From NCBI GenBank assembly GCA_017440085.1, contig JAFSHW010000038.1, positions 8,245-72,244 of the forward strand: 64,000 nucleotides of DNA, read 5' to 3'. The stretch is from Clostridia bacterium (GTDB taxonomy: Bacteria > Bacillota > Clostridia > Oscillospirales > UBA644). The translations under genes were made by a program, and so were the position numbers. The notes beneath the pieces are model-generated. The model did no database searches, had not been told where the DNA came from, and saw only the letters and a list, made by a program, of their open reading frames with translations. How positions within the stretch are numbered: the first letter of the stretch is position 1; the number at the start of each line of letters is the position of its first letter. This document shows, one piece after another, positions 1 to 64,000 of the stretch.

Positions 1-335
1 AGAGAGCCGTTACCGACAGCGAAACCTGCGTTCGCCACGCAGAAGGCAAGGACGGTATAAACAACCTTATGTCCATTTACTCCGCAGTTACGGGCAAATC
101 CTTTGAAGAAATCGAAAAGGAATTTGACGGCAGAGGCTACGGCGATTTCAAGCTCACGGTAGGCGAAAGCGTTGCGGAATGCCTTGCTCCCGTTCAGCAG
201 AAATACAACGACCTTATCTCCGATAAGGCTCAGCTTGAAGCGATTTACAAGCGCGGCGCAGAGCAGGCAGGATATATGGCTATGAAGACCTTGAGAAAGG
301 TTTACAAGAAAGTGGGACTTATTCCCAGAGCGTAA
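1..335 (+). CDS. trpS: tryptophan--tRNA ligase, C-terminal fragment (5' end outside window)
   Basis: Frame 3 is open from base 3. The translation RAVTDSETCV...GRGYGDFKLTVGESVAECLAPVQQKY matches the conserved C-terminal region of bacterial TrpRS as I recall it. Confidence 0.8.
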   Translation, partial: RAVTDSETCVRHAEGKDGINNLMSIYSAVTGKSFEEIEKEFDGRGYGDFKLTVGESVAECLAPVQQKYNDLISDKAQLEAIYKRGAEQAGYMAMKTLRKVYKKVGLIPRA

Positions 336-365
336 AATACCCATAAAACGAAAGGAAATTCAACA

Positions 366-821
366 ATGGAATCCACAGCTGAGAACAAGAAACTCCTTAC
401 GGTAAGACCGCCAAAGTTGAAAAATCTCATTTACACCGTAGTTTTCGCAATTATTTGCGGATTGTCGGTTGCCTTGCTTTGCTTTGCGGCAGGAGAAGAA
501 CCTACGACGATTTCGGAAAAAGTACTTAACTGCGCGCGTTTCATCCTTGCAACGGCAGGAACAGTTTTTTCTTTTGGAGGAGCGTTGGATAGCTTCAGAA
601 ATATCTTCGCTAAGCCCACTTTTTCAGTAAGCGAAGATGAGATTTTTATTTGCAAATACGGAAAAACGGCTCTTTCTAATCTGGAAAGCACTGAATTGAA
701 AAAGAAGGGTAATATTTTGGTTTTCAAATTCAAAGATGGCTCTTCCGCAGTTTTACGCAGCAGGATTTCGGAAGTACCCCTTGAAACGGTAGTATACGCA
801 ATTTCTTTAAGGCAGAAATAG
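366..821 (+). CDS. hypothetical membrane protein (two N-terminal TM helices plus a small soluble domain)
   Basis: 151-aa ORF with hydrophobic segments YTVVFAIICGLSVALLCFAA and FILATAGTVFSFGGAL. AGGAAA lies upstream of the ATG. No recognisable family. Confidence 0.5.
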   Translation: MESTAENKKLLTVRPPKLKNLIYTVVFAIICGLSVALLCFAAGEEPTTISEKVLNCARFILATAGTVFSFGGALDSFRNIFAKPTFSVSEDEIFICKYGKTALSNLESTELKKKGNILVFKFKDGSSAVLRSRISEVPLETVVYAISLRQK

Positions 822-945
822 AATAAATTTATTTATAGTAATGATGTTTGTGGGAAAACTTTCTTTTTTAGTGAAAAGAAAGTTTTCCCACACTAATATA
901 ATCCACATTTTCCGCATATTTTTGATTGAAGGAGAAATCATTTAT

Positions 946-1503
946 ATGCGGAACGATTTTTATTCAAAAATTTCAATAGCGGCGTTAGTTCTTGGCTTGG
1001 TGACGGGCGTTTTTTCAGGAGTTTTTTACGGCGAAGAGTACTCAGACGTTTACGGGGCTTGGCTCCCCTGCTTCTATAATTGCGAAAACCCAGAGCTGTG
1101 GGCAAAAGTATTTTTCAGCGGACCGATATTTACAATAGCAGTTTTTGTTATCGGATTTTTCATTTTGGGCTATTTATTTGTGTATCCCATTGGATTTTAT
1201 TACGCCTACACTTTTGGTTACCTTTTTGCCTCCACGGTAATTTGCTTTGGGGCATCGGAGCTGATTCACGTCATTCTGAAGCTTCCGTCTTTTGCGGCAA
1301 CCTTATGGTTGATTTGCAAGCTAACCTCGGAGGCGGTAAAATTTTCAATAACCGCTTTTTCCGGCTTGGAATATTATGAGCTGAGAGTGAAGGTTTCCCA
1401 TTACCTGCTGAAAGGTCTAAAATGCGTGGCGTTGAGTGCCTTACCTCTGGTATATGATGCCATTTTTGTGCCAAAAATCCTTAATTTATGGGATTCATTT
1501 TAA
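946..1503 (+). CDS. hypothetical polytopic membrane protein
   Basis: The ORF track runs from 841, but the ATG at 946 is preceded by GAAGGAGAA (930-938). About 5 predicted TM helices. Family not recognised. Confidence 0.5.
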   Translation: MRNDFYSKISIAALVLGLVTGVFSGVFYGEEYSDVYGAWLPCFYNCENPELWAKVFFSGPIFTIAVFVIGFFILGYLFVYPIGFYYAYTFGYLFASTVICFGASELIHVILKLPSFAATLWLICKLTSEAVKFSITAFSGLEYYELRVKVSHYLLKGLKCVALSALPLVYDAIFVPKILNLWDSF

Positions 1504-1520
1504 ACTCTTTGTAGCAAGCC

Positions 1521-1549
1521 TTGACAAGTTTCGACAGGTTTGGTATAAT
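1521..1549 (+). promoter_or_regulatory. sigma-A type promoter for the yesL-like/manA unit
   Basis: TTGACA (1521-1526), 17 nt spacer, TATAAT (1544-1549). Confidence 0.55.
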
Positions 1550-1583
1550 CATCTTGAGGACATTTTAAGGATGGTAAAAATAA

Positions 1584-2315
1584 TTGAGCTTATTCAAAAT
1601 GAATTACGATAAAGAAGGCGCAGGAGTTTCAAAAACTGAAGACAGACGCCCCGGATTCGTCAGATTTTTCTACGTTATCGGGCACAGATTTTGGCAGATA
1701 GTAGTGCTTAACGCACTTTATATTTTCGCCTGCCTGCCCATAGTAACTATCGGCCCTGCAACTGCGGGAATGACTTACGTTTTACGAAACTACTCCCAGG
1801 AAAAACACGCTGATATGTTCAGTGACTTCGTAGATAAATGCAAGGAGCATTTCAAAAAAGGAGTTTTTGCAACGGTTCTGACGGCAGTAGTGGGAGTTTT
1901 GGCTTGGTTGGCGTTCAACTTCTACACCACGGCACAAATGGGCGCAACAATGAGAGTATTAGCTCTCATCGTTGTTATATACATCTTTTATATGCTTCTG
2001 TCGGTAAATCTTTACCTTTACCCAATGATGGTTTCATTTGACCTGCCCTTTAAAAAGGTTCTGAAAAACAGCTGGATACTCGCAACCTACAAGCCTTTGC
2101 GAAACGTGGCAATGCTTCTCTTTAACGCATTGATTTTCGGTCTTTGCGTTTGGTTTTTCCCTGTATCTTTGCCCGTTTTACTGTTTTTAGCATTTACAAT
2201 CTGCAATTTATTCAACAATTTTATGATATACCCGTTGCTTGTAAAATACGTGGCAACCCCTGCGGAGGAAAAGCCCGTAAGCGATGAGGAAATTTTATTT
2301 AAAGACAGAACTTGA
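1584..2315 (+). CDS. YesL/DUF624 family membrane protein
   Basis: N-terminus ...FVRFFYVIGHRFWQIVVLNALYIFACLPIVTIGPATAGMTYVLRNY is typical of DUF624 (YesL). An alternative ATG start lies at 1599. Confidence 0.65.
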   Translation: MSLFKMNYDKEGAGVSKTEDRRPGFVRFFYVIGHRFWQIVVLNALYIFACLPIVTIGPATAGMTYVLRNYSQEKHADMFSDFVDKCKEHFKKGVFATVLTAVVGVLAWLAFNFYTTAQMGATMRVLALIVVIYIFYMLLSVNLYLYPMMVSFDLPFKKVLKNSWILATYKPLRNVAMLLFNALIFGLCVWFFPVSLPVLLFLAFTICNLFNNFMIYPLLVKYVATPAEEKPVSDEEILFKDRT

Positions 2316-2329
2316 GGGGGAAATTTAAA

Positions 2330-3262
2330 ATGAACGTTACAAGACTTGAACCTGCTTATAAAAATTACATTTGGGGCGGCACTCGCCTGAACTCCGAATA
2401 CAATAAAACCAGCCCTTACGACATAACCGCTGAAAGCTGGGAACTTTCCTGCCACGATGACGGACTTTCAATTATCGTAGACGGCGAACATAAGGGGAAA
2501 TCTCTTAAAGAAGTAATTTCCAAAAATCCCGATATTTTAGGTGAAAACGGAAAGAGCTTCGACTTTTTCCCAATTCTTATCAAGCTTATTGACGCAGCTG
2601 ACAAGCTTTCCGTTCAAGTTCACCCCGACGACAGCTATGCCCTTGCCAATGAAAACAGCTACGGCAAAACTGAAATGTGGTACGTTATGGACGCGGAAGA
2701 GGGCGCTTCATTGGTTTATGGCTTGAAAAAAGACGTTACTAAAGAAGAATTTCTTGACCTTGCAAAAAACGGAGGTCTTAACGATATTCTAAACTTCGTT
2801 CCCGTAAAAAAAGGCGATGTGTTCTTTATTCGTTCGGGAATGATTCACGCTATCGGTAAGGGAATTTTGATTGCTGAAATTCAGCAGAACAGCAATCTTA
2901 CTTACAGAGTTTACGACTACGACAGAAGAGACAAAGAAGGAAACCTTCGCCCCTTGCACACGGAAAAGGCTGCAATCGTGGCTGACCTTACGAAGATTGA
3001 AGAGGGAGGATTTGCCGACATTAAGCAAATTTCAGAAAATATAAGAAGACTCAGCGAATGCAAGTACTTCACAGTTGATGAAATCAAAGTTGATGGCAAG
3101 CACACTATTAAAAACGACGACATCTTCGTTTGCTTGACAGTTGTTTCAGGCGATGGCGAAATCGCCGGCCTTGAAGCAAAAGCAGGCACTTCAATTTTCG
3201 TTCCTTGCGGAGAAACTGCAGAAATTTGCGGAAAAATGACGGTTCTTGCTTCTTACGTATAA
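2330..3262 (+). CDS. manA: mannose-6-phosphate isomerase, class I
   Basis: Motifs YIWGG, LSVQVHPDD, GKTEMWYV and MIHAIG. ATG at 2330 is preceded by GAGGGGGA. The ORF track starts at an upstream TTG (2312). Confidence 0.85.
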   Translation: MNVTRLEPAYKNYIWGGTRLNSEYNKTSPYDITAESWELSCHDDGLSIIVDGEHKGKSLKEVISKNPDILGENGKSFDFFPILIKLIDAADKLSVQVHPDDSYALANENSYGKTEMWYVMDAEEGASLVYGLKKDVTKEEFLDLAKNGGLNDILNFVPVKKGDVFFIRSGMIHAIGKGILIAEIQQNSNLTYRVYDYDRRDKEGNLRPLHTEKAAIVADLTKIEEGGFADIKQISENIRRLSECKYFTVDEIKVDGKHTIKNDDIFVCLTVVSGDGEIAGLEAKAGTSIFVPCGETAEICGKMTVLASYV

Positions 3263-3284
3263 TAAGGAACCAAATTAAAATAAA

Positions 3285-4376
3285 ATGAAAAAACAAGCGA
3301 AAAACAAACGTGATTCAGTTTCTGTATTGGGCGGTTTGATAATTTTGGGGGCAGTTTTAGGCTGCGCGCTCATAGCAGAATACGGAACCAAAGAAGAAAT
3401 TCAAATACCGGAAATTTATTACACTCCACCGTCTCAGGCAACTATTCCAAATCTTTACGACCCTGAAAACGGCTCGGATAGTGACCCATCAGTTGATACA
3501 CTTCAGCCAGCTGACCCAAATCTCACAGATAGAAACGAAGATGGGGTAATTGACGAAGCGGATCTTTTACCAAGAGAAAAATACGATTTACCCTATCCTC
3601 AAACAGAACGCCCTGAGGACGTTAAGGCTATGATAGTTCAGCACTCCGCAAGGTCAGGCTACGAATACTTCGATAATTCAGTCTTTTTAGGCGACAGCGT
3701 AACCTTGGGTCTGAAAAATTACGCCACGAAAAAACGCCAGACGGACAGTTATTTCTTAGGTGATGCAAAGTTTATTGCCGTGGGAAGCTACAGCGTGGCT
3801 GACACATTAGTACCCCTTGAATCACCAAATTCAATTCACTCCCTTTATAATGGAGAAAGAATGCAACCGCAGGATATAATTGCTCGTATGGGCGTGAAAA
3901 AGGTATTTATTTGCCTTGGGCTTAACGACGTGGGGATTTACACTCAAAAGGAATATCTGACAAACTATTCAATTCTCATAAACAGAATCAGAAAAGAAGT
4001 TGAAGACGTACAGATTGCGATTCTTTCCGTAACGCCTCTCACTTTGGAAGGCGAAAGGAAAACTCTTTATAACGAAAGAATTGACAGATACAACAACGTT
4101 CTTGCAGCTTTTGCAAAAGAATACGGCTGTTATTTTATTGACGTCAGCCAAGTGTTGAAAAACGAAGAAGGATACCTTGCGGACGAGCTTTCAAGTGACA
4201 ATTACTGCCACCTTGAACCCACGGCTTACGATGCTTGGATTGACTATATGCTTACCCACTGCATTCCAACCCCCGAAGAGGAAGCGGCAATTGCCGACGG
4301 AAATCAGGGACCCCTCCACATTGACAAAGGAATTCCCGAAGTTGAAGGTTGGGAAGGCTCAGCGGGCGAGCCATAA
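3285..4376 (+). CDS. membrane-anchored SGNH/GDSL-family hydrolase
   Basis: N-terminal TM anchor. Block I FLGDSVT, block III GLNDVG, block V DNYCHL. Confidence 0.7.
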   Translation: MKKQAKNKRDSVSVLGGLIILGAVLGCALIAEYGTKEEIQIPEIYYTPPSQATIPNLYDPENGSDSDPSVDTLQPADPNLTDRNEDGVIDEADLLPREKYDLPYPQTERPEDVKAMIVQHSARSGYEYFDNSVFLGDSVTLGLKNYATKKRQTDSYFLGDAKFIAVGSYSVADTLVPLESPNSIHSLYNGERMQPQDIIARMGVKKVFICLGLNDVGIYTQKEYLTNYSILINRIRKEVEDVQIAILSVTPLTLEGERKTLYNERIDRYNNVLAAFAKEYGCYFIDVSQVLKNEEGYLADELSSDNYCHLEPTAYDAWIDYMLTHCIPTPEEEAAIADGNQGPLHIDKGIPEVEGWEGSAGEP

Positions 4377-4398
4377 AATTTAGAAAGGTTATGAAAAA

Positions 4399-4866
4399 AT
4401 GAAAAAGATTATTTGTTTTGTTTTGGCGGCAGTTGCTCTCCTTTGCAGCTTTACCGCTTGCGGTGGAACCACTCCAAAAGAAGTAGATATAAGCTCCGTT
4501 TATGCCGAAATTGAAAGTGCTGTTACAATCCCTGATTTCATAAAACTGACAGAAGCAGACATTGCAGATTACGTGGCTGTTGATGTGGCAGATATTAAAA
4601 ATATGATCGTTGAAATCAGCGCAGAAGCTATTTCCGCAGACCAAATAATTATTTGCGAAGCAGTTGACGCAGAGGCTGCTGAAAGAGTTGAAGCGGCGTT
4701 TGTAACTTACCTTGATACGGTGAAAAAGTCTTTTGAAAATTACCTTCCTTCCGAATACAAAAAAATGGAAGACACGGAAGTTAAGAGAAGCGGAAATTAC
4801 GTTTACTACGCCGTATCTGCTGAAGAGGATACCATAAACGGAATCTTCGATAAATATTTCAAATGA
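4399..4866 (+). CDS. lipoprotein, DUF4358-like
   Basis: Lipobox signal MKKIICFVLAAVALLCSFTAC. The size and the position next to a D,D-carboxypeptidase recall DUF4358 proteins of Clostridia. Family is from memory only. Confidence 0.55.
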   Translation: MKKIICFVLAAVALLCSFTACGGTTPKEVDISSVYAEIESAVTIPDFIKLTEADIADYVAVDVADIKNMIVEISAEAISADQIIICEAVDAEAAERVEAAFVTYLDTVKKSFENYLPSEYKKMEDTEVKRSGNYVYYAVSAEEDTINGIFDKYFK

Positions 4867-4876
4867 AAAAACGGAA

Positions 4877-4906
4877 AGAGAACTTCTCAGTAAGTTCTCT
4901 TTTTTT
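4877..4906 (+). terminator. rho-independent terminator
   Basis: Stem agagaactt / aagttctct with a 6-nt loop, followed by TTTTTT. Confidence 0.6.
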
Positions 4907-4978
4907 GCGCCTTCAGAATAGAGGAAGACCCTGCCGCATAAAATTGTATTGGGGCAACTCAATATTATTTCGGATGGG

Positions 4979-6112
4979 ATGAAAATGAAAAAACGAAGCA
5001 TAGTGGCGGCAGTTTTACTGCTGTCTGTAATTTTACCGCTTAAAACGGCAGCAGAGCCTGAAATTTCCGCAAAAAGCGGCATTGTAATAGAGCTGAACAC
5101 GGGAATAATTCTTTACTCAAAAAATTCCCAAGAAGCCTTGCCAATGGCAAGCACAACAAAAATTATGACTGCGCTTATTGCGTCAGAAATCGGTGATTTG
5201 GAAGCACAAATGACCGTTTCGGAGAAAGCCGCATCCGTTGACGGCTCACAAATGGGACTTTTGGCAGGTCAGACCTTATCTTTGGAAGACCTGCTGTATA
5301 TGATGATGCTGAAAAGTGCAAATGATGCGGCAGAGGTTATTGCGGAAAATCTTTGCGGAAGCGTGGAAAAGTTCGTAGAGCTGATGAACGAAAAGGCGCA
5401 AAAATTAGGTTGCAAAAGCACTCATTTTGAAAACGTTCACGGCTTGCCCAACGAAAACCATTACACTACGGCGGAAGAACTCGCAAAAATTGCAGCAGCC
5501 GCATTTAAAAACGTAACTGTAAGAGAAATAGTAGGCACAAAAACGAAAAAGCTCGACTACTTCAGCATAGTTTTAGAAAACTCAAACAAGCTTTTAAATT
5601 CGTACCCTTACGCCTGCGGAATGAAAACGGGATTTACGAAAGCGGCAGGAAGATGCCTTGTTTCTGCGGCAAGGAAAGATGGGATAACGCTTATTGCCGT
5701 GACTCTCAGCGCACCGGACGATTGGAACGACCACACAAAAATGCTTGACTACGGCTTTTCAAGGGTCAGCACTTACGAAGTTGTGGGAGCAGGTGAATTT
5801 TCCGCTGAAGTTCCCACATTGAACGGGGAAAAGGCGGCTCGTCTCATAAATACTCAAGGAGGCTACGGGCTTGCAGTTGACAGAACGCCATTGACTGCGG
5901 AAATAAAGGCAAATTTACCGAAAATGATTTTTGCCCCTGCCACTGCAGGAAAAACTGAAGGTTCTATTTCAATAATAGTTAACGGCAAGATTTTTCACAC
6001 CGCGCCCCTGGCAATAGCGGAAACCGTTTGCGAAAAATACTCAGAAATGAGCTTTTGGGAAATATTTTGGTACCGCTTCCGAAAAATATTCTTCTTTTAT
6101 TTAACAAGTTAA
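4979..6112 (+). CDS. D-alanyl-D-alanine carboxypeptidase (PBP5-type, S11 peptidase)
   Basis: Signal peptide. SxxK = ASTTK, SxN = SAND, KTG = KTGFT. The start could be ATG 4979 or 4985. The ORF track starts at TTG 4949. Confidence 0.85.
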   Translation: MKMKKRSIVAAVLLLSVILPLKTAAEPEISAKSGIVIELNTGIILYSKNSQEALPMASTTKIMTALIASEIGDLEAQMTVSEKAASVDGSQMGLLAGQTLSLEDLLYMMMLKSANDAAEVIAENLCGSVEKFVELMNEKAQKLGCKSTHFENVHGLPNENHYTTAEELAKIAAAAFKNVTVREIVGTKTKKLDYFSIVLENSNKLLNSYPYACGMKTGFTKAAGRCLVSAARKDGITLIAVTLSAPDDWNDHTKMLDYGFSRVSTYEVVGAGEFSAEVPTLNGEKAARLINTQGGYGLAVDRTPLTAEIKANLPKMIFAPATAGKTEGSISIIVNGKIFHTAPLAIAETVCEKYSEMSFWEIFWYRFRKIFFFYLTS

Positions 6113-6121
6113 AACCAACTA

Positions 6122-6150
6122 TTTACTTTGCGCCGCGGTTGTGGTATAAT
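6122..6150 (+). promoter_or_regulatory. sigma-A type promoter upstream of the malic enzyme gene
   Basis: TTTACT (6122-6127), 17 nt spacer, TATAAT (6145-6150) with TG-extended -10. Confidence 0.5.
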
Positions 6151-6263
6151 GGTTATAATTGCAAGTAATTGAAAAAGGACTGAAATAAATGGATTATTCT
6201 GAAGTTTCACTTCAATAGCACTCTGAATGGAAAGGTAAAATCGAAGTAATTTGCAGAGTTCCC

Positions 6264-7358
6264 TTGGAATCTAGAGACGATCTTTCATTGGCGTACACTC
6301 CGGGTGTAGCTCGCCCCTGCCTTGAAATTCAAAAGAATATAAATAAAAGCTACGAGTTGACAAGACGCTCGAATTTGGTAGCCGTAATTACCGACGGCAC
6401 GGCAGTTTTGGGCTTAGGAGACATCGGTCCGGAAGCGGGAATGCCCGTTATGGAAGGAAAATGCGCTCTTTTCAAGGCGTTTGGAGACGTGGACGCTATT
6501 CCTCTTTGCGTTAAATCGAAGGATGTTGACGAAATCGTTCGCACCATTAGTCTTATTTCGGGAAGCTTCGGCGGCATAAATTTGGAAGATATTTCAGCCC
6601 CCAGATGCTTTGAAATTGAGAAAAAGCTAAAAGAATGCTGTGATATTCCCATTTTCCACGATGACCAGCACGGCACGGCGGTGGTGGTTTTGGCGGCGAT
6701 GATAAATGCGGCAAAGGTTACGGGCAGAAAATTAGATGAAATGACAATCGTAATCAACGGCGCAGGAGCTGCAGGACAGGCAATTGCGAAACTTCTTTTG
6801 ACAGCTAACGTGGGTGACCTTATTCTCTGCGACAAAAACGGAATTATTTCTGATACTGAAATTGAGCCGGACTCCAGAAGAGCGATGGCAAGAATTACCA
6901 ATAAAACAAATAAAATAGGACTTTTGGCTGATGCACTCAAAGGGGCGGATGCGTTCATAGGCGTTTCTGCGGCAAATTTGGTAAGTGAAGAAATGGTTCG
7001 CTCAATGGCTAAAGACCCAATAATTTTCGCAATGGCTAACCCCAGCCCTGAAATTATGCCGGAAAAGGCGAAAAATGCAGGTGCAAAGGTTGTGGGAACG
7101 GGAAGAAGCGACTACCCCAATCAAATCAACAACGTTTTGGTCTTTCCCGGAATTTTCAGAGGAGCGCTTGACGTTCGTGCAGCGGACATTAACGACCAAA
7201 TGAAGCTTGCAGCAGCTTACGCCATTGCAGAATTGGTTACGGAGGACAAACTCTCCCCCGAATTTATTATTCCATCTGCGTTGGACAGCAGCGTTGTTAA
7301 AGCAGTAGCCCCTGCAGTTGCAAAAGCGGCAAGAGACAGCGGCGCGGCTAGAATATAA
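6264..7358 (+). CDS. NAD(P)-dependent malic enzyme (the uninterrupted part; the natural ATG at 6189 is separated from it by an in-frame TAG at 6216-6218)
   Basis: DLSLAYTPGVA, FHDDQHGTA and the GAGAAG Rossmann motif. The region upstream in the same frame reads MDYSEVSLQ*HSEWKGKIEVICRVPLESRDD, which is the normal malic-enzyme N-terminus. Confidence 0.85.
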   Translation: MESRDDLSLAYTPGVARPCLEIQKNINKSYELTRRSNLVAVITDGTAVLGLGDIGPEAGMPVMEGKCALFKAFGDVDAIPLCVKSKDVDEIVRTISLISGSFGGINLEDISAPRCFEIEKKLKECCDIPIFHDDQHGTAVVVLAAMINAAKVTGRKLDEMTIVINGAGAAGQAIAKLLLTANVGDLILCDKNGIISDTEIEPDSRRAMARITNKTNKIGLLADALKGADAFIGVSAANLVSEEMVRSMAKDPIIFAMANPSPEIMPEKAKNAGAKVVGTGRSDYPNQINNVLVFPGIFRGALDVRAADINDQMKLAAAYAIAELVTEDKLSPEFIIPSALDSSVVKAVAPAVAKAARDSGAARI

Positions 7359-7362
7359 TAAT

Positions 7363-7392
7363 AAACCCGACTTGAAAATCAAGTCGGGTTTT
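7363..7392. terminator. bidirectional hairpin terminator (malic enzyme side)
   Basis: Stem acccgacttga / tcaagtcgggt with a 3-nt loop, flanked by an A-run and a T-run. Confidence 0.65.
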
Positions 7393-7402
7393 ATTGATAC
7401 AA

Positions 7403-7432
7403 AAAATCCTGCGGAACAATCCGCAGGATTTT
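7403..7432. terminator. bidirectional hairpin terminator (adhesin side)
   Basis: Stem aaaatcctgcgga / tccgcaggatttt with a 4-nt loop. A-run on the plus strand gives a U-run for the minus-strand transcript. Confidence 0.65.
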
Positions 7433-7449
7433 ACGTTATTTAAGCTATA

Positions 7450-10400
7450 TTAAGCCTTTTTCTTTTTGAAAACTGCAATACTCAAGAATCCAAAGATAAA
7501 TCCAAGTGCAATCATTACGAATCCAATGCTGTCTGTGGTTCCGGGGTTCACAGGGTCATCGGGATCTTCGGGATCTTCAGGGTCAACGGGAGGATCAACG
7601 GGAACGTCGGGGATGATAGGATCATCAGGATCTTCTGGGTCTTCAGGATCATCGGGAACGTAAGGTGTGTAATTGTAAATATTCTCGAATTCCGCAACTG
7701 CCATATCAACCTGAGTGCCGTCCAATGTGACGATAGTGTTGATTCTGTTACCGCCGCCAAGGTAAACGTAAACAGTGATAGTATGTTCAACTCTGCTGTA
7801 TTCAACGTTTTCTCTGCCGCCGTTTACTTCGTACATCTTATAAATATACGTATGACCAATGTCAGACTCGCTGAACATCAAGCTGAAAGCTGCCAAACCG
7901 TCTTTGCCGGAAGTAGCTCTGTAAGTTCTGCCTTGAGTTACGTTGTAAAGCACGAATTCAAAGCCTTCGGGTCCGATTACTTCGGTGCCAACGTTCTTAA
8001 CCGTCTTATGAGCGAGAACGTTCATAACTACGGGAGAAGGAGCAGGTGTGTAGTAATTTACAAACTTAATTCCGTTTGCAGGAGCGTGATTGCTTCCCTT
8101 TGTAATTACGGGAACGCCCGCTACAAGCTGACCTGTTCCGTCGTCGGAAACATCAATGGAAACGTAATAAACACTTCTATCGTAAGTAACGCGAGCCATA
8201 GGAACGGAAGTATCTTCCATAACCACGAAGTAATAAGTCTTAGGTTCTGTGAGGGAAATATTTCCAAAGCTGAATGAACCGTTTGCGCTGTTATAAGCTG
8301 TCTTGGGAGCGATTTCGTTATTGATAGCGAAGTTACTGTCTGCTGTATAAAGCATAAATCTGAATTCGCTATTGCCGAGGATTCTGCCCCAAAGCTCTTT
8401 TACACCGCCGATAACGGTTGAGGTTGCCGTAGGCTGATACTTATTAGTAAAGTTGAGGCCTTCAACGCTCTGACCTGTGGGGCCACCGGCGCCACCGAAG
8501 TCAGTCTTTCCATTGGAATCTTCAACCCAAACGAATGCATCGATATAATCAGTATCACCACGAACGACAACTTTAATCTTGTATTCGTTGCTATCGTACA
8601 CGATGCCGTTAATTTTTTGACCTGCATACTTTTCTTTAAGAACGAAGTAGTAAGTCTGGCCTACGTCTTCCGCTGTGCAAACAAGAGTCATTCCGTATTT
8701 ACCGCCAACTTCGTTTGCAGTTGTGATAAACGCACCACCGGTTATTTCGTATTTATCGTTTGCGGGGTAAAGTTCGAACGTGAAATCTCCGGGGTTGAAC
8801 GCTTTATCAAAGAATTTCTGACCTTCGAAGTAAATGACGTATGTGCCATTGAAAGTATTGGTGAAGTCAAGACCTGAAATTGTTACGTTATCAGGGTCAA
8901 TTACAGTATAACCACTGTTGAGTGCCGCACCGTCAGAACCGAATTTCTGAACGAAAAGCTTAGCGGATGCTGTGCCGTCTTCATTATCAATAATTTCAAC
9001 GGATACGCGGTATTCATTAGTATCAGTAACTATCAAATTGTTTTGAACTGCAGCTTCTTTAATTACGTAGTAATCAATATTTCCAATGTCATCAAGGGTA
9101 ATATTGGAATAATCAAGGGAGAAGCTGTATGCACCGTTGATATTCTGAGCAGTAACAGGAGTTACGTTTTCAGTAGCATAATTGGAATCTGTCTTGTAAA
9201 GCTCAAATGTAAAGGAATTATCAGAGAAAGGAATGTTGTAAATTTTATTACCTGCGAGAGTGATTGAGATATTTCCGCTTACGGAATATTCGTTTTTAAA
9301 GTCGATACCGTTGAGCGCAATATTTTCATTTACTTTTGAAGTAAATTCGCCATCGCCAATCTTTACGGAAGCCTTTACTTTACCGTCTCCGTTATCTTCA
9401 ACCTTAACGGTAACGTGGTATTTAGTTTCATCATACGAAACGCCGCCTAAAGTTCCTGCTTCTTCTTCGATTACGTAATAATATGTATTGCCAACGTGAG
9501 TTTCATCGTAAGCAAGCTCAAATTTAAACTCGCCAAGGAACTGGTCGTTAACTGTGTAAGTTTCAACCTTGCTGTATCCGTTTTCTACTGCATTTGCAAA
9601 TGTGGAATCAGTTTCATAAAGTTTGAAGCTGAATTTACCTGCTTCCAAAACTTTGCCGATAAGAGTCTTCGTACCTGAAAGTGTTACGTTTACGTTGCCC
9701 TTAACAGTATAGGTATTTGTGAAGTCGAGATTTTCAAGCTCTGCACCTGAAACTTCGGAAGCGGTTGCTTCAATTCCACCAAATCCGTTATCTTCCACAA
9801 CAACTGTAAGAGTATAAATCTTTGAGTCGTATGTGATACCGTCTATTGCCTGCGAAGCGTTTACTTCTTTAATGGTGTATTCATAAGTTCCGATGTCATC
9901 TTTGCCGTAGTTGAAGGTGTAGCTCCAAGTGCCGTTTGCAAGAATATCTACGGTACTGAGTTTATCGTTGCCTTTGTAAATTTCTACCTTGAAGTCGCCG
10001 TCTTCGAAAGTCTTATTAAAGGACTTTTCGCCCCCAACAGTTACGGAATCAGCCGCATTTTCAGAAACAGCATAGGTATTTGTGAAGTTGAGTTTTTCAA
10101 TCTCTGCACCTGAAACTTCGGAAGCGGTTGCTGTGATACCACCCTTGCCGTCATCTTTAACTTCAACCTGAATTTTGTATTCCTTACTATCGTAAGTGAT
10201 ACCGTCTATTGTCTGACCTGCATTTTCTTCCTTAACTACATAGTAGTAAGTTTTATTTAAATCGTCTTTGGTGTAATTAAGAGCGAATGAATATTTCTTA
10301 TCAGCATCGTTCTTCACCGTTGCGGGAGTAGAACCATCTTTAATCGTGTAAGAATCATCATCAACGCTATAAAGCTGGAAAGTAAATTTATTTGCGCCAA

Positions 10401-13400
10401 AATCCTGATTGAAGGACTTTTCACCGCTGAGAATTACACTTGCCGAAGCATCGCCGCTTACTTCGTATGTATTCGTGAAGTCAAGAGCTGTTTCTGACTC
10501 AACTGTCTGACCGTTATCGGAAGTAACGGTTGCAGTTGCCTCAACGCCGCCTTCTCCGTTATCTTCGACTTTAACGGTTATCCAGTATTCAACGGAGCTG
10601 TATTTTATACCATCTTCTGTTGAACCTGCTTTTTCTTCTCTAAATACGTAGTAATAGGTTTTGCCCTCATCGGAAGGACCGTATTCAATGGAGAAGCTGT
10701 AATCGCCGTTTACATCATTTGTAATATCGTCGCGAACGAAAGTTAAATCATTGAAGTTCACGTCTGTGCTGTAAAGCTCAAACGTAAAGTCGTTTCCTTT
10801 AAAGCCTTTATTAAAGGTTTTGGTACCTGAGAAGATTACACTGTCAGAACCTGTGATTTCATAAGTATTCTGGAAATCAAGGCTTACGACCTCGTTAGTT
10901 CCGTCGGAAATGGTAACGGTCTTCTTGAGAGTTCCGTCGCCGTTATCTTCAATAATAACGGTAATATAGTATTCGTCAGAATCGTAATTGTATCCGCCTA
11001 CACCCTCGTTCTTTTCTTTAGCTACATAGTGGTAAGTGTTGATAGAATCTGCACCTGTGTAAGTAAGTTCAAATTCAAACTTACCGTCTGCTCCGTTCTT
11101 TACTGAATCAATAGCCGTTCCGCTGATTTCAAAAGCGGAATTTGCTTTGTAAAGCTCAAAAGTGAAGGGTTTATCAGTAAGAACGTTGTTAAGAGTTTTT
11201 GTACCCGGGAGAACAACGGTTACGTCGCCTAAAATGGTGTATGTATTTGCAAAGTTGAGACTTGTAATTTCGTTTGTTTCAGCAGGAGTTCCGTTATTAA
11301 CAGTTACTCTGGTTTTAATGCCGCCAACGCCGTTATCAAGAATTTCTACTTTGATTTTGTATTCATTATCATCATAGTCGTAGCCGCCTGCTCCTTCGTC
11401 AACTTCTTTAACAACATAGTAGTAGATTGAGCCTACCTTATCGGCAGAATACTGAAGTGTTTCAAATACGATTGCACCGTTAGTACCGTTGGTTTTAACC
11501 TGAAGAGCTGTTGCTCCGTCAGCAACGGTATATGTACTGTCAGTTTCGTAGAGTTCAAAAGTAAATTCCTTGCTTGAAGCAACGCTGTTAAGAGTCTTCA
11601 TACCAGAGAAATCTACAGAAGCGGAACCTGTTACCGCATAAACATTTGTGAAGTCAAGGCCGCTTGCAGAAGTTTTAGCGGAATCAATAGTAGCAACTTC
11701 AGTTGTTTCGGTAGCTACAACTGAAATAATTTCAGCAGAAATGCCGCCCAATCCATTATCAGAAACGAGAACTGTAACTTCATACTGCGCTTTATCGTAA
11801 GTGATACCGTCTATGGTTTCGCCTGCGTTAACCTCTTTAATGGTATAAACGTGCTGACCAATGTTGTTTTTGCCGTAGTTGAAGGTGTAGCTCCAAGTGC
11901 CGTTTGCAAGAATATCTACAGTATCGAATTTATCGTTGCCTTTGTAAATTTCTACCTTGAAGTCGCCGTCTTCGAACGTCTTGTTAAAGGATTTTTCGCC
12001 ACCGACAGTTACGGAATCAGCCGCATTTTCAGCAACAGCATAAGTGTTTGTGAAGTCCAAACCGCTGACAGTTATTGCAGTTTCTGTTCCGCTAACGACT
12101 ACGTTAGAATCGTTAACCGTGGCAGTAGCTTTAATTCCACCGTTCAAGTCGTCTTCTACAACCACTGTAAGAGTATATTCTTTTGAGTCGTATGTGATAC
12201 CGTTTACAGTTGTATTGGCATTCTGTTCTTTAATTGTATAAGTATGTGTGCCGAGATTCTCTTCAGTGTAGTTGAACATATAGTTCCAAATGCCGTTTGC
12301 AGAAATGTTTACAGGGGCGTTGACACCGGAAATTTCAACTTTGAAGTCACCGTCTTCAAAGGATTTATCGTAAGTCTTATTACCGCTGATTTCTACGGAA
12401 GCGTCACCGTCAACGGCATAAGTGTTAGCAAAATCAATGGAAGAAGTTGAAACATCTCCGGAAGATGTTGCTTTGTAGTATTTAACGTCAGTAGCAATAC
12501 CGCCCTCTCCGTCATCGGAAAGTGTTACGACAATGTGGTATTCAGTTCCGTCGTAAATAATACCTGCGTTAGTAGTGCCACCGTTCTTTTCTTTGATAAC
12601 GTAGTAATATTTAGTGCCGGAAGTATTCGTTACGTCAGCTTTTCCATATTCAAAAGCGAAGGAGAACTCTCCGTTAAGAGCAGAGGATGTGCTTGTCGTT
12701 TTAGGTGTTGAGCCGGAAACGTCAAAGGTTTCATCTGTCTGATAAAGGTCAAATTCAAATGCGCCGTATTCGAAAGCCTTAGGAGTACCATTATAGGTGT
12801 AAGTCTTATTGCCTTCGATTGAAACGGAAGCACTTGCATCGTCGCTGATACCGTAGATATTATGGAAAACTACGCCGTCCTGAGGAATTCCGTTAGAATC
12901 GTAAACGTGAATCGTTGCAACCAACTGCCCCAAATAGTTATCCACAACGTCAACACGAACGTGGTAAACTGATTCGTCGTACTTAATGCCTGGGATAGAA
13001 CCTTCAACTTCATCTACAATGTAATAGTAGGATCCTGCTGTAGAATAGTCAATCTGACCAAAGGTAAAGTCACCGTTTGCATCGTTAGTTGTTGATTCTT
13101 TAATGTTTTTAATTGCATAAGTGGAATCAGATTCATAAAGATTGAAAGTGAAATCACCGTTATAATCTGAAATAACCTTGCCCGTCAATTCTTTATCGCC
13201 GGGAATCTGAATGTTGGTGGGTGCTGCTGTGTAAGTGTTGACAAATGAAATGTCATCAGCATCAAGGTCTGCAGTAGCAACCAACTGACCGCCAATATCT
13301 TCAACAGTTACTATAACGTCATATTCAGCCGTAGAATAAGTGATTCCAAAGCTTGCGCCGCTGGTTTTATTTTCAGTAACGGTATATTTGTAAGTACCGG

Positions 13401-16400
13401 GCTCAGTGTAAGTTAATTCAGGGAAAGTGAACGCTGCTTTATATCCGCCATTTGCGCTTCCGTTTTCTGCTTTGTATTCATTTCCGTATTCATCTGTAAG
13501 AACGAAAGTGAATTCGTCGTTAAGAAGAACTCTGCCTGTAAGAGTCTTAGTACCGCTGATTGTGTACGTTGTTGCAACGGGAGCGTAAGTATTGTAGAAA
13601 GTAACTTCGTTACCTGCGGCATTTGCGATGCTGTAAGAAGCAGTAAGCTGACCATTAACGTCCGTTACTGTTACAATTACACGGTAAGTAGTTTTGTCGT
13701 AAGAGTAGCCTGTTTTTCCTTCGTCAACTTCTGTTATTGCATAAGCAAAAGTGCCAACAGTATCATAGCTAAAGGAAGCTTCTGTTGTGTATGTAGCATC
13801 AGTATAGAAAGTAACTTTTCCTGCTGCATTATTCGTGCCGTAAAGAACTCTGCCCGTAGCACTGAGATTGGAGTCGTATTCTGTAGCTACGAAATGGAAT
13901 TCGCCTGCTTCAAGAGCTTTACCTGTAAGATTTTTGTTTACGAAATCTATTTCAAGACTTTCACTTACGGGTTTATATTCGTTTGTAAATACGAGCTCAT
14001 TATCTGCATTCAAAAGAACATTATCGTCATTTACAACTTCAGTATAATTAACAGCCGCTTCAAGAATGATAGATGAACCATCACCGTTATCGCTAATAGT
14101 AATGTCTACTTTAACAATATCATCGCTGTAATCCATATTGGGAATAGAGCCGGATTTTTCTTTTATATAATAGGTAAAGGTCTGAGGATAAGTTGTATTT
14201 TCAACGTGATTGAAGACAAGGTCAATAAACCCTTCGCCGATTGCATCGGTAACGTCTTTATTTATAGATGCAAGTAATCCTCCAGCAGAAACAGGTGTCG
14301 TGCAAGCTTCGTCTTTATAAAGCTCAAATTCGTAGCCTGAATAATTTACTTTATCACTTCCGGAACTATTGATGAGTTCCTTTTGAATGGGAATTTCAAC
14401 AACTGCGGGAGTTTTTTCGTAAACGATATTTGTAAAGGAAACGTCAACGACCCAAGTATTGTTAACCTGTGCAAATTCTCTGCCTGAATGATCGGAATGA
14501 ACTTTTGTAATTTCAAGCTTGCCGTCCATATCCTTATCTTCAACCGTTACGGAGAATGTATGAACTGTAACGTCATAGTACATACCGTCAATGGTGTCGT
14601 CGGGTTTAACTTCTTTTATCTGATAAGAATATACGCCTGCTTTATCGTAATTTTCATTTTCAAGATTGAATTCAAAGGTTTTTTCAGTGTCATTGTAAGT
14701 TACGGTATCCGTACCTGCGTTTTCCCACGCATTTGTGGAAGCATTAAATCTTTCGATTACAAATGTAAATGAATAATTATCTTCCCAAGCAACCGGATTC
14801 TTTTCTGAATCAAGAAGATTTTTAGTACCCTTTACAATAAGATTTACAGGGTCAACCTTTCCGGGAACGTAATCATTAACTACGATTACGGAGGAAGTGT
14901 TATTTGCTCTGACCTCAACGATACCGTCTCCGGCTTCGCCATTATCAAGATAATATGCAGTAAAGCCTGCGCCGGGAGCAGATTCAACAACCGTTGCTAC
15001 TGTACCCTCGGGAAGTTCGAGAATTTGAATCTGGTCGTCATTCTTCAACGTAACGATGAACTGACCGTTTGAATCAACGTATACGGAAGAAACGGTAGAA
15101 TCTTTAGTTTGAGAAGCGTTAAAGGATTTATTTGCAACGTCTGTACCGCTGAGAGTTACAGTCATTGTAAAGGTTTTTTCTTCGGGGATTGAGAAAGAAG
15201 TTCCGAAAGGATGTGTGATTTCCTTACCGATTGTAAGGTGTCCCGTTTTTCTTTCGGAGTTTACGAAATCTATTTTAGAAATTTCGTTTGCTACAAGGAC
15301 TACTGATTCAGTTGAATCTTCTGCAACGTAATCTTTCGTTTCAATTTCAGTTACGGTAATAACCCAATTTGCAACCATATCGCCGATATAAAGAGTTTCA
15401 TCGGCTTTAAGTTCAACGGTTGCTTTTCCGCCGCTGAAAGTTACTGTTTTCGCAGTTTCCGCACCGTTTGCATCAATATGGAATGCTTCATAAGAGCCGT
15501 CAGCCGCACCCGTGATTTCAAATTCAAATGCAGTCGTGGGGGCAGCTACGCCGTCAGCCATTGTTTTTGTGATTTTAATACCTGTCTGGGGTTTTACCGT
15601 CAATTTACCGTTGTTACCAAGAGTTGCACCGACAACATAGTCGTAACCTGTGTCATTTAAGGAATGACCGGTAGCATCTACGTAAGGAACTTCAACCCAA
15701 GGAAGTGTTCCCGTTGCATTTGGCTCTTTTGAAACAATATCATATTCGCCCGTATGAACGTGAACGTAACCTGCGGGGATATACCAAGAACCGTCATCAT
15801 TCGGCTGAGCATCAGCCAAAACAGAGGAATGAATTTCGTGGTAGTGGTAAGTTACGGAATTTTCTGTATATATCGCTTTTCTGGAATAGCCTGAAGAAGG
15901 TTGGCTTCCCGTTGCGAGAGCTCCTGAAGTATTGGCATAAACCAAAGTATCTTCAGTAAAATAATATCTGTTGTTCTGTTTGGAAGGGTTAAAGTAGCTG
16001 TATGTATTTACTTTTCCGTAACCCACTGAATTGTCAACTTCGTACTGGTTGGAGTAAAAGCTTACATAACCGTCAGCCGTGTTTGCTGAAATATAATCCG
16101 CATCAACAACGTCGTTGATTGTGTATTCAGTAATTTCTTCATCAAGAGCCACTTCGTAAACCAAACGAATGGGTTTTGTTGCACCTGTAGCTTCAAGAGA
16201 TTCAACATCGCCGTTTTCATCCAAAGAAACGTTATAAGAAACAATAGGAAGAAGTGCCGCAGGAACGGCAAAAGTCATCATCTGTTCGCCTGTTGCGATA
16301 TTTTCGCGAAGTTGAACGATAATATACATCATATCTGTTTCTGAGGTTCCGTCGTCTACGCCAACCTGTCCGTAGAAGCCGTAGCATTTTACTCTGAAAG

Positions 16401-18063
16401 TAGCACCTGCGAGTTTTTCATCGGGAGTTCCGTCCCAATAGTCAAGGAAGTTACCGTTTGCATCAGCAAACCAACCGATATAGTTGGAATATTCAGTATC
16501 GCTGGTATAGCTGAGCTGACCGTCTGTATATGCGTTACCGAGAAGAGTTCTTGCAGTATCAACGTCTACGCCGATTCTGTTCTGAACTGCCCAAACAAGC
16601 TCGTCGCCTGCCGTAGTTGGGTTAGCCGCTGAACCGAAAGTTCCGTTTTCCAAACCTTCCGCAAAGGTTGCGCCTGTGTGAAGAACGCCGCCAAGGTAAA
16701 CGCCTTTGATATCGGTAACTTTCATATATTTACCAATTCTATCAACGAATGAAACGTAACCTGAAACGTCTTCACTGCTTCCAACCAAAGTTGGGTAATA
16801 TTTAGTCTGAAGCTGAATTTCAGCTACAATGTCTTCAAATGCGTCGGTAAGGGAATTTCCGCCGATTGAACTTACAGCGGCAGTATAATATCCATCAACG
16901 TAGTTTTTTGTAAGACCGTTCATTTTAGTAACGGTTACAGCAGGTCGAGGATTTCTTCCATCTGTTGCTGCTTGAACAGTAATCTCATCATCTTGGGACG
17001 CCTCATCCCACATAGTCCAGAAGTCGTTTACAGCTGTGGAAGCATTCGCTGAAGTGGGATTAAGAACGGACATTGCAAGGGCGTTATTATCAACACCGAG
17101 ACCAAGTGTATAGAAAAGAGGATCTGTGTTATATTTTGTTTTAATTTGATTTTTTGCGTAGGATAGGGTAAGCTGTGTTACAAAAGCGAGGGCCGCGCTG
17201 GGGGTAGAACCGTTACCTAAATTATACTGACCGGGGTTGGTATATGAGCTTGAACCCAAAGTGGGAGCACCGTCAGACATCAAAACTACAATAGGCTTAC
17301 GGTTTGTGGTTGCAGTATTTGAAGAGGCAGTAAGCTGCTGAATTGCAGAAAGAACACCCTTCTGGATATATGTAGCACCTACGACTTCAATTGACTGTGA
17401 AGTAGGAGCATTTCCATTGGAATTTCTAACGTCAGAGTCGATACCAACGTATTCATCGCCCCAATATTCAGTGTACGTGAGGTATTTTCCGTCACTGTCA
17501 GTAGTATATCTATCCAAAGGAAGAATAACTCTGGAAGCATTTTCATTGGTACTACTGCTGCTTGTGCCTGAATAGAGGGCTACTCCGATTCTTGAAGAGG
17601 AGTTCATTTCAAGAAGCGCCGCAATAGTTGCATTTGCAGCATCTACCAAATCCTCGGCAACGTCATTATTCCCTTGGTTATTATTCATTGAGCCTGAAAT
17701 ATCAAGAACGAGAATAGTATCCGTGGGAACGTCAGATTCGCCGACGATAGTCATATTTGAACCCATAGCAGAAAGCGCTACAAGAAAGCTATCATCTTCC
17801 ATATTGACAGTTGTATCAGGTCGATTACCAATAGTCATAACAGACTTATCTGTCCATACAGCGCCTGCGTTTTCCGTAGACAGAGTCTGACCGGACCCTA
17901 TATGGAAAAACTCCTGATAAGAACTGTAAGTTGAGGTATCCGCAGTAAGCGTGGCATTTGACTCCCCTACTGCAAAGCTAACGGCTGGAACTAAGCCCAA
18001 CGTCATTGCAGTGCTGAGAGCAAAGCTCATAAAGCGTTTTGCAAAACCCTTTTTAGATTTCAT
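7450..18063 (-). CDS. giant cell-surface adhesin: signal peptide, VWA/MIDAS domain, Cna-B-like domains, about 18 pilin-isopeptide-type modules, acidic Pro-rich stalk, C-terminal TM anchor
   Basis: ATG at 18063 is preceded by AAGGATGA. The ORF track starts at 18090. MIDAS DISGS lies at 17689-17703. Repeated modules have G-x-K...Y-Y-[IV]-x-E...F-x-N-x-Y. The C-terminus is PEDPEDPDDP...NPGTTD plus a 21-aa hydrophobic helix plus KKKKA. Confidence 0.85.
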   Translation of the reverse strand: MKSKKGFAKRFMSFALSTAMTLGLVPAVSFAVGESNATLTADTSTYSSYQEFFHIGSGQTLSTENAGAVWTDKSVMTIGNRPDTTVNMEDDSFLVALSAMGSNMTIVGESDVPTDTILVLDISGSMNNNQGNNDVAEDLVDAANATIAALLEMNSSSRIGVALYSGTSSSSTNENASRVILPLDRYTTDSDGKYLTYTEYWGDEYVGIDSDVRNSNGNAPTSQSIEVVGATYIQKGVLSAIQQLTASSNTATTNRKPIVVLMSDGAPTLGSSSYTNPGQYNLGNGSTPSAALAFVTQLTLSYAKNQIKTKYNTDPLFYTLGLGVDNNALAMSVLNPTSANASTAVNDFWTMWDEASQDDEITVQAATDGRNPRPAVTVTKMNGLTKNYVDGYYTAAVSSIGGNSLTDAFEDIVAEIQLQTKYYPTLVGSSEDVSGYVSFVDRIGKYMKVTDIKGVYLGGVLHTGATFAEGLENGTFGSAANPTTAGDELVWAVQNRIGVDVDTARTLLGNAYTDGQLSYTSDTEYSNYIGWFADANGNFLDYWDGTPDEKLAGATFRVKCYGFYGQVGVDDGTSETDMMYIIVQLRENIATGEQMMTFAVPAALLPIVSYNVSLDENGDVESLEATGATKPIRLVYEVALDEEITEYTINDVVDADYISANTADGYVSFYSNQYEVDNSVGYGKVNTYSYFNPSKQNNRYYFTEDTLVYANTSGALATGSQPSSGYSRKAIYTENSVTYHYHEIHSSVLADAQPNDDGSWYIPAGYVHVHTGEYDIVSKEPNATGTLPWVEVPYVDATGHSLNDTGYDYVVGATLGNNGKLTVKPQTGIKITKTMADGVAAPTTAFEFEITGAADGSYEAFHIDANGAETAKTVTFSGGKATVELKADETLYIGDMVANWVITVTEIETKDYVAEDSTESVVLVANEISKIDFVNSERKTGHLTIGKEITHPFGTSFSIPEEKTFTMTVTLSGTDVANKSFNASQTKDSTVSSVYVDSNGQFIVTLKNDDQIQILELPEGTVATVVESAPGAGFTAYYLDNGEAGDGIVEVRANNTSSVIVVNDYVPGKVDPVNLIVKGTKNLLDSEKNPVAWEDNYSFTFVIERFNASTNAWENAGTDTVTYNDTEKTFEFNLENENYDKAGVYSYQIKEVKPDDTIDGMYYDVTVHTFSVTVEDKDMDGKLEITKVHSDHSGREFAQVNNTWVVDVSFTNIVYEKTPAVVEIPIQKELINSSGSDKVNYSGYEFELYKDEACTTPVSAGGLLASINKDVTDAIGEGFIDLVFNHVENTTYPQTFTYYIKEKSGSIPNMDYSDDIVKVDITISDNGDGSSIILEAAVNYTEVVNDDNVLLNADNELVFTNEYKPVSESLEIDFVNKNLTGKALEAGEFHFVATEYDSNLSATGRVLYGTNNAAGKVTFYTDATYTTEASFSYDTVGTFAYAITEVDEGKTGYSYDKTTYRVIVTVTDVNGQLTASYSIANAAGNEVTFYNTYAPVATTYTISGTKTLTGRVLLNDEFTFVLTDEYGNEYKAENGSANGGYKAAFTFPELTYTEPGTYKYTVTENKTSGASFGITYSTAEYDVIVTVEDIGGQLVATADLDADDISFVNTYTAAPTNIQIPGDKELTGKVISDYNGDFTFNLYESDSTYAIKNIKESTTNDANGDFTFGQIDYSTAGSYYYIVDEVEGSIPGIKYDESVYHVRVDVVDNYLGQLVATIHVYDSNGIPQDGVVFHNIYGISDDASASVSIEGNKTYTYNGTPKAFEYGAFEFDLYQTDETFDVSGSTPKTTSTSSALNGEFSFAFEYGKADVTNTSGTKYYYVIKEKNGGTTNAGIIYDGTEYHIVVTLSDDGEGGIATDVKYYKATSSGDVSTSSIDFANTYAVDGDASVEISGNKTYDKSFEDGDFKVEISGVNAPVNISANGIWNYMFNYTEENLGTHTYTIKEQNANTTVNGITYDSKEYTLTVVVEDDLNGGIKATATVNDSNVVVSGTETAITVSGLDFTNTYAVAENAADSVTVGGEKSFNKTFEDGDFKVEIYKGNDKFDTVDILANGTWSYTFNYGKNNIGQHVYTIKEVNAGETIDGITYDKAQYEVTVLVSDNGLGGISAEIISVVATETTEVATIDSAKTSASGLDFTNVYAVTGSASVDFSGMKTLNSVASSKEFTFELYETDSTYTVADGATALQVKTNGTNGAIVFETLQYSADKVGSIYYYVVKEVDEGAGGYDYDDNEYKIKVEILDNGVGGIKTRVTVNNGTPAETNEITSLNFANTYTILGDVTVVLPGTKTLNNVLTDKPFTFELYKANSAFEISGTAIDSVKNGADGKFEFELTYTGADSINTYHYVAKEKNEGVGGYNYDSDEYYITVIIEDNGDGTLKKTVTISDGTNEVVSLDFQNTYEITGSDSVIFSGTKTFNKGFKGNDFTFELYSTDVNFNDLTFVRDDITNDVNGDYSFSIEYGPSDEGKTYYYVFREEKAGSTEDGIKYSSVEYWITVKVEDNGEGGVEATATVTSDNGQTVESETALDFTNTYEVSGDASASVILSGEKSFNQDFGANKFTFQLYSVDDDSYTIKDGSTPATVKNDADKKYSFALNYTKDDLNKTYYYVVKEENAGQTIDGITYDSKEYKIQVEVKDDGKGGITATASEVSGAEIEKLNFTNTYAVSENAADSVTVGGEKSFNKTFEDGDFKVEIYKGNDKLSTVDILANGTWSYTFNYGKDDIGTYEYTIKEVNASQAIDGITYDSKIYTLTVVVEDNGFGGIEATASEVSGAELENLDFTNTYTVKGNVNVTLSGTKTLIGKVLEAGKFSFKLYETDSTFANAVENGYSKVETYTVNDQFLGEFKFELAYDETHVGNTYYYVIEEEAGTLGGVSYDETKYHVTVKVEDNGDGKVKASVKIGDGEFTSKVNENIALNGIDFKNEYSVSGNISITLAGNKIYNIPFSDNSFTFELYKTDSNYATENVTPVTAQNINGAYSFSLDYSNITLDDIGNIDYYVIKEAAVQNNLIVTDTNEYRVSVEIIDNEDGTASAKLFVQKFGSDGAALNSGYTVIDPDNVTISGLDFTNTFNGTYVIYFEGQKFFDKAFNPGDFTFELYPANDKYEITGGAFITTANEVGGKYGMTLVCTAEDVGQTYYFVLKEKYAGQKINGIVYDSNEYKIKVVVRGDTDYIDAFVWVEDSNGKTDFGGAGGPTGQSVEGLNFTNKYQPTATSTVIGGVKELWGRILGNSEFRFMLYTADSNFAINNEIAPKTAYNSANGSFSFGNISLTEPKTYYFVVMEDTSVPMARVTYDRSVYYVSIDVSDDGTGQLVAGVPVITKGSNHAPANGIKFVNYYTPAPSPVVMNVLAHKTVKNVGTEVIGPEGFEFVLYNVTQGRTYRATSGKDGLAAFSLMFSESDIGHTYIYKMYEVNGGRENVEYSRVEHTITVYVYLGGGNRINTIVTLDGTQVDMAVAEFENIYNYTPYVPDDPEDPEDPDDPIIPDVPVDPPVDPEDPEDPDDPVNPGTTDSIGFVMIALGFIFGFLSIAVFKKKKA
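9901..10088. repeat. copy A of a 188-bp near-identical direct repeat inside the adhesin gene
   Basis: Hand alignment with 11869-12056 gives 176/188 identical. Confidence 0.85.
11869..12056. repeat. copy B of the 188-bp direct repeat (offset 1968 bp = 656 codons, in frame)
   Basis: Hand alignment with 9901-10088 gives 176/188 identical. Confidence 0.85.
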
Positions 18064-18170
18064 TTTCAAATCATCCTTTTCTATACACAATTTCGTTAAT
18101 ATACTATCAAAAAGTGCCTTCTACTTATTATAAATGGGCGCAGTCCGCCCAAGGGCACTTATACAGGGTA

Positions 18171-18199
18171 ATTATAACACCTTTATAAAGATTTTTCAA
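18171..18199 (-). promoter_or_regulatory. sigma-A type promoter of the adhesin gene
   Basis: On the minus strand: TTGAAA (18199-18194), 17 nt spacer, TATAAT (18176-18171). This leaves a leader of about 100 nt containing the hairpin AAGTGCC...GGCACTT followed by TTTT. Confidence 0.5.
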
Positions 18200-18394
18200 G
18201 TAAGTTTTCAAAAAAAACACACTTTAAAATCAAGAGTTCACATTTTTGCAAAATTCCCGAAATATCAAGCTTTTTTGAAGAAATTCTTTCCTTAAAATCA
18301 AGCAGGATTACGGAGCGATTTTAATTCATAATTAAGGAATTTTTTTCATATATTTCAATGAATAAAATACTGAAAAGAAAGAACGTGACACATT

Positions 18395-19318
18395 ATGAAC
18401 GAATTCAAACCTGAAGGAACTATGCAAAACCTTATTTACACGAAAGCTGTCTTAGACAGGGCAATGCTTTCAAAGAAAATTTTGGAGGCAAAGGTCAAGC
18501 TTTGCGATGAAAACCACAATCTTATTCTTGATTTGGGCTGTATGAAGGGATTCATTCCCAAAGAAGAAGCAGCTTTGGGAATAAAAGAGAGAACGACGAA
18601 AGACATTGCTGTAATCAGCCGAGTCAACAAAATCTGCTGCTTCACGGTAAAAGGCTACAAGCAAATAAACGGTGAAAACTTTGCAATTCTCAGCCGCACG
18701 GAAGCTCAAAAAGAAGCGCAGGAATATCTTTTCAGCCATTGCCAACCGGGAGATATAATTGACGCAAAAATCACCCATCTGGATAAATTCGGTGCTTTTG
18801 CGGATATTGGTTGCGGAATCGTAGGGCTGATAAGTATTGAAAACATCTCAGTTTCAAGGATTTCGCACTCAAAAGACAGATTTTACGTGGGGCAGAATGT
18901 GAACGTTGTCATCAAAGAAAAAGACGAAGAGAATAAGAGATTTTTTCTTTCCCACAAGGAACTTTTAGGCTCCTGGCAGGAAAACGCAGAGCTTTTTGCT
19001 CCGGGGCAGACGGTAGCAGGCTGCGTGCGCTCAGTTGAAGACTATGGAATTTTCGTGGAGCTTACCCCAAACCTTTCCGGGCTTGCGGAAACGGGTGATT
19101 ACGGAGAAATTCCAAGCGGCACGGGAGTTTCCGTTTACATAAAAAGCATCGTGCCGGAAAAAATGAAGATAAAACTTTCGATAGTTGATATTTTCAGAGA
19201 AGCGGTTCAACCACCTGAAGAATATGAATATTTCGTAAAGGGAAGCCATTTGGACAGTTTCCTTTATTCGGTACCAAACGCAAGCAGACAAACTGAGACT
19301 ATATTCAAAAAAGTATGA
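18395..19318 (+). CDS. S1 RNA-binding domain protein (at least two S1 motifs)
   Basis: GDIIDAKITHLDKFGAFADIGCGIVGLISI and GQTVAGCVRSVEDYGIFVELTPNLSGLAE are classic S1/OB motifs. Confidence 0.7.
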   Translation: MNEFKPEGTMQNLIYTKAVLDRAMLSKKILEAKVKLCDENHNLILDLGCMKGFIPKEEAALGIKERTTKDIAVISRVNKICCFTVKGYKQINGENFAILSRTEAQKEAQEYLFSHCQPGDIIDAKITHLDKFGAFADIGCGIVGLISIENISVSRISHSKDRFYVGQNVNVVIKEKDEENKRFFLSHKELLGSWQENAELFAPGQTVAGCVRSVEDYGIFVELTPNLSGLAETGDYGEIPSGTGVSVYIKSIVPEKMKIKLSIVDIFREAVQPPEEYEYFVKGSHLDSFLYSVPNASRQTETIFKKV

Positions 19319-19337
19319 TAATATTCGGCAAAAGCTC

Positions 19338-19366
19338 TTGACACTTAAAAACTTATGGTGTATAAT
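19338..19366 (+). promoter_or_regulatory. sigma-A type promoter
   Basis: TTGACA (19338-19343), 17 nt spacer, TATAAT (19361-19366). Confidence 0.55.
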
Positions 19367-19437
19367 GTAATGGGGGATTTTGCGCATTTCCCCCGAAAAC
19401 AGAAAAAAATTACGGAAAAGGAAAGGAAATCGGGAAG

Positions 19438-19998
19438 TTGAAATCTCTTAATCTTACAAAAAAATACCTTTTAGCGGAAACGGCTTTTGCGGTTTTTGAA
19501 ATTATTTTCGGATTGCTTTCGTCCTCTATGGCAATGAATCTTTTGGGGCTTTACTCAATCGTCAGCGCCTACTGTGTGGCGTCGGTGGAAATTTTCCCGA
19601 AAAATAAGGCAGCAAACGTAGGGTTTCTTGCATTGGGATTGATTTCCTTAGTAACGGCGTGGCTAGCGGCTTACAGCACTTACCTCACCATTGGATACGC
19701 AGACGTCGCAGTTAAACTTTGGGGCTTAATTCCGCCGATAATCGTGATTTTCGCAAAGCTTTGCCTGAAAATACTTTACTCTGAAGAAGAGGAAGTTACA
19801 CAAAAAGCGGAAATTTACGAAGAACTTGTGGATTACAAATTTGACTTAATTCTTGTAATTTCTGCAGTTTTAGGGATTTTTCTTACTTTCGTTTTCGATT
19901 TTTACGTTGAATATATAGTTACCGCAGGTATTGCCCTTTGTTGCGTCAGAAAACTGCTGATTGCTTCAAAAATGAGAAAAGCCGCGGCAAAGAATTGA
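19438..19998 (+). CDS. hypothetical membrane protein
   Basis: 186-aa ORF with 5-6 hydrophobic helices. TTG start with AAAGGAAAGGAAA upstream. No recognised family. Confidence 0.45.
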   Translation: MKSLNLTKKYLLAETAFAVFEIIFGLLSSSMAMNLLGLYSIVSAYCVASVEIFPKNKAANVGFLALGLISLVTAWLAAYSTYLTIGYADVAVKLWGLIPPIIVIFAKLCLKILYSEEEEVTQKAEIYEELVDYKFDLILVISAVLGIFLTFVFDFYVEYIVTAGIALCCVRKLLIASKMRKAAAKN

Positions 19999-20029
19999 TT
20001 TTTAAAATATGGGAAGTTGGTACTAAAAG

Positions 20030-21052
20030 ATGTTCGCTAAAAATATAGGTATTGACCTTGGCACAGCCTCCGTTATTATTTACGTAAGAGGCAAGGGAAT
20101 CGTTTTAAGAGAGCCTTCCGTGGTGGCAATCGACAGAACTACGGGTAAACTTCTGAAAGTAGGCGTAGAAGCCCAGGAAATGCTGGGTAGAACCCCCGAT
20201 AATATCGTGGCAATTCGCCCGTTACGTGACGGCGTTATTTCAGACTACGAAACTACGGAAAGAATGCTGAGATACTTCATCAGAAAAGTAAACGGTCGCT
20301 CACTTTTCAGACCCCACGTAGTAGTTTGCGTGCCCTCAAGAATCAACGAAGTTGAAGAAAGAGCAGTTCGTGACGCTACTCTTAACGCAGGAGCAAAAAG
20401 CGTTGAGCTTATTGAAGAGCCTATGGCGGCAGCTATCGGCGCAGGATTGGATATTACAAGGCCCAGAGGGATTATGGTTATTGACGTTGGCGGCGGAACT
20501 GCTGACGTTGCGGTGCTATCTTTGGGTGACGTTGTGGTTTCCGAAAGCGTTAAGGTTGCAGGGGATAAATTCGACGAAGCTATCGTGAAATTCGTAAGAA
20601 AAGAGTTTGGTGTTCTTATCGGAGAAAGAACTGCAGAAGATATTAAAATGAAAATCGGTTGCCTTTCCCCTCGCCCGGAAAAGATTTCACTTACCATTCG
20701 AGGCAGAGATTTGACGACAGGTTTGCCCAAAAAATTCACAATGACTTCCGACGATGCCCTTGAAGCGTTGGCTGAACCTGCAGATGTAATTGCGGAAGCG
20801 GTTCACGACGTTCTCAGCCGCACACCTCCCGAACTTATCGGAGATATTTCAACTGACGGAATTATACTCACAGGCGGCGGTTGCTTGGTTTACGGCTTTG
20901 ATAAAATGATTGCCGAAAGGGTAGGAATCAACGTTTATGTGGCAGACGACGCAGTTTCTTGCGTTGCAAGAGGTACGGGTGCCGCTTTGGACTTCGTTGG
21001 AGACTTATCGGGAACGAAAGTAAATTCACCAAAAAAGAAGCTTTGGGGCTAA
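20030..21052 (+). CDS. mreB: rod shape-determining protein MreB/Mbl
   Basis: IGIDLGTA, the actin-fold phosphate motifs DVGGGTADV and the GGG motif (LTGGGCLVYG). Typical length of 340 aa. Confidence 0.9.
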   Translation: MFAKNIGIDLGTASVIIYVRGKGIVLREPSVVAIDRTTGKLLKVGVEAQEMLGRTPDNIVAIRPLRDGVISDYETTERMLRYFIRKVNGRSLFRPHVVVCVPSRINEVEERAVRDATLNAGAKSVELIEEPMAAAIGAGLDITRPRGIMVIDVGGGTADVAVLSLGDVVVSESVKVAGDKFDEAIVKFVRKEFGVLIGERTAEDIKMKIGCLSPRPEKISLTIRGRDLTTGLPKKFTMTSDDALEALAEPADVIAEAVHDVLSRTPPELIGDISTDGIILTGGGCLVYGFDKMIAERVGINVYVADDAVSCVARGTGAALDFVGDLSGTKVNSPKKKLWG

Positions 21053-21087
21053 TAAATAAGCTTAAATTTGAATAAAAAATACATAAA

Positions 21088-21106
21088 AGCCGTTTTAACA
21101 ACGGCT
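21088..21106. terminator. hairpin between the convergent mreB and ZIP-like genes
   Basis: Stem agccgtt / aacggct with a 5-nt loop in an A/T-rich context. Confidence 0.45.
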
Positions 21107-21129
21107 CTTAATATATAAATAAAAATATT

Positions 21130-21870
21130 TTAATTAAAAAGCACCACTGCTATACCCAAAATCATACCTAAAATATTGAAAATCGGTATAAATCTGCCGT
21201 GGCAAAGGAGCTTTGATTCAAGACTCATATCTCCTGCTGTGGTATAAAGGGTCACACCGCCCGAAAAAACAAGCAATCTTAGGAATAATACCTCTGCGGA
21301 ATTACCAAGATATGAACCAAGGATTGAACCGAAAAAGAAGGGTATCGTCAGCAAAATGCAACTGATAAATCGGTAAAAACTTGACTTCCCCGAAGATTTC
21401 AGAAGGAGGAAAAACGAGGTTCCGTTGGGGAATGCCCCTATCGCGGAAGCTGCCCCCAAGCCGAAGCCCAGGCAGGAGGACAAGCCAAAGCCCGTGCCAA
21501 CGGAAAGACCTCTGATAAAGCTTTCAAAGGAAAAACTGAAGGCGCTCAGCTTCCCACTGGCGGCAAGGCGACTTTTTTCAGATAAGATTCGGTATTTATA
21601 TTTCAGCTTTTCTTGAAGAAGCATACTCACGCAAATACCCAAAATCAAGAATAAAAGCAGTTCTTCCGTACGTAAACGGGCATAAACTTCGGGAATTAAA
21701 CCTAAAATCACAACAGAAACGGTGAAGCCTGCGGAAAATTCCATTGCGAAACCCGTAACTTGGCGGCAAATGCCACCTTTTGGGATTATTGCCGAGAATA
21801 TAAATCCGCAAATAAGCGAAAAAAGCACATAAGCAGTGCAAATTAGAACGGTATTATACAAAGATAACAT
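21130..21870 (-). CDS. ZIP-like (ZupT-type) membrane permease with degenerate metal-binding motifs
   Basis: 8-TM layout and Gly-rich helices resemble the ZIP family. The positions of the usual HNxPEG motifs read ESFIRGLSVG and GAFPNGTS. Confidence 0.4.
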   Translation of the reverse strand: MLSLYNTVLICTAYVLFSLICGFIFSAIIPKGGICRQVTGFAMEFSAGFTVSVVILGLIPEVYARLRTEELLLFLILGICVSMLLQEKLKYKYRILSEKSRLAASGKLSAFSFSFESFIRGLSVGTGFGLSSCLGFGLGAASAIGAFPNGTSFFLLLKSSGKSSFYRFISCILLTIPFFFGSILGSYLGNSAEVLFLRLLVFSGGVTLYTTAGDMSLESKLLCHGRFIPIFNILGMILGIAVVLFN

Positions 21871-21909
21871 AAAAACCTCACTATATTGAAACCGAAAGGT
21901 TGACTAAAA

Positions 21910-23535
21910 ATGCAAATACTTAAAAGCGACGGCAAAGGAATCGAAGCAGCCGTTGAAGAACTTAAAAAAGGAAACGTAGTGGCAATACCCACAGAAACCG
22001 TCTACGGTTTGGCGGCAAACGCTCTTGACGGCGAAGCTGTAAAGAAAATTTTTCTGGCAAAAGGCAGACCTCAGGATAACCCCTTGATTATCCACATTTC
22101 CCAAACGGAAGATTTGAAAAAATACGCCATTCCCAACGAAATCGCCTACAAATTGGCAGAAAAATTCTGGCCGGGTCCATTAACTATGATACTGCCAAAA
22201 CTGGATTGTATCCCCACTGAAGTTTCCGCAGGATTAGATACTGTGGCAGTGAGAATGCCCAATCACCCCGTGGCAAGGGAGCTTATTAAAAAAAGCGGAG
22301 TACCCTTAGCCGCACCATCTGCAAACATCTCAGGAAAGCCAAGCCCCACATCCGCGGAACACGTTATTGACGATTTCAGCGAAAATCCTTACGTTTCTGC
22401 TGTAATTGACGGTGGAAAATGCCAATGCGGGGTGGAATCCACGGTTTTAAGCCTCTGCGGAGAGGAACCGTGCCTACTCAGACCCGGATTTATTACTGCA
22501 GATATGCTTAAAGAGGTGATTCCGAACCTGAAAATCGCAGAAGCTGTACTAAAAGAGCTTCCAAACAACGAAAAAGCTCTCTCCCCAGGACTTAAACACA
22601 AGCACTACGCACCATCTGCAAGAACCGTTTGTATTAAAGGTTTATGCGAAAATGCGGCGGAATATGTAAAAAATGACGGCAAAGACAAAAAAACCGTTAT
22701 TTGCTTTGCAGGCGAAGAGGAAAAATTCCCCCGCTGCAAAATTATTCCTTACGGACGAAGCAACGATTTTGAAGAACTTGCTGAAAATCTTTTTGACGCC
22801 CTTCGCAAGGCGGACAAGATAGAAAACGAAAAAATTTACGTCAGAATCCCAGAAATTAACGACGAGCTTGTAAACGGAATTTTACTTGCAGTTTACAATA
22901 GACTTCTCCGTGCGGCAAGCTTCACGGTGATTGATTGCGACAAGGCGGTAAATGGGCTCGTTTTGGGAATCACGGGGCAAAGCGGCGCAGGCAAGGGTAC
23001 GGTGTGCAAAGTCCTTGAAAATAAAGGATTTATTCACATTGACACCGACAAAATCTGGCACGAAATTATTGATTTCAGTGCTCCTGCGCTGGAAGAAATT
23101 TTTGGAAAAATTACCGATGAAAACGGAAAAGTTGACCGTAAAATTTTAGGAGAAAAAGCATTTTCTTCAGAAGAAAATTTAAAAATGCTCAATTCAGTTG
23201 CGCACAAAGCAATTATGGCTAAGGTTTCCGAAATTATGGACGAAAACAGATCAAGAGGGCTTTTCAACTTCGCAATCGATGGCGCGGCGCTTTTTGAAGC
23301 GGGCGCAAAGGATATTTGCGATTTTATAATAACAGTTACCGCCGACCGCAAATCACGGCTTGAAAGGGTCAAAATCAGAGATGGTATTGACGATTTAAGG
23401 GCTGAAATGCGTTTTGCAGGTCAGAAATCAGAAGATTTTTATACTGAAAATGCTGATTTTACGATTTTAAACGATGATTTAACGGCACTCCCACAGAAAA
23501 TTCAGCATATTTTAGCTAAAATAAGTAAAAAATAA
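21910..23535 (+). CDS. fusion protein: L-threonylcarbamoyladenylate synthase (Sua5/TsaC type, about aa 1-345) plus dephospho-CoA kinase (CoaE, about aa 349-541)
   Basis: N-terminal part: VAIPTETVYGLAANA, KGRPQDNPLIIH, SANISGKPS and the Sua5 C-terminal domain motif SPGLKHKHYAP. C-terminal part (from about 22954): P-loop GITGQSGAGKG, IDTD, AIDGAALFEAG, ITVTADRKSRLERVKIRDG. Confidence 0.8.
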   Translation: MQILKSDGKGIEAAVEELKKGNVVAIPTETVYGLAANALDGEAVKKIFLAKGRPQDNPLIIHISQTEDLKKYAIPNEIAYKLAEKFWPGPLTMILPKLDCIPTEVSAGLDTVAVRMPNHPVARELIKKSGVPLAAPSANISGKPSPTSAEHVIDDFSENPYVSAVIDGGKCQCGVESTVLSLCGEEPCLLRPGFITADMLKEVIPNLKIAEAVLKELPNNEKALSPGLKHKHYAPSARTVCIKGLCENAAEYVKNDGKDKKTVICFAGEEEKFPRCKIIPYGRSNDFEELAENLFDALRKADKIENEKIYVRIPEINDELVNGILLAVYNRLLRAASFTVIDCDKAVNGLVLGITGQSGAGKGTVCKVLENKGFIHIDTDKIWHEIIDFSAPALEEIFGKITDENGKVDRKILGEKAFSSEENLKMLNSVAHKAIMAKVSEIMDENRSRGLFNFAIDGAALFEAGAKDICDFIITVTADRKSRLERVKIRDGIDDLRAEMRFAGQKSEDFYTENADFTILNDDLTALPQKIQHILAKISKK

Positions 23536-23575
23536 TATTGAAAATAAATTTATAACAGTTAAGGAGATAAAAATT

Positions 23576-24922
23576 ATGAGCGAACTTATGTATTCACCCA
23601 AGAATGCTTACGAAGTACTTTCTGCCGAAGAAATCAATGAGGCTCAGGAATACTGCGAAGGCTACAAAAAATTTCTCAACAACGGCAAAACTGAAAGAGA
23701 ATGCGTAAAATACGCAATAAACCTTGCGAAAGAAAATGGTTTCGTTGAATTTATCGACGGCAAAAAGTACAACGCAGGGGATAAAGTTTATGTAAATCAG
23801 AAAAACAAATCCGCCATTTTTGCAGTAATCGGCAAAGAAAGCCCTGAAAAAGGCTTCAATATCACAGCAGGGCACATCGACTCCCCCAGACTTGATATTC
23901 GCCCCAACCCACTCTATGAAGACGGCAATATGGCGTATTTCAAGACTCACTATTACGGCGGTATTCGTAAATATCAGTGGACAGCAATTCCCCTTTCCCT
24001 TATAGGCGTTATCTGCAAAAAAGACGGAACTACGGTTGAAGTAAACATCGGCGAAGATGAAAACGACCCGGTATTTTACATCACCGACCTTCTCCCTCAC
24101 CTTGCAAAGGACGCAAAGCCCATTCACGCGGAAGATTTAAATATCGTAATCGGTTCAATTCCCGAAAACGACGAAAAAGAAGGCAAAATCAAGAACGCTA
24201 TAATGAAGCTCCTTAACGAAAAATACGGAATTAACGAATGCGATTTCCAGACCGCTGAATTGGAAGCTGTTCCTGCGGCTAAGGCTCAGGACGTGGGCTT
24301 TGACAGAAGCCTTATTGCTTCCTACGGCCACGACGACAGAATTTGCTCCTACCCTGCCCTTTCTTCACTTTTGACTTTGGACATTCCTGAAAAAACCTGT
24401 GTGGCAGTGCTTGTTGATAAAGAAGAAATCGGGAGCGCAGGCATTACAGGTATGAGAAGCGCATTCATCACAGATTTCCTTCTCGCTCTTTGCGACGGCT
24501 CCAACGCAAGAATCGCATTTAAAAATTCTGCGGCAATTTCCGCTGATGTTAGCGCAGCTTTTGACCCCACATTCGCAGGTGTTTACGAAAAGAGAAACTC
24601 CGCTTTCATCAACTGCGGACCTTCCATCTGCAAATACACCGGTCACGGCGGTAAGGCTGGAGCTTCCGATGCTTGCCCCGAATTTATCGCTAAACTTGCG
24701 GGAATTTTCGATAAAAACGAAATTCTCTACCAGTTCTGCGAATTAGGCAGAATCGACCAGGGCGGCGGCGGAACGGTTGCACAGTACATCGCTGACAGAA
24801 ACATCGAAGTTGTTGACATCGGCGTGGCTATGCTTTCAATGCACGCACCCTACGAGCTTGCTTCAAAAACCGATATTTACATGATGCACAAGCTCTGCAA
24901 GGCGTTCTACGAAAATTATTAA
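23576..24922 (+). CDS. M18-family aminopeptidase
   Basis: GHIDSPRLDIRPNP, HYYGGIRKYQW, SYGHDDR and VGVAMLSMHAP are typical of the clostridial 'aminopeptidase 1' M18 enzymes. Confidence 0.75.
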   Translation: MSELMYSPKNAYEVLSAEEINEAQEYCEGYKKFLNNGKTERECVKYAINLAKENGFVEFIDGKKYNAGDKVYVNQKNKSAIFAVIGKESPEKGFNITAGHIDSPRLDIRPNPLYEDGNMAYFKTHYYGGIRKYQWTAIPLSLIGVICKKDGTTVEVNIGEDENDPVFYITDLLPHLAKDAKPIHAEDLNIVIGSIPENDEKEGKIKNAIMKLLNEKYGINECDFQTAELEAVPAAKAQDVGFDRSLIASYGHDDRICSYPALSSLLTLDIPEKTCVAVLVDKEEIGSAGITGMRSAFITDFLLALCDGSNARIAFKNSAAISADVSAAFDPTFAGVYEKRNSAFINCGPSICKYTGHGGKAGASDACPEFIAKLAGIFDKNEILYQFCELGRIDQGGGGTVAQYIADRNIEVVDIGVAMLSMHAPYELASKTDIYMMHKLCKAFYENY

Positions 24923-24979
24923 CTTCAATAAATTCATATACCTCCCACTAAAATCAACCCTGTAAATTAAACTATTTAT

Positions 24980-24989
24980 GGGGGGGGGG
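24980..24989. repeat. G10 homopolymer tract
   Basis: Ten consecutive G read directly from the sequence. It lies 60 bp upstream of the ATG at 25050. Confidence 0.95.
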
Positions 24990-25049
24990 TAATAAGTACA
25001 GTAAAAGAAAAAATCATATAAATTGTACAAAAAGAAAGAGGTATTTATC

Positions 25050-26489
25050 ATGAAAAAAACTATCAAACGATTAGTTTCCCTTACGTTAGCGGCAATTCTT
25101 TCCGTTTCCGTATTGTCAGCATGCGCACCTGCGCCAACCCTTATGGAATTCTTGGAGCCTGAAACTACGGCTTTAAACCTTAACGGGTGGGAATGTATCC
25201 TGGGAATGTATGCACATTCAGACAACACGGGGCTTATTGTTGACTTAGAAAATCCATTTGGATATAAAGGGAATACAGATCTTGCAGATGCAGTGTTATC
25301 AAGAATTAAAAATGTTGAAAGCACCTTAAATTGTGATATAGTGCTAACACCAATTAAAACGGAAGAAACTTTGCTTATGACACAATTTCTTGCAGGAAAC
25401 ATTGGTTACCACATCCTCTACTCCTCGTCTCACGCGCTTACGAAAAAGGCAGCTCGCGCAGGTTTTTTGGAAAAGGTAAATAATTACGGGCACGTTATAG
25501 ATTTCACAAATACTGAAAAATACGGAAGTGCTGCAATTCAAGAACTAAATGCAGTAAATGGTGATATTTACGCAGTCGCTCCACTTACGTGGATTTACAA
25601 ACAACCCCGAGCTGTAGAATTGCTAATTTTTAATGACGATTTAATGTGGCAATACGCAACGCCAAACCCTGCCGAATATATTGAAAATGGAAATTGGAAC
25701 TGGGACGCGTTTGAAAATATAATTGCAAATTCTTCCTACCATAGCGAAGATAAGGATATATATTCCATTGCCGCAAGAGGTTTAGATATTGCAAAACTTC
25801 TTGCTTATGGAAACGGAGTCCGTTTTGCGTATAAAACAGAAAACGGTTACGAATACGACTATGGTTCCGAAAACATGATGGAAGCCGTAAATTTTTATTA
25901 CAAGCTCAAAAAAGAATACCCCAATAATTTCGCATTTAAAGAAGGCGACTGGGTTGATGTGTTGGAAAATTTTGCAACTATTCAAAATTCAGTATCGTGC
26001 TTAACGACCGCACAAATGCTTTACGATGAGATTTCTTTTGAAGTCAAAAATTACAGCGTATATCCTTTCCCCACGGGACCCAAGGGAGAATACGGAAGTT
26101 GGCCATCTGCGGTAGAAGGAACGGAAACTTTCTCAGTTTTCGATGCACCTGAAGCTTGCTTTGAAATCGTGGATAAAATCTGCGAACCTTTAGACGGTTA
26201 CGAAACGGAAGAAAGCAGATTCGACTACATGACAACTCAAGTTTTTTATGATATTAACGATGCAAAGTACGCACTGAATACCTATAAAAATGGAATGTAT
26301 ACATATTGGGCGTTTGAGGATTCTGCCGGTAACGGATTTGATAAACTTTGGCGCGGATTTGAAGACGGCGCTGAACTTAAACCAAAGTCCGCCACAGTAG
26401 TTCTTGACGAGCTCAAAGATATTTATGCCGGGCTCATCGAAGAATTCGTAGTTCCAAATCTGCCGATATACGATTTAATTCCGGAATAA
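25050..26489 (+). CDS. lipoprotein, probably an orphan ABC-type solute-binding-protein homologue
   Basis: ATG at 25050 is preceded by AAGAGG. Lipobox is LSVSVLSAC. Size and composition resemble family-1 extracellular solute-binding proteins. No permease gene is adjacent. Confidence 0.45.
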   Translation: MKKTIKRLVSLTLAAILSVSVLSACAPAPTLMEFLEPETTALNLNGWECILGMYAHSDNTGLIVDLENPFGYKGNTDLADAVLSRIKNVESTLNCDIVLTPIKTEETLLMTQFLAGNIGYHILYSSSHALTKKAARAGFLEKVNNYGHVIDFTNTEKYGSAAIQELNAVNGDIYAVAPLTWIYKQPRAVELLIFNDDLMWQYATPNPAEYIENGNWNWDAFENIIANSSYHSEDKDIYSIAARGLDIAKLLAYGNGVRFAYKTENGYEYDYGSENMMEAVNFYYKLKKEYPNNFAFKEGDWVDVLENFATIQNSVSCLTTAQMLYDEISFEVKNYSVYPFPTGPKGEYGSWPSAVEGTETFSVFDAPEACFEIVDKICEPLDGYETEESRFDYMTTQVFYDINDAKYALNTYKNGMYTYWAFEDSAGNGFDKLWRGFEDGAELKPKSATVVLDELKDIYAGLIEEFVVPNLPIYDLIPE

Positions 26490-26510
26490 AACAGAAAGGA
26501 CTGAGGGGAA

Positions 26511-26795
26511 ATGTTTTGCAACTGCGGTAAGCTTATGACCGATGACGGCAACGGATTCGTCTGCATTTGCGGCAAAAGGAAGACCTACGACGGCGCTGAA
26601 ATGAGCGAAGACGAAAACCTGCGCATTTCGGAAATCAAGAAAAAGTACCGCTCAAAGTACCCAAACATCAACGACCCCTTGGTCAGAGTGGTTGAACCCG
26701 TGGCTGAAAGCGAAGAATTTGACGAAACCTTCAGTGATCTGCCACCATCACAAAGAAACAAACCGAAGAAAAAGAAGTGGTTCTTCGGGAAATAA
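26511..26795 (+). CDS. small zinc-ribbon protein with basic C-terminus
   Basis: CNCG...CICG four-Cys ribbon at the N-terminus, an acidic middle, and a KPKKKKWFFGK tail. Confidence 0.5.
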   Translation: MFCNCGKLMTDDGNGFVCICGKRKTYDGAEMSEDENLRISEIKKKYRSKYPNINDPLVRVVEPVAESEEFDETFSDLPPSQRNKPKKKKWFFGK

Positions 26796-26819
26796 AATCA
26801 AATAAAAGGATGGAATTTT

Positions 26820-27377
26820 ATGAAAAAACTCCCTAAAATACTGCTGTTTTTACTTTCTGCGGTTTTCGCACTGAGTGCATTTACAGCCTGCGATGATTTT
26901 GGCGACACCCTGGGGACTCTGGGTGAAATTGCAGATCTTGCAGGGGAAGTTTTGGAAGAAATTGACGACGGTCTAACCTCTGAAACGGAGCAAGGAACTG
27001 CGCAAGACCCGAACCAAGGCGAAAAGATTGACGAAAACGGTTCCTACACATCAAAAGAGGATGTGGCACTGTATATTCACACTTACGGGAAGCTGCCGCA
27101 AAACTTCATTACCAAGTCTGAAGCTCAAAATTTGGGCTGGGAAGGCGGAGGACTTGAAGATTACGCTCCGGGGAAGTGCATCGGAGGCGACTATTTCGGA
27201 AACTACGAGGGACTTTTACCACAAAAGGACGGGCGGAAATACACGGAGTGCGACGTGGATACTTTAGGTAAAAGCTCACGAGGAGCGAAACGAATCGTCT
27301 TTTCAAACGACGGTCTGATTTACTATACTCCCGACCACTACGAAACCTTTGAACTCCTCTACGGGCAAGAACGATAA
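26820..27377 (+). CDS. barnase-family secreted ribonuclease with lipoprotein-type signal peptide and acidic linker
   Basis: The C-terminal 110 aa align by eye to barnase: YIHTYGKLPQNFITKSEAQNLGW, GGDYFGNYEGLLP, and RKYTECDV (Glu equivalent to E73), with PDHYETF (His equivalent to H102). The N-terminus ends ...LSAFTAC. Confidence 0.85.
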   Translation: MKKLPKILLFLLSAVFALSAFTACDDFGDTLGTLGEIADLAGEVLEEIDDGLTSETEQGTAQDPNQGEKIDENGSYTSKEDVALYIHTYGKLPQNFITKSEAQNLGWEGGGLEDYAPGKCIGGDYFGNYEGLLPQKDGRKYTECDVDTLGKSSRGAKRIVFSNDGLIYYTPDHYETFELLYGQER

Positions 27378-27388
27378 GGGGTTGAAAA

Positions 27389-27655
27389 ATGAAAAAAACA
27401 CTCACTATCGACTGCCGCAGATGCAAAACTAAGGAAAAAGCCCACCAATATCTTGCAAAAAAGAAAGGTTTTCCACCTTATTACGGCAAGAATTTGGATG
27501 CATTGGCAGACGTTCTTTCAAGCATTGATAAAAACACGCTCATTAAAGTGAAATACTCTAAATCTTTGGAGAAAAATATGGGCGATTACGGCAAAATAAT
27601 GCTGAAAGTCTTTACCGACGCCAAAGCAAACGGCACACAAATTGAAATTTTATAA
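27389..27655 (+). CDS. barstar (barnase inhibitor)
   Basis: FPPYYGKNLDALADVL corresponds to barstar LPEYYGENLDALWDCL (Asp35/Asp39 region). 88 aa, starting 12 nt downstream of barnase. Confidence 0.85.
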   Translation: MKKTLTIDCRRCKTKEKAHQYLAKKKGFPPYYGKNLDALADVLSSIDKNTLIKVKYSKSLEKNMGDYGKIMLKVFTDAKANGTQIEIL

Positions 27656-27722
27656 CACGAAAAGGAGAAGCAAAAAAGCTACTCCTTTCAGTTTGTCGAA
27701 AAAATTATTTATTATTTAAGGG

Positions 27723-27801
27723 ACAATCCCTCAGTCAGCAAAGCTGCCAGCTCCCTTTACACAAGGGAGCTGGATTGCCGTAGGCAAGACTGAGGGATTG
27801 T
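27723..27801. repeat. nested inverted repeat (14-bp outer stem enclosing an 11-bp hairpin)
   Basis: Outer arms acaatccctcagtc (27723-27736) and gactgagggattgt (27788-27801). Inner arms ccagctccctt (27747-27757) and aagggagctgg (27763-27773). Confidence 0.8.
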
Positions 27802-27817
27802 AAGAATAGAAACTGAT

Positions 27818-28720
27818 TCAAAATAAACTTTGCAAATGTTTAGCCTCTTTGTACTGCTTTATCCAGACCGCAGAAAAAGCGATTCCGAAAACGGAAACTG
27901 CGCACAAAAGAAACGCTGCAATAGGTGAAATATCGGAAGTTGCAGGGTTGAAATCCACGGGGATTTTTTCACCTGCAGAAACCAAGTTTGTGGAAGCCCA
28001 ATAATACGAGCCGTCTTCGTTTTCCACAAAGGTATGAGCGTAAACAGGCAGATACTTCTCAAACTTTCCGTTTTTCAAACTGTTGAAAATCTCCGAAGAA
28101 TCAGAGCTATTCTCATACAAAACATTTACGTTTTCGCCGCCGTTATAGCGGTTAATGTTGCCGTGAACCCAAAAGTTCGTCTTGTACTCTTGGCTGTAAA
28201 GGGCGTAAGAAACGTAGATGCGGACACCGTTTTCCGTTTCTTCCGTTTTAATCACGTTTTTATACACGCGGCAACCATTGTCACCGCCGCCGAAATGTGA
28301 ATTGATATAAATATATTCGTCGGTTGTCTCTTGGTAGAAAAGAGTTTTGCTGCTACCGTCGGAAATCTCGGGTCTGCCGCCGAAAAGAGAATCAAAACTG
28401 CCTTCTCCGAAAAGCTTTTCGCAAGCGGCAACGACTTCACTTTTGGCAATTCGCTGTACGTCGGGGTTATCTTCGGGGAGAGGATTTTCGTGCTCAACGT
28501 TTTCCAATTTTCCACTGCCAAGAAGCTCATCAAAAAGAATATCGTGGACATTGCGGAACAAAGAAACGTACTTTAAGTTTTCAACCGTAACGTCAGTGCC
28601 AACGTACGCGCCCTCTGGAACTTGCTCAAGCAGTTCCTCTGAGGAAACGGCTGCGAACGAGCAAAGGAAACAGGAAATCAAAAACAAAGCCGTTAATAAA
28701 ATTGATAAAGATTTTTTCAT
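27818..28720 (-). CDS. hypothetical secreted protein with C-terminal NPATSD motif, TM helix and basic tail
   Basis: N-terminal signal peptide. C-terminus is NPATSD-ISPIAAFLLCAVSVFGIAFSAVWI-KQYKEAKHLQSLF. Confidence 0.6.
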   Translation of the reverse strand: MKKSLSILLTALFLISCFLCSFAAVSSEELLEQVPEGAYVGTDVTVENLKYVSLFRNVHDILFDELLGSGKLENVEHENPLPEDNPDVQRIAKSEVVAACEKLFGEGSFDSLFGGRPEISDGSSKTLFYQETTDEYIYINSHFGGGDNGCRVYKNVIKTEETENGVRIYVSYALYSQEYKTNFWVHGNINRYNGGENVNVLYENSSDSSEIFNSLKNGKFEKYLPVYAHTFVENEDGSYYWASTNLVSAGEKIPVDFNPATSDISPIAAFLLCAVSVFGIAFSAVWIKQYKEAKHLQSLF

Positions 28721-28746
28721 AAAATCAAGCCTTTATTATAATTTAG

Positions 28747-29868
28747 TTAATCTGCAAGGAAATCATTTCTACCCAGAATATTTATGTATTCGGGGTCATA
28801 GTAATCATTGTAGGTTGCCCAAAGTGAACCGTCGGATTTTTGGACGAGAATAATAAATCTTGAACCGCAAATATAGGTAAAATCAAACACGTCGGCGAAT
28901 TTCTCAGCCTGCTTGATTGCATATTGATATGGGAAAGGCTCGTTGCCGATTTCATAGGGTGGTTCATTGAGGTCATTAGACACTTCAAGTTCGGGATATT
29001 CGCCGAAAATCAACTTGCCGTCAGCGGTAAGAGCTACGGGGAGTTTAAGTTCCGTACTTCCGCTATCAATTATGTCAATCATTACGACATTTTCCGGTGA
29101 AAATTCCGTACCGAAAGAAACTACAGAACCGTCATTTTTTAACCCTATAACAACGTTTTTGCAAACAGCAATATCTGCAATATCCGTCCATCGTTCGATT
29201 TCAGGGAAAACATCTTCAAGTTTTTCAAATTTAAGATTATAAAAGCTGATTGTCCCATCAGAATTAAGCCCTATCCATACGACAGTTTTATCATCCACCC
29301 ATAGACGAGTTGTTTTTACAGCATCTAATTCACGCATTTCCCCATATTGAAAATAAGCTTTTCCATTTTCGGTATATAAAATCTCACGCATTTCCCAGTC
29401 AGTTTCAATGTTAATCACTTTAGAAGTTTTTGAAATATCCTCAAAATCAAACACAACATACGGATGGTCTATGACTTGATAAAGATCAATAACACTTCCG
29501 TCCTCGCAGAAAACGAATCTTGAATTAGCAACATAAGACGCGTTTTCTATGGTTTCAGAAAATCTAAACACCGTACCGTTAGAATAATTCTTTTGCATTT
29601 CTATAACTTTACCGTCTATTACGGTGTATTCAGAATCCAGATATCTTTGTGTCTTGATTTGAAGCTCTTGTTTCGTGCCTTCAGTTTCAAAGGGTTCATC
29701 TTCAACCGGAGTTTGAATATCATCGGGAGTTTCATCACCCTTATCCTCTACGGGTAAATCGGGAGTATTTGGTTCATTTGGAGTTTCCGATGGGATATTT
29801 GAATTGCATGCGCTTAAAATTAACAATAATGAAATAGCTAAGATGAAAAGGGATTTGAGTTTTTTCAT
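28747..29868 (-). CDS. lipoprotein with RCC1-like beta-propeller repeats
   Basis: Lipobox LILSAC. Recurring motifs IGLNSDGTISF, IGLKNDGSVVSFG, ALTADGKLIFG and VQKSDGSLWAT. Confidence 0.5.
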   Translation of the reverse strand: MKKLKSLFILAISLLLILSACNSNIPSETPNEPNTPDLPVEDKGDETPDDIQTPVEDEPFETEGTKQELQIKTQRYLDSEYTVIDGKVIEMQKNYSNGTVFRFSETIENASYVANSRFVFCEDGSVIDLYQVIDHPYVVFDFEDISKTSKVINIETDWEMREILYTENGKAYFQYGEMRELDAVKTTRLWVDDKTVVWIGLNSDGTISFYNLKFEKLEDVFPEIERWTDIADIAVCKNVVIGLKNDGSVVSFGTEFSPENVVMIDIIDSGSTELKLPVALTADGKLIFGEYPELEVSNDLNEPPYEIGNEPFPYQYAIKQAEKFADVFDFTYICGSRFIILVQKSDGSLWATYNDYYDPEYINILGRNDFLAD

Positions 29869-29891
29869 TGGATTACCACCTTTCTATGAAT

Positions 29892-29920
29892 ATTATACTA
29901 TATTTCACAATTATTGTCAA
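29892..29920 (-). promoter_or_regulatory. sigma-A type promoter of the RCC1-like lipoprotein gene
   Basis: On the minus strand: TTGACA (29920-29915), 17 nt spacer, TATAAT (29897-29892). Confidence 0.55.
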
Positions 29921-29934
29921 CCAACTAAAGTTTA

Positions 29935-29976
29935 CAAAAAAGACCGAGACGGGTTGCAAAAATCCGTTTCGATCTT
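29935..29976 (-). terminator. rho-independent terminator of the two-component operon
   Basis: On the minus strand the stem AAGATCGAAACGG / CCGTCTCGGTCTT pairs at 12 of 13 positions, counting a G-U pair, and is followed by TTTTTT. Confidence 0.6.
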
Positions 29977-29988
29977 ATTTTTATGGAA

Positions 29989-31350
29989 TTATTTAATGGG
30001 CAAGAAAATATCAAACACAGCGCCTGATTCTCCGCCAGTCTTATTCCTTGCGTTCACTGCGCCGCCGTGGCTGACGACTACAGCTTTTGCGATTGAAAGC
30101 CCCAAGCCGTGCTTGCCTTTTTTGCCCTTGTAGAAGCGGTCAAAAAGGTGGGGCAAGTCGTCGTTATGAATGCCCGGTCCGTCGTCGGAAACTGTGAAGC
30201 AAACCCCCTTGGCTACGGGGCGAACCTCCACAACAACCTCGCTCTTTGCAAAGCGCAGGCAGTTTGAGATAATATTCGTCAACGCTACGCAGAAATTATC
30301 CACGTCACAGCGTACGTTCATTTCTGCAATATCACCCTTTGAAATAGTGATATTTCCCGAAACGGCAATACCCTGAACTCTGTCAATAGCCTCGTCAACT
30401 ATCTGCAATGTGGAAGCGTCTTCCACCACTATTGAATTTGCAGAAGTCTCCATTTTGGTAAGATACATAATATCTTCAATAATTTTTTCAAGGCGTGAAG
30501 TCTGGTCAAGAATCTCCGTGCAGATTTCTTCAGTATTTTCAAAAACACCGTCGCGCATACCCTCGGTATAGCCTCTGATTGACATAAGCGGCGTTCTCAA
30601 TTCGTGGGAAGCGTTTTGCAGGAAGATTTTTTGGCTGAGGTCGTATTCTTCCAAGCTCTTGGTCATTGCATCGAAGGCGTCCGCAAGTTCTCCAACCTCG
30701 TCGTCAGAATCAATTTTAATATTACAGTTGTAATTACGTTTTGCAAGCATATTCGCCTTCGCTTTCAGCTTTTTCAAGTTTAAGGTCAAAGTGCTTGAAA
30801 AAATCAGCGCAATACAAACAGTAAATAAAGCGGCAATCAGAACTGCCATTAAGTACAAAGAAAAAAGGGAACGGTCTATCCCGTATCTATCCACCTGCAT
30901 ATACAAAACGAGAGCCGTTCTATCCCCCGTATCCAAGGAATAAATATGGCGGACGTACAAGGCGTAGTCTCCCGTTACGTGCTTCAAGGCGTGAGCACCC
31001 TCAGTTCCGATTTTGGAACGGACCGCTGTCTGAAAATCCGATAAGGAAATAGACATTGAAGAGGAGTGGAAGCCAACGTCATAATTATCGTTAAGATACG
31101 CGGCAAAGGAGTAATCCTTTACGTTAAGCTCATTGAATATTTCCTTCACTCTCTGGGTTGCGAGAGGGCTGATATTTCTTGAAGTCAAGGTTTCAACCAG
31201 CTCTTCCGCATATTCCTGAAGCTGCTTATTTCCCTCGTTGATTATATACCCTGATGAGAAAAGAGAAATAAAGGTAATGGAAATGCCCGCCATCATAAAA
31301 ATGACGGCGGCATATGATAATATCAGCTTAAAGGTAATACTGCGTTTCAT
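29989..31350 (-). CDS. sensor histidine kinase (two TM segments, HAMP, HisKA, HATPase_c)
   Basis: H-box ASHELRTPL, N-box IISNCLRFA, G-boxes DDGPGI and GLGLSIA. Confidence 0.85.
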   Translation of the reverse strand: MKRSITFKLILSYAAVIFMMAGISITFISLFSSGYIINEGNKQLQEYAEELVETLTSRNISPLATQRVKEIFNELNVKDYSFAAYLNDNYDVGFHSSSMSISLSDFQTAVRSKIGTEGAHALKHVTGDYALYVRHIYSLDTGDRTALVLYMQVDRYGIDRSLFSLYLMAVLIAALFTVCIALIFSSTLTLNLKKLKAKANMLAKRNYNCNIKIDSDDEVGELADAFDAMTKSLEEYDLSQKIFLQNASHELRTPLMSIRGYTEGMRDGVFENTEEICTEILDQTSRLEKIIEDIMYLTKMETSANSIVVEDASTLQIVDEAIDRVQGIAVSGNITISKGDIAEMNVRCDVDNFCVALTNIISNCLRFAKSEVVVEVRPVAKGVCFTVSDDGPGIHNDDLPHLFDRFYKGKKGKHGLGLSIAKAVVVSHGGAVNARNKTGGESGAVFDIFLPIK

Positions 31351-31353
31351 AAA

Positions 31354-32070
31354 TTATTCCTTAGCAGGCTCAGAGGGGTCAGTAACCTTATATCCGTAGC
31401 CCCAAACGGTTTCGATTTTGAAATCCGTTGCGGCAGCGTCAAGCTTTTTGCGGATTCGCTTAACAAGGTCGTCCACAGCGCGGGTATCTCCGATATATTG
31501 GTAATCCCAAATATTTGTGAGAAGCTGGCTTCTGGTGAAAACTCTGTTTTTATTTGAAACCATAAAGAAAATGAAATCGTATTCCATTGCGGTAAGGTTG
31601 ATTTCCTCTTCCACTTCACCGCAAACCTTAACAACTCGGCGCTCTATGGGGAAAATTTTAATATCACGGCAGGAGTAAGTGTTTGCATTCTTATCGCCCT
31701 GCATACCGTCGATTCTGCGGAAAACGGCTTTAACTCTTGCAACCATTTCCCTGGGGGAGAAGGGCTTTGGAATATAATCGTCTGCACCCATTTCAATACC
31801 CAAAATTCTGTCAAGCTCCTCGTCACGGGCAGAAACGATAATAATAGGCACGTTTGCCTTTTTTCGAACCTCGTTACAAAGCTCGAAGCCGGACATTCCG
31901 GGCATCATAATATCAATAACCAACATATCGGGCATAGCGGCGTTGAACCCTGCAAGGGCGTCTTCACCGTTTTCAAATTCAGAAACCGTATAACCCTCTT
32001 TTTCAAGGTAGGAACGAATTATCTGACGTATGTTTTTTTCGTCGTCAACTACGTAAATTGTTTTTGGCAT
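31354..32070 (-). CDS. OmpR/PhoB-family response regulator
   Basis: Receiver domain (VVDDE, DIMMPGMSG, SARDE) and winged-helix C-terminus (ETVWGYGYK). Confidence 0.9.
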   Translation of the reverse strand: MPKTIYVVDDEKNIRQIIRSYLEKEGYTVSEFENGEDALAGFNAAMPDMLVIDIMMPGMSGFELCNEVRKKANVPIIIVSARDEELDRILGIEMGADDYIPKPFSPREMVARVKAVFRRIDGMQGDKNANTYSCRDIKIFPIERRVVKVCGEVEEEINLTAMEYDFIFFMVSNKNRVFTRSQLLTNIWDYQYIGDTRAVDDLVKRIRKKLDAAATDFKIETVWGYGYKVTDPSEPAKE

Positions 32071-32446
32071 TTAACATCTTTCCTTTCATTCATCAGATTC
32101 TCACCTTATATATTTTTATTATACACTTTAATTGTATCACAATTTTGTGCAAAAAACACAAGTTTTATAAAATCAGGTCTTTACGGTACAATGATAACAT
32201 ATTTAAAGGAATTTTGCAATGGGGAAAACGTGTTTTTGCAAAAAATTTATAATCGCAAAAAACAAATAAGAAAAAACTCCCACAAATCTGCCACAGAACG
32301 GACCTTGATATTCGGGAATTTTAGGTTATAATATATTCGTAAATTGATTTGGACATAATCATTAGCCAACACCTATTGAAAAACTCCTTTATCATATTTT
32401 CAAACTACTATCTCCCCTCTAAATTTTTTTCTAATCATTTTGAAAA

Positions 32447-32469
32447 GCCCGAACTGATATAGTTCGGGC
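32447..32469 (-). terminator. rho-independent terminator of the HMGL-GntR-DUF6054 operon
   Basis: Stem gcccgaact / agttcgggc with a 5-nt loop. The minus strand is followed by TTTTCAAAA. Confidence 0.6.
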
Positions 32470-32498
32470 CTCCTCCTTTTATGGGAATATAATTTTTT

Positions 32499-32538
32499 GC
32501 GGGGGACCTTATTTTCACGTAAAAATAAGGTCCCCCGC
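32499..32538. repeat. perfect 17-bp inverted repeat with a 6-nt loop
   Basis: Arms gcgggggaccttatttt and aaaataaggtcccccgc. Confidence 0.85.
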
Positions 32539-32578
32539 ACCCCCTCCAACAAAACCGTATTGGGTATATGTTGAATTT

Positions 32579-32905
32579 TTATAATAACTCTCTTAATTTA
32601 TCAAGAAATGCCTCTTCACCGAAAGTATTTATTTTCAAAAAGATTGCTTGGCTGCCACCGGAAGTAATTGCAGAAAGATGAATAGGACCATCGCCACTTT
32701 GAAAAAGTGTAACGCTTAAACTGACCCTGTTTCCGCCCATATAACTGTATCGCTCAAAAACTCTGACGCTGCACCTTGCTCCGTTACTGCGAAAATCACT
32801 GGAGTCTTCAAGTGAAGCGGAAACGCTGCCGTTTACTATTCCGTCTTCGATTCTATTAAGTATTTGGCTGAAATTGCCGTTGAGAGTTGTTTCTAATTTA
32901 GCCAT
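32579..32905 (-). CDS. small conserved hypothetical protein (DUF6054-like, from memory)
   Basis: 108-aa soluble ORF starting 9 nt after the GntR gene. The family name is recalled, not verified. Confidence 0.45.
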   Translation of the reverse strand: MAKLETTLNGNFSQILNRIEDGIVNGSVSASLEDSSDFRSNGARCSVRVFERYSYMGGNRVSLSVTLFQSGDGPIHLSAITSGGSQAIFLKINTFGEEAFLDKLRELL

Positions 32906-32913
32906 ATTTTCAC

Positions 32914-33570
32914 CTACTTTTTAACTTTAAGTAAGCTCTGCCTTGCCTTTACGATATGGTTCTGAGCTTCTTTTTCAGCCTTTTCACCATCGTGAGCAGC
33001 AATTGCTTCGAATATTCTGCGGTGCTCCTCAACTGCGGCAACGGCTCTACCCTCGGACTGAATGGAAAGACCTCGCGCAAGCTGAATATTATTGTGGAGC
33101 TGAGAAAGTATCTGCCTTAAAGTTCTGCTTCCACCTGCGGCATAAACTGCTTCGTGAAAGGTGGAATCAAGCCCCTTAACTCTGTCGGAATCACCTTTTG
33201 AGGCGTAAAATTCCTGAAGCTCCAAAATATCGCGAAGCTTTTCAATAGCCTCATCAGAAATATTTTCAGCAGCCCAACCGGCAGCAAGACCTTCTATATG
33301 AATGCGAATGGTATAAATATCGTCAACGTCCTTTTCGGAAATGCCGACGACTTCTGCGCCTCTGTTGGGGAAGGTTTTCACCAATCCCTCAAGCTCCAAT
33401 TGGCGAAGGGCTTCCCTTACGGGAGTTCGGCTAACCTCCAGCATAGTGGAAAGACCTTGTTCCGTAAGGGCTTCTCCGGGCAAAAATTCGCCGCTGAGAA
33501 TGGCTTTTTCCAAAACCTTAAATACCTTTGCGGTAAGAGAGCCTTGCTGAGTTTTATCTATTTTTTCCAT
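32914..33570 (-). CDS. GntR-family transcriptional regulator, FadR/FCD subfamily
   Basis: wHTH LSTMLEVSRTPVREALRQLELEGLV, plus an all-helical FCD-type C-terminal domain (HEAVYAA, EEHRRIFEAI). Confidence 0.85.
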   Translation of the reverse strand: MEKIDKTQQGSLTAKVFKVLEKAILSGEFLPGEALTEQGLSTMLEVSRTPVREALRQLELEGLVKTFPNRGAEVVGISEKDVDDIYTIRIHIEGLAAGWAAENISDEAIEKLRDILELQEFYASKGDSDRVKGLDSTFHEAVYAAGGSRTLRQILSQLHNNIQLARGLSIQSEGRAVAAVEEHRRIFEAIAAHDGEKAEKEAQNHIVKARQSLLKVKK

Positions 33571-33572
33571 AA

Positions 33573-34946
33573 TTAGTCCTCAAGCAATTCGGGCATATAA
33601 GTTTTTACAAGGTAAAGCATCTCGTCGTCGCTGATAACCGTCTGTCTGCCGTCAACGTACTGAGAATCAATCCATTCCTTCATTTTGAGGATTCTTTCGT
33701 CCTTTTTATCAACCCAGCATTCAACGGGGAGATTAAAGTGGTTGTTTATCCAAAAAGCCACAGCCGCAAGGCCTGAAACGTTATTGATAGATACGTTTGC
33801 AGGGCGGTTGAGGATTTTATTGGTATCGAAAATATTGTAAATTTCCTCGTCCTTGAGAAGTCCGTCTGCGTGGATTCCTGCTCTGGTTACGTTGAAATTC
33901 TGACCTACGAAAGGTGTCATAGGTGGAATTTCATAGCCCAATTCGTTTTTATAGTAGTCTGCAAGCTCTGTAATTACAGTGGTATCCATTCCTGCAGTGG
34001 TTCCTTTAAGTGAAGCGTATTGCATAACCATAGCTTCAAGGGGAATATTACCAGTTCTTTCGCCTATGCCGAAAAGTGAGCAGTTAACTGCACTTGCGCC
34101 GAAAAGCCAAGCAGTAGAAGCATTTGCAACTGCCATATAAAAGTCGTTGTGTCCGTGCCATTCAAGCATCTCTGACGGAACGTCGGAATATTTCTGCAAA
34201 CCGTAAATAAGACCTGCAACGCTTCGTGGGAGAGCAACTGCGGTGTAAGGAACGCCGTAGCCCATAGTATCGCAAACTCTGATTTTTATGGGAACGCCCG
34301 TTCTTTCGCTCATTGCCATAAGCTCGTTTACGAAAGGAACTACGAAGCCGAAGAAATCGGCTCTTGTAATATCTTCAAAATGACATCTTGGACGAAGACC
34401 TGCTTCAATGGCATCTGCAACTACTGAAAGGTAGTGAGTCATTGCCTGCACACGTGTCATTTTAAGCTTGTTAAAAATGTGGTAGTCAGAACAGCTTACC
34501 AAAATACCCGTTTCTTTAATTCCAATGTCTTTTACAAGCTGGAAGTCACTTTTTGAGGCGCGAATCCAAGTTGTGATTTCAGGGAACTTGTAGCCTTTTT
34601 CCATACATTTATAAAGAGCGTCTCTGTCCTTCTGGCTATATACGAAAAATTCCGTCTGGCGAATTATACCGTTAGGTCCGCCCAGCTGATGAAGCTTATC
34701 ATAAATATAAGTCATCTGCTCAACGGTATATGGAGCGCGGGACTGCTGACCGTCACGGAAAGTGGTGTCTGTAATCCAAATTTCTTCAGGCATATTCATA
34801 GGCACACGGCGGTGGTTGAAGGAAATTTTGGGAACTTCCGTATAAGGGTAAAGGTCTCTGTAAAGATTTGGCTCGGCAACATCCTGCACTCTGTATTTAT
34901 AGGTTTCTTCTTCGAGAAGATTTGTTTTCTTGTTAATTTCAAGCAT
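33573..34946 (-). CDS. HMGL-like / LeuA-NifV family 2-oxoacid:acyl-CoA condensing enzyme; possibly Re-citrate synthase type
   Basis: ITDTTFRDGQQ and HGHNDFYMAVANAS (the TIM-barrel metal site) with no LeuA C-terminal regulatory domain. ATG at 34946 is preceded by GGAGAA. The ORF track starts at 35015. Confidence 0.6.
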   Translation of the reverse strand: MLEINKKTNLLEEETYKYRVQDVAEPNLYRDLYPYTEVPKISFNHRRVPMNMPEEIWITDTTFRDGQQSRAPYTVEQMTYIYDKLHQLGGPNGIIRQTEFFVYSQKDRDALYKCMEKGYKFPEITTWIRASKSDFQLVKDIGIKETGILVSCSDYHIFNKLKMTRVQAMTHYLSVVADAIEAGLRPRCHFEDITRADFFGFVVPFVNELMAMSERTGVPIKIRVCDTMGYGVPYTAVALPRSVAGLIYGLQKYSDVPSEMLEWHGHNDFYMAVANASTAWLFGASAVNCSLFGIGERTGNIPLEAMVMQYASLKGTTAGMDTTVITELADYYKNELGYEIPPMTPFVGQNFNVTRAGIHADGLLKDEEIYNIFDTNKILNRPANVSINNVSGLAAVAFWINNHFNLPVECWVDKKDERILKMKEWIDSQYVDGRQTVISDDEMLYLVKTYMPELLED

Positions 34947-34984
34947 TTCGATTCTCCTATCTTCAATCATTGAAAGATTGTATG

Positions 34985-34996
34985 ATTGTATACAAT
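34985..34996. promoter_or_regulatory. candidate GntR operator: perfect 12-bp palindrome ATTGTATACAAT
   Basis: Read directly from the sequence. It lies about 40 bp upstream of the operon start codon and fits the FadR-subfamily t.GT-n-AC.a pattern. It is preceded by the direct repeat gattgtat-gattgtat. Confidence 0.5.
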
Positions 34997-35095
34997 TTCT
35001 GATATTATAATACATTACTGAGGTAAAGTCAAGGGGTAAATAGGGGCTTTTTGGTGAACTTTTAAATTAAGAAGTTCAATGCAAAGTTTGATTTC

Positions 35096-35124
35096 TTGAC
35101 AATGCGAGTATTTTATGGTATACT
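35096..35124 (+). promoter_or_regulatory. sigma-A type promoter
   Basis: TTGACA (35096-35101), 17 nt spacer, TATACT (35119-35124). Confidence 0.55.
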
Positions 35125-35166
35125 TTAAAAGCAAACCATAAAATTTTATTTAAGGGGTTTATCTTT

Positions 35167-36807
35167 ATGAAAAATTTCATTGCAATAGTTCTTATACTTG
35201 CGGCAATTACGGTGATTTTAACAGCGTGTGGCAGTAGCACAAATATTAAGCTACCAAAATTTGCAGACGAACGAGGCTATTATTATTTCCCAAAGCCGGA
35301 AGAACCTGATTTCCTCTATACAATAGACAGATGGCAGCTTTCCAACCACGAAAGAATTCTTCTTGCTTCTATGCAGGGAATTACTGCCAAAGATAAACCT
35401 TGCATTTACGTTATGGAAAACGAAAACTACAAGCTATGGCTTGATGAAATGGTTAAAAACAACGGCATAAAAACTCAAGAGGAAAACGACGTTTACGCCC
35501 TGCTTAAAAAGGTTTCCGATTCAATAAAAGGCTATATTCTCTATGATTTGGCAGATAACACTTCATTGAACGTGGCAACCTCTTTGGCAGGAATAAACAG
35601 AGCGATTCTCGTTGATTACCATATTGAAGATACTATCAAAGAAATGGGCTTCAAATGCATTATGGACGTAAGAGGCCTCGACGACCAATGGCTTTACGAT
35701 AATTACGCAGACAAATTCGGTCAAGGTGAAAATCTCCTTAACAACACCATTATTCTTGAGCAGAGAGCCCTTGAAAACGACGACAGAAACTTCCTGCTCC
35801 GAGACTATGCTATATTCTGCAATATGGCTTGCTTCTACCAGAGCGACTCCCCGCTGAAAGACGCTTTTCTTGATAAACTTGAAGATAACAGCATTATTTT
35901 AGGCTGGGGCGACGGCGACAAGGTTACGGAAAGTGACCTTGGTTCAAGCTCAGCACGCCAAGGAGTTATGCAGGTAGCAAGCGACTGGCAGGCAAACCTT
36001 TCAGTTCTTTCAGCCCTTAAACCCAAAGAAGAAATAATCAAGCAAAAAACAAACACAAACCCCGAAACTCTGGAAACAGAAAACGTTCACTACGTTACTT
36101 TTATCTGGACAGACGGTGATAATATTCAATGGACCTCCGGCAGCTTTGCCAAGCACAACTCATATTGGGCTTCTGAATCAAGGGGCGAATGCAATATGGG
36201 CTGGGGCATAAATAATATGCTTTACGAAGCAGCACCTTCCACTATGGAATATTTCTACGAAACTGCCGCAAATAACGAAAACGGAAAGGACTACTTCGTA
36301 GTAGGACCTCATTTCGGGTACTCCACAGAATTTAAAGATACTCTTACGTCCTGGACCATTGATTTAAACGAGCTTATGGGAAAAACGGATTTAAAATACG
36401 TTCAGGTTATTGAGCTTGACACAATGAACGTCTTCCCCGAAGCCTTTGACGAATACACGGAGCACGATAATATTCACGGCCTTTTTTACCTTGATTATGA
36501 AAAATATAATAAAGAAGAAGGCAAAATAGTTTGGTCCAACGGTAAGCCCGTAGTTTCCGCAAAATACGCAATTTGGGACCCAAACCAAATGGAAAATGCA
36601 ACCCCTGAAGATTGCCTTGAAAAGCTGAATAACGCACCCGTTGATATTACTTCAGCAGATGGCTACACCTTCGTTACCATTCACGCTTGGAGTGGCTACA
36701 CAATGGACGACATAAGCAATATGATCGCAAAGCTTGACGCCCACGTGAAGGTGGTAACTCCCGATGAGTTTATGCAGCAGATAATTAAAAACGTAAAACA
36801 CGATTAA
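35167..36807 (+). CDS. secreted lipoprotein, possibly a GxGYxYP-family putative glycoside hydrolase
   Basis: Lipobox ILTAC. LLASMQGITAKDKPCIYV and NVATSLAGINRAILVD resemble conserved N-terminal blocks of that family as I recall them. Confidence 0.4.
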   Translation: MKNFIAIVLILAAITVILTACGSSTNIKLPKFADERGYYYFPKPEEPDFLYTIDRWQLSNHERILLASMQGITAKDKPCIYVMENENYKLWLDEMVKNNGIKTQEENDVYALLKKVSDSIKGYILYDLADNTSLNVATSLAGINRAILVDYHIEDTIKEMGFKCIMDVRGLDDQWLYDNYADKFGQGENLLNNTIILEQRALENDDRNFLLRDYAIFCNMACFYQSDSPLKDAFLDKLEDNSIILGWGDGDKVTESDLGSSSARQGVMQVASDWQANLSVLSALKPKEEIIKQKTNTNPETLETENVHYVTFIWTDGDNIQWTSGSFAKHNSYWASESRGECNMGWGINNMLYEAAPSTMEYFYETAANNENGKDYFVVGPHFGYSTEFKDTLTSWTIDLNELMGKTDLKYVQVIELDTMNVFPEAFDEYTEHDNIHGLFYLDYEKYNKEEGKIVWSNGKPVVSAKYAIWDPNQMENATPEDCLEKLNNAPVDITSADGYTFVTIHAWSGYTMDDISNMIAKLDAHVKVVTPDEFMQQIIKNVKHD

Positions 36808-36810
36808 AAT

Positions 36811-36832
36811 AAGCCCCCTTGATTGGGGGCTT
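36811..36832 (+). terminator. rho-independent terminator
   Basis: Stem aagccccc / gggggctt with a 6-nt loop. Confidence 0.55.
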
Positions 36833-36871
36833 AAAAATTTCCGCAAAATTTATTTTTCAGCGCAAAAAGAC

Positions 36872-36900
36872 TTGACATTACCACCGCAATATGGTACAAT
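36872..36900 (+). promoter_or_regulatory. sigma-A type promoter
   Basis: TTGACA (36872-36877), 17 nt spacer, TACAAT (36895-36900). Confidence 0.55.
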
Positions 36901-36938
36901 TTAATAAAGTAAAATCATCGAAAAAGGATTGGTGAAAA

Positions 36939-38438
36939 ATGGCATTTGAAAATATTTTCCTTGAAGGGCTTCCCGATTACGAGGGCGGCGTTATCACAGA
37001 AGCAACGAAGGTAGGCCCCGGTCTGAGAGACGACAGAAAACCTGAAAAGTTGGAGCCTATTTTTAACGTAGGCGAAGAGTACACAGAAGATGAATTTAAG
37101 GAAAAGCTTAAAAATAACAGAGGTCATTGGGAAGTTTCCAAGATTGGGCTTTCCGGCCGACATTACCTTGGAAGAAGATGGGTAAGAGTTCGTTGGAACG
37201 AGGGCAAAATAACTGAGGTTGAATACCTTGACCCCGAACCAACTGAAAAAGAAGACAAGGCTTCCTGGATAAGAGTTGTCAAGGAAACTTCTGCGGAAGA
37301 ATTTAACGCTTACGTAAAGAAGCTTGTTGACCTTGGATTTGAAATCATTTACGAAAATCAGATTGAAAACAACCTTTTCCGCGAGCTTGTGAAAGGCGAA
37401 AAGCACGTTTACGCTTACTATATGGCGAATACGAAAACTGCACGAATCGTTGACGACAAAACAAGCATAAAATTGCCCGATTTCGGCTACGAATACGAAG
37501 CTAAGGAAGGCGAAAAAACGGAAATTTACCAGTACGGGCTTCGTTACGGCCATATGCAAAACGGACTTTCCTGCGACTGCGGTATGCTTTACATCGTAAA
37601 ATTGGCTGATAACTCACTTTTCATAGTTGACGGCGGAGAATACGAACAGAGCACGGACCAGGTTATTGAGCACGTTATGGACCTTTTCCATAAAATCACA
37701 AAAACTAAAAAAGGCGAAAAAATCCGCATTGCAGCGTATTACGTTACCCACGCCCACGACGACCATATGGATCTTTTCAGCAAGCTTATTAAGGTTTACC
37801 ACGAAGAACTTCAACTTGAAAGAGTTGTTTACAACTTCCCCTCTGATTGGCATTACCACCTTATGCCTCAGACTTACATTATGATCGACAGAATCTTGAA
37901 ATACTACCCTGACGTGAAGTATTTGCAGGCTCATACAGGGCAGAAATTCTCTCTTGCCAACACAGAATTTGAAGTCCTCCAGACCCTTGAAGACGGCTTG
38001 TTTGAACCCGGAATGAGGTGCGCAGAAAACAGATTCGGCGGCTTTAACGATACGTCTCTCGTTCTCAGACTCCATTTTGACGGCAAAAAATTCGACTTTT
38101 TGGGAGATATTGACGATGACGCGGAGCAGGTAATTCTTTCACATTACTCAAAAGAATACCTTAAAACCGATATGGTTCAGGTGGCACATCATTTGATAAA
38201 TAATTTGCAATATCTTTACGACGTATTGCAGCCCACCATAGCACTTATTCCCCAGCACTCAAACGATAGAACAAGGGAAAACCACCCTGCGATTAAACCG
38301 ATTAGACGCCACGTAAAAGAGGAAGATATTTATTTTGCTCACGATGGAACCGACGGCTTCAGAGTTGAAAACGGCGAAATAGTTCACTTCTTCCACACCG
38401 ATATGGTTGGCGGCGAATATGACGGCTCCGATACTTAA
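36939..38438 (+). CDS. MBL-fold metallo-hydrolase with an uncharacterised N-terminal domain of about 200 aa
   Basis: HxHxDH motif THAHDDHMD and a later VAHH motif. Confidence 0.6.
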   Translation: MAFENIFLEGLPDYEGGVITEATKVGPGLRDDRKPEKLEPIFNVGEEYTEDEFKEKLKNNRGHWEVSKIGLSGRHYLGRRWVRVRWNEGKITEVEYLDPEPTEKEDKASWIRVVKETSAEEFNAYVKKLVDLGFEIIYENQIENNLFRELVKGEKHVYAYYMANTKTARIVDDKTSIKLPDFGYEYEAKEGEKTEIYQYGLRYGHMQNGLSCDCGMLYIVKLADNSLFIVDGGEYEQSTDQVIEHVMDLFHKITKTKKGEKIRIAAYYVTHAHDDHMDLFSKLIKVYHEELQLERVVYNFPSDWHYHLMPQTYIMIDRILKYYPDVKYLQAHTGQKFSLANTEFEVLQTLEDGLFEPGMRCAENRFGGFNDTSLVLRLHFDGKKFDFLGDIDDDAEQVILSHYSKEYLKTDMVQVAHHLINNLQYLYDVLQPTIALIPQHSNDRTRENHPAIKPIRRHVKEEDIYFAHDGTDGFRVENGEIVHFFHTDMVGGEYDGSDT

Positions 38439-38455
38439 TTTAAGATAATTTTTAA

Positions 38456-38499
38456 GAGAAAACCTTTTTCTTTTCGTGTGGAAAGAAAAAGGTTTTCTC
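38456..38499. terminator. bidirectional terminator, 18-bp stem
   Basis: Arms gagaaaacctttttcttt and aaagaaaaaggttttctc, located between convergent genes. Confidence 0.65.
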
Positions 38500-38515
38500 C
38501 GTATTAAATATAATT

Positions 38516-39580
38516 TTACAGTTTTTTATCAACTGCGGTAATTCCGCTTCGCATAACGATAAAGCGAATAAACGGTGTGCAAAGCACAAAGGATTTGACC
38601 CTCTTAAAGCGAAGCTTCAGCTTCAAAAAGCGGATTTTTTTCTTATATTGAGGCAAAATATTTTCATCGGGAGTGAAAATTTTGCCTAACTCAAAGCCGC
38701 TTTTCAAGGCGCTGCTGATGCCTTCGAGAGAGCTGGGGCTGATAAGTCCTGCAGCCTCGCCGATTAAGTAAATTTTCTTATTTTTAGCACCCAAAAGGAA
38801 TTTCTGCTGATTTTTCCCGAAAACCACGTTGCAAGCTTCCGTTGCCAAAGGTTCGCCAAAAGTTACACCAATTTTTTTCAAAGCTTCTTTTTCAGTCTCG
38901 AATCTTTTGCGGGAATCTGCTTTAGGATAAGCTCCTCCAAGAGCAATTTTATCCCCCTTTGTGAAAATCCACGCATAAGAATCGGAAACGGAGTTATCAA
39001 AAATGCAGGAAAAGGCATTAAAATTCTCGTGGCCCTCGCATTCAGCGGCAAAAAACCACTGCTGAATGGCAATATACATATCTTTTCTGCCATTTTCACG
39101 GGAAAATGTTCTGCGAATTACAGAATTTGCACCATCACCACCGATAATACTTTTGCAAAGGAGAAACTTCTCCCCCATTTCATCAAAATATTTTACGCGG
39201 AAATTTTCCCCGTCTTTTTCAAAGCCGGTGCAGGTGCCGCAGTAGGAATCAAATTTCCCTTGCGTTACGGAAATGAGCCATCGGTCAAATTTTTCTCGGT
39301 CCACGTTTACGTAATTTCGCGGATAGTAGCGAGTGAATCCGCCGCGAAGATCAACGGTGCGAATTACCTTAATTTTCGGGGTCTCCTTCACGGTTTCGGG
39401 AACTTGAAGCCCCATTTTATCCAAGTATTTTACCGCTGTGGGCGACAAAAGCCCCCCGCAAACCTTGCGGGAAGCTTTTTTATTTAATAATGCAATTTTG
39501 TACGAATCGGAAACGCCGCAAAGGAACGCCGCGCTTGCAGGTCCTGCGCCAATTACGACGGCATCATAAATTTTTTCCAT
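38516..39580 (-). CDS. FAD-dependent oxidoreductase (geranylgeranyl-reductase-like)
   Basis: YDAVVIGAGPASAA dinucleotide-binding motif and GGDGANS. The start overlaps the purN stop by 17 nt. Confidence 0.65.
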   Translation of the reverse strand: MEKIYDAVVIGAGPASAAFLCGVSDSYKIALLNKKASRKVCGGLLSPTAVKYLDKMGLQVPETVKETPKIKVIRTVDLRGGFTRYYPRNYVNVDREKFDRWLISVTQGKFDSYCGTCTGFEKDGENFRVKYFDEMGEKFLLCKSIIGGDGANSVIRRTFSRENGRKDMYIAIQQWFFAAECEGHENFNAFSCIFDNSVSDSYAWIFTKGDKIALGGAYPKADSRKRFETEKEALKKIGVTFGEPLATEACNVVFGKNQQKFLLGAKNKKIYLIGEAAGLISPSSLEGISSALKSGFELGKIFTPDENILPQYKKKIRFLKLKLRFKRVKSFVLCTPFIRFIVMRSGITAVDKKL

Positions 39581-40178
39581 TCATTATTTCCTCGGAGACT
39601 TTTTCAACAGCCTGTGGAAGAATTATCCATTCGCAATTTTCCATAACTCTGCGCTGGAGAATTTCGGGCGTGTCGCCATCAAGGATTTCAACTGCTTTTT
39701 GGGCGATTATTCTGCCGCCGTCAACCACTTCGGAAACGAAATGTACGGTAGCGCCCGTGACTTTTACGCCGTATTCAAGAGCTTTTTCGTGAACGGTAAG
39801 TCCAAAAAAGCCTTCGCCGCAGAAAGAGGGAATAAGTGAGGGGTGAACGTTGATTATCCTTTCCGGATAAGCGGAAACAACCTCGTCTGAAAGAATTGTA
39901 AGGAAGCCTGCCAAAACGATGAGCTCCGTACCGTTTTCTTTAAGAACTTCAAGAAGTTCCCTGCCGTAACCAACGATATCTTTGCCGTATTTCGCCCTTG
40001 GAACTACAGCAGTAGCCACACCCGCCTTTTCAGCCCTTTCAAGAGCCTTCACATCGGGTTTATCGGATATTACCAATGAAATTTCACCGCTGTGGAGAAT
40101 GCCTGCCTGCTGGGCGTCAAGAAGCGCCTGAAGATTGGTTCCTCCTCCGGATACGAGAACAGTAATTTTCGTTTTCAT
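39564..40178 (-). CDS. purN: phosphoribosylglycinamide formyltransferase
   Basis: VLVSGGGTNLQAL and INVHPSLIPSF motifs. 204 aa. Confidence 0.9.
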   Translation of the reverse strand: MKTKITVLVSGGGTNLQALLDAQQAGILHSGEISLVISDKPDVKALERAEKAGVATAVVPRAKYGKDIVGYGRELLEVLKENGTELIVLAGFLTILSDEVVSAYPERIINVHPSLIPSFCGEGFFGLTVHEKALEYGVKVTGATVHFVSEVVDGGRIIAQKAVEILDGDTPEILQRRVMENCEWIILPQAVEKVSEEIMNGKNL

Positions 40179-41221
40179 TATTTTATGATAACTTCCTTGT
40201 CACCTTCTACAATTTCGCCGAGAAGGAATGCATTTTCTCCTACAGATTTAATAGCTTCGATAGCTTTGTCTGCATCTTCAGCCTTAACAACGCAAGCCAT
40301 ACCAACACCCATATTGAAAGTGTTAAACATATCTCTTTCGGGAATGTTGCCAACCTTCTGAAGCACGGAGAAGATTGCGGGTCTTTCGAAATCCTTCTTG
40401 CAAACAACAGAAGCACCGTCGGGAAGCATTCTGGGAAGGTTTTCGTAGAAGCCGCCGCCTGTGATATGGGAAATAGCCTTAACTTCAACAGCGGAAGTGA
40501 GAGCCGCAATAGCTTTTACGTAAATTTTAGTGGGAACGATGAGAGCTTCACCGAGAGTTGTGCCAAGCTCGTCGTATTTAGTCATAAGATTATCATAAGC
40601 GTTTTCGGAATTAAGGTCAAAAACCTTACGAACGAGGGAGAAGCCGTTGGAATGAACGCCTGAAGAAGAAATGCCGATAACAACGTCACCTTTTGCAACC
40701 TTTGAACCATCGATAACCTTTGCCTTATCAACCATACCAACTGTGAAGCCTGCAAGGTCATATTCATCTTCAGGGTAGAAGCCCGGCATTTCAGCAGTTT
40801 CGCCGCCGATAAGAGCCGCGCCTGCCTGACGGCAACCTTCAGCAACACCACTTACGATAGAAGCGATTTTTTCGGGAATAAGCTTGCCTGTTGCAATATA
40901 GTCAAGGAAGAAAAGGGGCTTTGCGCCGCAGCAAAGAACGTCATTAACACACATTGCAACGCAGTCGATACCAACTGTATCGTGTTTATCAAGAAGGAAC
41001 ACAAGCTTAAGCTTCGTACCAACGCCGTCAGTGCCGGAAACGAGAACGGGTTCGCTCATACCTGCCATATTGGGCATAAAGAGTCCGCCGAAACCGCCGA
41101 TGTCCTGGAGAACGCCTTCGTTATAAGTGCTTTTAACGTGCTGTTTCATCAATTCAACGCTTTTGTAACCGGCTGTAACGTCAACGCCGGCGCTTTTGTA
41201 GCTGTCGCTGTAACTTTTCAT
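40178..41221 (-). CDS. purM: phosphoribosylformylglycinamidine cyclo-ligase (AIR synthetase)
   Basis: SGTDGVGTKL, DCVAMCVNDV and HITGGGF motifs. Confidence 0.9.
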   Translation of the reverse strand: MKSYSDSYKSAGVDVTAGYKSVELMKQHVKSTYNEGVLQDIGGFGGLFMPNMAGMSEPVLVSGTDGVGTKLKLVFLLDKHDTVGIDCVAMCVNDVLCCGAKPLFFLDYIATGKLIPEKIASIVSGVAEGCRQAGAALIGGETAEMPGFYPEDEYDLAGFTVGMVDKAKVIDGSKVAKGDVVIGISSSGVHSNGFSLVRKVFDLNSENAYDNLMTKYDELGTTLGEALIVPTKIYVKAIAALTSAVEVKAISHITGGGFYENLPRMLPDGASVVCKKDFERPAIFSVLQKVGNIPERDMFNTFNMGVGMACVVKAEDADKAIEAIKSVGENAFLLGEIVEGDKEVIIK

Positions 41222-41234
41222 ATCCTGTATCTCC

Positions 41235-42665
41235 TCAATTTTCTTTTATTTTCTGTTGATATTTATTTTCTTCTTGGTTCGTGGGGATTTCCACGGGATA
41301 TTTGCCTGTGAAGCAACCTGCGCAAAGACCTAAATCGCAACCCTTTGCAATGTTGAACACGGAGTCAACGTCAAGGAAGCAAAGTGAATCTGCGCCAATC
41401 TGTTTGCAGATTTCTTCAACAGTATATTTGCAAGCAATCAGATTTTCTTTGGATTCAATATCTGTGCCGAAATAGCAGGGATTGATAAATGGCGGAGAAG
41501 AAATTCGCATATGAATTTCTTTAGCACCTGCTTCGCGGAGAAGCTTAATTGTGTTTGCAGTGGTGGTGCCTCTTACGATAGAGTCGTCAACCACAACTAC
41601 CCTCTTGCCCTCAACGGCAGATTTGAGAATATTCAACTTGATTTTAACGGAACGTTCCCTCTGAGCCTGAGTTGACTGAATAAAGGTTCTGCCTATATAT
41701 CTGTTTTTGATAAAGCCTACGCCGTAAGGAATTCCGCTTTCAAGAGCGTAACCCAAAGCAGCGTCAAGACCTGAGTCGGGAACACCGCAAACTATATCAG
41801 CGTCAACGGGATAAGCTTTTGCAAGATGTCTGCCTGCTTCCTGCCTTGCCAAGTGAACGGAGGCACCGTCTATGATTGAATCGGGTCTTGCTGTGTAAAT
41901 ATATTCAAAGCAACAAAGACCGCATTTTGATTTATCTATACTATCATCTTTGATTTCCGTAATGCCTTCGTTGGAAACGACGATGATCTCACCGGGTTCA
42001 ACGTCTCTTATAAATTCTGCACCGAGAGTATCGAATGCACAGCTTTCTGAAGCAAAAACCGTGCTTTCGCCAATCTTGCCCATACAAAGGGGTCTGATAG
42101 CGTGAGGGTCTCTTGCGGCAATAAGCTTGCTGGGGCTCATCAAAACGATGGAATAAGCACCCTTAAGCCTTTTCATAACGTTTTTCAAAGCAGCTTCAAT
42201 TGAACCGCTTCCGATTCTTTCTCTTGCAAGGAGATAGAGCATAATTTCCGCATCGTTGGAGGTTTGGAAAATAGCGCCTGTGCTTTCAAGTTCGCTTCTT
42301 AATTCTGAAGCGTTTACCAAAGTGCCGTTATACGCCAAAGCCAAAGTTCCTTTTATGTATTTTGAAACCAAGGGCTGTGCGTTTTCACGGTTTGCAGATT
42401 TTGAAGTAGCGTAGCGGCAATGACCTACGGCGATGTGTCCGCCCTCAAGGTGGTTCATCACCACGGGGTTGAACACGTCGGGAACAAGTCCCAAATCTTT
42501 ATAGGAAACGATTACGCCTTTATCGTTTACTGCGATACCGCAGCTTTCCTGACCTCTGTGCTGGAGTGCAAAAAGAGCAAGGTAGGTTTCCTCTGCAACC
42601 TTAATTTCAGGGTTCTTGGAAAAAATTCCAAAGACACCACATTCTTCGTGGATTTCGTCAAACAT
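41235..42665 (-). CDS. purF: amidophosphoribosyltransferase
   Basis: N-terminal nucleophile CGVFGI, PRTase motif VVVVDDSIVRGTT, and the Fe-S ligand region PPFINPCYFG. Confidence 0.9.
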   Translation of the reverse strand: MFDEIHEECGVFGIFSKNPEIKVAEETYLALFALQHRGQESCGIAVNDKGVIVSYKDLGLVPDVFNPVVMNHLEGGHIAVGHCRYATSKSANRENAQPLVSKYIKGTLALAYNGTLVNASELRSELESTGAIFQTSNDAEIMLYLLARERIGSGSIEAALKNVMKRLKGAYSIVLMSPSKLIAARDPHAIRPLCMGKIGESTVFASESCAFDTLGAEFIRDVEPGEIIVVSNEGITEIKDDSIDKSKCGLCCFEYIYTARPDSIIDGASVHLARQEAGRHLAKAYPVDADIVCGVPDSGLDAALGYALESGIPYGVGFIKNRYIGRTFIQSTQAQRERSVKIKLNILKSAVEGKRVVVVDDSIVRGTTTANTIKLLREAGAKEIHMRISSPPFINPCYFGTDIESKENLIACKYTVEEICKQIGADSLCFLDVDSVFNIAKGCDLGLCAGCFTGKYPVEIPTNQEENKYQQKIKEN

Positions 42666-42742
42666 TTATTTTAAGTCCCCATTCTACCGATTAACGGCAT
42701 AAAATTTAGTGGAATCCATATGGGGTTCCATATAAGCAAAAT

Positions 42743-43231
42743 TTAGATAAGATCGTTGATTTTGGAATCCTTTTCAAGGATTTCCTTTTCCATATCTTCT
42801 TTATATTTAGCAAGCTTTTGGCTGAGTTCCGGTTCGCTGAGAGCAAGCATCTGAACTGCAAGAAGTGCGGCGTTTGCGCTACCGTCAATAGCAACGGTGG
42901 CAACTGGAATACCCTTGGGCATCTGAACCGTGGAAAGAAGGCTGTCAAGCCCGTCCATAGTGGAGCTCTTTACCGGGATTCCGATAACGGGAAGAACTGT
43001 GTTCGCAGCCATTACACCTGCAAGGTGAGCAGCTTTTCCTGCAGCACAAATAAGGCAACCGAAACCGTTTGCAGCGGCGTTTTTAGCAAAAGCCTCAGAG
43101 GCTTTGGGAGTTCTGTGAGCAGAATAAATGTGAGCTTCAAACTCTACGCCGAATTTTCTAAGTATATCAAAAGCAGGTTTAATTACGGGCAAGTCACTAT
43201 CGCTACCCATTATAATTGCAACTTTTTTCAT
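42743..43231 (-). CDS. purE: 5-(carboxyamino)imidazole ribonucleotide mutase
   Basis: VAIIMGSDSDL and AHRTP motifs. ATG at 43231 is preceded by GGAAAGGA. The ORF track starts at 43285. Confidence 0.9.
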   Translation of the reverse strand: MKKVAIIMGSDSDLPVIKPAFDILRKFGVEFEAHIYSAHRTPKASEAFAKNAAANGFGCLICAAGKAAHLAGVMAANTVLPVIGIPVKSSTMDGLDSLLSTVQMPKGIPVATVAIDGSANAALLAVQMLALSEPELSQKLAKYKEDMEKEILEKDSKINDLI

Positions 43232-43330
43232 TTCTTTAGTCCTTTCCGTTTCGCACCGCAAAAGCGGTTTCTTTAAAAATCGCAAAGATGCTGCAGTCGG
43301 TAGTACGGCGCAACATCTTAACTACAATTT

Positions 43331-43359
43331 ATTATATAATATTCTACGAATCTTTTCAA
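43331..43359 (-). promoter_or_regulatory. sigma-A type promoter of the pur cluster
   Basis: On the minus strand: TTGAAA (43359-43354), 17 nt spacer, TATAAT (43336-43331). The leader of about 100 nt has the hairpin AAGATGTTGCG/TGCAGCATCTT (43285-43319) followed 4 nt later by a T-run. Confidence 0.55.
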
Positions 43360-43407
43360 TAGGTAAAGTGGTAAATTAACATTTTTTTCGCTTTTTACAT
43401 CTTTTCG

Positions 43408-44022
43408 TTACGTTCTGCGGCGAATTTCTGAGGAAATTTCTACAACTTCCGTTCTGCCGTACCATTGTTCTTCCAATGTTTGAGCTATGGCAGGGAACTT
43501 TTCCGCAGGCATTTCCACGTAAAGGGTAACCTTATCTGAAAAATCTCTGTCAAAAGGCTCCAATTCTTCCAAACGAAAAAGTCTTTCCATACTGCTGTGC
43601 AAATCGTAGCCGTAAGTGACGGAAATTGTTTTGTATTCGATGACGTCAGTCTTACCCGCTTCTTCAACAGCGCCTGCCGCACCCTTGGAGTAAGCGCGAA
43701 CCAATCCACCTGCCCCAAGAAGGATTCCTCCGAAATACCTGGTAACGGTGCAAACTACATCTGCAACTCCGTTGGTATCCAAAACGTGGAGAATCGGCAT
43801 TCCCGCAGTGCCTTGAGGTTCACCGTCGTCGGAAGCTCTTCTTTGAGTTCCGCCGCAAACGGAATACGCCCAACAAACGTGGGTTGCATCAGGGTGAGCG
43901 TTACGAACGGATTGAACCTTTTCCATAGCCTCGTCTACGGTTTTGGCGTAGAACACCTGACCGATAAAAACCGACTTCTTTTCCGTAAACTCAAATATTG
44001 AATCCTTTTTAACCGTAATCAT
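43408..44022 (-). CDS. yigZ: YigZ/IMPACT-family protein
   Basis: FEFTEKKSVFIGQV, HVCWAY and RYFGGILLGAGGLVRAY are hallmarks of UPF0029/YigZ. Confidence 0.8.
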   Translation of the reverse strand: MITVKKDSIFEFTEKKSVFIGQVFYAKTVDEAMEKVQSVRNAHPDATHVCWAYSVCGGTQRRASDDGEPQGTAGMPILHVLDTNGVADVVCTVTRYFGGILLGAGGLVRAYSKGAAGAVEEAGKTDVIEYKTISVTYGYDLHSSMERLFRLEELEPFDRDFSDKVTLYVEMPAEKFPAIAQTLEEQWYGRTEVVEISSEIRRRT

Positions 44023-44084
44023 AATTACTCCTATTTGGAAATATTGGAGGGTTCCGTGATGAACCCAAAGATTTTAAAACCACA

Positions 44085-44107
44085 GGTCGGCGGAAAAACC
44101 GCCGACC
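44085..44107 (-). terminator. rho-independent terminator ending the 12-kb ABC locus
   Basis: Stem ggtcggcgg / ccgccgacc with a 5-nt loop. A T-rich tract follows on the minus strand. Confidence 0.6.
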
Positions 44108-44132
44108 CATTGTTGTAAATTTATTACTAAAA

Positions 44133-45125
44133 TTAACCAACAAGACCGCTTCGTTCGATACCTTGCACGAAATATCTCTGTGCAAAAAGGAAAACGATAA
44201 GAAGAGGAGCGATCATCAGCAAAGAGCCTGTATCAAGAAGAGTCTGCTGCTGAAGAACATCTTCTACACCCTTAACAACGTTAAAGAGCGTATTTGAGAG
44301 AATCGTCATATTAGGCATAAGCATGCTGTTGTAGGTTGTATCCGTCCACTGCCAAGTGAAGGAGAAGAGGAATACTGTAATCATCATATTGAATGCGTTA
44401 GGAAGCATAATCAATACGAAAGTTTTGAAAGGACCTGCACCGTCAATATAAGCGGACTGCTCGAGTTCCTTAGGCATACCTCTGAAGAACTGTCTCATCA
44501 AGTAGATGTAAAGACCGTTTTTCAGACCAAGACCTGTAGCAGACATAATAGCCAAGGGCCAAAGTGTGTTAACAAGGTCAAGACCGCCGAAGAAGTATCT
44601 GAATGTGCTGTAAAGAGGAAGCATAATCGTCTGAGGTGGAATAATAAGAGACACGATAACGATTACGAAGAGAAGATTGCTGCCTTTGAATTTAAATCTT
44701 GCGAAACCGTAACCTGCAAGACAGCTTACGATAAGCTGGAAGATTGATACGACAAGCGACAACCAAATAGAGTTAATCAAAGCCGTCCAGTAATCCATAT
44801 TCATTACAGCTCTCTGAATGAAGTATGTTGAACCCTCACGAGGGAAAAACATAACCGTTTTGTCGGTAAGGTCGTTTGTAGACATAAAGGAAACGATGAT
44901 TTTAACCACGAAGGGGTAAAGAATCATAAAGCTGATACCGATGATGAGAACTGCTCTTACGATTGCCCAGCAAAATCTGCCGAAACCTGCAAGGGTAAGG
45001 TTCTTTCTCTTCCATCTATCCCAGTCAATTCCTTCAAATTTCTTAGGAGCTAATTTTTCAAGAAGCTTTTCAATAAAGTTTCTGTTATCTACGTGGACTT
45101 CGGACTCAAAATTTATCTGTTTCAT
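44133..45125 (-). CDS. carbohydrate ABC transporter permease (MalG-type), second pair
   Basis: 6-TM layout. EAA loop EQSAYIDGAGPFKTFVLIMLP. Confidence 0.8.
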   Translation of the reverse strand: MKQINFESEVHVDNRNFIEKLLEKLAPKKFEGIDWDRWKRKNLTLAGFGRFCWAIVRAVLIIGISFMILYPFVVKIIVSFMSTNDLTDKTVMFFPREGSTYFIQRAVMNMDYWTALINSIWLSLVVSIFQLIVSCLAGYGFARFKFKGSNLLFVIVIVSLIIPPQTIMLPLYSTFRYFFGGLDLVNTLWPLAIMSATGLGLKNGLYIYLMRQFFRGMPKELEQSAYIDGAGPFKTFVLIMLPNAFNMMITVFLFSFTWQWTDTTYNSMLMPNMTILSNTLFNVVKGVEDVLQQQTLLDTGSLLMIAPLLIVFLFAQRYFVQGIERSGLVG

Positions 45126-45139
45126 TTAAACTTTCCTCC

Positions 45140-46084
45140 TTAATCCTGGTAAATAACCATTCTGTTAATAATCAAGAATACAACTCCGACGAATACCAAT
45201 ACTACAGCCGTGTAAACCCAAGAAAGCGATGACGCTACGGCGTAGGTACTTGGGCTAGCCAATCTTTGCGCGATGAATTTTACCGCAAGGTTATCAGCTT
45301 TAAGGAACTGGTCGATAACTGTATAAATCGCATTAACGAGAATGAGGGGGCTGACGTAGGGGAAGGAAATTTTCCAGAAAACTTCCCAACCCGTTGCGCC
45401 TTCAACCTGTGCTGCTTCGTACATACTTGTGGAAATACCCTGAAGACCGGAAAGGAATACCAACATCTGAACACCGGAAGAGGTTATGATGGAGTAAAGA
45501 CTTTCGATGGCTGTAAGCACGATATTTGCAAGGTCTGCATTGTTAAGAGTCTGAAGAATCAGATTTGCGAATGATGCGTAGTTAAAGATGTTTGACGCAC
45601 CGGAAGCGGAACCGATTTCCATTTTTTCCGCAGACTGATAAACGTCCATCATAGAGCTCATATTTTCTACTTCTGCGATAATACCTGTGGAGATAATAAC
45701 GGGAACGAAGAAGATAACACGGGCAGCAGTCTTACCAAGGAAGTTCTGGTTAAGAATGTTAGCCATAAAGAATGCGAAAATAAGAATAATGGGAATCTGA
45801 ATGATAATACCTGAGGTGGATTCGATAACCGTTCTCAAAAAGTTTTCTCCGCCGAACAAAGCTTCGTAGTAGTTTTGCCAGCCGGCAAAGGTTGTTTTAA
45901 AGCCTTCGCTCGTAACTTCGATACTACTGAATGAATATTTGAGAGACTGAATAACAGCGGGAAGATAAATGCAAGCAAAACCTATGATGATAGGGAGAAC
46001 GAATATGTAGCCGTAAAGATTTTGTTTTCTTTCAAGAGAAAATCTTTGTCTCTTAGGCATTTTTTCAATTGTTACTTTACTCAT
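45140..46084 (-). CDS. sugar ABC transporter permease (MalF-type), second pair
   Basis: EAA loop YEAAQVEGATGWEVFWKISFP. There is a 4-nt ATGA overlap with the upstream gene. Confidence 0.8.
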   Translation of the reverse strand: MSKVTIEKMPKRQRFSLERKQNLYGYIFVLPIIIGFACIYLPAVIQSLKYSFSSIEVTSEGFKTTFAGWQNYYEALFGGENFLRTVIESTSGIIIQIPIILIFAFFMANILNQNFLGKTAARVIFFVPVIISTGIIAEVENMSSMMDVYQSAEKMEIGSASGASNIFNYASFANLILQTLNNADLANIVLTAIESLYSIITSSGVQMLVFLSGLQGISTSMYEAAQVEGATGWEVFWKISFPYVSPLILVNAIYTVIDQFLKADNLAVKFIAQRLASPSTYAVASSLSWVYTAVVLVFVGVVFLIINRMVIYQD

Positions 46085-48993
46085 TTTACATTCACCTCCA
46101 CATAACCTTTGGCAGATACTTGTGTACCGTCTTCAAGTTCCACGTCGAAATCGTTGTAGTTAACGATGAACTTAACGGAATTACCGTAAGTTGTAGCGTA
46201 AACTCCGCCAATATCAACCTTTTCAACGGAACCTACGTGGTAAGCTTCTAAGATCTCGTGGTTTGTAATGGGTTTGTTTGCCACTTTATTCATAAGATCG
46301 GAAACTTCTGCGTAGAGAGTAGCTGCTGTTTCAAGTGAGTTCTTATAGTTTACGGAATACCAATCCTGGAATACGTAATCAGTATTGCTGAGGATTCCGT
46401 TATCTGCACCCATCCAACGGAAGTATACGCCGCTACCTGTTTCAAGAAGCTGGAGAACTGCAGTTTCGTAGTCGCCGGACTTATTGAGAGGTTCGCTTGC
46501 GTAGTCTACGTAACCGTGAAGAACCATCTGAATGAAGGGGATTGCTTCTGTTGTAGACATATATTGGCTGGAGCCAACGGGAACGTTAAGAAGGTGGGTT
46601 GCATATTTCCAGGTATAGTCGTTACCTGTTTCAAAAATCATATCATAGCCGTCGAAAGTTTCGATAGCGCTGATGTGATGGTCAAGAGCCTGAGTACGGT
46701 TGATAATTCTACCGATTTTGTAGTTAGTATCAATAACTGAACCGATACCGCTGAGAGAAACCTGCTTGTTAGAAACAAGTTCTTCAAGGTCAGCCTTGAA
46801 GCCTGCTGCCATATCGGGAATCTTATCTGCAGAAACTACAGTCAGGTCAAAACCTGATTTCCAAGTTTCGCCTGTGGAGTAAAGTCTGCCGAGATTCTGA
46901 GCAACTGTCATATCAAGACGTCTTGCAGCATCCTGAGAGAAATTCATAGAGTCAAAAGCTTTATCTTTTACAACGTAAATGAGATTAGCGTCAGGATAGA
47001 AGCTGATTTCTTTACTCTGGAGGTATTCAGCAGCATCTTTGAGCTCTGAAGCGGAACCGAGAGCTGATACAAAGTCGACTTTATCGTAAATTGTATTGTA
47101 GTAGCCTTCGTTTGCCCAATAGAGGTATCTGAAATTGATATTTTCTACGCCTTTTTCAAGGAGAGCATCGGCGATTTCCTTAATCTGATTGTAAGTTGTA
47201 AGAGCTACAACGTGGTCTACGGGAATACCAACAACGGATTCTGTCTTATTGATAGCTCCGAGAAGGTCTACGTAGAAGGGAACTTCGGAATCAGACTTAA
47301 CAGTAGCGGGAAGAGCTTCTTTTTCGATGAGGTAATCTCTGTAGAAGTTAGCATAGTCAGCGTGTGTCCAGTCGCCTTCGTTGAAGAAGTAATCAACTGT
47401 GAATACTGCAATGTTTTCTTCTTTGGAAAGTACAGCACCGGAGCTGGAAGTACTGCTTGAAGAAGAACCGCCTATTTCAGTAGAAGAGGTTCCCTGACCG
47501 CCTGAATAAGTAAGGTAGCTTCTTTCAGAGTAAACGAAATCGTAGTTGATAGAAGTACCGGGGTTGTTGGAGGTATTGGAAGGTCTTGCAGTCGCGAAAG
47601 CCTGAGAGCCGCCGTTGGAAAGAATTGCAACCATACCACCCAATGAAGAACGGTCAAATGAAAGGAAAGGAGTTACAACCTGCTCTACGGGAGATTCCTG
47701 AACAGAAAGCTGGAAGGAGTCATCCAAGCCGTATACACGAGCTGTGAATGCGTCAGTTGTAAGGTTTCCTTTAGCGGGCATTATAGCGCCGGAACCGTCG
47801 GGAATGATAACGTAAGGTGTGATGTTATACATCTTGTTCGCCGTACCCGTAACCTTTTCGCCCTGTTCACCAACCATAACAGAACCGAAAGCTCTGTAAA
47901 GAGTAATCTTATAAAGCTTCTGTTTTTCGGGGGCAAGGATAAGATTTGAGTCAACAGTTACGCTGAGACCTTCTTCTGTAAGAGTAAGGTCAACGGGAAT
48001 TGTGTACAAAACTGCTCTGGAGGGACCGCTGTATTCAACTGCGTCCATTTCCTTTTTAAGCATCTCAGGAGTAAATCCTGCTGCTTCCATAGCTTCTTTA
48101 ACAAGAGTTTTCTGACGGTTGTTAAGATTTCTTGATATTCGCATGGGGAACATCTGAATTGTAGGATAGTCCTTAGCGTAACGCTCAATTTCTTCGAGCT
48201 CAAGCTCGTCAGGTTGTGTTTCTTTATAACAAACACCCAAGTTGGAGATGTGCTTTGCGCCACCGTCAACTTTTTCAAGACGACCGATTACCCAATCCCA
48301 AGTATCTATTGTAAGAACGGGAGGAACGAGGTCTGCATTTGCGTCGTTACCGATTGTGTAAATTACACGAATCGTATCATCATCCATCTTAACGATTTTC
48401 AATCTATTGACGTTGATACAATGATCCATTGCGTTAAATTCATAACGCTTGTTTGCAATATCGTAAGCTTCAACCGCAATGGGAGAAACTATGGGGTCAG
48501 TAACGTCTTCTTTAGCATTACCGTAGTTTGTGAATGCACTGGAAGTATCTGCAGGGTTAGAGTGGTAGATATTACCGGTTCTCTTATCCAAAACTGCGAT
48601 AGCACTCATATTTTCTTCGCCCTCTTCACGCATAAGGGTCATATAAAGTGAGTAATTATCGTTATCAAGGAGAAGAACCATATCGTCAAGACCCATTCTG
48701 AGACCGTTCATTACGGAACCCTGAGGACCGACTTCCTTATCTTTGTAGTCTTCGTGGACTACCCATTCGTGAGTAGTTTTAACGACTTCAAAGCCGTCTT
48801 CAATTACGGTAGTTTCCGTTGTAACATTTTCGGCAAGCATTTCACCGTCGCCGATAAGGCTGAGAATGTGAGCTTCTCTTTCTTCGTCTGTAATATTACT
48901 TGATTTATTATCCGTAGCTTTGCAGGAAGAGAAAGAAATGAGTGACGTGAGCATAATAGAAAGCAGCAGCACGTAAGAAATTATTTTTTTCAT
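46081..48993 (-). CDS. large (about 970 aa) extracytoplasmic lipoprotein of unknown function (DUF5696-like, from memory)
   Basis: ATG at 48993 gives MKKIISYVLLLSIMLTSLISFSSC (lipobox), and AGGAGG lies 12 nt upstream. The ORF track starts at 49017. No catalytic motif recognised by eye. Confidence 0.5.
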   Translation of the reverse strand: MKKIISYVLLLSIMLTSLISFSSCKATDNKSSNITDEEREAHILSLIGDGEMLAENVTTETTVIEDGFEVVKTTHEWVVHEDYKDKEVGPQGSVMNGLRMGLDDMVLLLDNDNYSLYMTLMREEGEENMSAIAVLDKRTGNIYHSNPADTSSAFTNYGNAKEDVTDPIVSPIAVEAYDIANKRYEFNAMDHCINVNRLKIVKMDDDTIRVIYTIGNDANADLVPPVLTIDTWDWVIGRLEKVDGGAKHISNLGVCYKETQPDELELEEIERYAKDYPTIQMFPMRISRNLNNRQKTLVKEAMEAAGFTPEMLKKEMDAVEYSGPSRAVLYTIPVDLTLTEEGLSVTVDSNLILAPEKQKLYKITLYRAFGSVMVGEQGEKVTGTANKMYNITPYVIIPDGSGAIMPAKGNLTTDAFTARVYGLDDSFQLSVQESPVEQVVTPFLSFDRSSLGGMVAILSNGGSQAFATARPSNTSNNPGTSINYDFVYSERSYLTYSGGQGTSSTEIGGSSSSSTSSSGAVLSKEENIAVFTVDYFFNEGDWTHADYANFYRDYLIEKEALPATVKSDSEVPFYVDLLGAINKTESVVGIPVDHVVALTTYNQIKEIADALLEKGVENINFRYLYWANEGYYNTIYDKVDFVSALGSASELKDAAEYLQSKEISFYPDANLIYVVKDKAFDSMNFSQDAARRLDMTVAQNLGRLYSTGETWKSGFDLTVVSADKIPDMAAGFKADLEELVSNKQVSLSGIGSVIDTNYKIGRIINRTQALDHHISAIETFDGYDMIFETGNDYTWKYATHLLNVPVGSSQYMSTTEAIPFIQMVLHGYVDYASEPLNKSGDYETAVLQLLETGSGVYFRWMGADNGILSNTDYVFQDWYSVNYKNSLETAATLYAEVSDLMNKVANKPITNHEILEAYHVGSVEKVDIGGVYATTYGNSVKFIVNYNDFDVELEDGTQVSAKGYVEVNVK

Positions 48994-49009
48994 TTTAAAC
49001 CACGGCCTC

Positions 49010-49693
49010 CTATTCATTAAGTCTGAAGCTTATTTCCGTATACAAGGATGAGATAAAACCAACAACCTGTGATACAAGGTAGAAAACAAGCACTGCAATA
49101 AAGATAATTACCAAAATACCTACAATTGAAAGAATTGCGGTAGCGATAGCTTTTGAAACTGAATACTGGTGTGTAACCATCATTCCGAGGAACACCATAC
49201 CGTAGCACCAAACAAAGCTGAAGCCAACTATGAATACGTAAATGCTTTCTTCTTCCAATGATACGAAGTTACTGATAGGTACCAAGAGGAAGTTGCAGAT
49301 AGTCATTGGCAACGTTGCAAAAGCTGTTGCGCAGAAGATGTCTTTAAGGCTTCCGTCACCGTCCATAAGAGAGGTGAAGCACCAGTTTGCGATGGTGAAC
49401 AAAAGGAATGGAGCTACTGCTTTGAAGACTTCCATAAATACGTTCAAATAGAGCTGTTCGCCGGTACTTTCAGTAAACAAGTAACCAGTGAGCTGTCTCT
49501 TAACGATGGAAGAAAATGCAAGCATAACCAAGAGGAAGATTGAACCGGAAACAGTTCTTCTTTTAGGGTCGTTTTTCAAATCGAAAAATCCGTCAATGGG
49601 GTGAGCAAGAATGTAAAAAGCGTATTTAAGACGTTTAAACATTTCTACTGTGCCCGCGCCGAATTTTTTAAGGCCGGAACTTATTGACTTCAT
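49010..49693 (-). CDS. Yip1-domain integral membrane protein
   Basis: HPIDGFFDLK followed by five TM helices. The start overlaps the stop of the NHL gene by 1 nt (TAATG). Confidence 0.6.
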   Translation of the reverse strand: MKSISSGLKKFGAGTVEMFKRLKYAFYILAHPIDGFFDLKNDPKRRTVSGSIFLLVMLAFSSIVKRQLTGYLFTESTGEQLYLNVFMEVFKAVAPFLLFTIANWCFTSLMDGDGSLKDIFCATAFATLPMTICNFLLVPISNFVSLEEESIYVFIVGFSFVWCYGMVFLGMMVTHQYSVSKAIATAILSIVGILVIIFIAVLVFYLVSQVVGFISSLYTEISFRLNE

Positions 49694-51321
49694 TATTTAG
49701 CACCCCTTTCACCATTCTTCTTTTTCTTGACTTTGGAAACTACGTAGAGAGCAACTATGCCAACCACTACTACGCCGATACCTGCAACGATGAAACCAAA
49801 GTTTTCGCTGAGGCTATCTTTTCTGAGTTCTTTGAAGGTCTTGGAATAGTAGGTTTTTTCGTTTGAATATTTGAAATATTCAAGAGCCTGTTCGTAACCT
49901 TCAAGGTCGGATTCTGCCATAGAAATTCTCATCTGAGCTTTTCCCAAGCCTGTGTATGCAATGTAGAGGTTAGAGTTGTAGTCAAGTACCTTCTGCCATT
50001 CTACGAGAGCTTCTTCATATCTGCCGTTTGCACTTGCGCTTGTGGCTTTATTAATTGTCCTTGCGTATTCCGTAATTTTGTAAACTGTGATAGTATCGTT
50101 ACCTGTATCGGAAACCACAATATCTTCACCGAAGAGGGCGATGGAAGCGGCTGTTTTAATACGGCCGAACTGGTTAGAGGAAGCGCCGCCTGCGATGTAG
50201 AGGAGGTTACCGTCTATATCGTAAGTGAAGAATCTACCCGTTTTAGCATCAAGGATTGAGTATCTGCCGGAATTTTCTTCAACTGCTACGTCAACCATCT
50301 GTGGAGGATTGAACATTGTAACTTCAAGGTCACCGATAGGTGAATACATACCGTTTCTTCTGAGAACGTCAGTACCGGAAGGACTGAGTTTCTGAACGGG
50401 AGCACCTGCACCGGAAACGCCTGTCGCGCCGTCGTCTGTAGTAACGTAATTTGATACCATAGCTTCAGCGTCAATTGTTGCAATAGTTGAATAAATGAAG
50501 CCTTTGCTGTCAATACAAATATTAGAGAATTCAGTAGGAACGTTTCTGATAAGAGTCTTTTTCTGTTCTTCGGAAGCGATAAGTCTCCAGAACCATTCGG
50601 TAGCATCGAAAGAAACTGCAGGTGCACCGAAGAAAGTACGGAATTCGCCGTCAGAAGAAATTTCAAGGAGACCTCTGTTTACGGAGTATGCAACTACCTG
50701 CATAGCGCCTGTTCTGTCAACTGTAAGTTTCAAGGGTTTGAAAACGTAGTTGTCAAGAACTGAGGGGCTGATTCCCTGGTAAACGTTGTATACAAGACCG
50801 TCTTCATCACAAATTACGATTCTGCGGTTTTCCGTATCGCAAACGTAAATCATACCGTCATTTGTAACAAAAATACCTTCAGGTTTATTTAAGATATTTT
50901 TGTTAAGGGTAGCAACGATGGGATCTGCCTTAGGGTCTCCGTTACCGTCGATTACCCATTGGTAAAGTTCGGGAATTTTATATTCCGCGGAATCTTTAAG
51001 ATTTTTAACTGTTTTGAGAAGATTGTAGTCTTCATCAAGAATAAGGATTTGGCTGTTGCCCTTATCAACTACATAGATTTTACCGTTTCTTGCGAAAAGG
51101 TCAACGGGTTCAAAGTTGTTCAAAATGCCGAAATCATCTTTTGAAAAAACCTTTTCCGCTTTGTAAGCTACGGGAGCCTTAACAGAAGCACCGTAATAGT
51201 CATATATGTAGTTATCTGTGATTTCGGTATTCATAGGAAGGGCAAAAGAGGTCACAGCTGTGGAAGCAAGCATAACGACGAGCATTACCAAGCAAAGCAA
51301 TGATTTAACGTGATTTTTCAT
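49693..51321 (-). CDS. NHL-repeat beta-propeller protein with TPR-like segment and C-terminal TM anchor
   Basis: Signal peptide. NHL-like blades (PEGIFVTNDGMIYVCDTENRRIVICDEDG; NGKIYVVDKGNSQILILD; DIVVSDTGNDTITVY). TPR-like RYEEALVEWQKVLDYNSN. TM helix plus a KKKK tail. Confidence 0.7.
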   Translation of the reverse strand: MKNHVKSLLCLVMLVVMLASTAVTSFALPMNTEITDNYIYDYYGASVKAPVAYKAEKVFSKDDFGILNNFEPVDLFARNGKIYVVDKGNSQILILDEDYNLLKTVKNLKDSAEYKIPELYQWVIDGNGDPKADPIVATLNKNILNKPEGIFVTNDGMIYVCDTENRRIVICDEDGLVYNVYQGISPSVLDNYVFKPLKLTVDRTGAMQVVAYSVNRGLLEISSDGEFRTFFGAPAVSFDATEWFWRLIASEEQKKTLIRNVPTEFSNICIDSKGFIYSTIATIDAEAMVSNYVTTDDGATGVSGAGAPVQKLSPSGTDVLRRNGMYSPIGDLEVTMFNPPQMVDVAVEENSGRYSILDAKTGRFFTYDIDGNLLYIAGGASSNQFGRIKTAASIALFGEDIVVSDTGNDTITVYKITEYARTINKATSASANGRYEEALVEWQKVLDYNSNLYIAYTGLGKAQMRISMAESDLEGYEQALEYFKYSNEKTYYSKTFKELRKDSLSENFGFIVAGIGVVVVGIVALYVVSKVKKKKNGERGAK

Positions 51322-51339
51322 CTCATTCTGCTCCTTTCT

Positions 51340-52314
51340 TTAGTCTTTCATACCGGATGTAGCCATTGTTTCGAGAATGTTACTCTGTGTAATAAGGAAG
51401 GTTATTACAGGAACAATCATCATTACTACTGAAATTGCCATCGAAACGCCCTGACGAGCAATACCTGCGGCAGCAATCTGGCCAAGTGCGTAGTTAAGAG
51501 TTTTAAGTTCTTCTCTGTAAATATAAATCGTGGAGCCCATATTCCAATATTCCTGAACTGCGAAAACGATAAGTGTCATCCACGCGGGTTTCAAGTTAGG
51601 CATAACGATCTGGAAGAAGAGTCTGAATTCGCCTGTACCGTCGATTCGAGCAGCTTCAAGAACTGCATCGGGGAACTGGTCTACGAAGTTTTTAACGAGG
51701 TAAACTGCCATTGAAGAACCGATAGCAGGAACGAGAACAGACCAGTAAGTATCAATCCAACCGAAAGCAGCCATCGTCATATAGTTAGCGATACCTGCTG
51801 CAGGGGCTGCAAACATAAGTGAGAATGAGATAACACTCATAATCATATTCTTACCGGGGAACTGTCTCTTTGAAAGGGGGTACGAAGCCATCGTACCGAA
51901 GATAACTCTCAAGGTTGTACCAACGGCTGTGATAAATACCGTATTAAACAAGTATTTAGACATAGGAACCAAGGAGTTCGACATAATGTTAATCAAGTCA
52001 ACATAGTTCTTTCCTGTGGGATTCTGAACTATCAAGGTTGGGGGGAATAGGAACAACTCATACAAAGGTTTGAGTGAGTTACTGATAGCGAAGATAAGGG
52101 GGAATGCCATGAACACACCGCCTATGAGGAGGAACAGGAACATAAACAAGTCGCCGCCGAAGCTTCTGTTAACTCTTGACTTAAAGAGTTTCTTTTTCTT
52201 ATAGTGAATTTCTCGTCCTTCAGCGTCGTACTTTGGTCTTTTCTTAAATATACCGACCATTTCCTGCTCTTGAGCAACGCCGTCAACGATTATAACGTTT
52301 TTCTTTTTAGCCAT
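51340..52314 (-). CDS. carbohydrate ABC transporter permease (MalG-type), first pair
   Basis: EAA loop LEAARIDGTGEFRLFFQIVMP. AGGAGGGG RBS. Confidence 0.8.
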   Translation of the reverse strand: MAKKKNVIIVDGVAQEQEMVGIFKKRPKYDAEGREIHYKKKKLFKSRVNRSFGGDLFMFLFLLIGGVFMAFPLIFAISNSLKPLYELFLFPPTLIVQNPTGKNYVDLINIMSNSLVPMSKYLFNTVFITAVGTTLRVIFGTMASYPLSKRQFPGKNMIMSVISFSLMFAAPAAGIANYMTMAAFGWIDTYWSVLVPAIGSSMAVYLVKNFVDQFPDAVLEAARIDGTGEFRLFFQIVMPNLKPAWMTLIVFAVQEYWNMGSTIYIYREELKTLNYALGQIAAAGIARQGVSMAISVVMMIVPVITFLITQSNILETMATSGMKD

Positions 52315-52328
52315 AAATTATCCCCTCC

Positions 52329-53252
52329 TTACTTACCAATTCTGCCAAGCACGAACTGGAATACTTTATTGGCGGAAATAGAGATTACGAAGAGAATCGT
52401 AGCAATCGCGCAGGCATAACCCATTTCAAAACGAGTGCCGCCGTAGTCATCCAAGTGGTGCATAATTGTGTGAAGTGCGTAGCCGTTTGTGGGGAAACCG
52501 AAAACAGCTGTGATAACTGAACCGATACCAAAAGAACCGGAAACGTTAAGAACCGCACCGAAGAGCAACTGACCTCTCATTGAAGGGAGAGTGATGAAGT
52601 AAAGCTCCTGCCATCTGTTCTTAATACCGTCAACAGCGCCTGCTTCGTAAAGTGTGCGGTCAACAGTCTGAAGACCTGCGATAAACGTAAGGAACGTGGT
52701 ACCGAGAGCCTGCCAAAGAACGATGAATACGCAAACTACGAACATCCAAGTTTCATCAGTAAGCCAAATGATAGGTTCGGAGATGATACCGAGGTTCAAA
52801 AGAGCACCGTTGATGTAGCCGTAGCTGTCGCCGGAGAACATAAGCTGCCAAACGTAAGCGAAACCGCCTGAAAGTGAGGGAGCGTAGAAAAGAAGTGTCA
52901 AGAAAGCACGTGGCTTCGGTGGTACTTCGTTAATGAGCCAAGCGAATCCGAAACACATAATATAGGAAAGAGGACCTGTAATAAGTGCCAAAATAAACGT
53001 ATTCTGCAAAGCCAAGGAGAAAATGTCGTCGTTAAGGAACAACTTCTGGTAGTTTGCTATCCCAACAAAGTCAGGGAATTCAAGCATATTAAAGTTTGTA
53101 AGACTGATAAACAAAGACGTAAATACGGGAAGGATTGTAAATATAGTAAACACTACAAGGAACGGACCAAGGAATACTACAACGTCCAAGTTTTCGAATC
53201 TTTTTGAGCTTTTGATTTTATTGACTTTCATTGTGTCATTTTTACTTTTCAT
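52329..53252 (-). CDS. sugar ABC transporter permease (MalF-type), first pair
   Basis: EAA loop YEAGAVDGIKNRWQELYFITLP. GGAGGAGGGG RBS. Confidence 0.8.
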   Translation of the reverse strand: MKSKNDTMKVNKIKSSKRFENLDVVVFLGPFLVVFTIFTILPVFTSLFISLTNFNMLEFPDFVGIANYQKLFLNDDIFSLALQNTFILALITGPLSYIMCFGFAWLINEVPPKPRAFLTLLFYAPSLSGGFAYVWQLMFSGDSYGYINGALLNLGIISEPIIWLTDETWMFVVCVFIVLWQALGTTFLTFIAGLQTVDRTLYEAGAVDGIKNRWQELYFITLPSMRGQLLFGAVLNVSGSFGIGSVITAVFGFPTNGYALHTIMHHLDDYGGTRFEMGYACAIATILFVISISANKVFQFVLGRIGK

Positions 53253-53272
53253 TATTTATTCCCCTCCTCCGA

Positions 53273-56158
53273 TTAGTCTGTGATGTAAGGAAGTCCAAGT
53301 TCTGCACGCTTGTATTCAAGTTCGTCGTTGATTGCGGAGATGTAGTCGAGAATTGTTTCACGAACATCCTTGTTGTCAACAACAACGTCGTTGAATGCGA
53401 AAGTCTGGTAACGTGTTACCTGATAGCTTCCGATATACTGCGGGTAACCAACAGCAACGTCAAGCTGAGCGAGGAGAGCTTCAAGTTCTGTTGCTTTCCA
53501 AGGCATTGCTGACATAGCTTCGATGTTAGCAGTGTTGTAACGAGCTGCAGTACCAAGAATAGATTCGATTTCTTTACCGAATTCAATCTGAGCGTCTGCA
53601 CCTGTCCACCATTTCAAGAATTCCCAAGCAGAATCGGGATCTTTAGCTCCGGACATCATTACGCTTCCTACGTAGTTAGCAATAACAGTGTTGTCGATAG
53701 TTCCATCTTCTTTTTCAACACCGGGAATGGTTGTGAAGGACCAGAGACCTTTAATTTCAGGAGCAAATACGGAAATCTGGTTGTAGAATTCGTAACCCTG
53801 AACACCGATAGGCATTTCGTTAAATCTGAAACGGTTGGCGAAGTTAAAGGAAATAGGAATCTTATAGCTTGTGTACAAGTCTGTATGCTGGATAAAGGTC
53901 TGAATTGAAAGCTCGTCGTCCAAGTTAACCTGAGAACCGCCGTTCTTATAGAGAGTACCGCCGTTCTGGTAAAGGAGAGTCAGGTAATCCGGTGGAGCAA
54001 AGTCCATATACTGCTTCTGGAGAGTAGCAATAATGTCGTAAGCTTCATCCCACGTTTTGGGAAGTTCAAGACCAAGGTCTGTCATAGTATCTTCGCGGTA
54101 GAAGAGAACGCTGTATGTAACAGTTTCGGGAAGGGCATAGTAGTGAGTGCCTTCTTCGCCGCCCCAATCTACGAATACTGATTCAAAAGCGGATTTGTGG
54201 AAGGATTTCTGAACTTCTTTGAAATCGCTGAATGTATCGAGAGGATAGAGAGCATTACGAGCTGCGTAGTTAACGATGTTTTCAACAGTAAGGTTCATTG
54301 CAACGTCAGGGCCAACGCCTGCAAGAACTGAAGGAAGAAGTGATGCTGCCGGAACGAGCTGAAGGTCAACGTCGATTTCATAATCAGGAATAAAGCTTCT
54401 GTCTACGATCTGTCTGAGGATCTGAGCCTGGTCGCGGGCACTTGTCATCCATACTGTAGTCTTCTTATCGTAAGAAACTTCTTTTACAGCAGAGATAGCG
54501 TTAACGTCGGTAAAGAAGGATGAGAAGAACATTGAAACCTGATGGCCCAAGTTAGCAAAGAATCCTTTTTCAGCCTTGGGAGTTGCAAAGTCTGGTTCAG
54601 CCACGAGAATGTAGTCCATTTCAAGGGGCTGTTCTCTTGCTGTGATTACCCAAGAACCCAAAGTACCGATGTTATTTTTAAATGTAGCATAATATGTAGC
54701 TATCTTTTCGGGGTCTTCGTGCATCTTATAAAGATGTTCGATGATTGTGTAAAGCTGAGCTGTCTGAGAACCTGTCTCGCCGAGGAGGTTGAGAAGCTCT
54801 GTATATATTTTGGTAAGGGTGTCAGCCTGTGCTTTAAGGTCCGCAATAACTTCGGGGATTTCGTTTTCAAAATCGTAGTCACGATACTGGTCGGGAGTCT
54901 GACCCATAAGCATTACAAACTTACGGTTGTCTATATTCAACTTTTCAATAACTGCTTCAACAGCATTGATAATATCAGACATATCGCCAAGAACTGCTTT
55001 AACTCTGAGAGTGTTTACACCTGCATTAAAATGGAAGAGTACGGGTTCGTTGTATTCGTCCATAGGTGTAACCATCTGCCAGTCAGAATCATAGTTGAAG
55101 CGAACGTTGGATGCTACTTCGTAGGGAAGTTCGCCGTTAACGGAAAATTCACGGCTGGAGAATGCACCACTGTTTACATTCTGTCTTGCACGGATAATAA
55201 GTTTATAGTAACCGTCTGCAGGAACATCTACTTCGTATTCAACCCACTGACCTGCCGTCTTCCAAGTAGCGGTACCGTTGGTACTGCCGAGGATGTTTAT
55301 TTTTGTAACACCTGCGGAAGCGGGGCTAGTAGCAGCGGAAGCCTTATCGGTACCGCCGAACAATGTGGAGTCTGATTTTGCAGAAGGACGTTCAGCTTCG
55401 ACTTGAGCAATAAGCTGGTCGCCGCCGAAGTTCATACCATCATATTCAGAGTATTCAGAACTACCGGAGAGCCACATTGCGGAAATAGCAAGAGGTTCTC
55501 TTACAGACTGAATTGTGATTGTGTTTTCACCCTTCTTCAAATAGAACTGAAGAGCGCCGGAATAGCTACCGGTTGAATCCTGGAAGAAAGCATCTTCAAT
55601 CCAAACGGGTTCTTCAATCTGAGAAGGTCTGATCTGGTTGCCTGAAGCGTCTTCGGTAAAATAGTTCTCTATATCTGAACGATCGACTACGTTATCAACG
55701 TAACGACGGTCCAAAGAAGCAGCGTTTGCTTCTGTATAGGGAACTTCACCGTTAACGTAAATAGCTCTTTCAATAGCAGCACCTTTACCCTCAATGGGAT
55801 AATAGTCTGCGTAGATTGAATAGAGACCTTCACTGGGAACATTAACTGTGTAAGTTACGGAGCTCGCCTCTGTTGTAATAAGGCAGTTAGCAACGCCGTC
55901 AACGGTACCTGTGGTAACGTCGGCAGTAGCGTCGGTATAACCGTGAATATCGATTTCAACCTTATCTTTAGCTGTAGTAGCTCTGAGGTAAGTTTGTAAA
56001 TATTCACCGTAAGAACCTTCCTTATAAACAGGAACGAAAGCGGTTAACGCGGATTCTTCCGTAATAGATGACATCGCTGAAAAACCTACGGCAAACAACT
56101 GAATAATCATTGCCACCATAAGTATAACAGCCGTACATTTACTCTTGCGAATCTGCAC
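53273..56158 (-). CDS. 961-aa extracellular solute-binding protein with two N-terminal CBM-like beta-sandwich modules and an uncleaved-looking signal anchor
   Basis: GTG start with GGAAGGTG RBS. Paired modules: YTVNVPSEGLYSIYADYYPIEGKGAAIERAIYVNGEVPY and EYEVDVPADGYYKLIIRARQNVNSGAFSSREFSVNGELPY. The C-terminal roughly 450 aa resemble a family-1 SBP. Confidence 0.7.
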   Translation of the reverse strand: MQIRKSKCTAVILMVAMIIQLFAVGFSAMSSITEESALTAFVPVYKEGSYGEYLQTYLRATTAKDKVEIDIHGYTDATADVTTGTVDGVANCLITTEASSVTYTVNVPSEGLYSIYADYYPIEGKGAAIERAIYVNGEVPYTEANAASLDRRYVDNVVDRSDIENYFTEDASGNQIRPSQIEEPVWIEDAFFQDSTGSYSGALQFYLKKGENTITIQSVREPLAISAMWLSGSSEYSEYDGMNFGGDQLIAQVEAERPSAKSDSTLFGGTDKASAATSPASAGVTKINILGSTNGTATWKTAGQWVEYEVDVPADGYYKLIIRARQNVNSGAFSSREFSVNGELPYEVASNVRFNYDSDWQMVTPMDEYNEPVLFHFNAGVNTLRVKAVLGDMSDIINAVEAVIEKLNIDNRKFVMLMGQTPDQYRDYDFENEIPEVIADLKAQADTLTKIYTELLNLLGETGSQTAQLYTIIEHLYKMHEDPEKIATYYATFKNNIGTLGSWVITAREQPLEMDYILVAEPDFATPKAEKGFFANLGHQVSMFFSSFFTDVNAISAVKEVSYDKKTTVWMTSARDQAQILRQIVDRSFIPDYEIDVDLQLVPAASLLPSVLAGVGPDVAMNLTVENIVNYAARNALYPLDTFSDFKEVQKSFHKSAFESVFVDWGGEEGTHYYALPETVTYSVLFYREDTMTDLGLELPKTWDEAYDIIATLQKQYMDFAPPDYLTLLYQNGGTLYKNGGSQVNLDDELSIQTFIQHTDLYTSYKIPISFNFANRFRFNEMPIGVQGYEFYNQISVFAPEIKGLWSFTTIPGVEKEDGTIDNTVIANYVGSVMMSGAKDPDSAWEFLKWWTGADAQIEFGKEIESILGTAARYNTANIEAMSAMPWKATELEALLAQLDVAVGYPQYIGSYQVTRYQTFAFNDVVVDNKDVRETILDYISAINDELEYKRAELGLPYITD

Positions 56159-56257
56159 TTGTGAACACCTTCCTTAAATAAAAAGTCTAAACTGTATTCC
56201 CCTTTTCAGGGGGCAAAAAGAGCGCAACACAAAGGAAAGTTCGGTTGCCTCTTATAT

Positions 56258-56286
56258 ATTATAATACTTTTCCACTCAAATGTCAA
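56258..56286 (-). promoter_or_regulatory. sigma-A type promoter of the ABC locus
   Basis: On the minus strand: TTGACA (56286-56281), 17 nt spacer, TATAAT (56263-56258). Leader of about 100 nt. Confidence 0.55.
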
Positions 56287-56587
56287 GCAGAAGTTCTATT
56301 TTTTCCGAATTTAAAATGTCACACTTTTTGAGTATTTTGGGCAGTTTAACCAAAAAATTATTCACAAACAACATAAAATTCTAAGCTTTTCCACATCAAA
56401 AATGAAGAAGTGTTATGCATACCTTACAAAACCATTTCCATATATGGACTTCGAGACCATTTTTGGCGAGATTTTGGCTATATATAGTATCACTACTATG
56501 TTTTTGACAAAAGAGTGTTGTGCAAATCTACCAAAGTTTCGCGCTTTTTTAATTATGCGCAATTCAAATGGTATTTTTTACACTTTT

Positions 56588-57964
56588 TCAACATTTATCT
56601 CCGTATTTTTCGGTAATAAGCTCTGCCGCAAGGTAAATATTTCCGCATCCGAGAGTGATAAAAAGGTCTCCGGGCTGAGCCATTTCCTTGACTCTTTGTG
56701 CAATATGCTCAAAATCCGGCTGATATTCCCCGTTTGGAAGCAATTCAACCAAATCCTCTGCAAAGACGTTATATTCATCGTTGGTTTCACGTGCGGCGTA
56801 AATGGGAGAAACAATTACGTGGTCAACCTGAGAAAGGACTTGAGCAAATTCATTCATAAGCATTTTCGTTCTGGAGAAGGTATGGGGCTGATGAATCGCA
56901 ATCACTCGCTTGAAGCCCAACTCCCTTGCAGTTTTAAAGGTCACGTCATATGCGTCGGGGTGATGTGCGTAATCATCTGCAATTACGGCACCGTTCACGG
57001 TGCAATGATATTCAAATCTGCGCTTAGTTCCTGCAAAATCGTGAAGTCCTTTGCTTACAGCTTCGGGGGAAACCCCCAATGCTATTGCAGCTGCGGCGGC
57101 AGCCAATGCGTTTTTCACGTTATGAGCGCCGGGAACGGAAAGGGAAACGGTGCAAAATTTTTCACCTTCGTACATAATTGTAAAATTGTACAATCCGTTT
57201 ACCGAAGAAATGTCATAAGCTGTTACCGAACCTTTTACAATTCCAAATGAAACTTTTTTACCCTGGAAATCGTCTATCATTTTGAGAGAGTTTTCACACT
57301 CGGAGTTGTAGACCACAGTGCCACCTTCTTTGGTGTTACGCAAATACTTTTTAAAGGAACCGATAAGATTATCGAGAGTTTTGAAGTATTCCATATGGTC
57401 TTTGGAAATATTCAGAATGACGGAAACGAAAGGTCTGAAGTTAAGGAATGAATCCTTATATTCACAGCTTTCAAAAACGCAGAATTTTTCTTCTTTACCT
57501 ATTATATAGGAAGAATTCAGCTGTTTTACGCTTCCGCCGATGATTGCGCTGTAATCGAAACCGCTTGCGGCAAGGATTGAAGCAATCATACCTGAAGTTG
57601 TTGTTTTGCCGTGTGTGCCTGCGATTCCAACGGGGAAATCATATCCGTCAAGAATCATACCGAGAAGCTCAGCCCTTCTGTGGACGGGAATTCCCGCCTG
57701 CAAAGCGTAAGCAATTTCGGAGTTTGATTCGGAAACAGCATCTGTTCTGATTATAACTTGAGGGTTTTCGTTTTTCACGTTATCCTCAGAATGCCCGATA
57801 TAAACTTTTATGCCAAGGGATTCAAGGTGCGCCGTGGTAGCAGAGCTCTGCATATCAGAGCCGCTTACGGAATAGCCCCTGTTAAAGAGAATTTCGGCAA
57901 GACTGCTCATAGAAGAGCCTCCGATTCCTGCCAGATAAACTTTTTTTACACCGTCAAGAGTCAC
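56588..57964 (-). CDS. murC: UDP-N-acetylmuramate--L-alanine ligase
   Basis: GIGGSSMSSLAE, GTHGKTTTSGM and the Mur ligase C-terminal domain. 458 aa. Confidence 0.9.
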   Translation of the reverse strand: MTLDGVKKVYLAGIGGSSMSSLAEILFNRGYSVSGSDMQSSATTAHLESLGIKVYIGHSEDNVKNENPQVIIRTDAVSESNSEIAYALQAGIPVHRRAELLGMILDGYDFPVGIAGTHGKTTTSGMIASILAASGFDYSAIIGGSVKQLNSSYIIGKEEKFCVFESCEYKDSFLNFRPFVSVILNISKDHMEYFKTLDNLIGSFKKYLRNTKEGGTVVYNSECENSLKMIDDFQGKKVSFGIVKGSVTAYDISSVNGLYNFTIMYEGEKFCTVSLSVPGAHNVKNALAAAAAAIALGVSPEAVSKGLHDFAGTKRRFEYHCTVNGAVIADDYAHHPDAYDVTFKTARELGFKRVIAIHQPHTFSRTKMLMNEFAQVLSQVDHVIVSPIYAARETNDEYNVFAEDLVELLPNGEYQPDFEHIAQRVKEMAQPGDLFITLGCGNIYLAAELITEKYGDKC

Positions 57965-58168
57965 GGTAAAAACTCCTTTTCAATTAAATTCACAGCGAAG
58001 ACAGGTCTTCACCGCATCTTTGGTTTCCGATATTAGTGTATGTTAAACAAGCTCGGAATATTTGACCTTATAATTAACATAATATCCTTATGGAATATTT
58101 ACAGTCTGTCTTGGACCTGGGAAATTTCATTCAACTCAAAATTTTACTTCTATGGAGGAAATCAACAA

Positions 58169-58438
58169 ATGGAAATTACAAACGTCAATGTCAGAAAACT
58201 TTGCAACGAAGTGAGAATGAAAGCAATATGCTCCGTCACTTTCGACGATATGCTGGTAATTCACGATATTAAAGTTATAGAAAGCGATGAAAAAATTTTC
58301 GTTGCTATGCCCAGCAGAAAGAACAAGTTGGGGCAGTATACCGATATAGCCCACCCCATAACTGCGGAATTGAGAACGAAGCTTGAGCAAGAGGTCCTTG
58401 GCGCGTACCGCCAAGCCATTGAAGAAACTGCAGAGTAA
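58169..58438 (+). CDS. spoVG: septation/sporulation regulator SpoVG
   Basis: MEITNVNVRKL...AICSVTFDDMLVIHDIKVIE...FVAMPSRK...DIAHPI. ATG at 58169 is preceded by GGAGGA. The ORF track starts at 58040. Confidence 0.9.
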   Translation: MEITNVNVRKLCNEVRMKAICSVTFDDMLVIHDIKVIESDEKIFVAMPSRKNKLGQYTDIAHPITAELRTKLEQEVLGAYRQAIEETAE

Positions 58439-58480
58439 AACTAAGGGAAGACAGTTGAAAAACTGTCTTCTTTTTATATT

Positions 58481-59074
58481 CTATCTGCCATCAAAAACGT
58501 CGAGTTTTTTTGTAGAAACGTAAAATACCAAAGCAAACGCAACGTTAAGGGGAATTGCAATGAAATATGCGCTGAACGGAAGCTGAACAAATTGGAAAAC
58601 AACGAAAGCCGCCGCAAAAATCAAATAAAGCACAAAAAATACAGTATAAGTTACCGACCAACCTCTGTGGCGAATCTTATCAGCTTCAGACATCATTGCA
58701 AGGCTGAAAAATGCCATAAACACCATAGTTACGGCGTAAATCAGCAAATCAACGTAGTTCAGGCCAAGAGTAAGAAGTCCTGCAAAAAGAGCAAAAACCT
58801 TTGAATCTATCCCATCCACAAAAGCATCGAAAACGATTCTGATTTGAGAAATAAACGTCAGCACGCTCACCACAAGCATTCCCACGGCAATGGACTGAGA
58901 TTCTCTCATCCAACGGCTTTTTTTATCAATTTTTTCATAAGCCAAGCAAAGAATCAAGTAGCCCGCAAAGTCGGGAAGAAGGTCAAGGGTAATCATTGCC
59001 CCCTCGGCAGAGCTGTAATAGCTGAAACCGAAATTAAAAAGAATACAAATAAGACCAAGAAAAACCAGAGCCAT
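58481..59074 (-). CDS. hypothetical polytopic membrane protein
   Basis: 197-aa ORF with about 6 TM helices. No family recognised. Confidence 0.45.
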   Translation of the reverse strand: MALVFLGLICILFNFGFSYYSSAEGAMITLDLLPDFAGYLILCLAYEKIDKKSRWMRESQSIAVGMLVVSVLTFISQIRIVFDAFVDGIDSKVFALFAGLLTLGLNYVDLLIYAVTMVFMAFFSLAMMSEADKIRHRGWSVTYTVFFVLYLIFAAAFVVFQFVQLPFSAYFIAIPLNVAFALVFYVSTKKLDVFDGR

Positions 59075-59104
59075 AATAATTTCCTTTCTTCTGAGTATTT
59101 TAAA

Positions 59105-60085
59105 TTACAAACGGTTAACCTCGTTGAGGATTCGCATACATTTTGCGCCCTCTTCGGGAGAAACCCAAAAGGCTTCGGGGTCGTGGATTTTACTGTAAAA
59201 ATCAGAGATGAGCAGCGTATGGCTGTCGCCCCAATAAGCTTTTTCTCCAGTGGCGACCCTATCGTTTTCAACTGTTTCAACAGAGCCGTCAGCATAATTT
59301 ATTTTAAGTGAATCGCAAAGAGTGAAAACAGCCTTTTCCGTTATGATTTCAAGGAAAATGGGTGAATCCTTCACGTATCCCACCGTGGCGAAGAAAATTC
59401 CTCTTGAGCCATTGGCAAAATCAAGGGCAATTTCAGCCGTGTCTTCAACGTCGTTAATATGCTTAAAGCGATGGTTTACAGCAGTTCCTTCAACTTTCAC
59501 CACATCACCCATAACCCATTGCATAAGGTCCAGAGTATGTATTGATTGATTTATAAGCACGCCGCCGCCCTCAGTTGCCATTTTGCCGCGCCAGCCGCTT
59601 TCCGCGTAGTAAGCATCGTCTCGGCTCCAGGTAACAAAAGCTCTCGCGCCGTAGATTTTGCCGTATTTACCGGAAGAAATTTTCGTCTTCAAAGCCTGCG
59701 AAGTTTTATTATATCTGTTTTGGAAGCAAACGCAAACTTTTGCAGAACTGTTTTTTGCGATTTCACAAAGTTTAAGGGCTTTTTCGTAAGTTTCCGCAGA
59801 AGGCTTTTCCAAAACCACGTTGATATTTCGTTTGAGGCACTCTGCCGCCATTTCAAAATGAAGATAGTGGGGAGTGCAGACGTGAACCACCGTGGGCTTG
59901 ACCTCGTCAAGCATTTTAACGTAATCAAAATATGCTTTACAACCGAATTTTTCAGCGGCAGCAATAGCTTTTTCTTTTTTAATATCACAAACTGCGGCAA
60001 GGACCGTTTTTTCTTTCAGCGCTTCAACCGCTTCAGAATGTCGGGCAAAAATTGCGCCACAACCGATAATACAAGTTTTTTCCAT
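59105..60085 (-). CDS. Gfo/Idh/MocA-family oxidoreductase
   Basis: N-terminal Rossmann fold IIGCGAIF...EKP motif (VVLEKP). ATG at 60085 is preceded by AGGAG. Confidence 0.7.
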   Translation of the reverse strand: MEKTCIIGCGAIFARHSEAVEALKEKTVLAAVCDIKKEKAIAAAEKFGCKAYFDYVKMLDEVKPTVVHVCTPHYLHFEMAAECLKRNINVVLEKPSAETYEKALKLCEIAKNSSAKVCVCFQNRYNKTSQALKTKISSGKYGKIYGARAFVTWSRDDAYYAESGWRGKMATEGGGVLINQSIHTLDLMQWVMGDVVKVEGTAVNHRFKHINDVEDTAEIALDFANGSRGIFFATVGYVKDSPIFLEIITEKAVFTLCDSLKINYADGSVETVENDRVATGEKAYWGDSHTLLISDFYSKIHDPEAFWVSPEEGAKCMRILNEVNRL

Positions 60086-60096
60086 TAAACCAACTC

Positions 60097-61119
60097 CTAA
60101 CACGATTTGGTTATTTTTACGAATCTGAAGCTCTCGTCTAAAAAGGGAACTTCGGATATTTTTATCTTAACGCCGTATTTTTCTTCAAGATGCAGAATAT
60201 TACACCGCTTCTGTCCGTTCATTTTTGAGATGCAGCCTTTTTCCACTTCAAAAATAAGATTTTGTCCAAAATTCCCGTGGGAAAGCTGCTTTTCAGCCTC
60301 TTTCAGATATAAGCGGGAAATAACCATTTCACCAAGCGCAGGGTGGAAGCCTCCGCCCAGAACGGAATCGGACTGAACCAAATCAGAAGAATGAAGCCCT
60401 ATACGGAGTATTTTTATACCCTTTTCAATGAAGATTTCTGCCATTTCAGCGGCACGAAAAACAGCCTCGTCAACGGTTAAAGGCTCATACTCCCCCGCTT
60501 GCATCATATCCGCAAGGCAGGTATCTTTCACAACAACGCAGGGGTAAATTCGCACCGCATCAGGCTCAAGTGCCGCCGCAGATTTGGCAGTAAAGAGAGT
60601 TTTTTCCAAAGAATCGCCTGGCAGTCCAGTCATAAGCTGAAGAACAAGAGAAAAACCGTATTTTTTTATGAGCCGAGAAGCTTTTTCTATGGCTTCCGCC
60701 CTGTGACCACGTTTGGAAAGTTCAAGGACATCGTCGCAAAAGCTCTGTGCTCCCAACTCCACGGCAGTAACGCCGTACTCCCGCAAAATATCCAGAATAT
60801 TTTCGTCGATATAGTCAGGCCTTGTGGAAAGGCGGATTCCCGTGATTTTAGGATTTTCTTCCATTACCCTTTTTGCGGCGCTTAAATATCTGCGCATTTC
60901 ACTTTCGCCGATACCCGTAAAGCTTCCACCGAAAAAGGCTATATCTGCGGAAGTGAATTTTTCGTCAAGCTCCCCTGCCGCCTTGGAAAGAAAGCCGTAA
61001 ACGTCAGCAATAACCTCTGCCGTGCCCGAAATACGCCGCTGGTTGCAAAAAACGCAATCGTTAGGGCAAGCAAGATGGGGCACAAAAACGGGGATATTCG
61101 CGTGAAGAGCCTTCGCCAT
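60097..61119 (-). CDS. radical SAM protein (ELP3/YhcC-like, typically found next to rnc in Clostridia)
   Basis: CPNDCVFC CxxxCxxC cluster motif near the N-terminus. Confidence 0.7.
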   Translation of the reverse strand: MAKALHANIPVFVPHLACPNDCVFCNQRRISGTAEVIADVYGFLSKAAGELDEKFTSADIAFFGGSFTGIGESEMRRYLSAAKRVMEENPKITGIRLSTRPDYIDENILDILREYGVTAVELGAQSFCDDVLELSKRGHRAEAIEKASRLIKKYGFSLVLQLMTGLPGDSLEKTLFTAKSAAALEPDAVRIYPCVVVKDTCLADMMQAGEYEPLTVDEAVFRAAEMAEIFIEKGIKILRIGLHSSDLVQSDSVLGGGFHPALGEMVISRLYLKEAEKQLSHGNFGQNLIFEVEKGCISKMNGQKRCNILHLEEKYGVKIKISEVPFLDESFRFVKITKSC

Positions 61120-61835
61120 TAAAGCTCAACTCCCATAGAGAGAAGTGCTTCCCTTGCGGCGGACTGCTCTGCCGCTTTTTTGGAATGACCGCTTGCTGTA
61201 GCCATTACGTTGGAATTTATTTTCACCGAGCAAAGGAAAATTTTATCGTGAGCAGGGCCTTGCTCGTCTACGATTTCGTAAGCAAGCTTATCCCCTCGAT
61301 TTTTCTGTACTATCTCCTGCAAAAGGGTCTTATAATCTTTGAACCCTGCAGAAGAGGTCTTCATCGCGGCAAAACGCTCTTTGATAAATGGTAAAATGAA
61401 GGCTTTTGCTTTGTTCAAGCCGCCATCAAGGTAAATTGCGCCCAACACAGCTTCAACAGCATCAGCCAATGTGGAGGGGCGGACCCTGCCGTCTTGAGCT
61501 TCGCCTTTGCCAAAAAGCAAAAAGCTGCCAAGGTCAAGCTGTTTTGCAAATTCGTAAAGTGATTCTTCGCAAACCAAAGCAGCTCGAGTTTTCGTCAAAC
61601 TGCCCTCGTCTTCCCTTACGGTCTTGTAAAGCAGCTCGCCCGTAATAAGCGAAAGGACGGAGTCCCCCAAAAATTCCAAACGCTCGTTTGAAACCACAAT
61701 TCCCTTGTGCTCGTTTTGGTAAGAAGAGTGGGTAATGGCGTCGAAAGCCAGCTGTCTGTCGTCAAATCTATAATCAATGCGCTCCTCCAAGAGCGTTATT
61801 TTGCGTTCCGCTTCGTTAAGAACGCTTTCCATCAT
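61119..61835 (-). CDS. rnc: ribonuclease III
   Basis: NERLEFLGDSVL signature plus a C-terminal dsRBD (GPAHDKIF...GHSKKAAEQSAA). Confidence 0.9.
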   Translation of the reverse strand: MMESVLNEAERKITLLEERIDYRFDDRQLAFDAITHSSYQNEHKGIVVSNERLEFLGDSVLSLITGELLYKTVREDEGSLTKTRAALVCEESLYEFAKQLDLGSFLLFGKGEAQDGRVRPSTLADAVEAVLGAIYLDGGLNKAKAFILPFIKERFAAMKTSSAGFKDYKTLLQEIVQKNRGDKLAYEIVDEQGPAHDKIFLCSVKINSNVMATASGHSKKAAEQSAAREALLSMGVEL

Positions 61836-61853
61836 ATCTATTTCAATCCTTTC

Positions 61854-62087
61854 TCAGCAATTTTCCACGTATTTGCAAAGGTCGCCTACTGTGGAGAGTT
61901 TTTTCATTTCCTCTTCATCGGGAAGAATATCAAATTCCTCTTCGAGAATCATAGAGATTTCAACAACGTCAAACTCGTCCGCATTCAAATCCTCGTAAAG
62001 ATCCGTTTCGGGAGTGATGTCGGAAGAGGGTACGTCAAAAATCTCTTCAAGAATTTGAGTTATTTTAAAAAGAATTTCAAGATTCAT
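61854..62087 (-). CDS. acyl-carrier-protein homologue lacking the phosphopantetheine-attachment serine
   Basis: ACP-like 77 aa in the syntenic position upstream of rnc. The motif reads DLNADEFDVVE where ACPs have D-L-G-x-D-S-L-D-x-V-E. The codon is GAG, checked on the DNA. Confidence 0.65.
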   Translation of the reverse strand: MNLEILFKITQILEEIFDVPSSDITPETDLYEDLNADEFDVVEISMILEEEFDILPDEEEMKKLSTVGDLCKYVENC

Positions 62088-62163
62088 ACGTAAACAAACC
62101 TGCCTTTATATTTATAGTTAATTTTTCGTATTTGCGTTGCGAAAAATACTCTCGGTTGTATTC

Positions 62164-62192
62164 AGTATAACACACGCTTCTCCGTTTGTCAA
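62164..62192 (-). promoter_or_regulatory. sigma-A type promoter of the ACP-like/rnc unit
   Basis: On the minus strand: TTGACA (62192-62187), 17 nt spacer, TATACT (62169-62164) with TG extension. Confidence 0.55.
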
Positions 62193-62254
62193 CAGCTTTT
62201 CCTTCCCCCAGCCACCACCTGCATTTGCAGGGCGGTCTCGGCGGTTGGGGGGAG

Positions 62255-62330
62255 TTATTTCGTCAACTCCTGATACATTTTCATAAGTTCCGCCACGCAC
62301 TCGGATTCGGAATTGAGTTTGCGCTAAAAG
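62255..62330 (-). pseudogene. relic 3' end of an MmeI-like DNA methyltransferase gene (last ~22 codons plus stop)
   Basis: The minus-strand translation F*RKLNSESECVAELMKMYQELTK* parallels the live gene end FWGKLNSEAECVSELIKMYQELTK* at 63242-63313. By hand alignment, 52/66 nt are identical. Confidence 0.8.
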
Positions 62331-62345
62331 CAATAACAGAAAAAA

Positions 62346-63218
62346 TTATTCTTTAAAAAAAGATTCTCCACATAACCCTAAATACTCTATTGGATCCATT
62401 GAATATTTCCAAATATTATTGCAAATAGAATACAAATGACATATGAAAGCTTTTATGTACTCAGGATAATCTATTTGTGAATTATAATTTGAATTCAACA
62501 GTAATGTTTCATTATTAGATATAACATATATTGGATAAGGAAAAACTTTTTTTTCACTTAAATCCCCATTTTCTTTTTCAAACTTCTGTTTAAAATCAAC
62601 AGATGCCTTTGAAAAATCAAGGCAGTATGCAAACACTCCATCCTTCAAGCTCAATATAACACTATGCCAATACTTTGGGTTTATATCTCCATATATTTCA
62701 TTTAAAGAAAGATCTTTAAATTGAAAATCCAACTTATTACATACTAAAAATGATCCTATAGTATTGTCTGTCTCATTCTTACTTACCTGTTCAGGAGCCC
62801 CAACATTTCGCTCTTCCAAAATTGTTTTTTTATTCTCAGCCATTTTTCGAAGGGCCTTTATAAACTCTTTTCTACTCATAGTTGATTTTATTTCACCTAT
62901 CATTTGCACAGATTCTGCAGGGAACATTTGAGCAGTATTTGAAGAAATCAGAGTAGGGATGTTTGCATCATAAACAATTACATCACATTGCGTTGTATGC
63001 TTATTATTTTGCGTTATAATGAAACCATCAGCTATACCAAATTTTTTAGGCAAAACAGTACGTAACAATTCTTTAAAAGCTCTTTCTCGATATTGTCCAT
63101 ACTCACCCATATGAAAGATTTTGCTATCATCTCTATAGATATCGCCTGCATCGTCATAGCACTGTAAAAAACTATTAATTTTCTCATCAAGTAATGTTTT
63201 ATAAATATCAGAAGCCAT
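62346..63218 (-). CDS. PD-(D/E)xK-type nuclease-fold protein (DUF6602-like, from memory)
   Basis: The motif order E(45)...D79 (QCDVIVYD)...E109-I-K111 (IGEIKS) fits the PD-(D/E)xK core. The gene is visibly AT-rich. It starts 23 nt after the methyltransferase stop. Confidence 0.55.
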   Translation of the reverse strand: MASDIYKTLLDEKINSFLQCYDDAGDIYRDDSKIFHMGEYGQYRERAFKELLRTVLPKKFGIADGFIITQNNKHTTQCDVIVYDANIPTLISSNTAQMFPAESVQMIGEIKSTMSRKEFIKALRKMAENKKTILEERNVGAPEQVSKNETDNTIGSFLVCNKLDFQFKDLSLNEIYGDINPKYWHSVILSLKDGVFAYCLDFSKASVDFKQKFEKENGDLSEKKVFPYPIYVISNNETLLLNSNYNSQIDYPEYIKAFICHLYSICNNIWKYSMDPIEYLGLCGESFFKE

Positions 63219-63241
63219 AAATTCACCTTTTCCTTTATTTT

Positions 63242-64000
63242 TTATTTAGTTAATTCCTGATACATCTTAATAAGTTCCGAAACACATTCCGCCTCCGAAT
63301 TAAGTTTACCCCAAAAGCCGTAAGCTTCCATAACTGCCTTATCGTTAAGCTGATGTGCCTTGCGAAGTTCGGGAGGCATGGTCAGTTCATCGTAAAGGTC
63401 AGCAAGTGAGCTGTCGGGATATAAAGCCCTTGCGTCAAGAATAGCCTGCGCAGTCCTTTCAATCTTTAGTTTCTGTGCTTCCGTAGGCGTAGGCCATGGG
63501 AAATTATTGTAAACAATATTAATTGAATACTGATAACTTGGTCCATAATATCCACAAGTGGCACGCATCCACGCCATGTGAACATTTGACGTTAACATTC
63601 CAAATTCATAGAGGGTAGCATTTTCAACAATACGAAGTTTATTTCCAACAACAATTTCAGGTGTCATAAAATCTATCGGTATGTATTTTCTATTACCTGA
63701 TGAAACTTCAGGTAGAGCAATATAGTTTGTCTCGGGTTGCTGATTTTCATCAAACAACATTGGAGTTTCAGCCTTTTTCCTAGTTGCTGCTTTAGAACTG
63801 TTCAGACGAAAATTTCTAACGGCTTCAATTCTTTCCATTATATATTTATTCTTACGTATATTTGAAATATTGGCACCCACTAACCACAAACAATATCTTG
63901 GCTTTCTATCTATAAAATCTTTTCCCATCATAAATTTACGAAACAAATTTTTAGTTTCAGGATATCGACTTATAAAATCCAAATATTCAGCTTCGGTATA
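63242..64000 (-). CDS. MmeI-family (type IIL-like) DNA methyltransferase / RM enzyme, C-terminal ~250 aa only (5' part outside window)
   Basis: The frame is open to base 64000. RYCLWL, NRKYIPIDF, HMAWMRATCG, IVYNNFPWP and SLADLYDELTMPPELRKAHQLNDKAVMEAY match the TRD/C-terminal blocks of MmeI-like enzymes as I recall them. Confidence 0.6.
   Translation of the reverse strand, partial: YTEAEYLDFISRYPETKNLFRKFMMGKDFIDRKPRYCLWLVGANISNIRKNKYIMERIEAVRNFRLNSSKAATRKKAETPMLFDENQQPETNYIALPEVSSGNRKYIPIDFMTPEIVVGNKLRIVENATLYEFGMLTSNVHMAWMRATCGYYGPSYQYSINIVYNNFPWPTPTEAQKLKIERTAQAILDARALYPDSSLADLYDELTMPPELRKAHQLNDKAVMEAYGFWGKLNSEAECVSELIKMYQELTK

Follow-up and report, generated by a model that had tools for sequence, protein, structure and literature searches.

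An N-P-x-T-[A/S/T]-D variant of the clostridial class-B sorting signal predicted on surface proteins of a genus of gut Oscillospiraceae

Introduction

How is a giant adhesin attached to the cell surface if its C-terminus resembles that of a sortase substrate without LPXTG? This question is raised by a stretch of 64,000 nucleotides (the window) from a Clostridia bacterium (assembly GCA_017440085.1, contig JAFSHW010000038.1), which encodes an adhesin ending with the motif NPGTTD, a hydrophobic helix and a short basic tail. We examined the carriers of this type of motif, the homologous adhesins of other Clostridia and the candidate processing enzymes, both in the source assembly and across 16 genomes of the genus.

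Results

The gene of the giant adhesin is located on the minus strand at 7450..18063 and encodes 3,537 aa counted from the ATG at 18063. The longest open reading frame starts with a TTG at 18090, and the ATG start is supported by the cluster representative P0005 (3,537 aa, 100% identity). The protein begins with a signal peptide (MKSKKGFAKRFMSFALSTAMTLGLVPAVSFA, 17971..18063, minus strand) whose translation displays a basic N-region, a hydrophobic core and an A-x-A-like end, and continues with a VWA domain, a DUF7601 domain, 18 FctA (Spy0128-like isopeptide) domains, an acidic proline-rich stalk and the predicted sorting signal. The stalk (VPDDPEDPEDPDDPIIPDVPVDPPVDPEDPEDPDDPV, 7549..7659, minus strand), which lies immediately before NPGTTD and presumably spans the wall as a spacer, has counterparts in the Pro/Glu/Thr/Ala-rich linkers found right before the motif in the substrates of relatives. 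Codon arithmetic places NPGTTD, the predicted sortase recognition motif with a predicted cut between its two Thr residues, at 7531..7548 of the minus strand. It is followed on the same strand by a hydrophobic helix of 21 residues (SIGFVMIALGFIFGFLSIAVF, 7468..7530), which would be the membrane-retention segment of the signal, and by the basic tail KKKKA (7453..7467, with the stop codon at 7450..7452). In the translation of the 7450-18090 frame, the C-terminus thus reads DPEDPDDPV-NPGTTD-SIGFVMIALGFIFGFLSIAVF-KKKKA, directly before the stop.

The same type of signal is present on P0002, a secreted protein of 300 aa with unknown fold, encoded at 27818..28720 on the minus strand. Its C-terminus reads VDF-NPATSD-ISPIAAFLLCAVSVFGIAFSAVW-IKQYKEAKHLQSLF before the stop, with the predicted recognition motif NPATSD at 27932..27949, the hydrophobic helix at 27863..27931 and the basic tail at 27821..27862 in the translation of this strand. 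The translations thereby confirmed the tripartite, sortase-like layout without LPXTG that had been proposed for both proteins. P0002 has no significant Pfam match and no domain in common with the adhesin, in agreement with the original prediction that the signal is common to unrelated secreted proteins. A third carrier was found on contig C25 of the same genome, a secreted protein of 162 aa in which NPDTAD is followed by a helix and RKRFKQK. All three unrelated carriers have an N-terminal signal peptide (in translation, a basic stretch ahead of the hydrophobic core, and an end resembling A-x-A) and, towards the C-terminus, a Pro-rich spacer, the motif, the helix and the basic tail, the distance from the motif to the C-terminus being 26, 37 and 28 residues for the adhesin, P0002 and the C25 protein, respectively. 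NPGTTD is unchanged in the adhesin orthologue P0009 (73% identity), and P0124 (77% identity), the one homologue that a search with P0002 retrieved, has NPATSD. At this degree of divergence, all six motif residues are thus kept in the orthologues while helix and tail are altered.

We then scanned all six-frame open reading frames of at least 60 aa of the 760-kb assembly for NP.T.D. Three of the six occurrences directly precede a C-terminal hydrophobic segment with a basic tail, which corresponds to a binomial P of about 9e-6 when eligible positions are, on purpose, defined loosely, and so the enrichment at C-termini that the signal implies was indeed found. Canonical LPXTG was not found among the C-terminal anchors of the source genome. 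One C-terminus on contig C7, LPQTF...GRKKK, was considered as a further signal and rejected, as its carrier is a multi-pass membrane protein. A helix and a basic tail, but no motif, are found at the C-terminus of two large secreted proteins encoded in this genome, from which it follows that the motif is not an automatic by-product of C-terminal anchors. The same two proteins indicate that the organism does use uncleaved anchors, and they speak for the possibility that the motif carriers, too, are plain type I membrane proteins, in which NPxTxD would be an unprocessed juxtamembrane feature such as a helix cap, a glycosylation site or a turn motif.

The scores of the curated sorting-signal models are also in line with such a plain anchor, since both signals of the window are below cut-off. 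With the LPXTG_anchor model TIGR01167 (cut-off 15.9 bits), the adhesin C-terminus reached 11.9 bits and P0002 gave no match; some relatives from the genus, with NPKTSD and IPGTSD, were above cut-off (18.7-20.1 bits). Across the genus, the hits of this model were weak (20.9 bits at best) and most coincided with signals already found; the additional loci that we read had a PxTG-type motif or none, and LPXTG was not found at these loci. The srtB_target model TIGR03063 (cut-off 18.15 bits) did not match either of the window's two signals and gave 12.2 bits, below cut-off, for one NPKTAD signal of the genus. The Rumino_NPXTG model NF033846 (cut-off 23.5 bits) had no match in the source genome at E <= 1, and across the genus its cut-off was reached no more than three times, in two genomes (two signals with xPQTGID and one with NPSTDD).

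The comparison with homologous proteins argues against a plain anchor. The adhesin NPGTTD aligns column for column with a motif of the form xPxTGD in homologous giant adhesins of other Clostridia. A motif was present at the aligned position in 113 of the C-termini examined, with Pro in 106, Gly after Thr in 98 and Asp next in 106 of them, and with Ser, Thr, Ala or Asn replacing Gly in a few. The proposed kinship with the NPxT motifs of class-B sortases was supported. Within the 16 genomes of the genus, a profile dominated by PxTGD picked up 54 distinct signals. Of these, 44 begin with Asn and 50 have Asp at P2'; the residues at P1' include Ala (23), Ser (22), Thr (3) and Gly (3). The consensus is N-P-x-T-[A/S/T]-D for the genus and P-x-T-x-D at the level of the family. 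The carriers, which include giant adhesins as well as FctA pilin-like and CBM9-like proteins, are typical surface proteins, and all of them possess a signal peptide and Pro/Thr/Glu linkers. At least two flavours of the signal can be distinguished, T-A-D with a very conserved helix, which in some of these signals is the near-invariant VSVLFYALAAxSAIGGxSVFKRK, and T-S/T-D with varied helices.

On the basis of these alignments, the motif of the window is to be read as the form that the clostridial xPxTGD signal takes in this lineage and not as a separate kind, and in the genus the Gly after the predicted cut would have been replaced almost completely by Ala, Ser or Thr. The original prediction had described the ending as T-[ST]-D; Ser and Thr do occur, but this description was too narrow, given that Thr is followed most often by Ala (23/54). 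In 2004, Comfort and Clubb reportedly proposed NP(Q/K)(T/S)(N/G/S)(D/A) as class-B consensus, which would literally cover NPKTSD, a form seen in the genus. For plain membrane anchors, neither the invariance of Pro, Thr and Asp across dozens of unrelated proteins from 16 species, despite a variable helix, nor the exact coincidence with the PxTGD position of the homologous adhesins would be expected. Moreover, no recognisable substrate would be left for the only sortases of the genus, as there was no strong match to the LPXTG model (best 20.9 bits). We therefore regard unprocessed anchoring of the motif carriers as improbable.

Contig C1 of the source genome carries two adjacent genes with a sortase domain, both above the Pfam cut-off. 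For both of them, the best NCBIfam match was the class B sortase model TIGR03064, with 110.7 and 83.9 bits, in each case below its equivalog cut-off of 153.75 bits, so that they are divergent members to which the specificity of characterised enzymes is not transferable. The enzyme of 373 aa, the one of the two that was compared with PDB structures, matched class-B sortases in 15 of 15 cases, with SrtB of B. anthracis (1rz2/2oqw) as best match. Its segments IIYGH, TLSTC and NRVAVHA align with ILYGH, TLSTC and GRLVVHA of that protein, and the catalytic His, Cys (TLSTC) and Arg are in place. Class-B sortases were present in 16/16 genomes of the genus, nearly every genome having a conserved pair of adjacent genes and no other sortase. 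As the signals, too, are present in 16/16, the genus provides no contrast for co-occurrence statistics. No chromosomal linkage was found between sortase and substrate genes. In the family-level genome G018 (85% complete), signals were present and no match to the 373-aa sortase was obtained at E <= 1e-5. The expectation that the signal marks the substrates of a divergent sortase encoded elsewhere is supported by the two divergent enzymes on C1 and by the occurrence of the motif throughout the genus.

The original prediction had left room for another C-terminal processing enzyme, and a reader such as an exosortase, an archaeosortase, a rhombosortase-like enzyme or an unknown protease would fit a motif that is not LPXTG as well as the unusually conserved helix of some T-A-D signals, which is reminiscent of dedicated sorting domains. 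Such an enzyme could also have been out of view in the source assembly, which is very incomplete and, with 0.76 Mb, has roughly a third of the size typical of genomes in the genus (1.8-2.6 Mb). However, exosortase-type sorting was considered and rejected, since the 16 genomes of the genus, of which eight have a completeness of 90% or more, gave no match to Exosortase_EpsH (PF09721), whereas class-B sortases were present in every one of them. The motif is furthermore positionally homologous to a proven sortase motif (PMC4155245). We thus found no support for a non-sortase reader, and consider it highly improbable.

A further possibility is that the signal is used for polymerisation of the pilus type, in which FctA-type proteins are joined Thr-to-Lys and a second sortase attaches the fibre to the wall. 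The adhesin and several other substrates of the genus are made of FctA/Spy0128-like pilin domains, the class-B sortase Spy0129 of S. pyogenes polymerises the FctA-type pilin Spy0128 (PMC3019223, PMC11231552), and two sortases together with at least two flavours of the signal would suit such a division of labour. On the other hand, the majority of carriers, among them P0002, the CBM9-like proteins and small proteins without known fold, do not resemble pilins, the substrates are scattered and lie outside of pilus operons with sortases, and a protein of 3,537 aa with its own VWA head resembles a stand-alone fibre. Polymerisation accordingly appears rather unlikely, somewhat more so than a plain anchor. 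Taken together, these results suggest that NPGTTD, the following helix and KKKKA are probably a cell-wall sorting signal for a sortase of the class-B type, and that NPATSD of P0002 and NPDTAD of the C25 protein are further examples.

Discussion

The motif itself, its enrichment at C-terminal anchors, its positional equivalence to PxTGD, its conservation throughout the genus and the inventory of sortases are directly supported by the present data. By analogy with characterised class-B sortases, we infer a pathway that includes cleavage as such, the exact cut site, the acceptor and the assignment of the reaction to one of the two sortases. The precursor would be exported via its N-terminal signal peptide, and its C-terminal helix and basic tail would keep it in the membrane. 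The TLSTC cysteine of one of the membrane-tethered class-B sortases encoded on C1 would then attack the Thr-X bond of N-P-x-T-[A/S/T]-D, and the Thr carboxyl would be passed to an amine of a peptidoglycan stem peptide. The adhesin would thereby become covalently linked to the wall, with its acidic proline-rich stalk spanning it.

The closest known system is the housekeeping class-B sortase SrtB of C. difficile, which cuts (S/P)PxTG between Thr and Gly in substrates reading SPKTGD... (PMC4155245). As for this enzyme and its substrates, e.g. CD2831 and CD3392 (PMC4155245, PMC5569036), we propose a general class-B anchoring enzyme in Clostridia that acts on scattered adhesins and surface enzymes. 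The substrates of both systems share xPxT-x-D, a helix and a basic tail, and the homologues of the window adhesin carry the exact xPxTGD form. In contrast to C. difficile, the signal described here starts with Asn and not with Ser or Pro, it has Ala, Ser or Thr in place of Gly after Thr, and there are two adjacent long-stalked sortases, both below the class-B equivalog cut-off, rather than one compact enzyme. SrtB of B. anthracis and its substrate IsdC (NPKTGDE; PMC11987632, PMC3208642) share with our system the N-P-x-T core and a conserved Asp two residues past the cut, and in experiments this enzyme loses its full activity without the Asp after NPKTG (PMC11987632). IsdC, however, has Gly after Thr, functions in heme uptake and is encoded in the same operon as its sortase, whereas the substrates described here are diverse, unlinked and non-NEAT.

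Class-B signals with a residue other than Gly after the cut are known from S. aureus (NPQTN), L. monocytogenes (NAKTN/NPKSS) and BasL of B. anthracis (NSKTA) (PMC8225981, PMC3208642), and they indicate that Asn, Ser or Ala in the leaving-group position is tolerated by sortases of this class. These signals belong to one or two iron-uptake substrates per genome, whereas the variant described here is the general signal of a genus, in which the leaving residue can also be Thr and the next one is Asp in nearly all cases. The Rumino_NPXTG model of ruminococci, related gut and rumen Clostridia, likewise describes a C-terminal N-P-x-T with helix and basic tail, but expects Gly. The Spy0129/Spy0128 system of S. 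pyogenes (PMC3019223) resembles ours in combining an FctA-domain protein, a class-B sortase and a non-LPXTG motif; there, however, small pilins encoded beside the sortase are polymerised, while here a stand-alone adhesin of 3,537 aa is encoded far from the sortases. With regard to novelty, our literature search for variants of the motif retrieved unrelated proteomics papers and no paper describing it. To this extent the prediction of an undescribed ending held, although both of its elements have precedents in class B, namely a residue other than Gly after Thr (NPQTN, NPKSS, NAKTN, NSKTA) and a required Asp at P2' (NPKTGDE of B. anthracis) (PMC3208642, PMC8225981, PMC11987632). The signal is thus a variant of known biology and of little surprise to a sortase specialist, as the degeneracy of class-B signals after the cut and the role of the next Asp were already known.

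A bolder reading, which we put forward tentatively and consider clearly less likely than not to be correct, is that the long-stalked sortase pair has a shifted specificity for N-P-x-T-[A/S/T]-D, cut after Thr, with Asp at P2' as key residue and Gly disfavoured, and that the two enzymes might split the T-A-D signals with their near-invariant helix and the T-S/T-D signals between them. If this were true, the genus would possess a natural pair of orthogonal sortases not dependent on Gly. Enzymes with a preference for Ala, Ser or Thr followed by Asp would be candidate tools for sortase ligation with a recognition sequence orthogonal to LPXTG.

For the organism, the carriers of NPxT[A/S/T]D are likely substrates of the paired class-B sortases of its genome. 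The genus of uncultured gut Oscillospiraceae to which it belongs, and more loosely the family, would use the anchoring signal P-x-T-x-D, with Ala or Ser and not Gly after the predicted cut in the genus. Because of this Ala or Ser, many surface proteins, the adhesin of 3,537 aa among them, escape the curated LPXTG, srtB_target and Rumino_NPXTG models. The predicted surface proteomes of these gut bacteria would accordingly be undercounted and, if the shift in specificity is real, gut Oscillospiraceae may have a large set of surface proteins that has been missed by annotation.

C-terminal signals in the window and its genome

The minus-strand frame of the giant adhesin (7450-18090) has a longest ORF of 3,546 residues; judged by the length of the identical cluster representative, translation likely starts at the ATG at 18063, which gives 3,537 aa. 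Pfam recognized one VWA domain, DUF7601 and 18 FctA (Spy0128-like isopeptide) domains. The protein ends in ...VPDDPEDPEDPDDPIIPDVPVDPPVDPEDPEDPDDPV-NPGTTD-SIGFVMIALGFIFGFLSIAVF-KKKKA, followed by the stop codon. Translation and codon arithmetic returned the same layout and coordinates as the original prediction, with the NPGTTD motif at 7531-7548 (-), the 21-residue helix at 7468-7530 (-) and the KKKKA tail at 7453-7467 (-). An acidic proline-rich stalk (7549-7659, -) precedes the motif. Two G+C-rich hairpins with T/A runs (7364-7392 and 7402-7432) separate the gene from the convergent malic-enzyme gene (6264-7358, +) and look like back-to-back terminators of the two genes.

For the 300-aa protein encoded at 27818-28720 (-), a Pfam search gave no significant domain; it carries a signal peptide, and its translation contains the expected NPATSD in the same layout (...VDF-NPATSD-ISPIAAFLLCAVSVFGIAFSAVW-IKQYKEAKHLQSLF, then stop). 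Directly upstream lies a 373-aa predicted lipoprotein (LSAC lipobox; 28747-29868, -) that matched nothing in Pfam or NCBIfam, followed on the same strand (-) by a two-component system (histidine kinase, 29989-31350; response regulator, 31354-32070). A third carrier, a 162-aa secreted protein on contig C25, ends in ...NE-NPDTAD-VNLIFYAAAAVTFTAALLLIS-RKRFKQK and a stop.

In a scan of the window's assembly (760 kb, 38 contigs) covering every six-frame ORF of 60 aa or longer, NP.T.D occurred six times and directly preceded a C-terminal hydrophobic segment and basic tail in three of these (binomial P ~9e-6, with the eligible position defined deliberately generously). The original prediction had depended on enrichment of the motif at C-termini, and assembly-wide such enrichment was found. 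The same genome also encodes two or more large secreted proteins whose C-terminal helix and basic tail come without an NP.T.D-type motif, so the motif is a feature separate from the anchor and no by-product of it. Secreted proteins with a helix and Lys-rich tail lacking P-x-T-x-D are encoded at 49693-51321 (-) in the window and, outside it, at C31:908-3220 and C38:15544-18075; they are presumably plain membrane anchors, and one of them may be a membrane-tethered solute-binding protein adjoining ORFs that possibly encode ABC-transporter permeases.

Equivalence to xPxTGD motifs of homologous adhesins

Searching with the adhesin's C-terminal 347 residues, we obtained 197 relatives, most of them giant VWA/FctA proteins from uncultured Clostridia. 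Among the C-termini examined, 113 had a motif in the equivalent position, directly ahead of a helix and a Lys/Arg tail (e.g. SPQTGD, NPGTGD, NPKTGD, TPVTGD, IPQTGD), with Pro in 106/113, Gly after Thr in 98/113 and Asp next in 106/113; a few relatives had non-Gly motifs (PPDTSD, SPDTSD, SPQTND, SPSTAD, PPKTAD). In a MAFFT alignment of 49 homologue tails, Thr and Asp were invariant, Pro exceeded 90%, and NPGTTD, NPATSD and NPDTAD shared columns with the xPxTGD motifs. NPGTTD is retained in the 73%-identical orthologue P0009; in orthologues that are 73-77% identical, the helix and tail differ but none of the six motif residues does. The shared columns and the same place before helix and tail indicate that the window's motif is an xPxTGD signal in which Gly is replaced. 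Substrates of C. difficile SrtB have this xPxTGD form (e.g. SPKTGDETQ..., SPKTGDSTN...) and are cut between Thr and Gly (PMC4155245); by analogy, the system of the window's genus would work alike.

Distribution of the signal in genus, family and order

In the genus's 16 species genomes, signals were located with a Gly-dominated profile of the 49 tails and read from the returned loci and 40 further stretches, so that the tallies represent profile hits rather than complete proteomes. The 54 distinct signals thus compiled (typically NPKTAD, NPSTAD, NPGTAD, NPETSD, NPKTSD, NPTTSD, NPSTTD or IPGTSD) have Asn first in 44 cases and Asp two residues after the predicted cut in 50; Thr is followed by Ala (23), Ser (22), Thr (3), Gly (3) or another residue (3). 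As read from these sequences, the genus-level signal is N-P-x-T-[A/S/T]-D. The core, Ser/Thr and Asp of the predicted N-P-x-T-[ST]-D were thus recovered, and its restriction to Ser/Thr falls, Ala being the commonest residue.

In hand counts with small numbers per genome, the Gly share increases with distance from the window's lineage, from about 1-3 of 47-49 signals where the sortase shares at least 50% identity with that of the window's genome, through 3/10 in G014 and G006 (the two species that diverge most within the genus) and about 9/37 in other genera of the family, to 8/12 in five genomes from other families of the order and the 98/113 of the adhesin homologues across Clostridia. As Ala, Ser, Asp, Asn, Thr and Tyr also follow Thr in the other genera of the family, the family-level signal is best written P-x-T-x-D. 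Aromatic residues at this position (SPSTFD, SPQTYD) were seen in G025 (loci L109, L121) and G018 (L144), genomes of other genera or families of the order.

As surface proteins the carriers are unremarkable: they are FctA pilin-like or CBM9-like, giant adhesins, or small and of unknown fold, and every carrier read has a signal peptide and a Pro/Thr/Glu/Ala-rich linker just before the motif. Pilus-like polymerisation of the FctA proteins has a precedent in the S. pyogenes class-B sortase Spy0129 (PMC3019223), but most carriers are not pilins and a pilus-operon arrangement is missing, which makes this reading decidedly improbable.

A multi-copy family of secreted proteins of roughly 350-430 aa with repetitive Pro/Glu/Ala/Thr linkers was also seen in the genus (e.g. 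L041 on G009:C3, L036 on G010:C47, L049-L052 in G007, and L054-L064), with at least four copies in G007. Its signal is nearly invariant (NPxTAD-VSVLFYALAAxSAIGGxSVFKRK), the helix being far more conserved than in T-S-D signals; a similar signal occurs in G019, a genome from a different genus of the family. For one member read, Pfam gave no match; a 281-aa relative is CBM9-like.

Curated annotation models do not detect the window's signals at their cut-offs: the adhesin signal scored 11.9 bits with TIGR01167 (LPXTG_anchor), below its cut-off of 15.9 bits, TIGR03063 (srtB_target) did not match the window's signals, and NF033846 (Rumino_NPXTG) had no match in the window's genome. Some genus signals passed the generic LPXTG model.

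A conserved pair of class-B sortases

Two adjacent sortase-domain genes were found outside the window on contig C1 of the same assembly (71264-74064; L001-L003). The first encodes a lipoprotein-type sortase of 526 aa with a lipoprotein signal, Big_2-like Ig repeats, a Gly/Ser/Gln-rich linker and the sortase domain, the second a protein of 373 aa in which an N-terminal membrane helix and an acidic proline-rich stalk of ~120 residues precede the sortase domain. The N-terminal parts of both are unusual; the sortase domain of the former contains a long insertion, and the stalk of the latter resembles that of its presumed substrate. For both, class B sortase (TIGR03064) was the best NCBIfam match, with 110.7 and 83.9 bits, below the equivalog cut-off of 153.75 bits. 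All 15 PDB matches of the 373-aa sortase were class-B enzymes (B. anthracis, S. aureus, C. difficile, L. monocytogenes, C. perfringens, S. pyogenes), with which its YGH histidine, TLSTC cysteine and arginine aligned. The proposed link of the motif to class B NPxT signals is borne out by these matches and by its alignment with SrtB-type xPxTGD.

The pair is adjacent and conserved in every genus genome (n=16) and in much of the family. In nearly all 16 the Pfam sortase model finds no other sortase, extras occurring only in G014 and G015. The LPXTG model gave no strong match in the genus (best 20.9 bits); its matches were mostly signals compiled above, and the further loci read were PxTG-type or had no motif, none being LPXTG. 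On this evidence, the genus has a single sortase type and, in essence, a single type of tripartite signal. The window's own assembly, at 0.76 Mb, is about a third of a genus-typical genome (1.8-2.6 Mb), so its rated completeness of 61.6% looks too high, its inventory is incomplete and absence of a gene from it means little.

The NPxT[A/S/T]D proteins are thus, as far as sequence can tell, the likely substrates of the paired sortases. An uncleaved membrane anchor is unlikely, as it would not account for P, T and D being invariant in unrelated proteins and would leave the sortases without substrate. The original prediction had allowed for a divergent sortase or another C-terminal processing enzyme encoded elsewhere; the former is present, and the latter is very improbable, since the genus lacks any candidate gene, with no exosortase in its 16 genomes.

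Proposed mechanism and significance

By analogy with known systems, the precursor would be exported via the Sec pathway and held in the membrane by helix and basic tail, the cysteine of one of the two sortases would attack the Thr-[A/S/T] bond, and the Thr carboxyl would be passed to a peptidoglycan amine, with the acidic proline-rich stalk of the adhesin spanning the wall. The predicted cut after Thr follows S. aureus NPQT↓N, B. anthracis NPKT↓G and C. difficile PxT↓G (PMC8225981, PMC4155245). The genus signal has the N-P-x-T core and the following Asp in common with the B. anthracis SrtB-IsdC system, and the invariance of this Asp is consistent with the loss of most B. anthracis SrtB activity on removal of the Asp after NPKTG (PMC11987632).

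Residues other than Gly after the cut have precedents (NPQTN, NAKTN/NPKSS, NSKTA; PMC8225981, PMC3208642). In our literature search, no description of the motifs found here was encountered in a sortase context. The class-B consensus of Comfort and Clubb (2004) is said to be NP(Q/K)(T/S)(N/G/S)(D/A), which would even cover NPKTSD. The view that T-[ST]-D is an undescribed ending agrees with the search and is weakened by such precedents. What appears undescribed so far is the near-complete replacement of Gly by Ala/Ser/Thr in the general signal of an entire genus, a Thr directly after the cut-site Thr, and the link of the signal to a paired, stalked sortase type. The finding overturns nothing already established; it allows better annotation of the surface proteins of gut Oscillospiraceae and points to possibly orthogonal sortases.

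Follow-up and report, generated by a model that had tools for sequence, protein, structure and literature searches.

How are we to understand an operon that encodes two complete permease pairs and one outsized binding protein, with three further genes set between the pairs and no gene for an ATPase? The question is raised by a locus within a 64,000-nucleotide stretch of clostridial DNA (the window), which an initial annotation made from the sequence alone described as a composite of peculiar architecture. The layout proposed there was borne out: eight co-directional, tightly packed minus-strand genes, with open reading frames where they had been placed, occupy positions 44133-56158 between a consensus promoter and a hairpin (Table 1). 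The computed intergenic gaps (in operon order 20, 14, 18, -1 at TAATG, -8 or, from the start at 48993, +16, -4 at ATGA, and 14 nt) confirm that genes are separated by a few nucleotides or overlap, as expected of one coupled unit containing two full permease pairs, a giant binding protein bearing carbohydrate-binding-like modules, and three accessory proteins that are extracytoplasmic or reside in the membrane. The promoter, taken originally as near-consensus, is in fact exact (12 of 12 positions) and the top-scoring site of the region, where promoter-like sites are found at chance level (32 against 25.9 ± 5.4 expected). The proposed terminator is likewise the strongest hairpin of the region, with 8 of its 9 pairs G-C, but its T-run on the minus strand is imperfect and weak (TGTGGTTTT), so that read-through into yigZ is possible.

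Table 1. Features of the locus and of a related gene elsewhere in the window (window coordinates).
Feature	Position	Strand	Evidence and remarks
Sigma-70-type promoter	56258..56286	-	TTGACA-17 nt-TATAAT, ~95 nt upstream of GTG start
Giant solute-binding protein (SBP), 961 aa, GTG start	53273..56158	-	Pfam, AF2, Foldseek, profiles
Permease P1, UgpA/MalF-type	52329..53252	-	EAA loop LYEAGAVDG
Permease P2, UgpE/MalG-type	51340..52314	-	EAA loop LEAARIDG
NHL beta-propeller + TPR protein, extracytoplasmic	49693..51321	-	Pfam, PDB profile, hydropathy
Yip1-domain membrane protein	49010..49693	-	Pfam Yip1 E 9e-17; ~5 transmembrane segments (hydropathy)
DUF5696 lipoprotein (lipobox SFSSC)	46081..48993	-	Pfam PF18952 E 2e-128; longest ORF 46081-49017
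Codon for Asn765 of DUF5696	46723..46725	-	978-aa numbering; 757 from ATG 48993
Permease P3, UgpA/MalF-type	45140..46084	-	EAA loop MYEAAQVEG; start overlaps DUF5696 stop (ATGA)
Permease P4, UgpE/MalG-type	44133..45125	-	EAA loop LEQSAYIDG
G+C-rich hairpin, likely terminator	44085..44107		9 pairs; between P4 stop and yigZ start
Orphan lipoprotein (lipobox LSAC), small-SBP family	25050..26489	+	Small-SBP HMM, full length, E 9e-37

The flanks are of housekeeping type: a murC-type ligase and spoVG border the operon at one end, yigZ/UPF0029 and purE/F/M/N at the other. None of these adjoining genes encodes a regulator, nor does any CAZyme lie next to the cassette in this lineage. No open frame of the 64-kb window contains a Walker A or LSGGQ motif, in agreement with the reported lack of a nucleotide-binding subunit. 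Both absences, of ATPase and of regulator, are ordinary, the former being normal for Firmicute sugar importers.

The giant SBP starts with a signal anchor (aa 2-29), followed by two CBM35/CBM6-like beta-sandwiches (aa 60-232, ~55463-55981, and aa 249-389, ~54992-55414), a stalk of four helices (aa 393-508, 54635-54982) and finally a binding domain of MalE type (aa 513-953, 53300-54622). Pfam recognises SBP_bac_1 in the C-terminal half (E 1e-16), and the AF2 model (pLDDT 87) retrieves oligosaccharide-binding proteins in Foldseek at E 1e-21 to 1e-19. The Pfam matches of the N-terminal half to CBM_6, CBM_35 and Golvesin_C are all sub-threshold; its profile finds CBM35 modules in the PDB at E 4e-7 to 9e-5, and sub-threshold CBM_35 or Golvesin_C matches recur in 12-18 of 33 orthologues. 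All four permeases match BPD_transp_1 and keep the EAA-x3-G loop, and the best NCBIfam match of each sorts them into the two MalF/MalG pairs originally described.

The two proteins that follow the first permease pair also proved to be what had been suggested, an anchored NHL-propeller/TPR protein and a Yip1-domain membrane protein. The former has a signal peptide and, according to hydropathy, a C-terminal transmembrane anchor (aa 503-533) with a Lys-rich tail; Pfam detects NHL (E 3e-11; 43 bits, cut-off 20) and TPR_11 (2e-5), and its profile matches NHL propellers of the PDB (PknD sensor at 5e-27, TRIM71) together with consensus TPR proteins. The Yip1 start overlaps the NHL stop (TAATG), and in 11 related loci both are fused in a single polypeptide, an arrangement that the topology permits, with the NHL part outside, the anchor crossing the membrane, and both the Lys-rich tail and the Yip1 N-terminus inside.

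Far from being a local composite, the eight-gene set is an old integrated module widely conserved in Firmicutes. Among 80 species loci from a genome scan, plus others fetched by protein look-up, all those that are long enough show the order SBP-P1-P2-NHL-Yip1-DUF5696-P3-P4, which together with the fusions supports this conclusion. Carriers include Paenibacillus, Cohnella, Gracilibacillus, Lederbergia, Herbinix, Lachnospiraceae, Halanaerobiales and many Clostridia MAGs. No relative examined lacks any of the three embedded genes or has them in a different order, so they are not recent insertions, a result that favours the initial reading; the view that the set matches no characterised system agrees with a literature search that found no paper on it. 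A reduced core made of an NHL-Yip1 fusion, DUF5696, P3, P4 and a small SBP also occurs alone, in one assembly alongside a full cassette, which allows us to define it as module B.

Part of this module is the ~970-aa lipoprotein, formerly listed as an unknown. Its lipoprotein nature stands and its start is probably at 48993, with an AGGAGG 12 nt upstream (the longest frame begins at 49017), but the protein belongs to DUF5696. The AF2 model (pLDDT 82, pTM 0.82) consists of an N-terminal beta-sandwich, a (beta/alpha)8 barrel and a C-terminal beta-sandwich, for which Foldseek retrieves ZgGH129 (5opq, E 3e-27), NagBb (5wzn, E 5e-20) and GH101 enzymes (~1e-13). Sequence-profile matches to GH129/GH101 are weak (E 1e-4), identity to these enzymes is ~10%, and fragments of NagBb-like GH129 proteins give PF18952 matches in return. 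The modelled protein thus has a GH129/GH101-like three-domain fold, and the statement that no glycoside hydrolase is recognisable in the operon holds only at the level of Pfam names and is in essence mistaken.

A comparison of relatives points to one residue. Position 765 is Asp in 53 of 53 loci (D-type) and Asn or Ser in all 36 loci of two separate clades, the window copy among them; it is the only position separating the clades, the change from Asp to Asn having occurred twice, and the other conserved residues are kept in the Asn/Ser clades. Comparing motifs by hand, and with the help of secondary-structure prediction, we infer that residue 765 is equivalent to the GH129 nucleophile (D435 of NagBb), the hhalign alignment to GH129 extending only to barrel strand 3. 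The window copy has probably lost a key residue, and this enzyme-like lipoprotein may bind rather than cut, as suggested by the replacement of Asp765 in two clades neither of which has a small SBP beside the cassette. The Asp-type proteins may not be classical retaining glycosidases either, since no invariant acid occurs among DUF5696 relatives at the expected GH129 acid/base position, where N799 is invariant.

In line with the initial model, the lipoprotein could be an active surface glycosidase here too, acting through residues other than 765 and trimming glycan captured by the giant SBP, with two different products entering through the two pores. The enzyme-like fold of a high-confidence model, the invariance of D407, D432 and E859 across all clades and the purifying selection acting on the whole protein are consistent with it, as is the Asp that the window protein shares with some of its close relatives at 763, two residues upstream. 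However, D763 is replaced by Asn or Ser even in relatives with 68-72% identity, the single clade-separating position is precisely the otherwise invariant Asp765, and Asp to Asn is the change that inactivates the enzymes in crystal entries 8rzk (D486N, GH129) and 5a58 (D764N, GH101). A processing role is for this reason doubtful in the window copy, and we consider continued activity rather unlikely, though worth keeping in mind.

The Asp/Asn split is linked with the fate of the small SBP. Most relatives have an extra, ordinary binding protein of 440-500 aa next to the cassette; 46 of 53 D-type loci have it in the vicinity, and none of the 36 cassettes of the two Asn/Ser clades has it at its side. 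In a neighbour-joining tree the sister of each Asn clade is of Asp type and lacks the small SBP, and the correlation comes down to no more than two evolutionary events. Given that most versions carry a second SBP, the combination of two pores and one SBP is a derived state of this lineage. The claim of a single binding protein is correct within the operon; it fails for the window as a whole, where a diverged member of the small-SBP family lies 17.6 kb away. This orphan lipoprotein, without sequence match in Pfam or PDB, finds its best matches within the HMM family in the cassette SBPs of loci L029 and L030, and is carried by 10 same-species contigs, with the same neighbours in the three shown; its sequence makes it a candidate for the role of second binding protein.

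A carbohydrate substrate is suggested by the surroundings of related cassettes, where GH26 (7 loci), GH2 mannosidase (3), GH113, GH10 with GH43, and GH78/GH106 rhamnosidases are found, as well as LacI or AraC regulators, the enzymes varying by species among mannan, xylan and rhamnogalacturonan types. Such plant-polysaccharide hydrolases and regulators around the cassette in cultured Bacilli and many Clostridia, an SBP domain resembling oligosaccharide SBPs, and CBM35-like modules suited to external glycan capture all argue against a role in envelope maintenance or sensing, such as capturing and reusing wall glycopolymers of the cell itself or NHL-domain signalling. This role, which we hold to be improbable, would fit the position of the operon between murC/spoVG and pur genes under an exact consensus promoter with no regulator or CAZyme nearby, the sortase genes upstream of the cassette in eight related Clostridia loci, and the PknD sensor domain being the closest solved bacterial NHL propeller. 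That two unrelated importers and three unrelated genes merely happen to be neighbours is scarcely credible: the permease pairs are indeed distant paralogues (22-31% identity over parts) and module B can occur alone, but ~60 complete loci, taken from different classes, share one gene order despite unrelated flanks, genes overlap at their start and stop codons, NHL and Yip1 become fused, all eight proteins diverge in parallel with P3/P4 as conserved as P1/P2, and each giant SBP relative with examined context sits in a cassette.

Altogether, we see roughly even chances that the locus is an ancient integrated Firmicute cassette for complex-carbohydrate uptake, with two CUT1 cores and fixed accessory proteins, in which DUF5696 here holds glycan. 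Module A would comprise P1, P2 and the membrane-anchored giant SBP, whose two CBM35-like sandwiches would stand on the helical stalk above the oligosaccharide-binding domain. Module B would be a membrane complex of the NHL/TPR protein with the five-helix Yip1 protein, the DUF5696 lipoprotein and P3/P4; in most relatives it also has the ordinary SBP of 440-500 aa, and its DUF5696 protein retains the invariant Asp. In this lineage the lipoprotein would most likely keep glycan at the membrane without cleaving it, and P3/P4 might receive substrate from it, from the giant SBP or from the diverged orphan lipoprotein. One MsmX/MsmK-type ATPase, encoded elsewhere and shared between them, would power both pores, as anticipated in the initial annotation and to be expected, since such multitask orphan ATPases are established for Firmicute CUT1 importers (PMC7658222).

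Among known systems, CUT1 importers and their orphan ATPases are represented by E. coli MalEFGK2, by AraNPQ, YesOPQ and MdxEFG with MsmX in B. subtilis, and by S. pneumoniae systems with MsmK. The cassette shares with them the MalE-like domain, MalF/MalG-type pairs with EAA loops and an operon devoid of an ATPase gene (PMC7658222), but differs in having two permease pairs per operon, an SBP of roughly double the normal size that has two CBM35-like modules as well as a helical stalk, and three fixed accessory genes between the pairs, features not described for the systems named. For the Yip1 protein there is a parallel in B. subtilis YknWXYZ, where the Yip1-family membrane protein YknW acts as an assembly factor modulating formation of the ABC transporter complex (PMC4887032); the cassette protein is similarly encoded with an ABC transporter, on which it presumably acts. 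In contrast, YknYZ forms an exporter of the MacB type that has a membrane-fusion protein, whereas the partners here are type-I importer permeases and Yip1 goes together with an NHL/TPR ectodomain protein, either as its partner or in a fusion. Gram-positive polysaccharide utilisation loci combine an ABC importer with surface glycan-binding and glycan-cutting proteins, and many related cassettes resemble them in lying amid GH26, GH113, GH2, GH10, GH43, GH78 or GH106 genes and LacI/AraC regulators; unlike in those loci, the cassette stays invariant while the surrounding enzymes change, and the window copy adjoins neither CAZyme nor regulator.

With GH129 (the alpha-N-acetylgalactosaminidase NagBb of B. 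bifidum, the 3,6-anhydro-D-galactosidase ZgGH129 of Zobellia) and the endo-alpha-N-acetylgalactosaminidases of GH101, DUF5696 shares the three-domain fold around a central (beta/alpha)8 barrel, but it is lipid-anchored, is always encoded with ABC permeases, and has no located canonical Asp/Glu pair, its family-invariant Asp being Asn here. Chitinase-like lectins are catalytically inactive binding proteins with a glycosidase fold, and the DUF5696 protein of the window similarly keeps an enzyme fold under selection with a key acidic residue replaced. Unlike those lectins, it is predicted to be linked to an ABC importer, and, if true, such a partnership between an inactive glycosidase fold and an importer would be new.

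The eight genes coding for a 961-aa binding protein (giant SBP), a first pair of MalF/MalG-type permeases (P1/P2), an NHL protein, a Yip1 protein, a large DUF5696 lipoprotein and a second permease pair (P3/P4) were initially regarded as a composite architecture, a view that had to be abandoned since they belong to a conserved cassette, found in the same order with unrelated flanks. Neighbourhoods of homologues at 69%, 48%, 37%, 29% and 26% identity, with carriers such as Bacillus sp. JCM 19034 and Cohnella thailandensis, revealed one recurring order throughout: giant SBP, P1, P2, NHL, Yip1, DUF5696, P3 and P4. DUF5696 relatives make up 3624 clusters at 50% identity (E ≤ 1e-3; 1122 clusters at E ≤ 1e-30), and a scan of one genome per species placed them in at least 571 GTDB species genomes. 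Classification of the ORFs in the best 80 of these loci, using HMMs built from five cassettes, showed all eight genes in identical order in every sufficiently long contig, so that the gene-neighbourhood conservation initially put forward as a check is borne out across the best 80 species loci. That the three embedded genes (NHL, Yip1 and DUF5696) were inserted recently, which the initial annotation had named as the outcome that would speak against its proposal, is ruled out by their presence in the same order in every sufficiently long related locus, and the operon can therefore be taken as a real unit. The exact sequence of the giant SBP is on record in an 11-kb ENA contig; for the DUF5696 protein, the same type of look-up gave no identical entry.

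A survey of the region confirmed exactly eight minus-strand ORFs, as had been described, with an intergenic spacing that goes from a maximum of 20 nt down to overlaps, including the reported TAATG (1 nt, NHL/Yip1) and ATGA (4 nt, DUF5696/P3). The start proposed for the lipoprotein, ATG 48993, is likely, with an AGGAGG upstream; the longest ORF begins at 49017, and DUF5696 residue numbers are those of the 978-aa ORF. Besides the promoter and hairpin listed in the table, the remaining promoter-like and terminator-like sites of the region are at or below chance level. The operon is flanked by a murC-type ligase gene and spoVG on one side and by yigZ and purEFMN on the other, and its G+C is that of the surroundings. 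A megablast search of the 12.4-kb locus against plasmids gave no match, and hence nothing that would suggest a mobile origin. No RNA family was detected by Rfam in the whole 64-kb window at gathering thresholds, and consequently no riboswitch or leader. As a separate observation, the leader of purEFMN, where a purine riboswitch might be expected, has no Rfam family either, and a promoter-like site is found there. A divergent plus-strand ORF of 282 aa was considered as a regulator and rejected, as it has no family match and overlaps the opposite-strand murC-type gene; it is probably not a gene.

Features of the cassette and of other parts of the window
Feature	Position	Strand	Remarks
Eight-gene cassette	44133-56158	-	giant SBP to P4
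Promoter TTGACA-17-TATAAT	56286-56258	-	exact consensus, top site of the region
Hairpin	44085-44107		strongest of the region; T-run on minus strand imperfect
Rejected regulator candidate	56402-57250	+	282 aa, divergent
purEFMN leader	~43285-43400		no Rfam family
Promoter-like site	43359-43331		11/12
Orphan lipoprotein ORF	25050-26489	+	small-SBP HMM full length, E 9e-37; LSAC lipoprotein signal
Histidine kinase/response regulator pair	29989-32070	-	two-component system
ORF	28747-29868	-	no family assignment; downstream of the two-component pair
ORF	27818-28720	-	no family assignment; downstream of the two-component pair
GxGYxYP-family gene	35167-36807	+	putative glycoside hydrolase
499-aa ORF	36939-38438	+	follows the GxGYxYP-family gene; no family match
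3546-aa ORF	7450-18090	-	16 Spy0128/FctA-like isopeptide domains, two DUF7601 domains

All four permeases match BPD_transp_1 in Pfam and carry an EAA-x3-G loop, their nearest NCBIfam families being UgpA/MalF for P1 and P3, and UgpE/MalG for P2 and P4. The two BPD_transp_1 subunits with EAA coupling loops that characterize a CUT1 importer are found twice, in P1/P2 and P3/P4, together with the SBP_bac_1/MalE-like binding protein of this class (62 bits versus a Pfam cut-off of 26). A recent duplication of the permease pair was ruled out because the pairs are just 22-31% identical over parts of their length. The absence of an ATPase already pointed out in the initial annotation was confirmed, as Walker A and LSGGQ motifs are lacking from every open frame of the 64-kb window. 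No nucleotide-binding subunit adjoins the cassette in related loci, where the few ABC_tran neighbours are mostly exporter-type proteins. Orphan MsmX/MsmK ATPases are the norm for Firmicute importers (PMC7658222), and therefore the absent gene is no argument against CUT1 membership; the missing ATPase and the missing regulator are ordinary features.

A reduced form of the cassette, composed of an NHL-Yip1 fusion, DUF5696, P3, P4 and an ordinary binding protein of 426-458 aa, occurs among rhamnosidases, an apiosidase-like enzyme, and pectate lyase or GH130. Since this form exists on its own, two modules can be distinguished: module A (giant SBP and P1/P2) and module B (NHL/Yip1, DUF5696 and P3/P4). 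Two reduced cassettes without giant SBP and P1/P2 (L067 at 7337-14572 and L085 at 6595-13514 of the respective locus) are surrounded by genes for rhamnosidases (GH78 and GH106), an apiosidase-like enzyme, pectate lyase and fucose isomerase, a setting of the rhamnogalacturonan type. One assembly, GCA_900198705.1, combines a full cassette, flanked on each side by small SBPs, with a reduced core (NHL-Yip1 fusion, DUF5696, P3, P4 and small SBP), the latter adjoining GH130, DUF1861 and FAD-oxidoreductase genes. Many full cassettes are likewise accompanied by an ordinary binding protein of 440-520 aa (small SBP), which by Pfam directly precedes the giant SBP in 22 of 62 loci and directly follows P4 in about five; a family-specific search raised the loci with a nearby small SBP to 46 altogether. 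The small SBP being common in full cassettes, the arrangement of two pores with one binding protein is a derived state.

The large lipoprotein matches DUF5696 (PF18952, Pfam) with an E-value of 2e-128, and is a predicted bacterial lipoprotein by its signal peptide and its lipobox, MKKIISYVLLLSIMLTSLISFSSC, whose Cys is kept in the majority consensus of the alignment (A1). The AlphaFold (AF2) model of the protein (pLDDT 82, pTM 0.82) displays the three-domain architecture with a (beta/alpha)8 barrel found in GH129 and GH101. In the structure-based comparison suggested at the outset, Foldseek retrieved as top matches the GH129 enzymes of Zobellia (ZgGH129, 5opq, E 3e-27) and B. bifidum (NagBb, 5wzn, E 5e-20), followed by GH101 (~1e-13), GH36 and GH31. 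In sequence the similarity is weak though consistent: the DUF5696 profile reached only E 1e-4 in the PDB, over partial regions, hhalign gave a probability of 95-97% over 129 columns with GH129, and identity is ~10%; moreover, precomputed PF18952 matches are found on NagBb-like fragments. The model thus indicates a glycosidase-fold lipoprotein, and so the initial statement that the locus has no recognisable glycoside hydrolase stands by family names but not by fold.

The nucleophile of NagBb, D435, lies within an AYLDVF motif, with a numbering confirmed by residue count in the retrieved fragment. After the topologically equivalent strand, DUF5696 proteins have a loop with the motif [DNH]-[ST]-[DN]-[YF], and position 765 is the best candidate for the counterpart of D435. 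A direct mapping by hhalign ended at barrel strand 3, short of D435, and the downstream fragment alone gave just a spurious 8-column match, the GH129 homologues available for this comparison being fragments only. Position 765 is Asp in all 53 proteins of the D-type, and Asn in the window protein; Asn, or rarely Ser, occurs in the clade of the window and in a second clade that is only ~26% identical to it. Nearly all other conserved residues (among them D407, D432, R774, N799, Q830, H834, N845 and E859) are unchanged. The binding-protein content follows this split, since a small SBP is found nearby in 46 of the 53 D-type loci and beside the cassette in none of the 36 Asn/Ser-type loci, for which a more sensitive HMM search yielded two partial matches, each more than 7 kb away. 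Each Asn clade is paired, in a neighbour-joining tree, with an Asp-type sister that lacks a small SBP (L026 and L083), which suggests the same order of events twice; two events on a distance tree are nevertheless thin evidence for a link between residue 765 and the small SBP. That the protein is an active glycosidase in this copy too is a less likely rival reading, with which its fold and the invariant D407, D432 and E859 would be in line. The acid/base Glu expected ~30-45 residues past the nucleophile has no conserved acidic counterpart in DUF5696, where E796 and D800 vary, N799 is invariant, and E859 is also invariant but ~95 residues downstream of position 765. The best inference for the window lineage is that the enzyme-fold DUF5696 protein binds rather than cuts, which is put forward as such and not as a result because the alignment stops short of D435, no conserved acid lies at the place expected for the acid/base, and only two events were found. 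The Asp/Asn split at this position offers a ready natural experiment. As a side observation, loci of the second Asn-type clade (L035, L036, L039, L041, L043 and L056) carry upstream of the giant SBP a divergent fused ABC exporter of ~600 aa (ABC_membrane and ABC_tran), and have a giant SBP of ~1100 aa and an NHL protein of ~600-620 aa.

A candidate for a second binding protein is the orphan lipoprotein ORF of the table, whose best individual small-SBP matches are the cassette SBPs of L029 and L030, from the D-type sister group. Neither Pfam nor PDB sequence searches gave a match, and a metagenome scan found no relatives. The ORF has an M18 aminopeptidase gene on one side and a ribonuclease/barstar pair on the other, and is carried by 10 same-species contigs, with identical neighbours in the three listed. 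It may be a displaced and diverged second binding protein, partner of P3/P4. Elsewhere in the window, the 373-aa member of the two ORFs beside the two-component system shows a weak lipoprotein signal and a weak small-SBP HMM match (3e-5); the GxGYxYP-family gene is the sole other carbohydrate-related gene noticed; and the 3546-aa ORF resembles a giant surface adhesin of the pilin type.

The giant SBP bears an SBP_bac_1/SBP_bac_8 domain in its C-terminal half and sub-threshold CBM_6, CBM_35 and Golvesin_C matches in its N-terminal half, which recur in its orthologues. Its model (pLDDT 87) shows a signal anchor followed by two beta-sandwiches, then a four-helix stalk and a MalE-like domain, the latter nearest in Foldseek to oligosaccharide-binding proteins (target-normalised TM-score 0.7-0.8), and a profile built from the sandwiches hits CBM35 modules in proteins of known structure. 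The 542-aa protein is predicted as an NHL-repeat beta-propeller (43.4 bits versus a Pfam cut-off of 20, plus a TPR), with a profile (A5) that in the PDB matches designed NHL propellers (4e-42), TRIM71 (2e-27) and the PknD sensor domain (5e-27), and also consensus TPR proteins. A full-length Yip1 domain makes up the 227-aa protein (PF04893, 62 bits versus a cut-off of 28.6, 171 of 173 profile positions) with ~5 hydrophobic segments and a multi-pass topology. An envelope or sensing role is an unlikely rival reading, in favour of which the PknD match would speak. The Yip1 protein YknW, which modulates the assembly of an ABC transporter complex, provides a precedent for a scaffold role of Yip1 (PMC4887032).

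Chance adjacency, the remaining rival, is hard to reconcile with eight proteins that diverge in parallel, with P3/P4 as conserved as P1/P2, with NHL and Yip1 joined in a single polypeptide with both domains in 11 loci (the topology of the separate proteins fits) and with giant SBP relatives that in every examined context lie inside a cassette, all of which argues for a functional unit. Altogether, sequences and models indicate that the cassette most likely encodes a CUT1 system with two pores, by which a complex glycan would be imported. In such a system, the DUF5696 lipoprotein would handle the glycan at the membrane surface, NHL/TPR and Yip1 would form a membrane scaffold, and an orphan MsmX/MsmK-type ATPase would energise both pores. 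Among the carriers of the cassette are Clostridia of the gut and rumen and Paenibacillaceae of the soil, all major degraders of plant fibre; cultured strains include Paenibacillus lautus NBRC 15380 and Cohnella thailandensis DSM 25241. The CAZyme genes near related cassettes point to plant polysaccharides, and vary by species among mannan-type (GH26, GH113, GH2), xylan-type (GH10, GH43) and rhamnogalacturonan-type (GH78, GH106) enzymes, so that the cassette looks like a general platform and not a substrate-specific unit. A bolder proposal, which we consider improbable, is that the cassette represents a type-I ABC importer of a new, accessory-dependent class, where a Yip1/NHL-TPR membrane scaffold would couple the glycosidase-fold lipoprotein directly to a permease pair. 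In lineages like that of the window, the Asp would have been lost, twice and independently, and the lipoprotein would have turned into a non-catalytic receptor that takes the place of the SBP at the second pore.

Solving the cassette would tell what a large DUF and the Yip1 proteins of bacteria do, reveal how Gram-positive bacteria link surface glycan handling to ABC import, and test whether a glycosidase fold can serve as a recruited transporter receptor. Literature searches on DUF5696/PF18952, on the combination of Yip1, NHL, SBP and permeases, or on Yip1, Paenibacillus and ABC transporters found nothing relevant, and a broader one on GH129 and lipoproteins only unrelated papers, in agreement with the initial impression that no characterised system could be matched. 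Every part of the cassette is of a known kind, and it is the fixed combination of a double permease pair, a CBM-bearing stalked SBP, a Yip1/NHL pair and a glycosidase-fold lipoprotein that is undescribed for any ABC importer known to us or found in these searches.

Follow-up and report, generated by a model that had tools for sequence, protein, structure and literature searches.

Three neighboring gene products (an NHL/TPR protein, a Yip1-domain membrane protein, and a DUF5696 lipoprotein) are, we judge with slightly better than even confidence, constant accessory components of an ABC system for glycan uptake, encoded in Bacillota by a conserved cassette of eight genes with two translocators. 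In this model the system is a CUT1 importer, DUF5696 is its ancillary subunit, of GH129 fold but non-catalytic, and the NHL/TPR and Yip1 proteins form a scaffold. The trio, a run of tightly coupled minus-strand genes between two ABC permease pairs, belongs to a Clostridia bacterium; coordinates are positions in the 64,000-nt stretch of contig JAFSHW010000038.1 that was analyzed (the window), and those of the ORFs were confirmed. CUT1 ABC importers (TC 3.A.1.1) are the main oligosaccharide uptake route of Gram-positive gut and soil bacteria, and their textbook unit comprises one binding protein, two permeases, and one ATPase. If the trio is structural in such an importer, the model of monoderm glycan capture changes, a clear bacterial example emerges of a transporter with a non-catalytic subunit recruited from a glycosidase fold, and DUF5696 and its partners become directly testable targets in fiber-degrading gut Clostridia; the cassette may, moreover, be the principal sugar importer of a small genome. 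A literature search returned no description of the cassette and nothing on DUF5696 (PF18952).

Gene content and junctions of the cassette

The eight genes share the minus strand with a promoter at 56258..56286, in which TTGACA and TATAAT stand 17 nt apart (12/12 consensus), and with a terminator candidate at 44085..44107, a GC-rich hairpin with a 9-bp stem followed by TGTGGTTTT, which likely ends the cassette transcript. The giant solute-binding protein (SBP; 53273..56158, 961 aa) carries SBP_bac_1 at residues 591-857 (E 9.8e-17), its nearest solved relative being the sophorose-binding protein Lin1841; it has a signal-peptide-like N-terminus, no lipobox, and weak CBM6/35-like matches in its N-terminal half. 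Permeases A1 (52329..53252; EAA motif LYEAGAVDG) and A2 (51340..52314; VLEAARIDG) follow, and beyond the trio lie permeases B1 (45140..46084; MYEAAQVEG) and B2 (44133..45125; SAYIDGAG). All four match BPD_transp_1 (PF00528) and bear EAA-type motifs; A1A2 and B1B2 are two complete CUT1-type permease heterodimers. The cassette itself encodes neither an ATPase nor a regulator. A Mur ligase and UPF0029/pur genes flank it; with neither a glycosidase nor a regulator adjoining, the locus falls outside the definition of a Gram-positive polysaccharide utilisation locus (gpPUL; a transporter encoded together with a regulator and one or more glycoside hydrolases).

The junctions agree with the earlier proposal of translational coupling within the trio and with the permease gene that follows it. 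An 18-nt gap containing AAGGAG separates permease A2 from the NHL/TPR gene (49693..51321), whose stop overlaps the ATG of the Yip1 gene (49010..49693) as TAATG; the Yip1 stop, TAG, sits within an AGGAGG Shine-Dalgarno sequence, and the DUF5696 stop overlaps the permease B1 start as ATGA. Two in-frame ATGs are available to the DUF5696 gene (46081..49017): 49017, with an 8-nt overlap and a product of 978 aa, and 48993, 12 nt past the Shine-Dalgarno sequence and giving 970 aa, which is probably the true start and agrees with the length of ~970 aa in the earlier note.

The earlier note also placed the three products in the membrane or beyond the cytoplasm, and this was borne out. The NHL/TPR protein (542 aa) matches PF01436 (NHL; E 2.7e-11) and TPR_11 in Pfam. 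Its structural model (pLDDT 85.9) places an N-terminal helix at residues 2-25, a beta-rich propeller region at ~38-416, TPR-like helices at 418-506, and a C-terminal helix, the membrane anchor, at 508-540, before a KKKK tail. Foldseek matches it best to NHL propellers with six blades, those of TRIM71, TRIM2, Brat, and PknD (target-normalised TM 0.73-0.78), the blade number being that of these matches. The Yip1 protein (227 aa) matches PF04893 over residues 27-199 (E 8.5e-17; 62 bits against a cut-off of 28.6), and five hydrophobic segments, the number of a five-TM core, can be read in its sequence. An N-in topology is predicted from its K/R-rich N-terminus, which is continuous with the C-terminal anchor of the NHL protein; the two are a single ORF in 27 of 86 fetched loci. 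In NCBIfam, the NHL/TPR protein obtains sub-threshold NHL-type matches only, and the Yip1 and DUF5696 proteins obtain none.

Fold and catalytic positions of the DUF5696 lipoprotein

The third product belongs to Pfam DUF5696 (PF18952) over residues 322-972, at E 2.1e-128 and 430 bits (cut-off 25.6), and its N-terminus (...LTSLISFSSC) agrees with the PROSITE lipobox rule. In its AlphaFold model (pLDDT 83, pTM 0.82), the lipobox is followed by an N-terminal beta-sandwich with a helical insert, a Ser/Gly-rich disordered loop (500-527), a (beta/alpha)8 barrel, and a C-terminal beta-sandwich. The TIM-barrel or glycoside hydrolase-like fold that the earlier note proposed to look for is thus present, in a three-domain form like that of GH129 and GH101, and the DUF5696 protein is a homologue of these glycosidases. 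Foldseek placed at the top the 3,6-anhydro-D-galactosidase ZgGH129/DagB (PDB 5opq; E 1.4e-27, target-normalised TM 0.65), then the alpha-N-acetylgalactosaminidase NagBb (5wzr, E 6.5e-21, target-normalised TM 0.70; also PDB 5wzn), with GH101 next. The family profile found 5opq among PDB sequences at E 5.5e-8, and hhalign aligned DUF5696 with nine PF11308 proteins at 99.3% probability (E 1.5e-19). Sequence homology shows only in these profile searches: among Pfam matches at E <= 0.01 the window protein has no direct hit to PF11308 (Glyco_hydro_129), and a single-sequence search of PDB sequences gave chance matches only (IcmQ, E 0.04; DehI, 2.3). Besides the three-domain build, common to GH129, GH101, and DUF5696, the GH129 and DUF5696 proteins have in common a PFxQMVLHGY-type motif near the barrel end and, for part of the GH129 set, a GND motif after the acid/base position. 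Unlike GH129 and GH101, DUF5696 has an N-terminal extra of ~300 aa that includes the helical insert, displays the cassette-specific PDGSG and YGxD loops, is membrane anchored, and invariably has its gene between those of Yip1 and an ABC permease pair. Long variants of the family (1020-1255 aa) bear no added Pfam domain that would indicate a CBM or an anchor.

The fold is that of an enzyme; the catalytic residues tell otherwise. In NagBb the nucleophile, D435, lies within AYLDV and E478 within SSEEVSDW; alignments place the former at S756/G757 and the latter at E796 of the window protein. The nucleophile Asp of GH129, found at the end of barrel strand 4 (Asp435 in NagBb, Asp486 in DagB), is therefore absent here, and it is the sole catalytic residue common to the two enzymes (PMC5698469). 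Among 144 cassette-type sequences, column 756 holds Gly (67), Arg (28), Ser (22), Ala (7), and Leu (7), and column 757 Asp (44), Thr (28), Ser (17), Asn (16), and Gly (13); the nucleophile position varies between D, A, G, and L among close relatives. The acid/base column, at the end of the next barrel strand, is acidic in 66 of the 144 and is Gln in relatives about 70% identical; it and the Asp four residues on undergo E/Q/T/S/D and D/A/S swaps, respectively, even at >=68% identity. In the clade at least 60% identical to the window protein, the residue pairs GD/E, GA/Q, GD/Q, GA/E, and SG/E all occur, and acidic residues at both canonical positions are retained by only 18 of 144 cassette-type relatives. 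The canonical positions are thus unconstrained across cassette-type DUF5696, and the lipoprotein, where a hidden enzyme had been suspected, does not resemble a canonical one.

Related proteins offer a useful reference. Both carboxylates are kept in eight of the nine aligned PF11308 proteins, the ninth having Gln and Lys, and Asp and Glu stand at the two positions in 10/10 short cytoplasmic DUF5696-like proteins (~565-610 aa; loci L097-L106). The latter match the same PF18952 at positions ~190-612 (E ~1e-40) and have the H834, N845, and E859 motifs in common with cassette DUF5696; they differ in having both catalytic carboxylates, in having neither a signal peptide nor the N-terminal extension nor the YGxD loop, and in being encoded next to AraC regulators and MFS transporters, outside cassettes. 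The invariant polar residues of DUF5696 are D407, D432, R774, N799, H834, N845, and E859, the first two (in the PDGSG and YGxD loops, respectively) being confined to the cassette type. We infer that cassette DUF5696 is a pseudo-glycosidase, working without sugar cleavage. The earlier note had allowed that the lipoprotein might fall into a known glycosidase or lyase family with described partners: the fold is indeed that of GH129/GH101, but the catalytic residues do not follow, and no partner set has been described.

Conservation and co-variation of the cassette

Starting from relatives of DUF5696, we fetched 86 loci, which range from MAGs of gut Clostridia to Paenibacillus and Cohnella. In every uncut locus the order is the same (giant SBP, permease A1, permease A2, NHL, Yip1, DUF5696, permease B1, permease B2), and this constancy excludes a chance arrangement. 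The giant SBP lacks a lipobox in 58/65 cassettes. Among 300 sampled genomes of the class, 88 have DUF5696 above the Pfam cut-off and 66 have the cassette NHL-type protein, 64 of these 66 having DUF5696 as well; the compared NHL and DUF5696 matches lie on the same contig, ~1.4-3.3 kb apart. Each of the two NHL-only genomes has a single NHL match, located within ~1.3 kb of a contig start, and a cut cassette is therefore the likely reason. Some genomes hold several copies, with up to four DUF5696 and NHL matches. The co-occurrence of the three families beyond this genome, on which the earlier note had made its case depend, is thus strict in both directions. Two unrelated importers with three passenger genes, or any chance juxtaposition, are ruled out by the fixed order across phylum-level distances, by the NHL-Yip1 fusion, and by this two-way co-occurrence.

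Rates and co-variation further divide the cassette. DUF5696 is its fastest-evolving part at every distance. In mirror-tree analysis, partial correlations reach 0.65-0.77 within SBP-A1-A2, 0.62 for B1-B2, 0.44 for both DUF5696-B1 and Yip1-B1, and 0.29 for DUF5696-Yip1; DUF5696 against the SBP, A1, or A2 gives ~0, and NHL co-varies weakly with every other component. For the permuted pairs (SBP-A1, DUF5696-B1, DUF5696-B2, DUF5696-Yip1, and Yip1-B1), the observed value was reached in 0/999 permutations. The B permease pair hence co-varies with DUF5696 and Yip1, the A pair with the giant SBP; operon linkage, instead of physical contact, could be a partial source of these blocks.

The neighborhood of the cassette is variable. 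In other genomes its flanks include GH113, GH26, GH43, GH127, GH38, LacI, and AraC genes; in Paenibacillus, Cohnella, and Lachnospiraceae it stands beside plant-glycan enzymes and LacI/AraC regulators. In the clade of the window, the flanks are housekeeping and envelope genes (Mur ligase, sortase-like, pur), not glycosidases.

Alternative readings and a proposed model of glycan uptake

Why a glycosidase fold should be fixed beside a permease pair admits more than one answer. DUF5696 could be a true enzyme with a relocated, non-canonical center, built from the D407/D432 loops or from D849/E859, and work at the entrance to the B translocator, trimming or debranching oligosaccharides. We consider this unlikely, even though the barrel stays conserved along with its C-terminal-face residues (N636, R774, N799, Y801, H834, N845, D849, and E859), the window protein retains E796 at the acid/base position, and the N-domain has gained two invariant Asp in loops that neither the short proteins nor GH129 possess, where they could make a new active site in place of a binding or docking site. 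There is a precedent for catalysis from the N-domain, since in DagB an N-domain residue, Asp202 from the second monomer, belongs to the catalytic machinery (PMC5698469). Against an enzyme stand the missing nucleophile and the unconstrained acid/base region described above, and, in addition, the invariant residues remain unchanged beside very different glycosidases (mannan-type GH26/GH113, GH43, GH127, and GH38), which fits poorly with a sugar-specific -1 subsite. As to the other role once suggested for the lipoprotein, that of a second binding component, it is possible and close to the reading we prefer. A literal substitute for a Venus-flytrap SBP is excluded by the rigid three-domain glycosidase fold, and is disfavored as well by the existence of conventional small SBPs, flanking the cassette in other genomes and encoded as orphans here.

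Two further readings move the trio, or the whole cassette, away from nutrient transport. The trio could be a sensing or regulatory module outside the transport path, its NHL propeller perceiving an external ligand in the manner of PknD and gating or stabilizing the transporters via Yip1. Structural matches include the sensor domain that M. tuberculosis PknD exposes outside the cell, the weak co-variation of NHL would suit such a part, and the cassette combines a perfect consensus promoter with the lack of a regulator gene; yet a kinase, HTH, or other signaling output domain is missing from all three proteins, and translational coupling within the trio and to permease B1, together with the fixed place between permease genes, points to structural subunits, so that we regard a sensor as improbable. 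Very improbable, in our judgment, is a cassette that serves the cell's own envelope by recycling or handling wall or capsule glycans. The housekeeping and envelope flanks of the window's clade, devoid of glycosidases, are what such a role would predict, but the plant-glycan enzymes and LacI/AraC regulators that accompany the cassette in Paenibacillus, Cohnella, and Lachnospiraceae speak for nutrient uptake, and up to four DUF5696 and NHL matches per genome are expected of substrate-specialised uptake systems.

Under the preferred reading, fixed accessory subunits of a glycan importer, DUF5696 would either provide a platform that binds glycans at the cell surface or serve the B translocator as an ancillary ectodomain, and NHL/TPR-Yip1 would be a membrane scaffold keeping the complex together, which may also retain the giant SBP, itself without a lipid anchor. 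A more ambitious version, which we consider less likely than not, joins all eight proteins into one multi-subunit monoderm glycan-import machine: a GH129-derived pseudo-glycosidase docked on the B translocator as receptor or ancillary ectodomain, with NHL/TPR-Yip1 bridging both translocators and retaining the giant SBP. Such a machine would be a Gram-positive functional counterpart of the Sus-type apparatus for surface capture and a bacterial parallel to SLC3/SLC7, where a dead glycosidase is paired with a transporter.

Known systems resemble the cassette in part. Like the CUT1 sugar importers of Firmicutes (MalEFGK2 type), it has an SBP_bac_1 protein and MalF/MalG-like pairs bearing EAA motifs and, to judge by its relatives, probably draws on an ATPase whose gene lies apart from it; unlike them, it has two permease pairs in a single operon, its binding protein reaches ~1000 aa and in most cases has no lipid anchor, and it includes three further membrane or surface proteins, all obligatory, not known from any described CUT1 system. 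A Yip1-family protein alongside an ABC transporter, in a role comparable to the proposed scaffold, is not without precedent: the Bacillus subtilis accessory subunit YknW modulates the assembly of YknXYZ (PMC4887032), and the earlier note went too far in denying bacterial Yip1-domain proteins any defined role. The likeness has limits. YknXYZ belongs to the MacB-type exporters and includes a membrane-fusion protein, whereas the partners of the cassette Yip1 are type I importer permeases, and the cassette Yip1, unlike YknW, is joined to an NHL/TPR ectodomain. For DUF5696, an analogy, and only that, is offered by the SLC3 heavy chains 4F2hc and rBAT, membrane-anchored TIM-barrel glycosidase ectodomains that serve as ancillary subunits of a transporter, 4F2hc being without catalytic residues. 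These heavy chains are eukaryotic, have a GH13 and not a GH129 fold, are joined by a disulfide to a secondary transporter of the SLC7 family, and are unrelated to sugar uptake. One published account terms their ectodomains "fake or orphan alpha-glucosidases" (PMC8537225).

Energy for both translocators would come from a shared MsmK/MalK-type ATPase encoded outside the cassette. Sharing of an MsmX/MsmK ATPase is an established habit of Firmicutes CUT1 importers, and each of the seven near-complete cassette-bearing relatives searched encodes a single OB_MalK-type ATPase, located outside the cassette; a search of the bacterium's own genome found none, an uninformative result at 62% assembly completeness. 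In the assembled part, the cassette permeases are the only four CUT1-type ones recognised, three other BPD_transp_1 matches being judged by ORF size and score alone. The cassette would probably be the main oligosaccharide importer of this small genome, fed also by four unlinked binding lipoproteins. These four orphan SBPs are encoded elsewhere in the genome, and their best matches among the studied loci are small SBPs that flank cassettes in other genomes.

An eight-gene importer cassette and its distribution

The three genes are part of a double importer of CUT1 type, whose three obligatory accessory proteins include one with a GH129 fold but without that family's nucleophile. On the minus strand, an eight-gene unit runs from a perfect consensus promoter (TTGACA-17-TATAAT, 56286-56258) to a GC-rich hairpin directly after the last gene (44107-44085). 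It encodes a giant solute-binding protein (SBP) of 961 aa (53273-56158; SBP_bac_1 plus weak CBM6/35-like matches), permeases A1 and A2, an NHL/TPR protein of 542 aa (49693-51321), a Yip1 protein of 227 aa (49010-49693), a DUF5696 lipoprotein of 978 aa as an open reading frame (46081-49017), and permeases B1 and B2. The tight coupling proposed in the earlier note, within the triad and to permease B1, is borne out by the junctions: a TAATG overlap between NHL and Yip1, a Yip1 stop codon lying inside the AGGAGG Shine-Dalgarno of DUF5696, and an ATGA overlap between DUF5696 and B1. The DUF5696 start is probably the second ATG (48993), giving 970 aa. EAA-type coupling motifs occur in all four permeases; binding of an ABC ATPase is therefore expected of both pairs. 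The unit itself contains no gene for one.

DUF5696 relatives at 37%, 26%, 24%, and 24% identity sit in an identical eight-gene arrangement. A scan of one genome per species gave 578 loci; among the 80 fetched, which take in Oscillospiraceae and other Clostridia MAGs, Lachnospiraceae, Paenibacillus, and Cohnella, the order is identical wherever no contig end interrupts the locus. Across 300 sampled genomes of the class, DUF5696 exceeds the Pfam cut-off in 88 and a cassette-type NHL protein occurs in 66, 64 of which also carry DUF5696, the two matches lying on the same contig about 1.4-3.3 kb apart in the pairs compared. In the two exceptions the single NHL match is at most about 1.3 kb from the contig start, so the rest of the cassette was probably cut off. 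Whether the families co-occur beyond this genome, on which the earlier note had made its proposal depend, is thus decisively answered in the affirmative. We found no paper naming DUF5696 or PF18952 (its Pfam accession), or describing the eight-gene set.

Since the cassette is flanked by a Mur ligase gene upstream and by UPF0029 and purF/M/N downstream, its substrate cannot be read from local context. Cassettes elsewhere adjoin GH113, GH26, GH43, GH127, GH38, GH4, and GH3 genes, together with LacI/AraC regulators. About 7 kb from the cassette, a gene on the plus strand (35167-36807) encodes a putative glycoside hydrolase of the GxGYxYP family that has all four Pfam sub-domains; among the annotated open reading frames of the window it is the only GH-like gene noticed. 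A 282-aa frame without Pfam match (56402-57250, plus), antisense to the Mur ligase gene (56588-57964, minus), is probably a shadow frame and not a gene. Elsewhere in the window, a 3546-aa frame (7450-18090, minus) matches 18 isopeptide domains of the FctA/Spy0128 type, DUF7601, and, weakly, VWA; it resembles a giant surface protein of Gram-positive bacteria, of the pilus or adhesin kind.

A GH129 fold without the family's nucleophile

The lipoprotein is assigned to DUF5696 by Pfam (E 2e-128). Remote homology and structure prediction, directed at the GH-like barrel suspected in the earlier note, do find one. The AlphaFold model, built from a 40-sequence alignment, is confident (pLDDT 83, pTM 0.82). 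It starts with a beta-sandwich that carries a helical insert, continues through a disordered loop rich in Ser and Gly and a (beta/alpha)8 barrel, and ends in a C-terminal beta-sandwich. Its top Foldseek matches in the PDB are of GH129 type (ZgGH129/DagB, 5opq, E 1.4e-27; NagBb, 5wzr, E 6.5e-21), followed by GH101, GH36, GH31, and GH13. Sequence evidence agrees with this placement: the family profile matches 5opq (E 5.5e-8), and hhalign reaches a probability of 99.3% against nine GH129 (PF11308) proteins that genomes of this class encode.

In NagBb the nucleophile is Asp435 and the acid/base Glu478, placed in AYLDV and SSEEVSDW, respectively, by alignment of a GH129 homologue to NagBb; Asp435 corresponds to DagB Asp486, the catalytic residue that the two enzymes have in common (PMC5698469). 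By hhalign and MAFFT, with a one-residue ambiguity, the equivalents in the window protein are S756/G757 and E796, located where predicted barrel strands end. In 144 cassette-type sequences, G/R/S/A/L and D/T/S/N/G occupy the nucleophile columns and D/S/E/T/Q the acid/base column, and only 18 have acids at both catalytic positions. Even within the clade at least 60% identical to the window protein, pairs vary among GD/E, GA/Q, GD/Q, GA/E, and SG/E, which is the pattern that relaxed constraint would leave. Shorter paralogues outside cassettes (about 565-610 aa), which also match PF18952 and have no signal peptide, adjoin AraC regulators usually and MFS transporters sometimes; Asp and Glu are both kept in all ten examined, which come from genomes of the same class, as they are in eight of nine PF11308 proteins in that alignment, and these paralogues are probably cytoplasmic GH129-like glycosidases. 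Cassette-type proteins have gained invariant PDGSG and YGxD loops and keep R774, N799, Y801, H834, N845, and E859. That the window protein is catalytic through a relocated active site seems to us rather unlikely, if a serious alternative; we conclude that it reads as a GH129-derived pseudo-glycosidase. It would then be non-catalytic, either a platform that binds glycan or an ectodomain ancillary to the B translocator. The nearest functional analogy to such a pairing of transporter and dead glycosidase is the SLC3 heavy chain 4F2hc/rBAT (PMC8537225), a likeness of arrangement and not of descent.

The closest database relative of the window protein, 90% identical and shorter (907 aa), is gapped over the block aligned to residues 793-802, which includes the acid/base position; the gap may be an assembly or gene-call artefact.

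A proposed scaffold and sub-modules

In the NHL/TPR model (pLDDT 85.9) a helix at the N-terminus is followed by a beta-rich propeller region, TPR-like helices, and, at the C-terminus, a transmembrane helix. Structurally the model best matches six-bladed NHL propellers of the binding type (TRIM71, TRIM2, Brat, and the PknD sensor domain), and nothing enzyme-like emerged. Yip1 shows five hydrophobic segments; its N-terminus is basic and, as we take it, cytoplasmic, a topology continuous with the out-to-in C-terminal anchor of the NHL protein. In 27 related loci the two form a single frame of about 690-800 aa, Rosetta-stone evidence that they work as one unit, which we read as a scaffold. The earlier view that Yip1 proteins lack a defined role in bacteria calls for qualification, given that YknW, a Yip1-family accessory, modulates assembly of the YknXYZ ABC transporter (PMC4887032).

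DUF5696 is the fastest-evolving component at every distance: its identity to close relatives is 69%, where the SBP has 84% and the permeases 82-92%, and to distant ones it is 26%, against 37-54%. Conservation is far higher in the A pair than in the B pair. Over 68 cassettes, mirror-tree partial correlations separate two blocks, SBP-A1-A2 (0.65-0.77) and B1-B2 (0.62), the latter joined by DUF5696 (0.44 with B1) and Yip1 (0.44 and 0.40); for each of the five block pairs permuted, none of 999 permutations reached the observed value. DUF5696 is uncorrelated with SBP, A1, and A2, and NHL is weakly positive with all other components. The pattern may arise partly from linkage along the operon, yet the correlation of Yip1 is stronger with B1, which is not adjacent, than with NHL, its adjacent and often fused partner. 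The giant SBP would work with the A pair.

Binding proteins and a putative shared ATPase

The assembly (760 kb, 62% complete) holds seven BPD_transp_1 matches, four of them the cassette permeases. The other three, unannotated, were judged from size and score only not to be of the cassette's sugar-importer type, leaving the four as the only such permeases recognised in the assembled genome. Four conventional CUT1-type SBP lipoproteins are without adjacent permease: a tandem trio of 483, 458, and 460 aa on contig 18 (L107, a locus of this genome, 5991-10323, minus), 32-53% identical to each other and flanked by comEC on one side and an ABC exporter on the other, and a lone protein of 471 aa on contig 12 (L108, likewise, 784-2199, minus). 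Among the fetched loci, their best matches are small SBPs directly flanking cassettes elsewhere, where such proteins make up 22 of 65 upstream and 9 of 97 downstream neighbours. These orphans may feed one or both permease pairs. In 58 of 65 cassettes the giant SBP has no lipobox but a signal-peptide-like N-terminus, often with an AXA-like cleavage site, and may therefore be retained by a membrane partner.

CUT1 systems habitually share an ATPase. In agreement, each of seven near-complete cassette-bearing relatives searched has exactly one MalK-type ATPase, outside the cassette; none was found in the window's own 62%-complete genome. A shared MsmK-type ATPase would power both pairs. In one relative (G256, contig 6) the ATPase match (69258-69452) and the cassette's DUF5696 (82686-84545) are about 13 kb apart, the ATPase lying, by estimate, no more than a few kb upstream of the cassette; the remaining six have it on a different contig.
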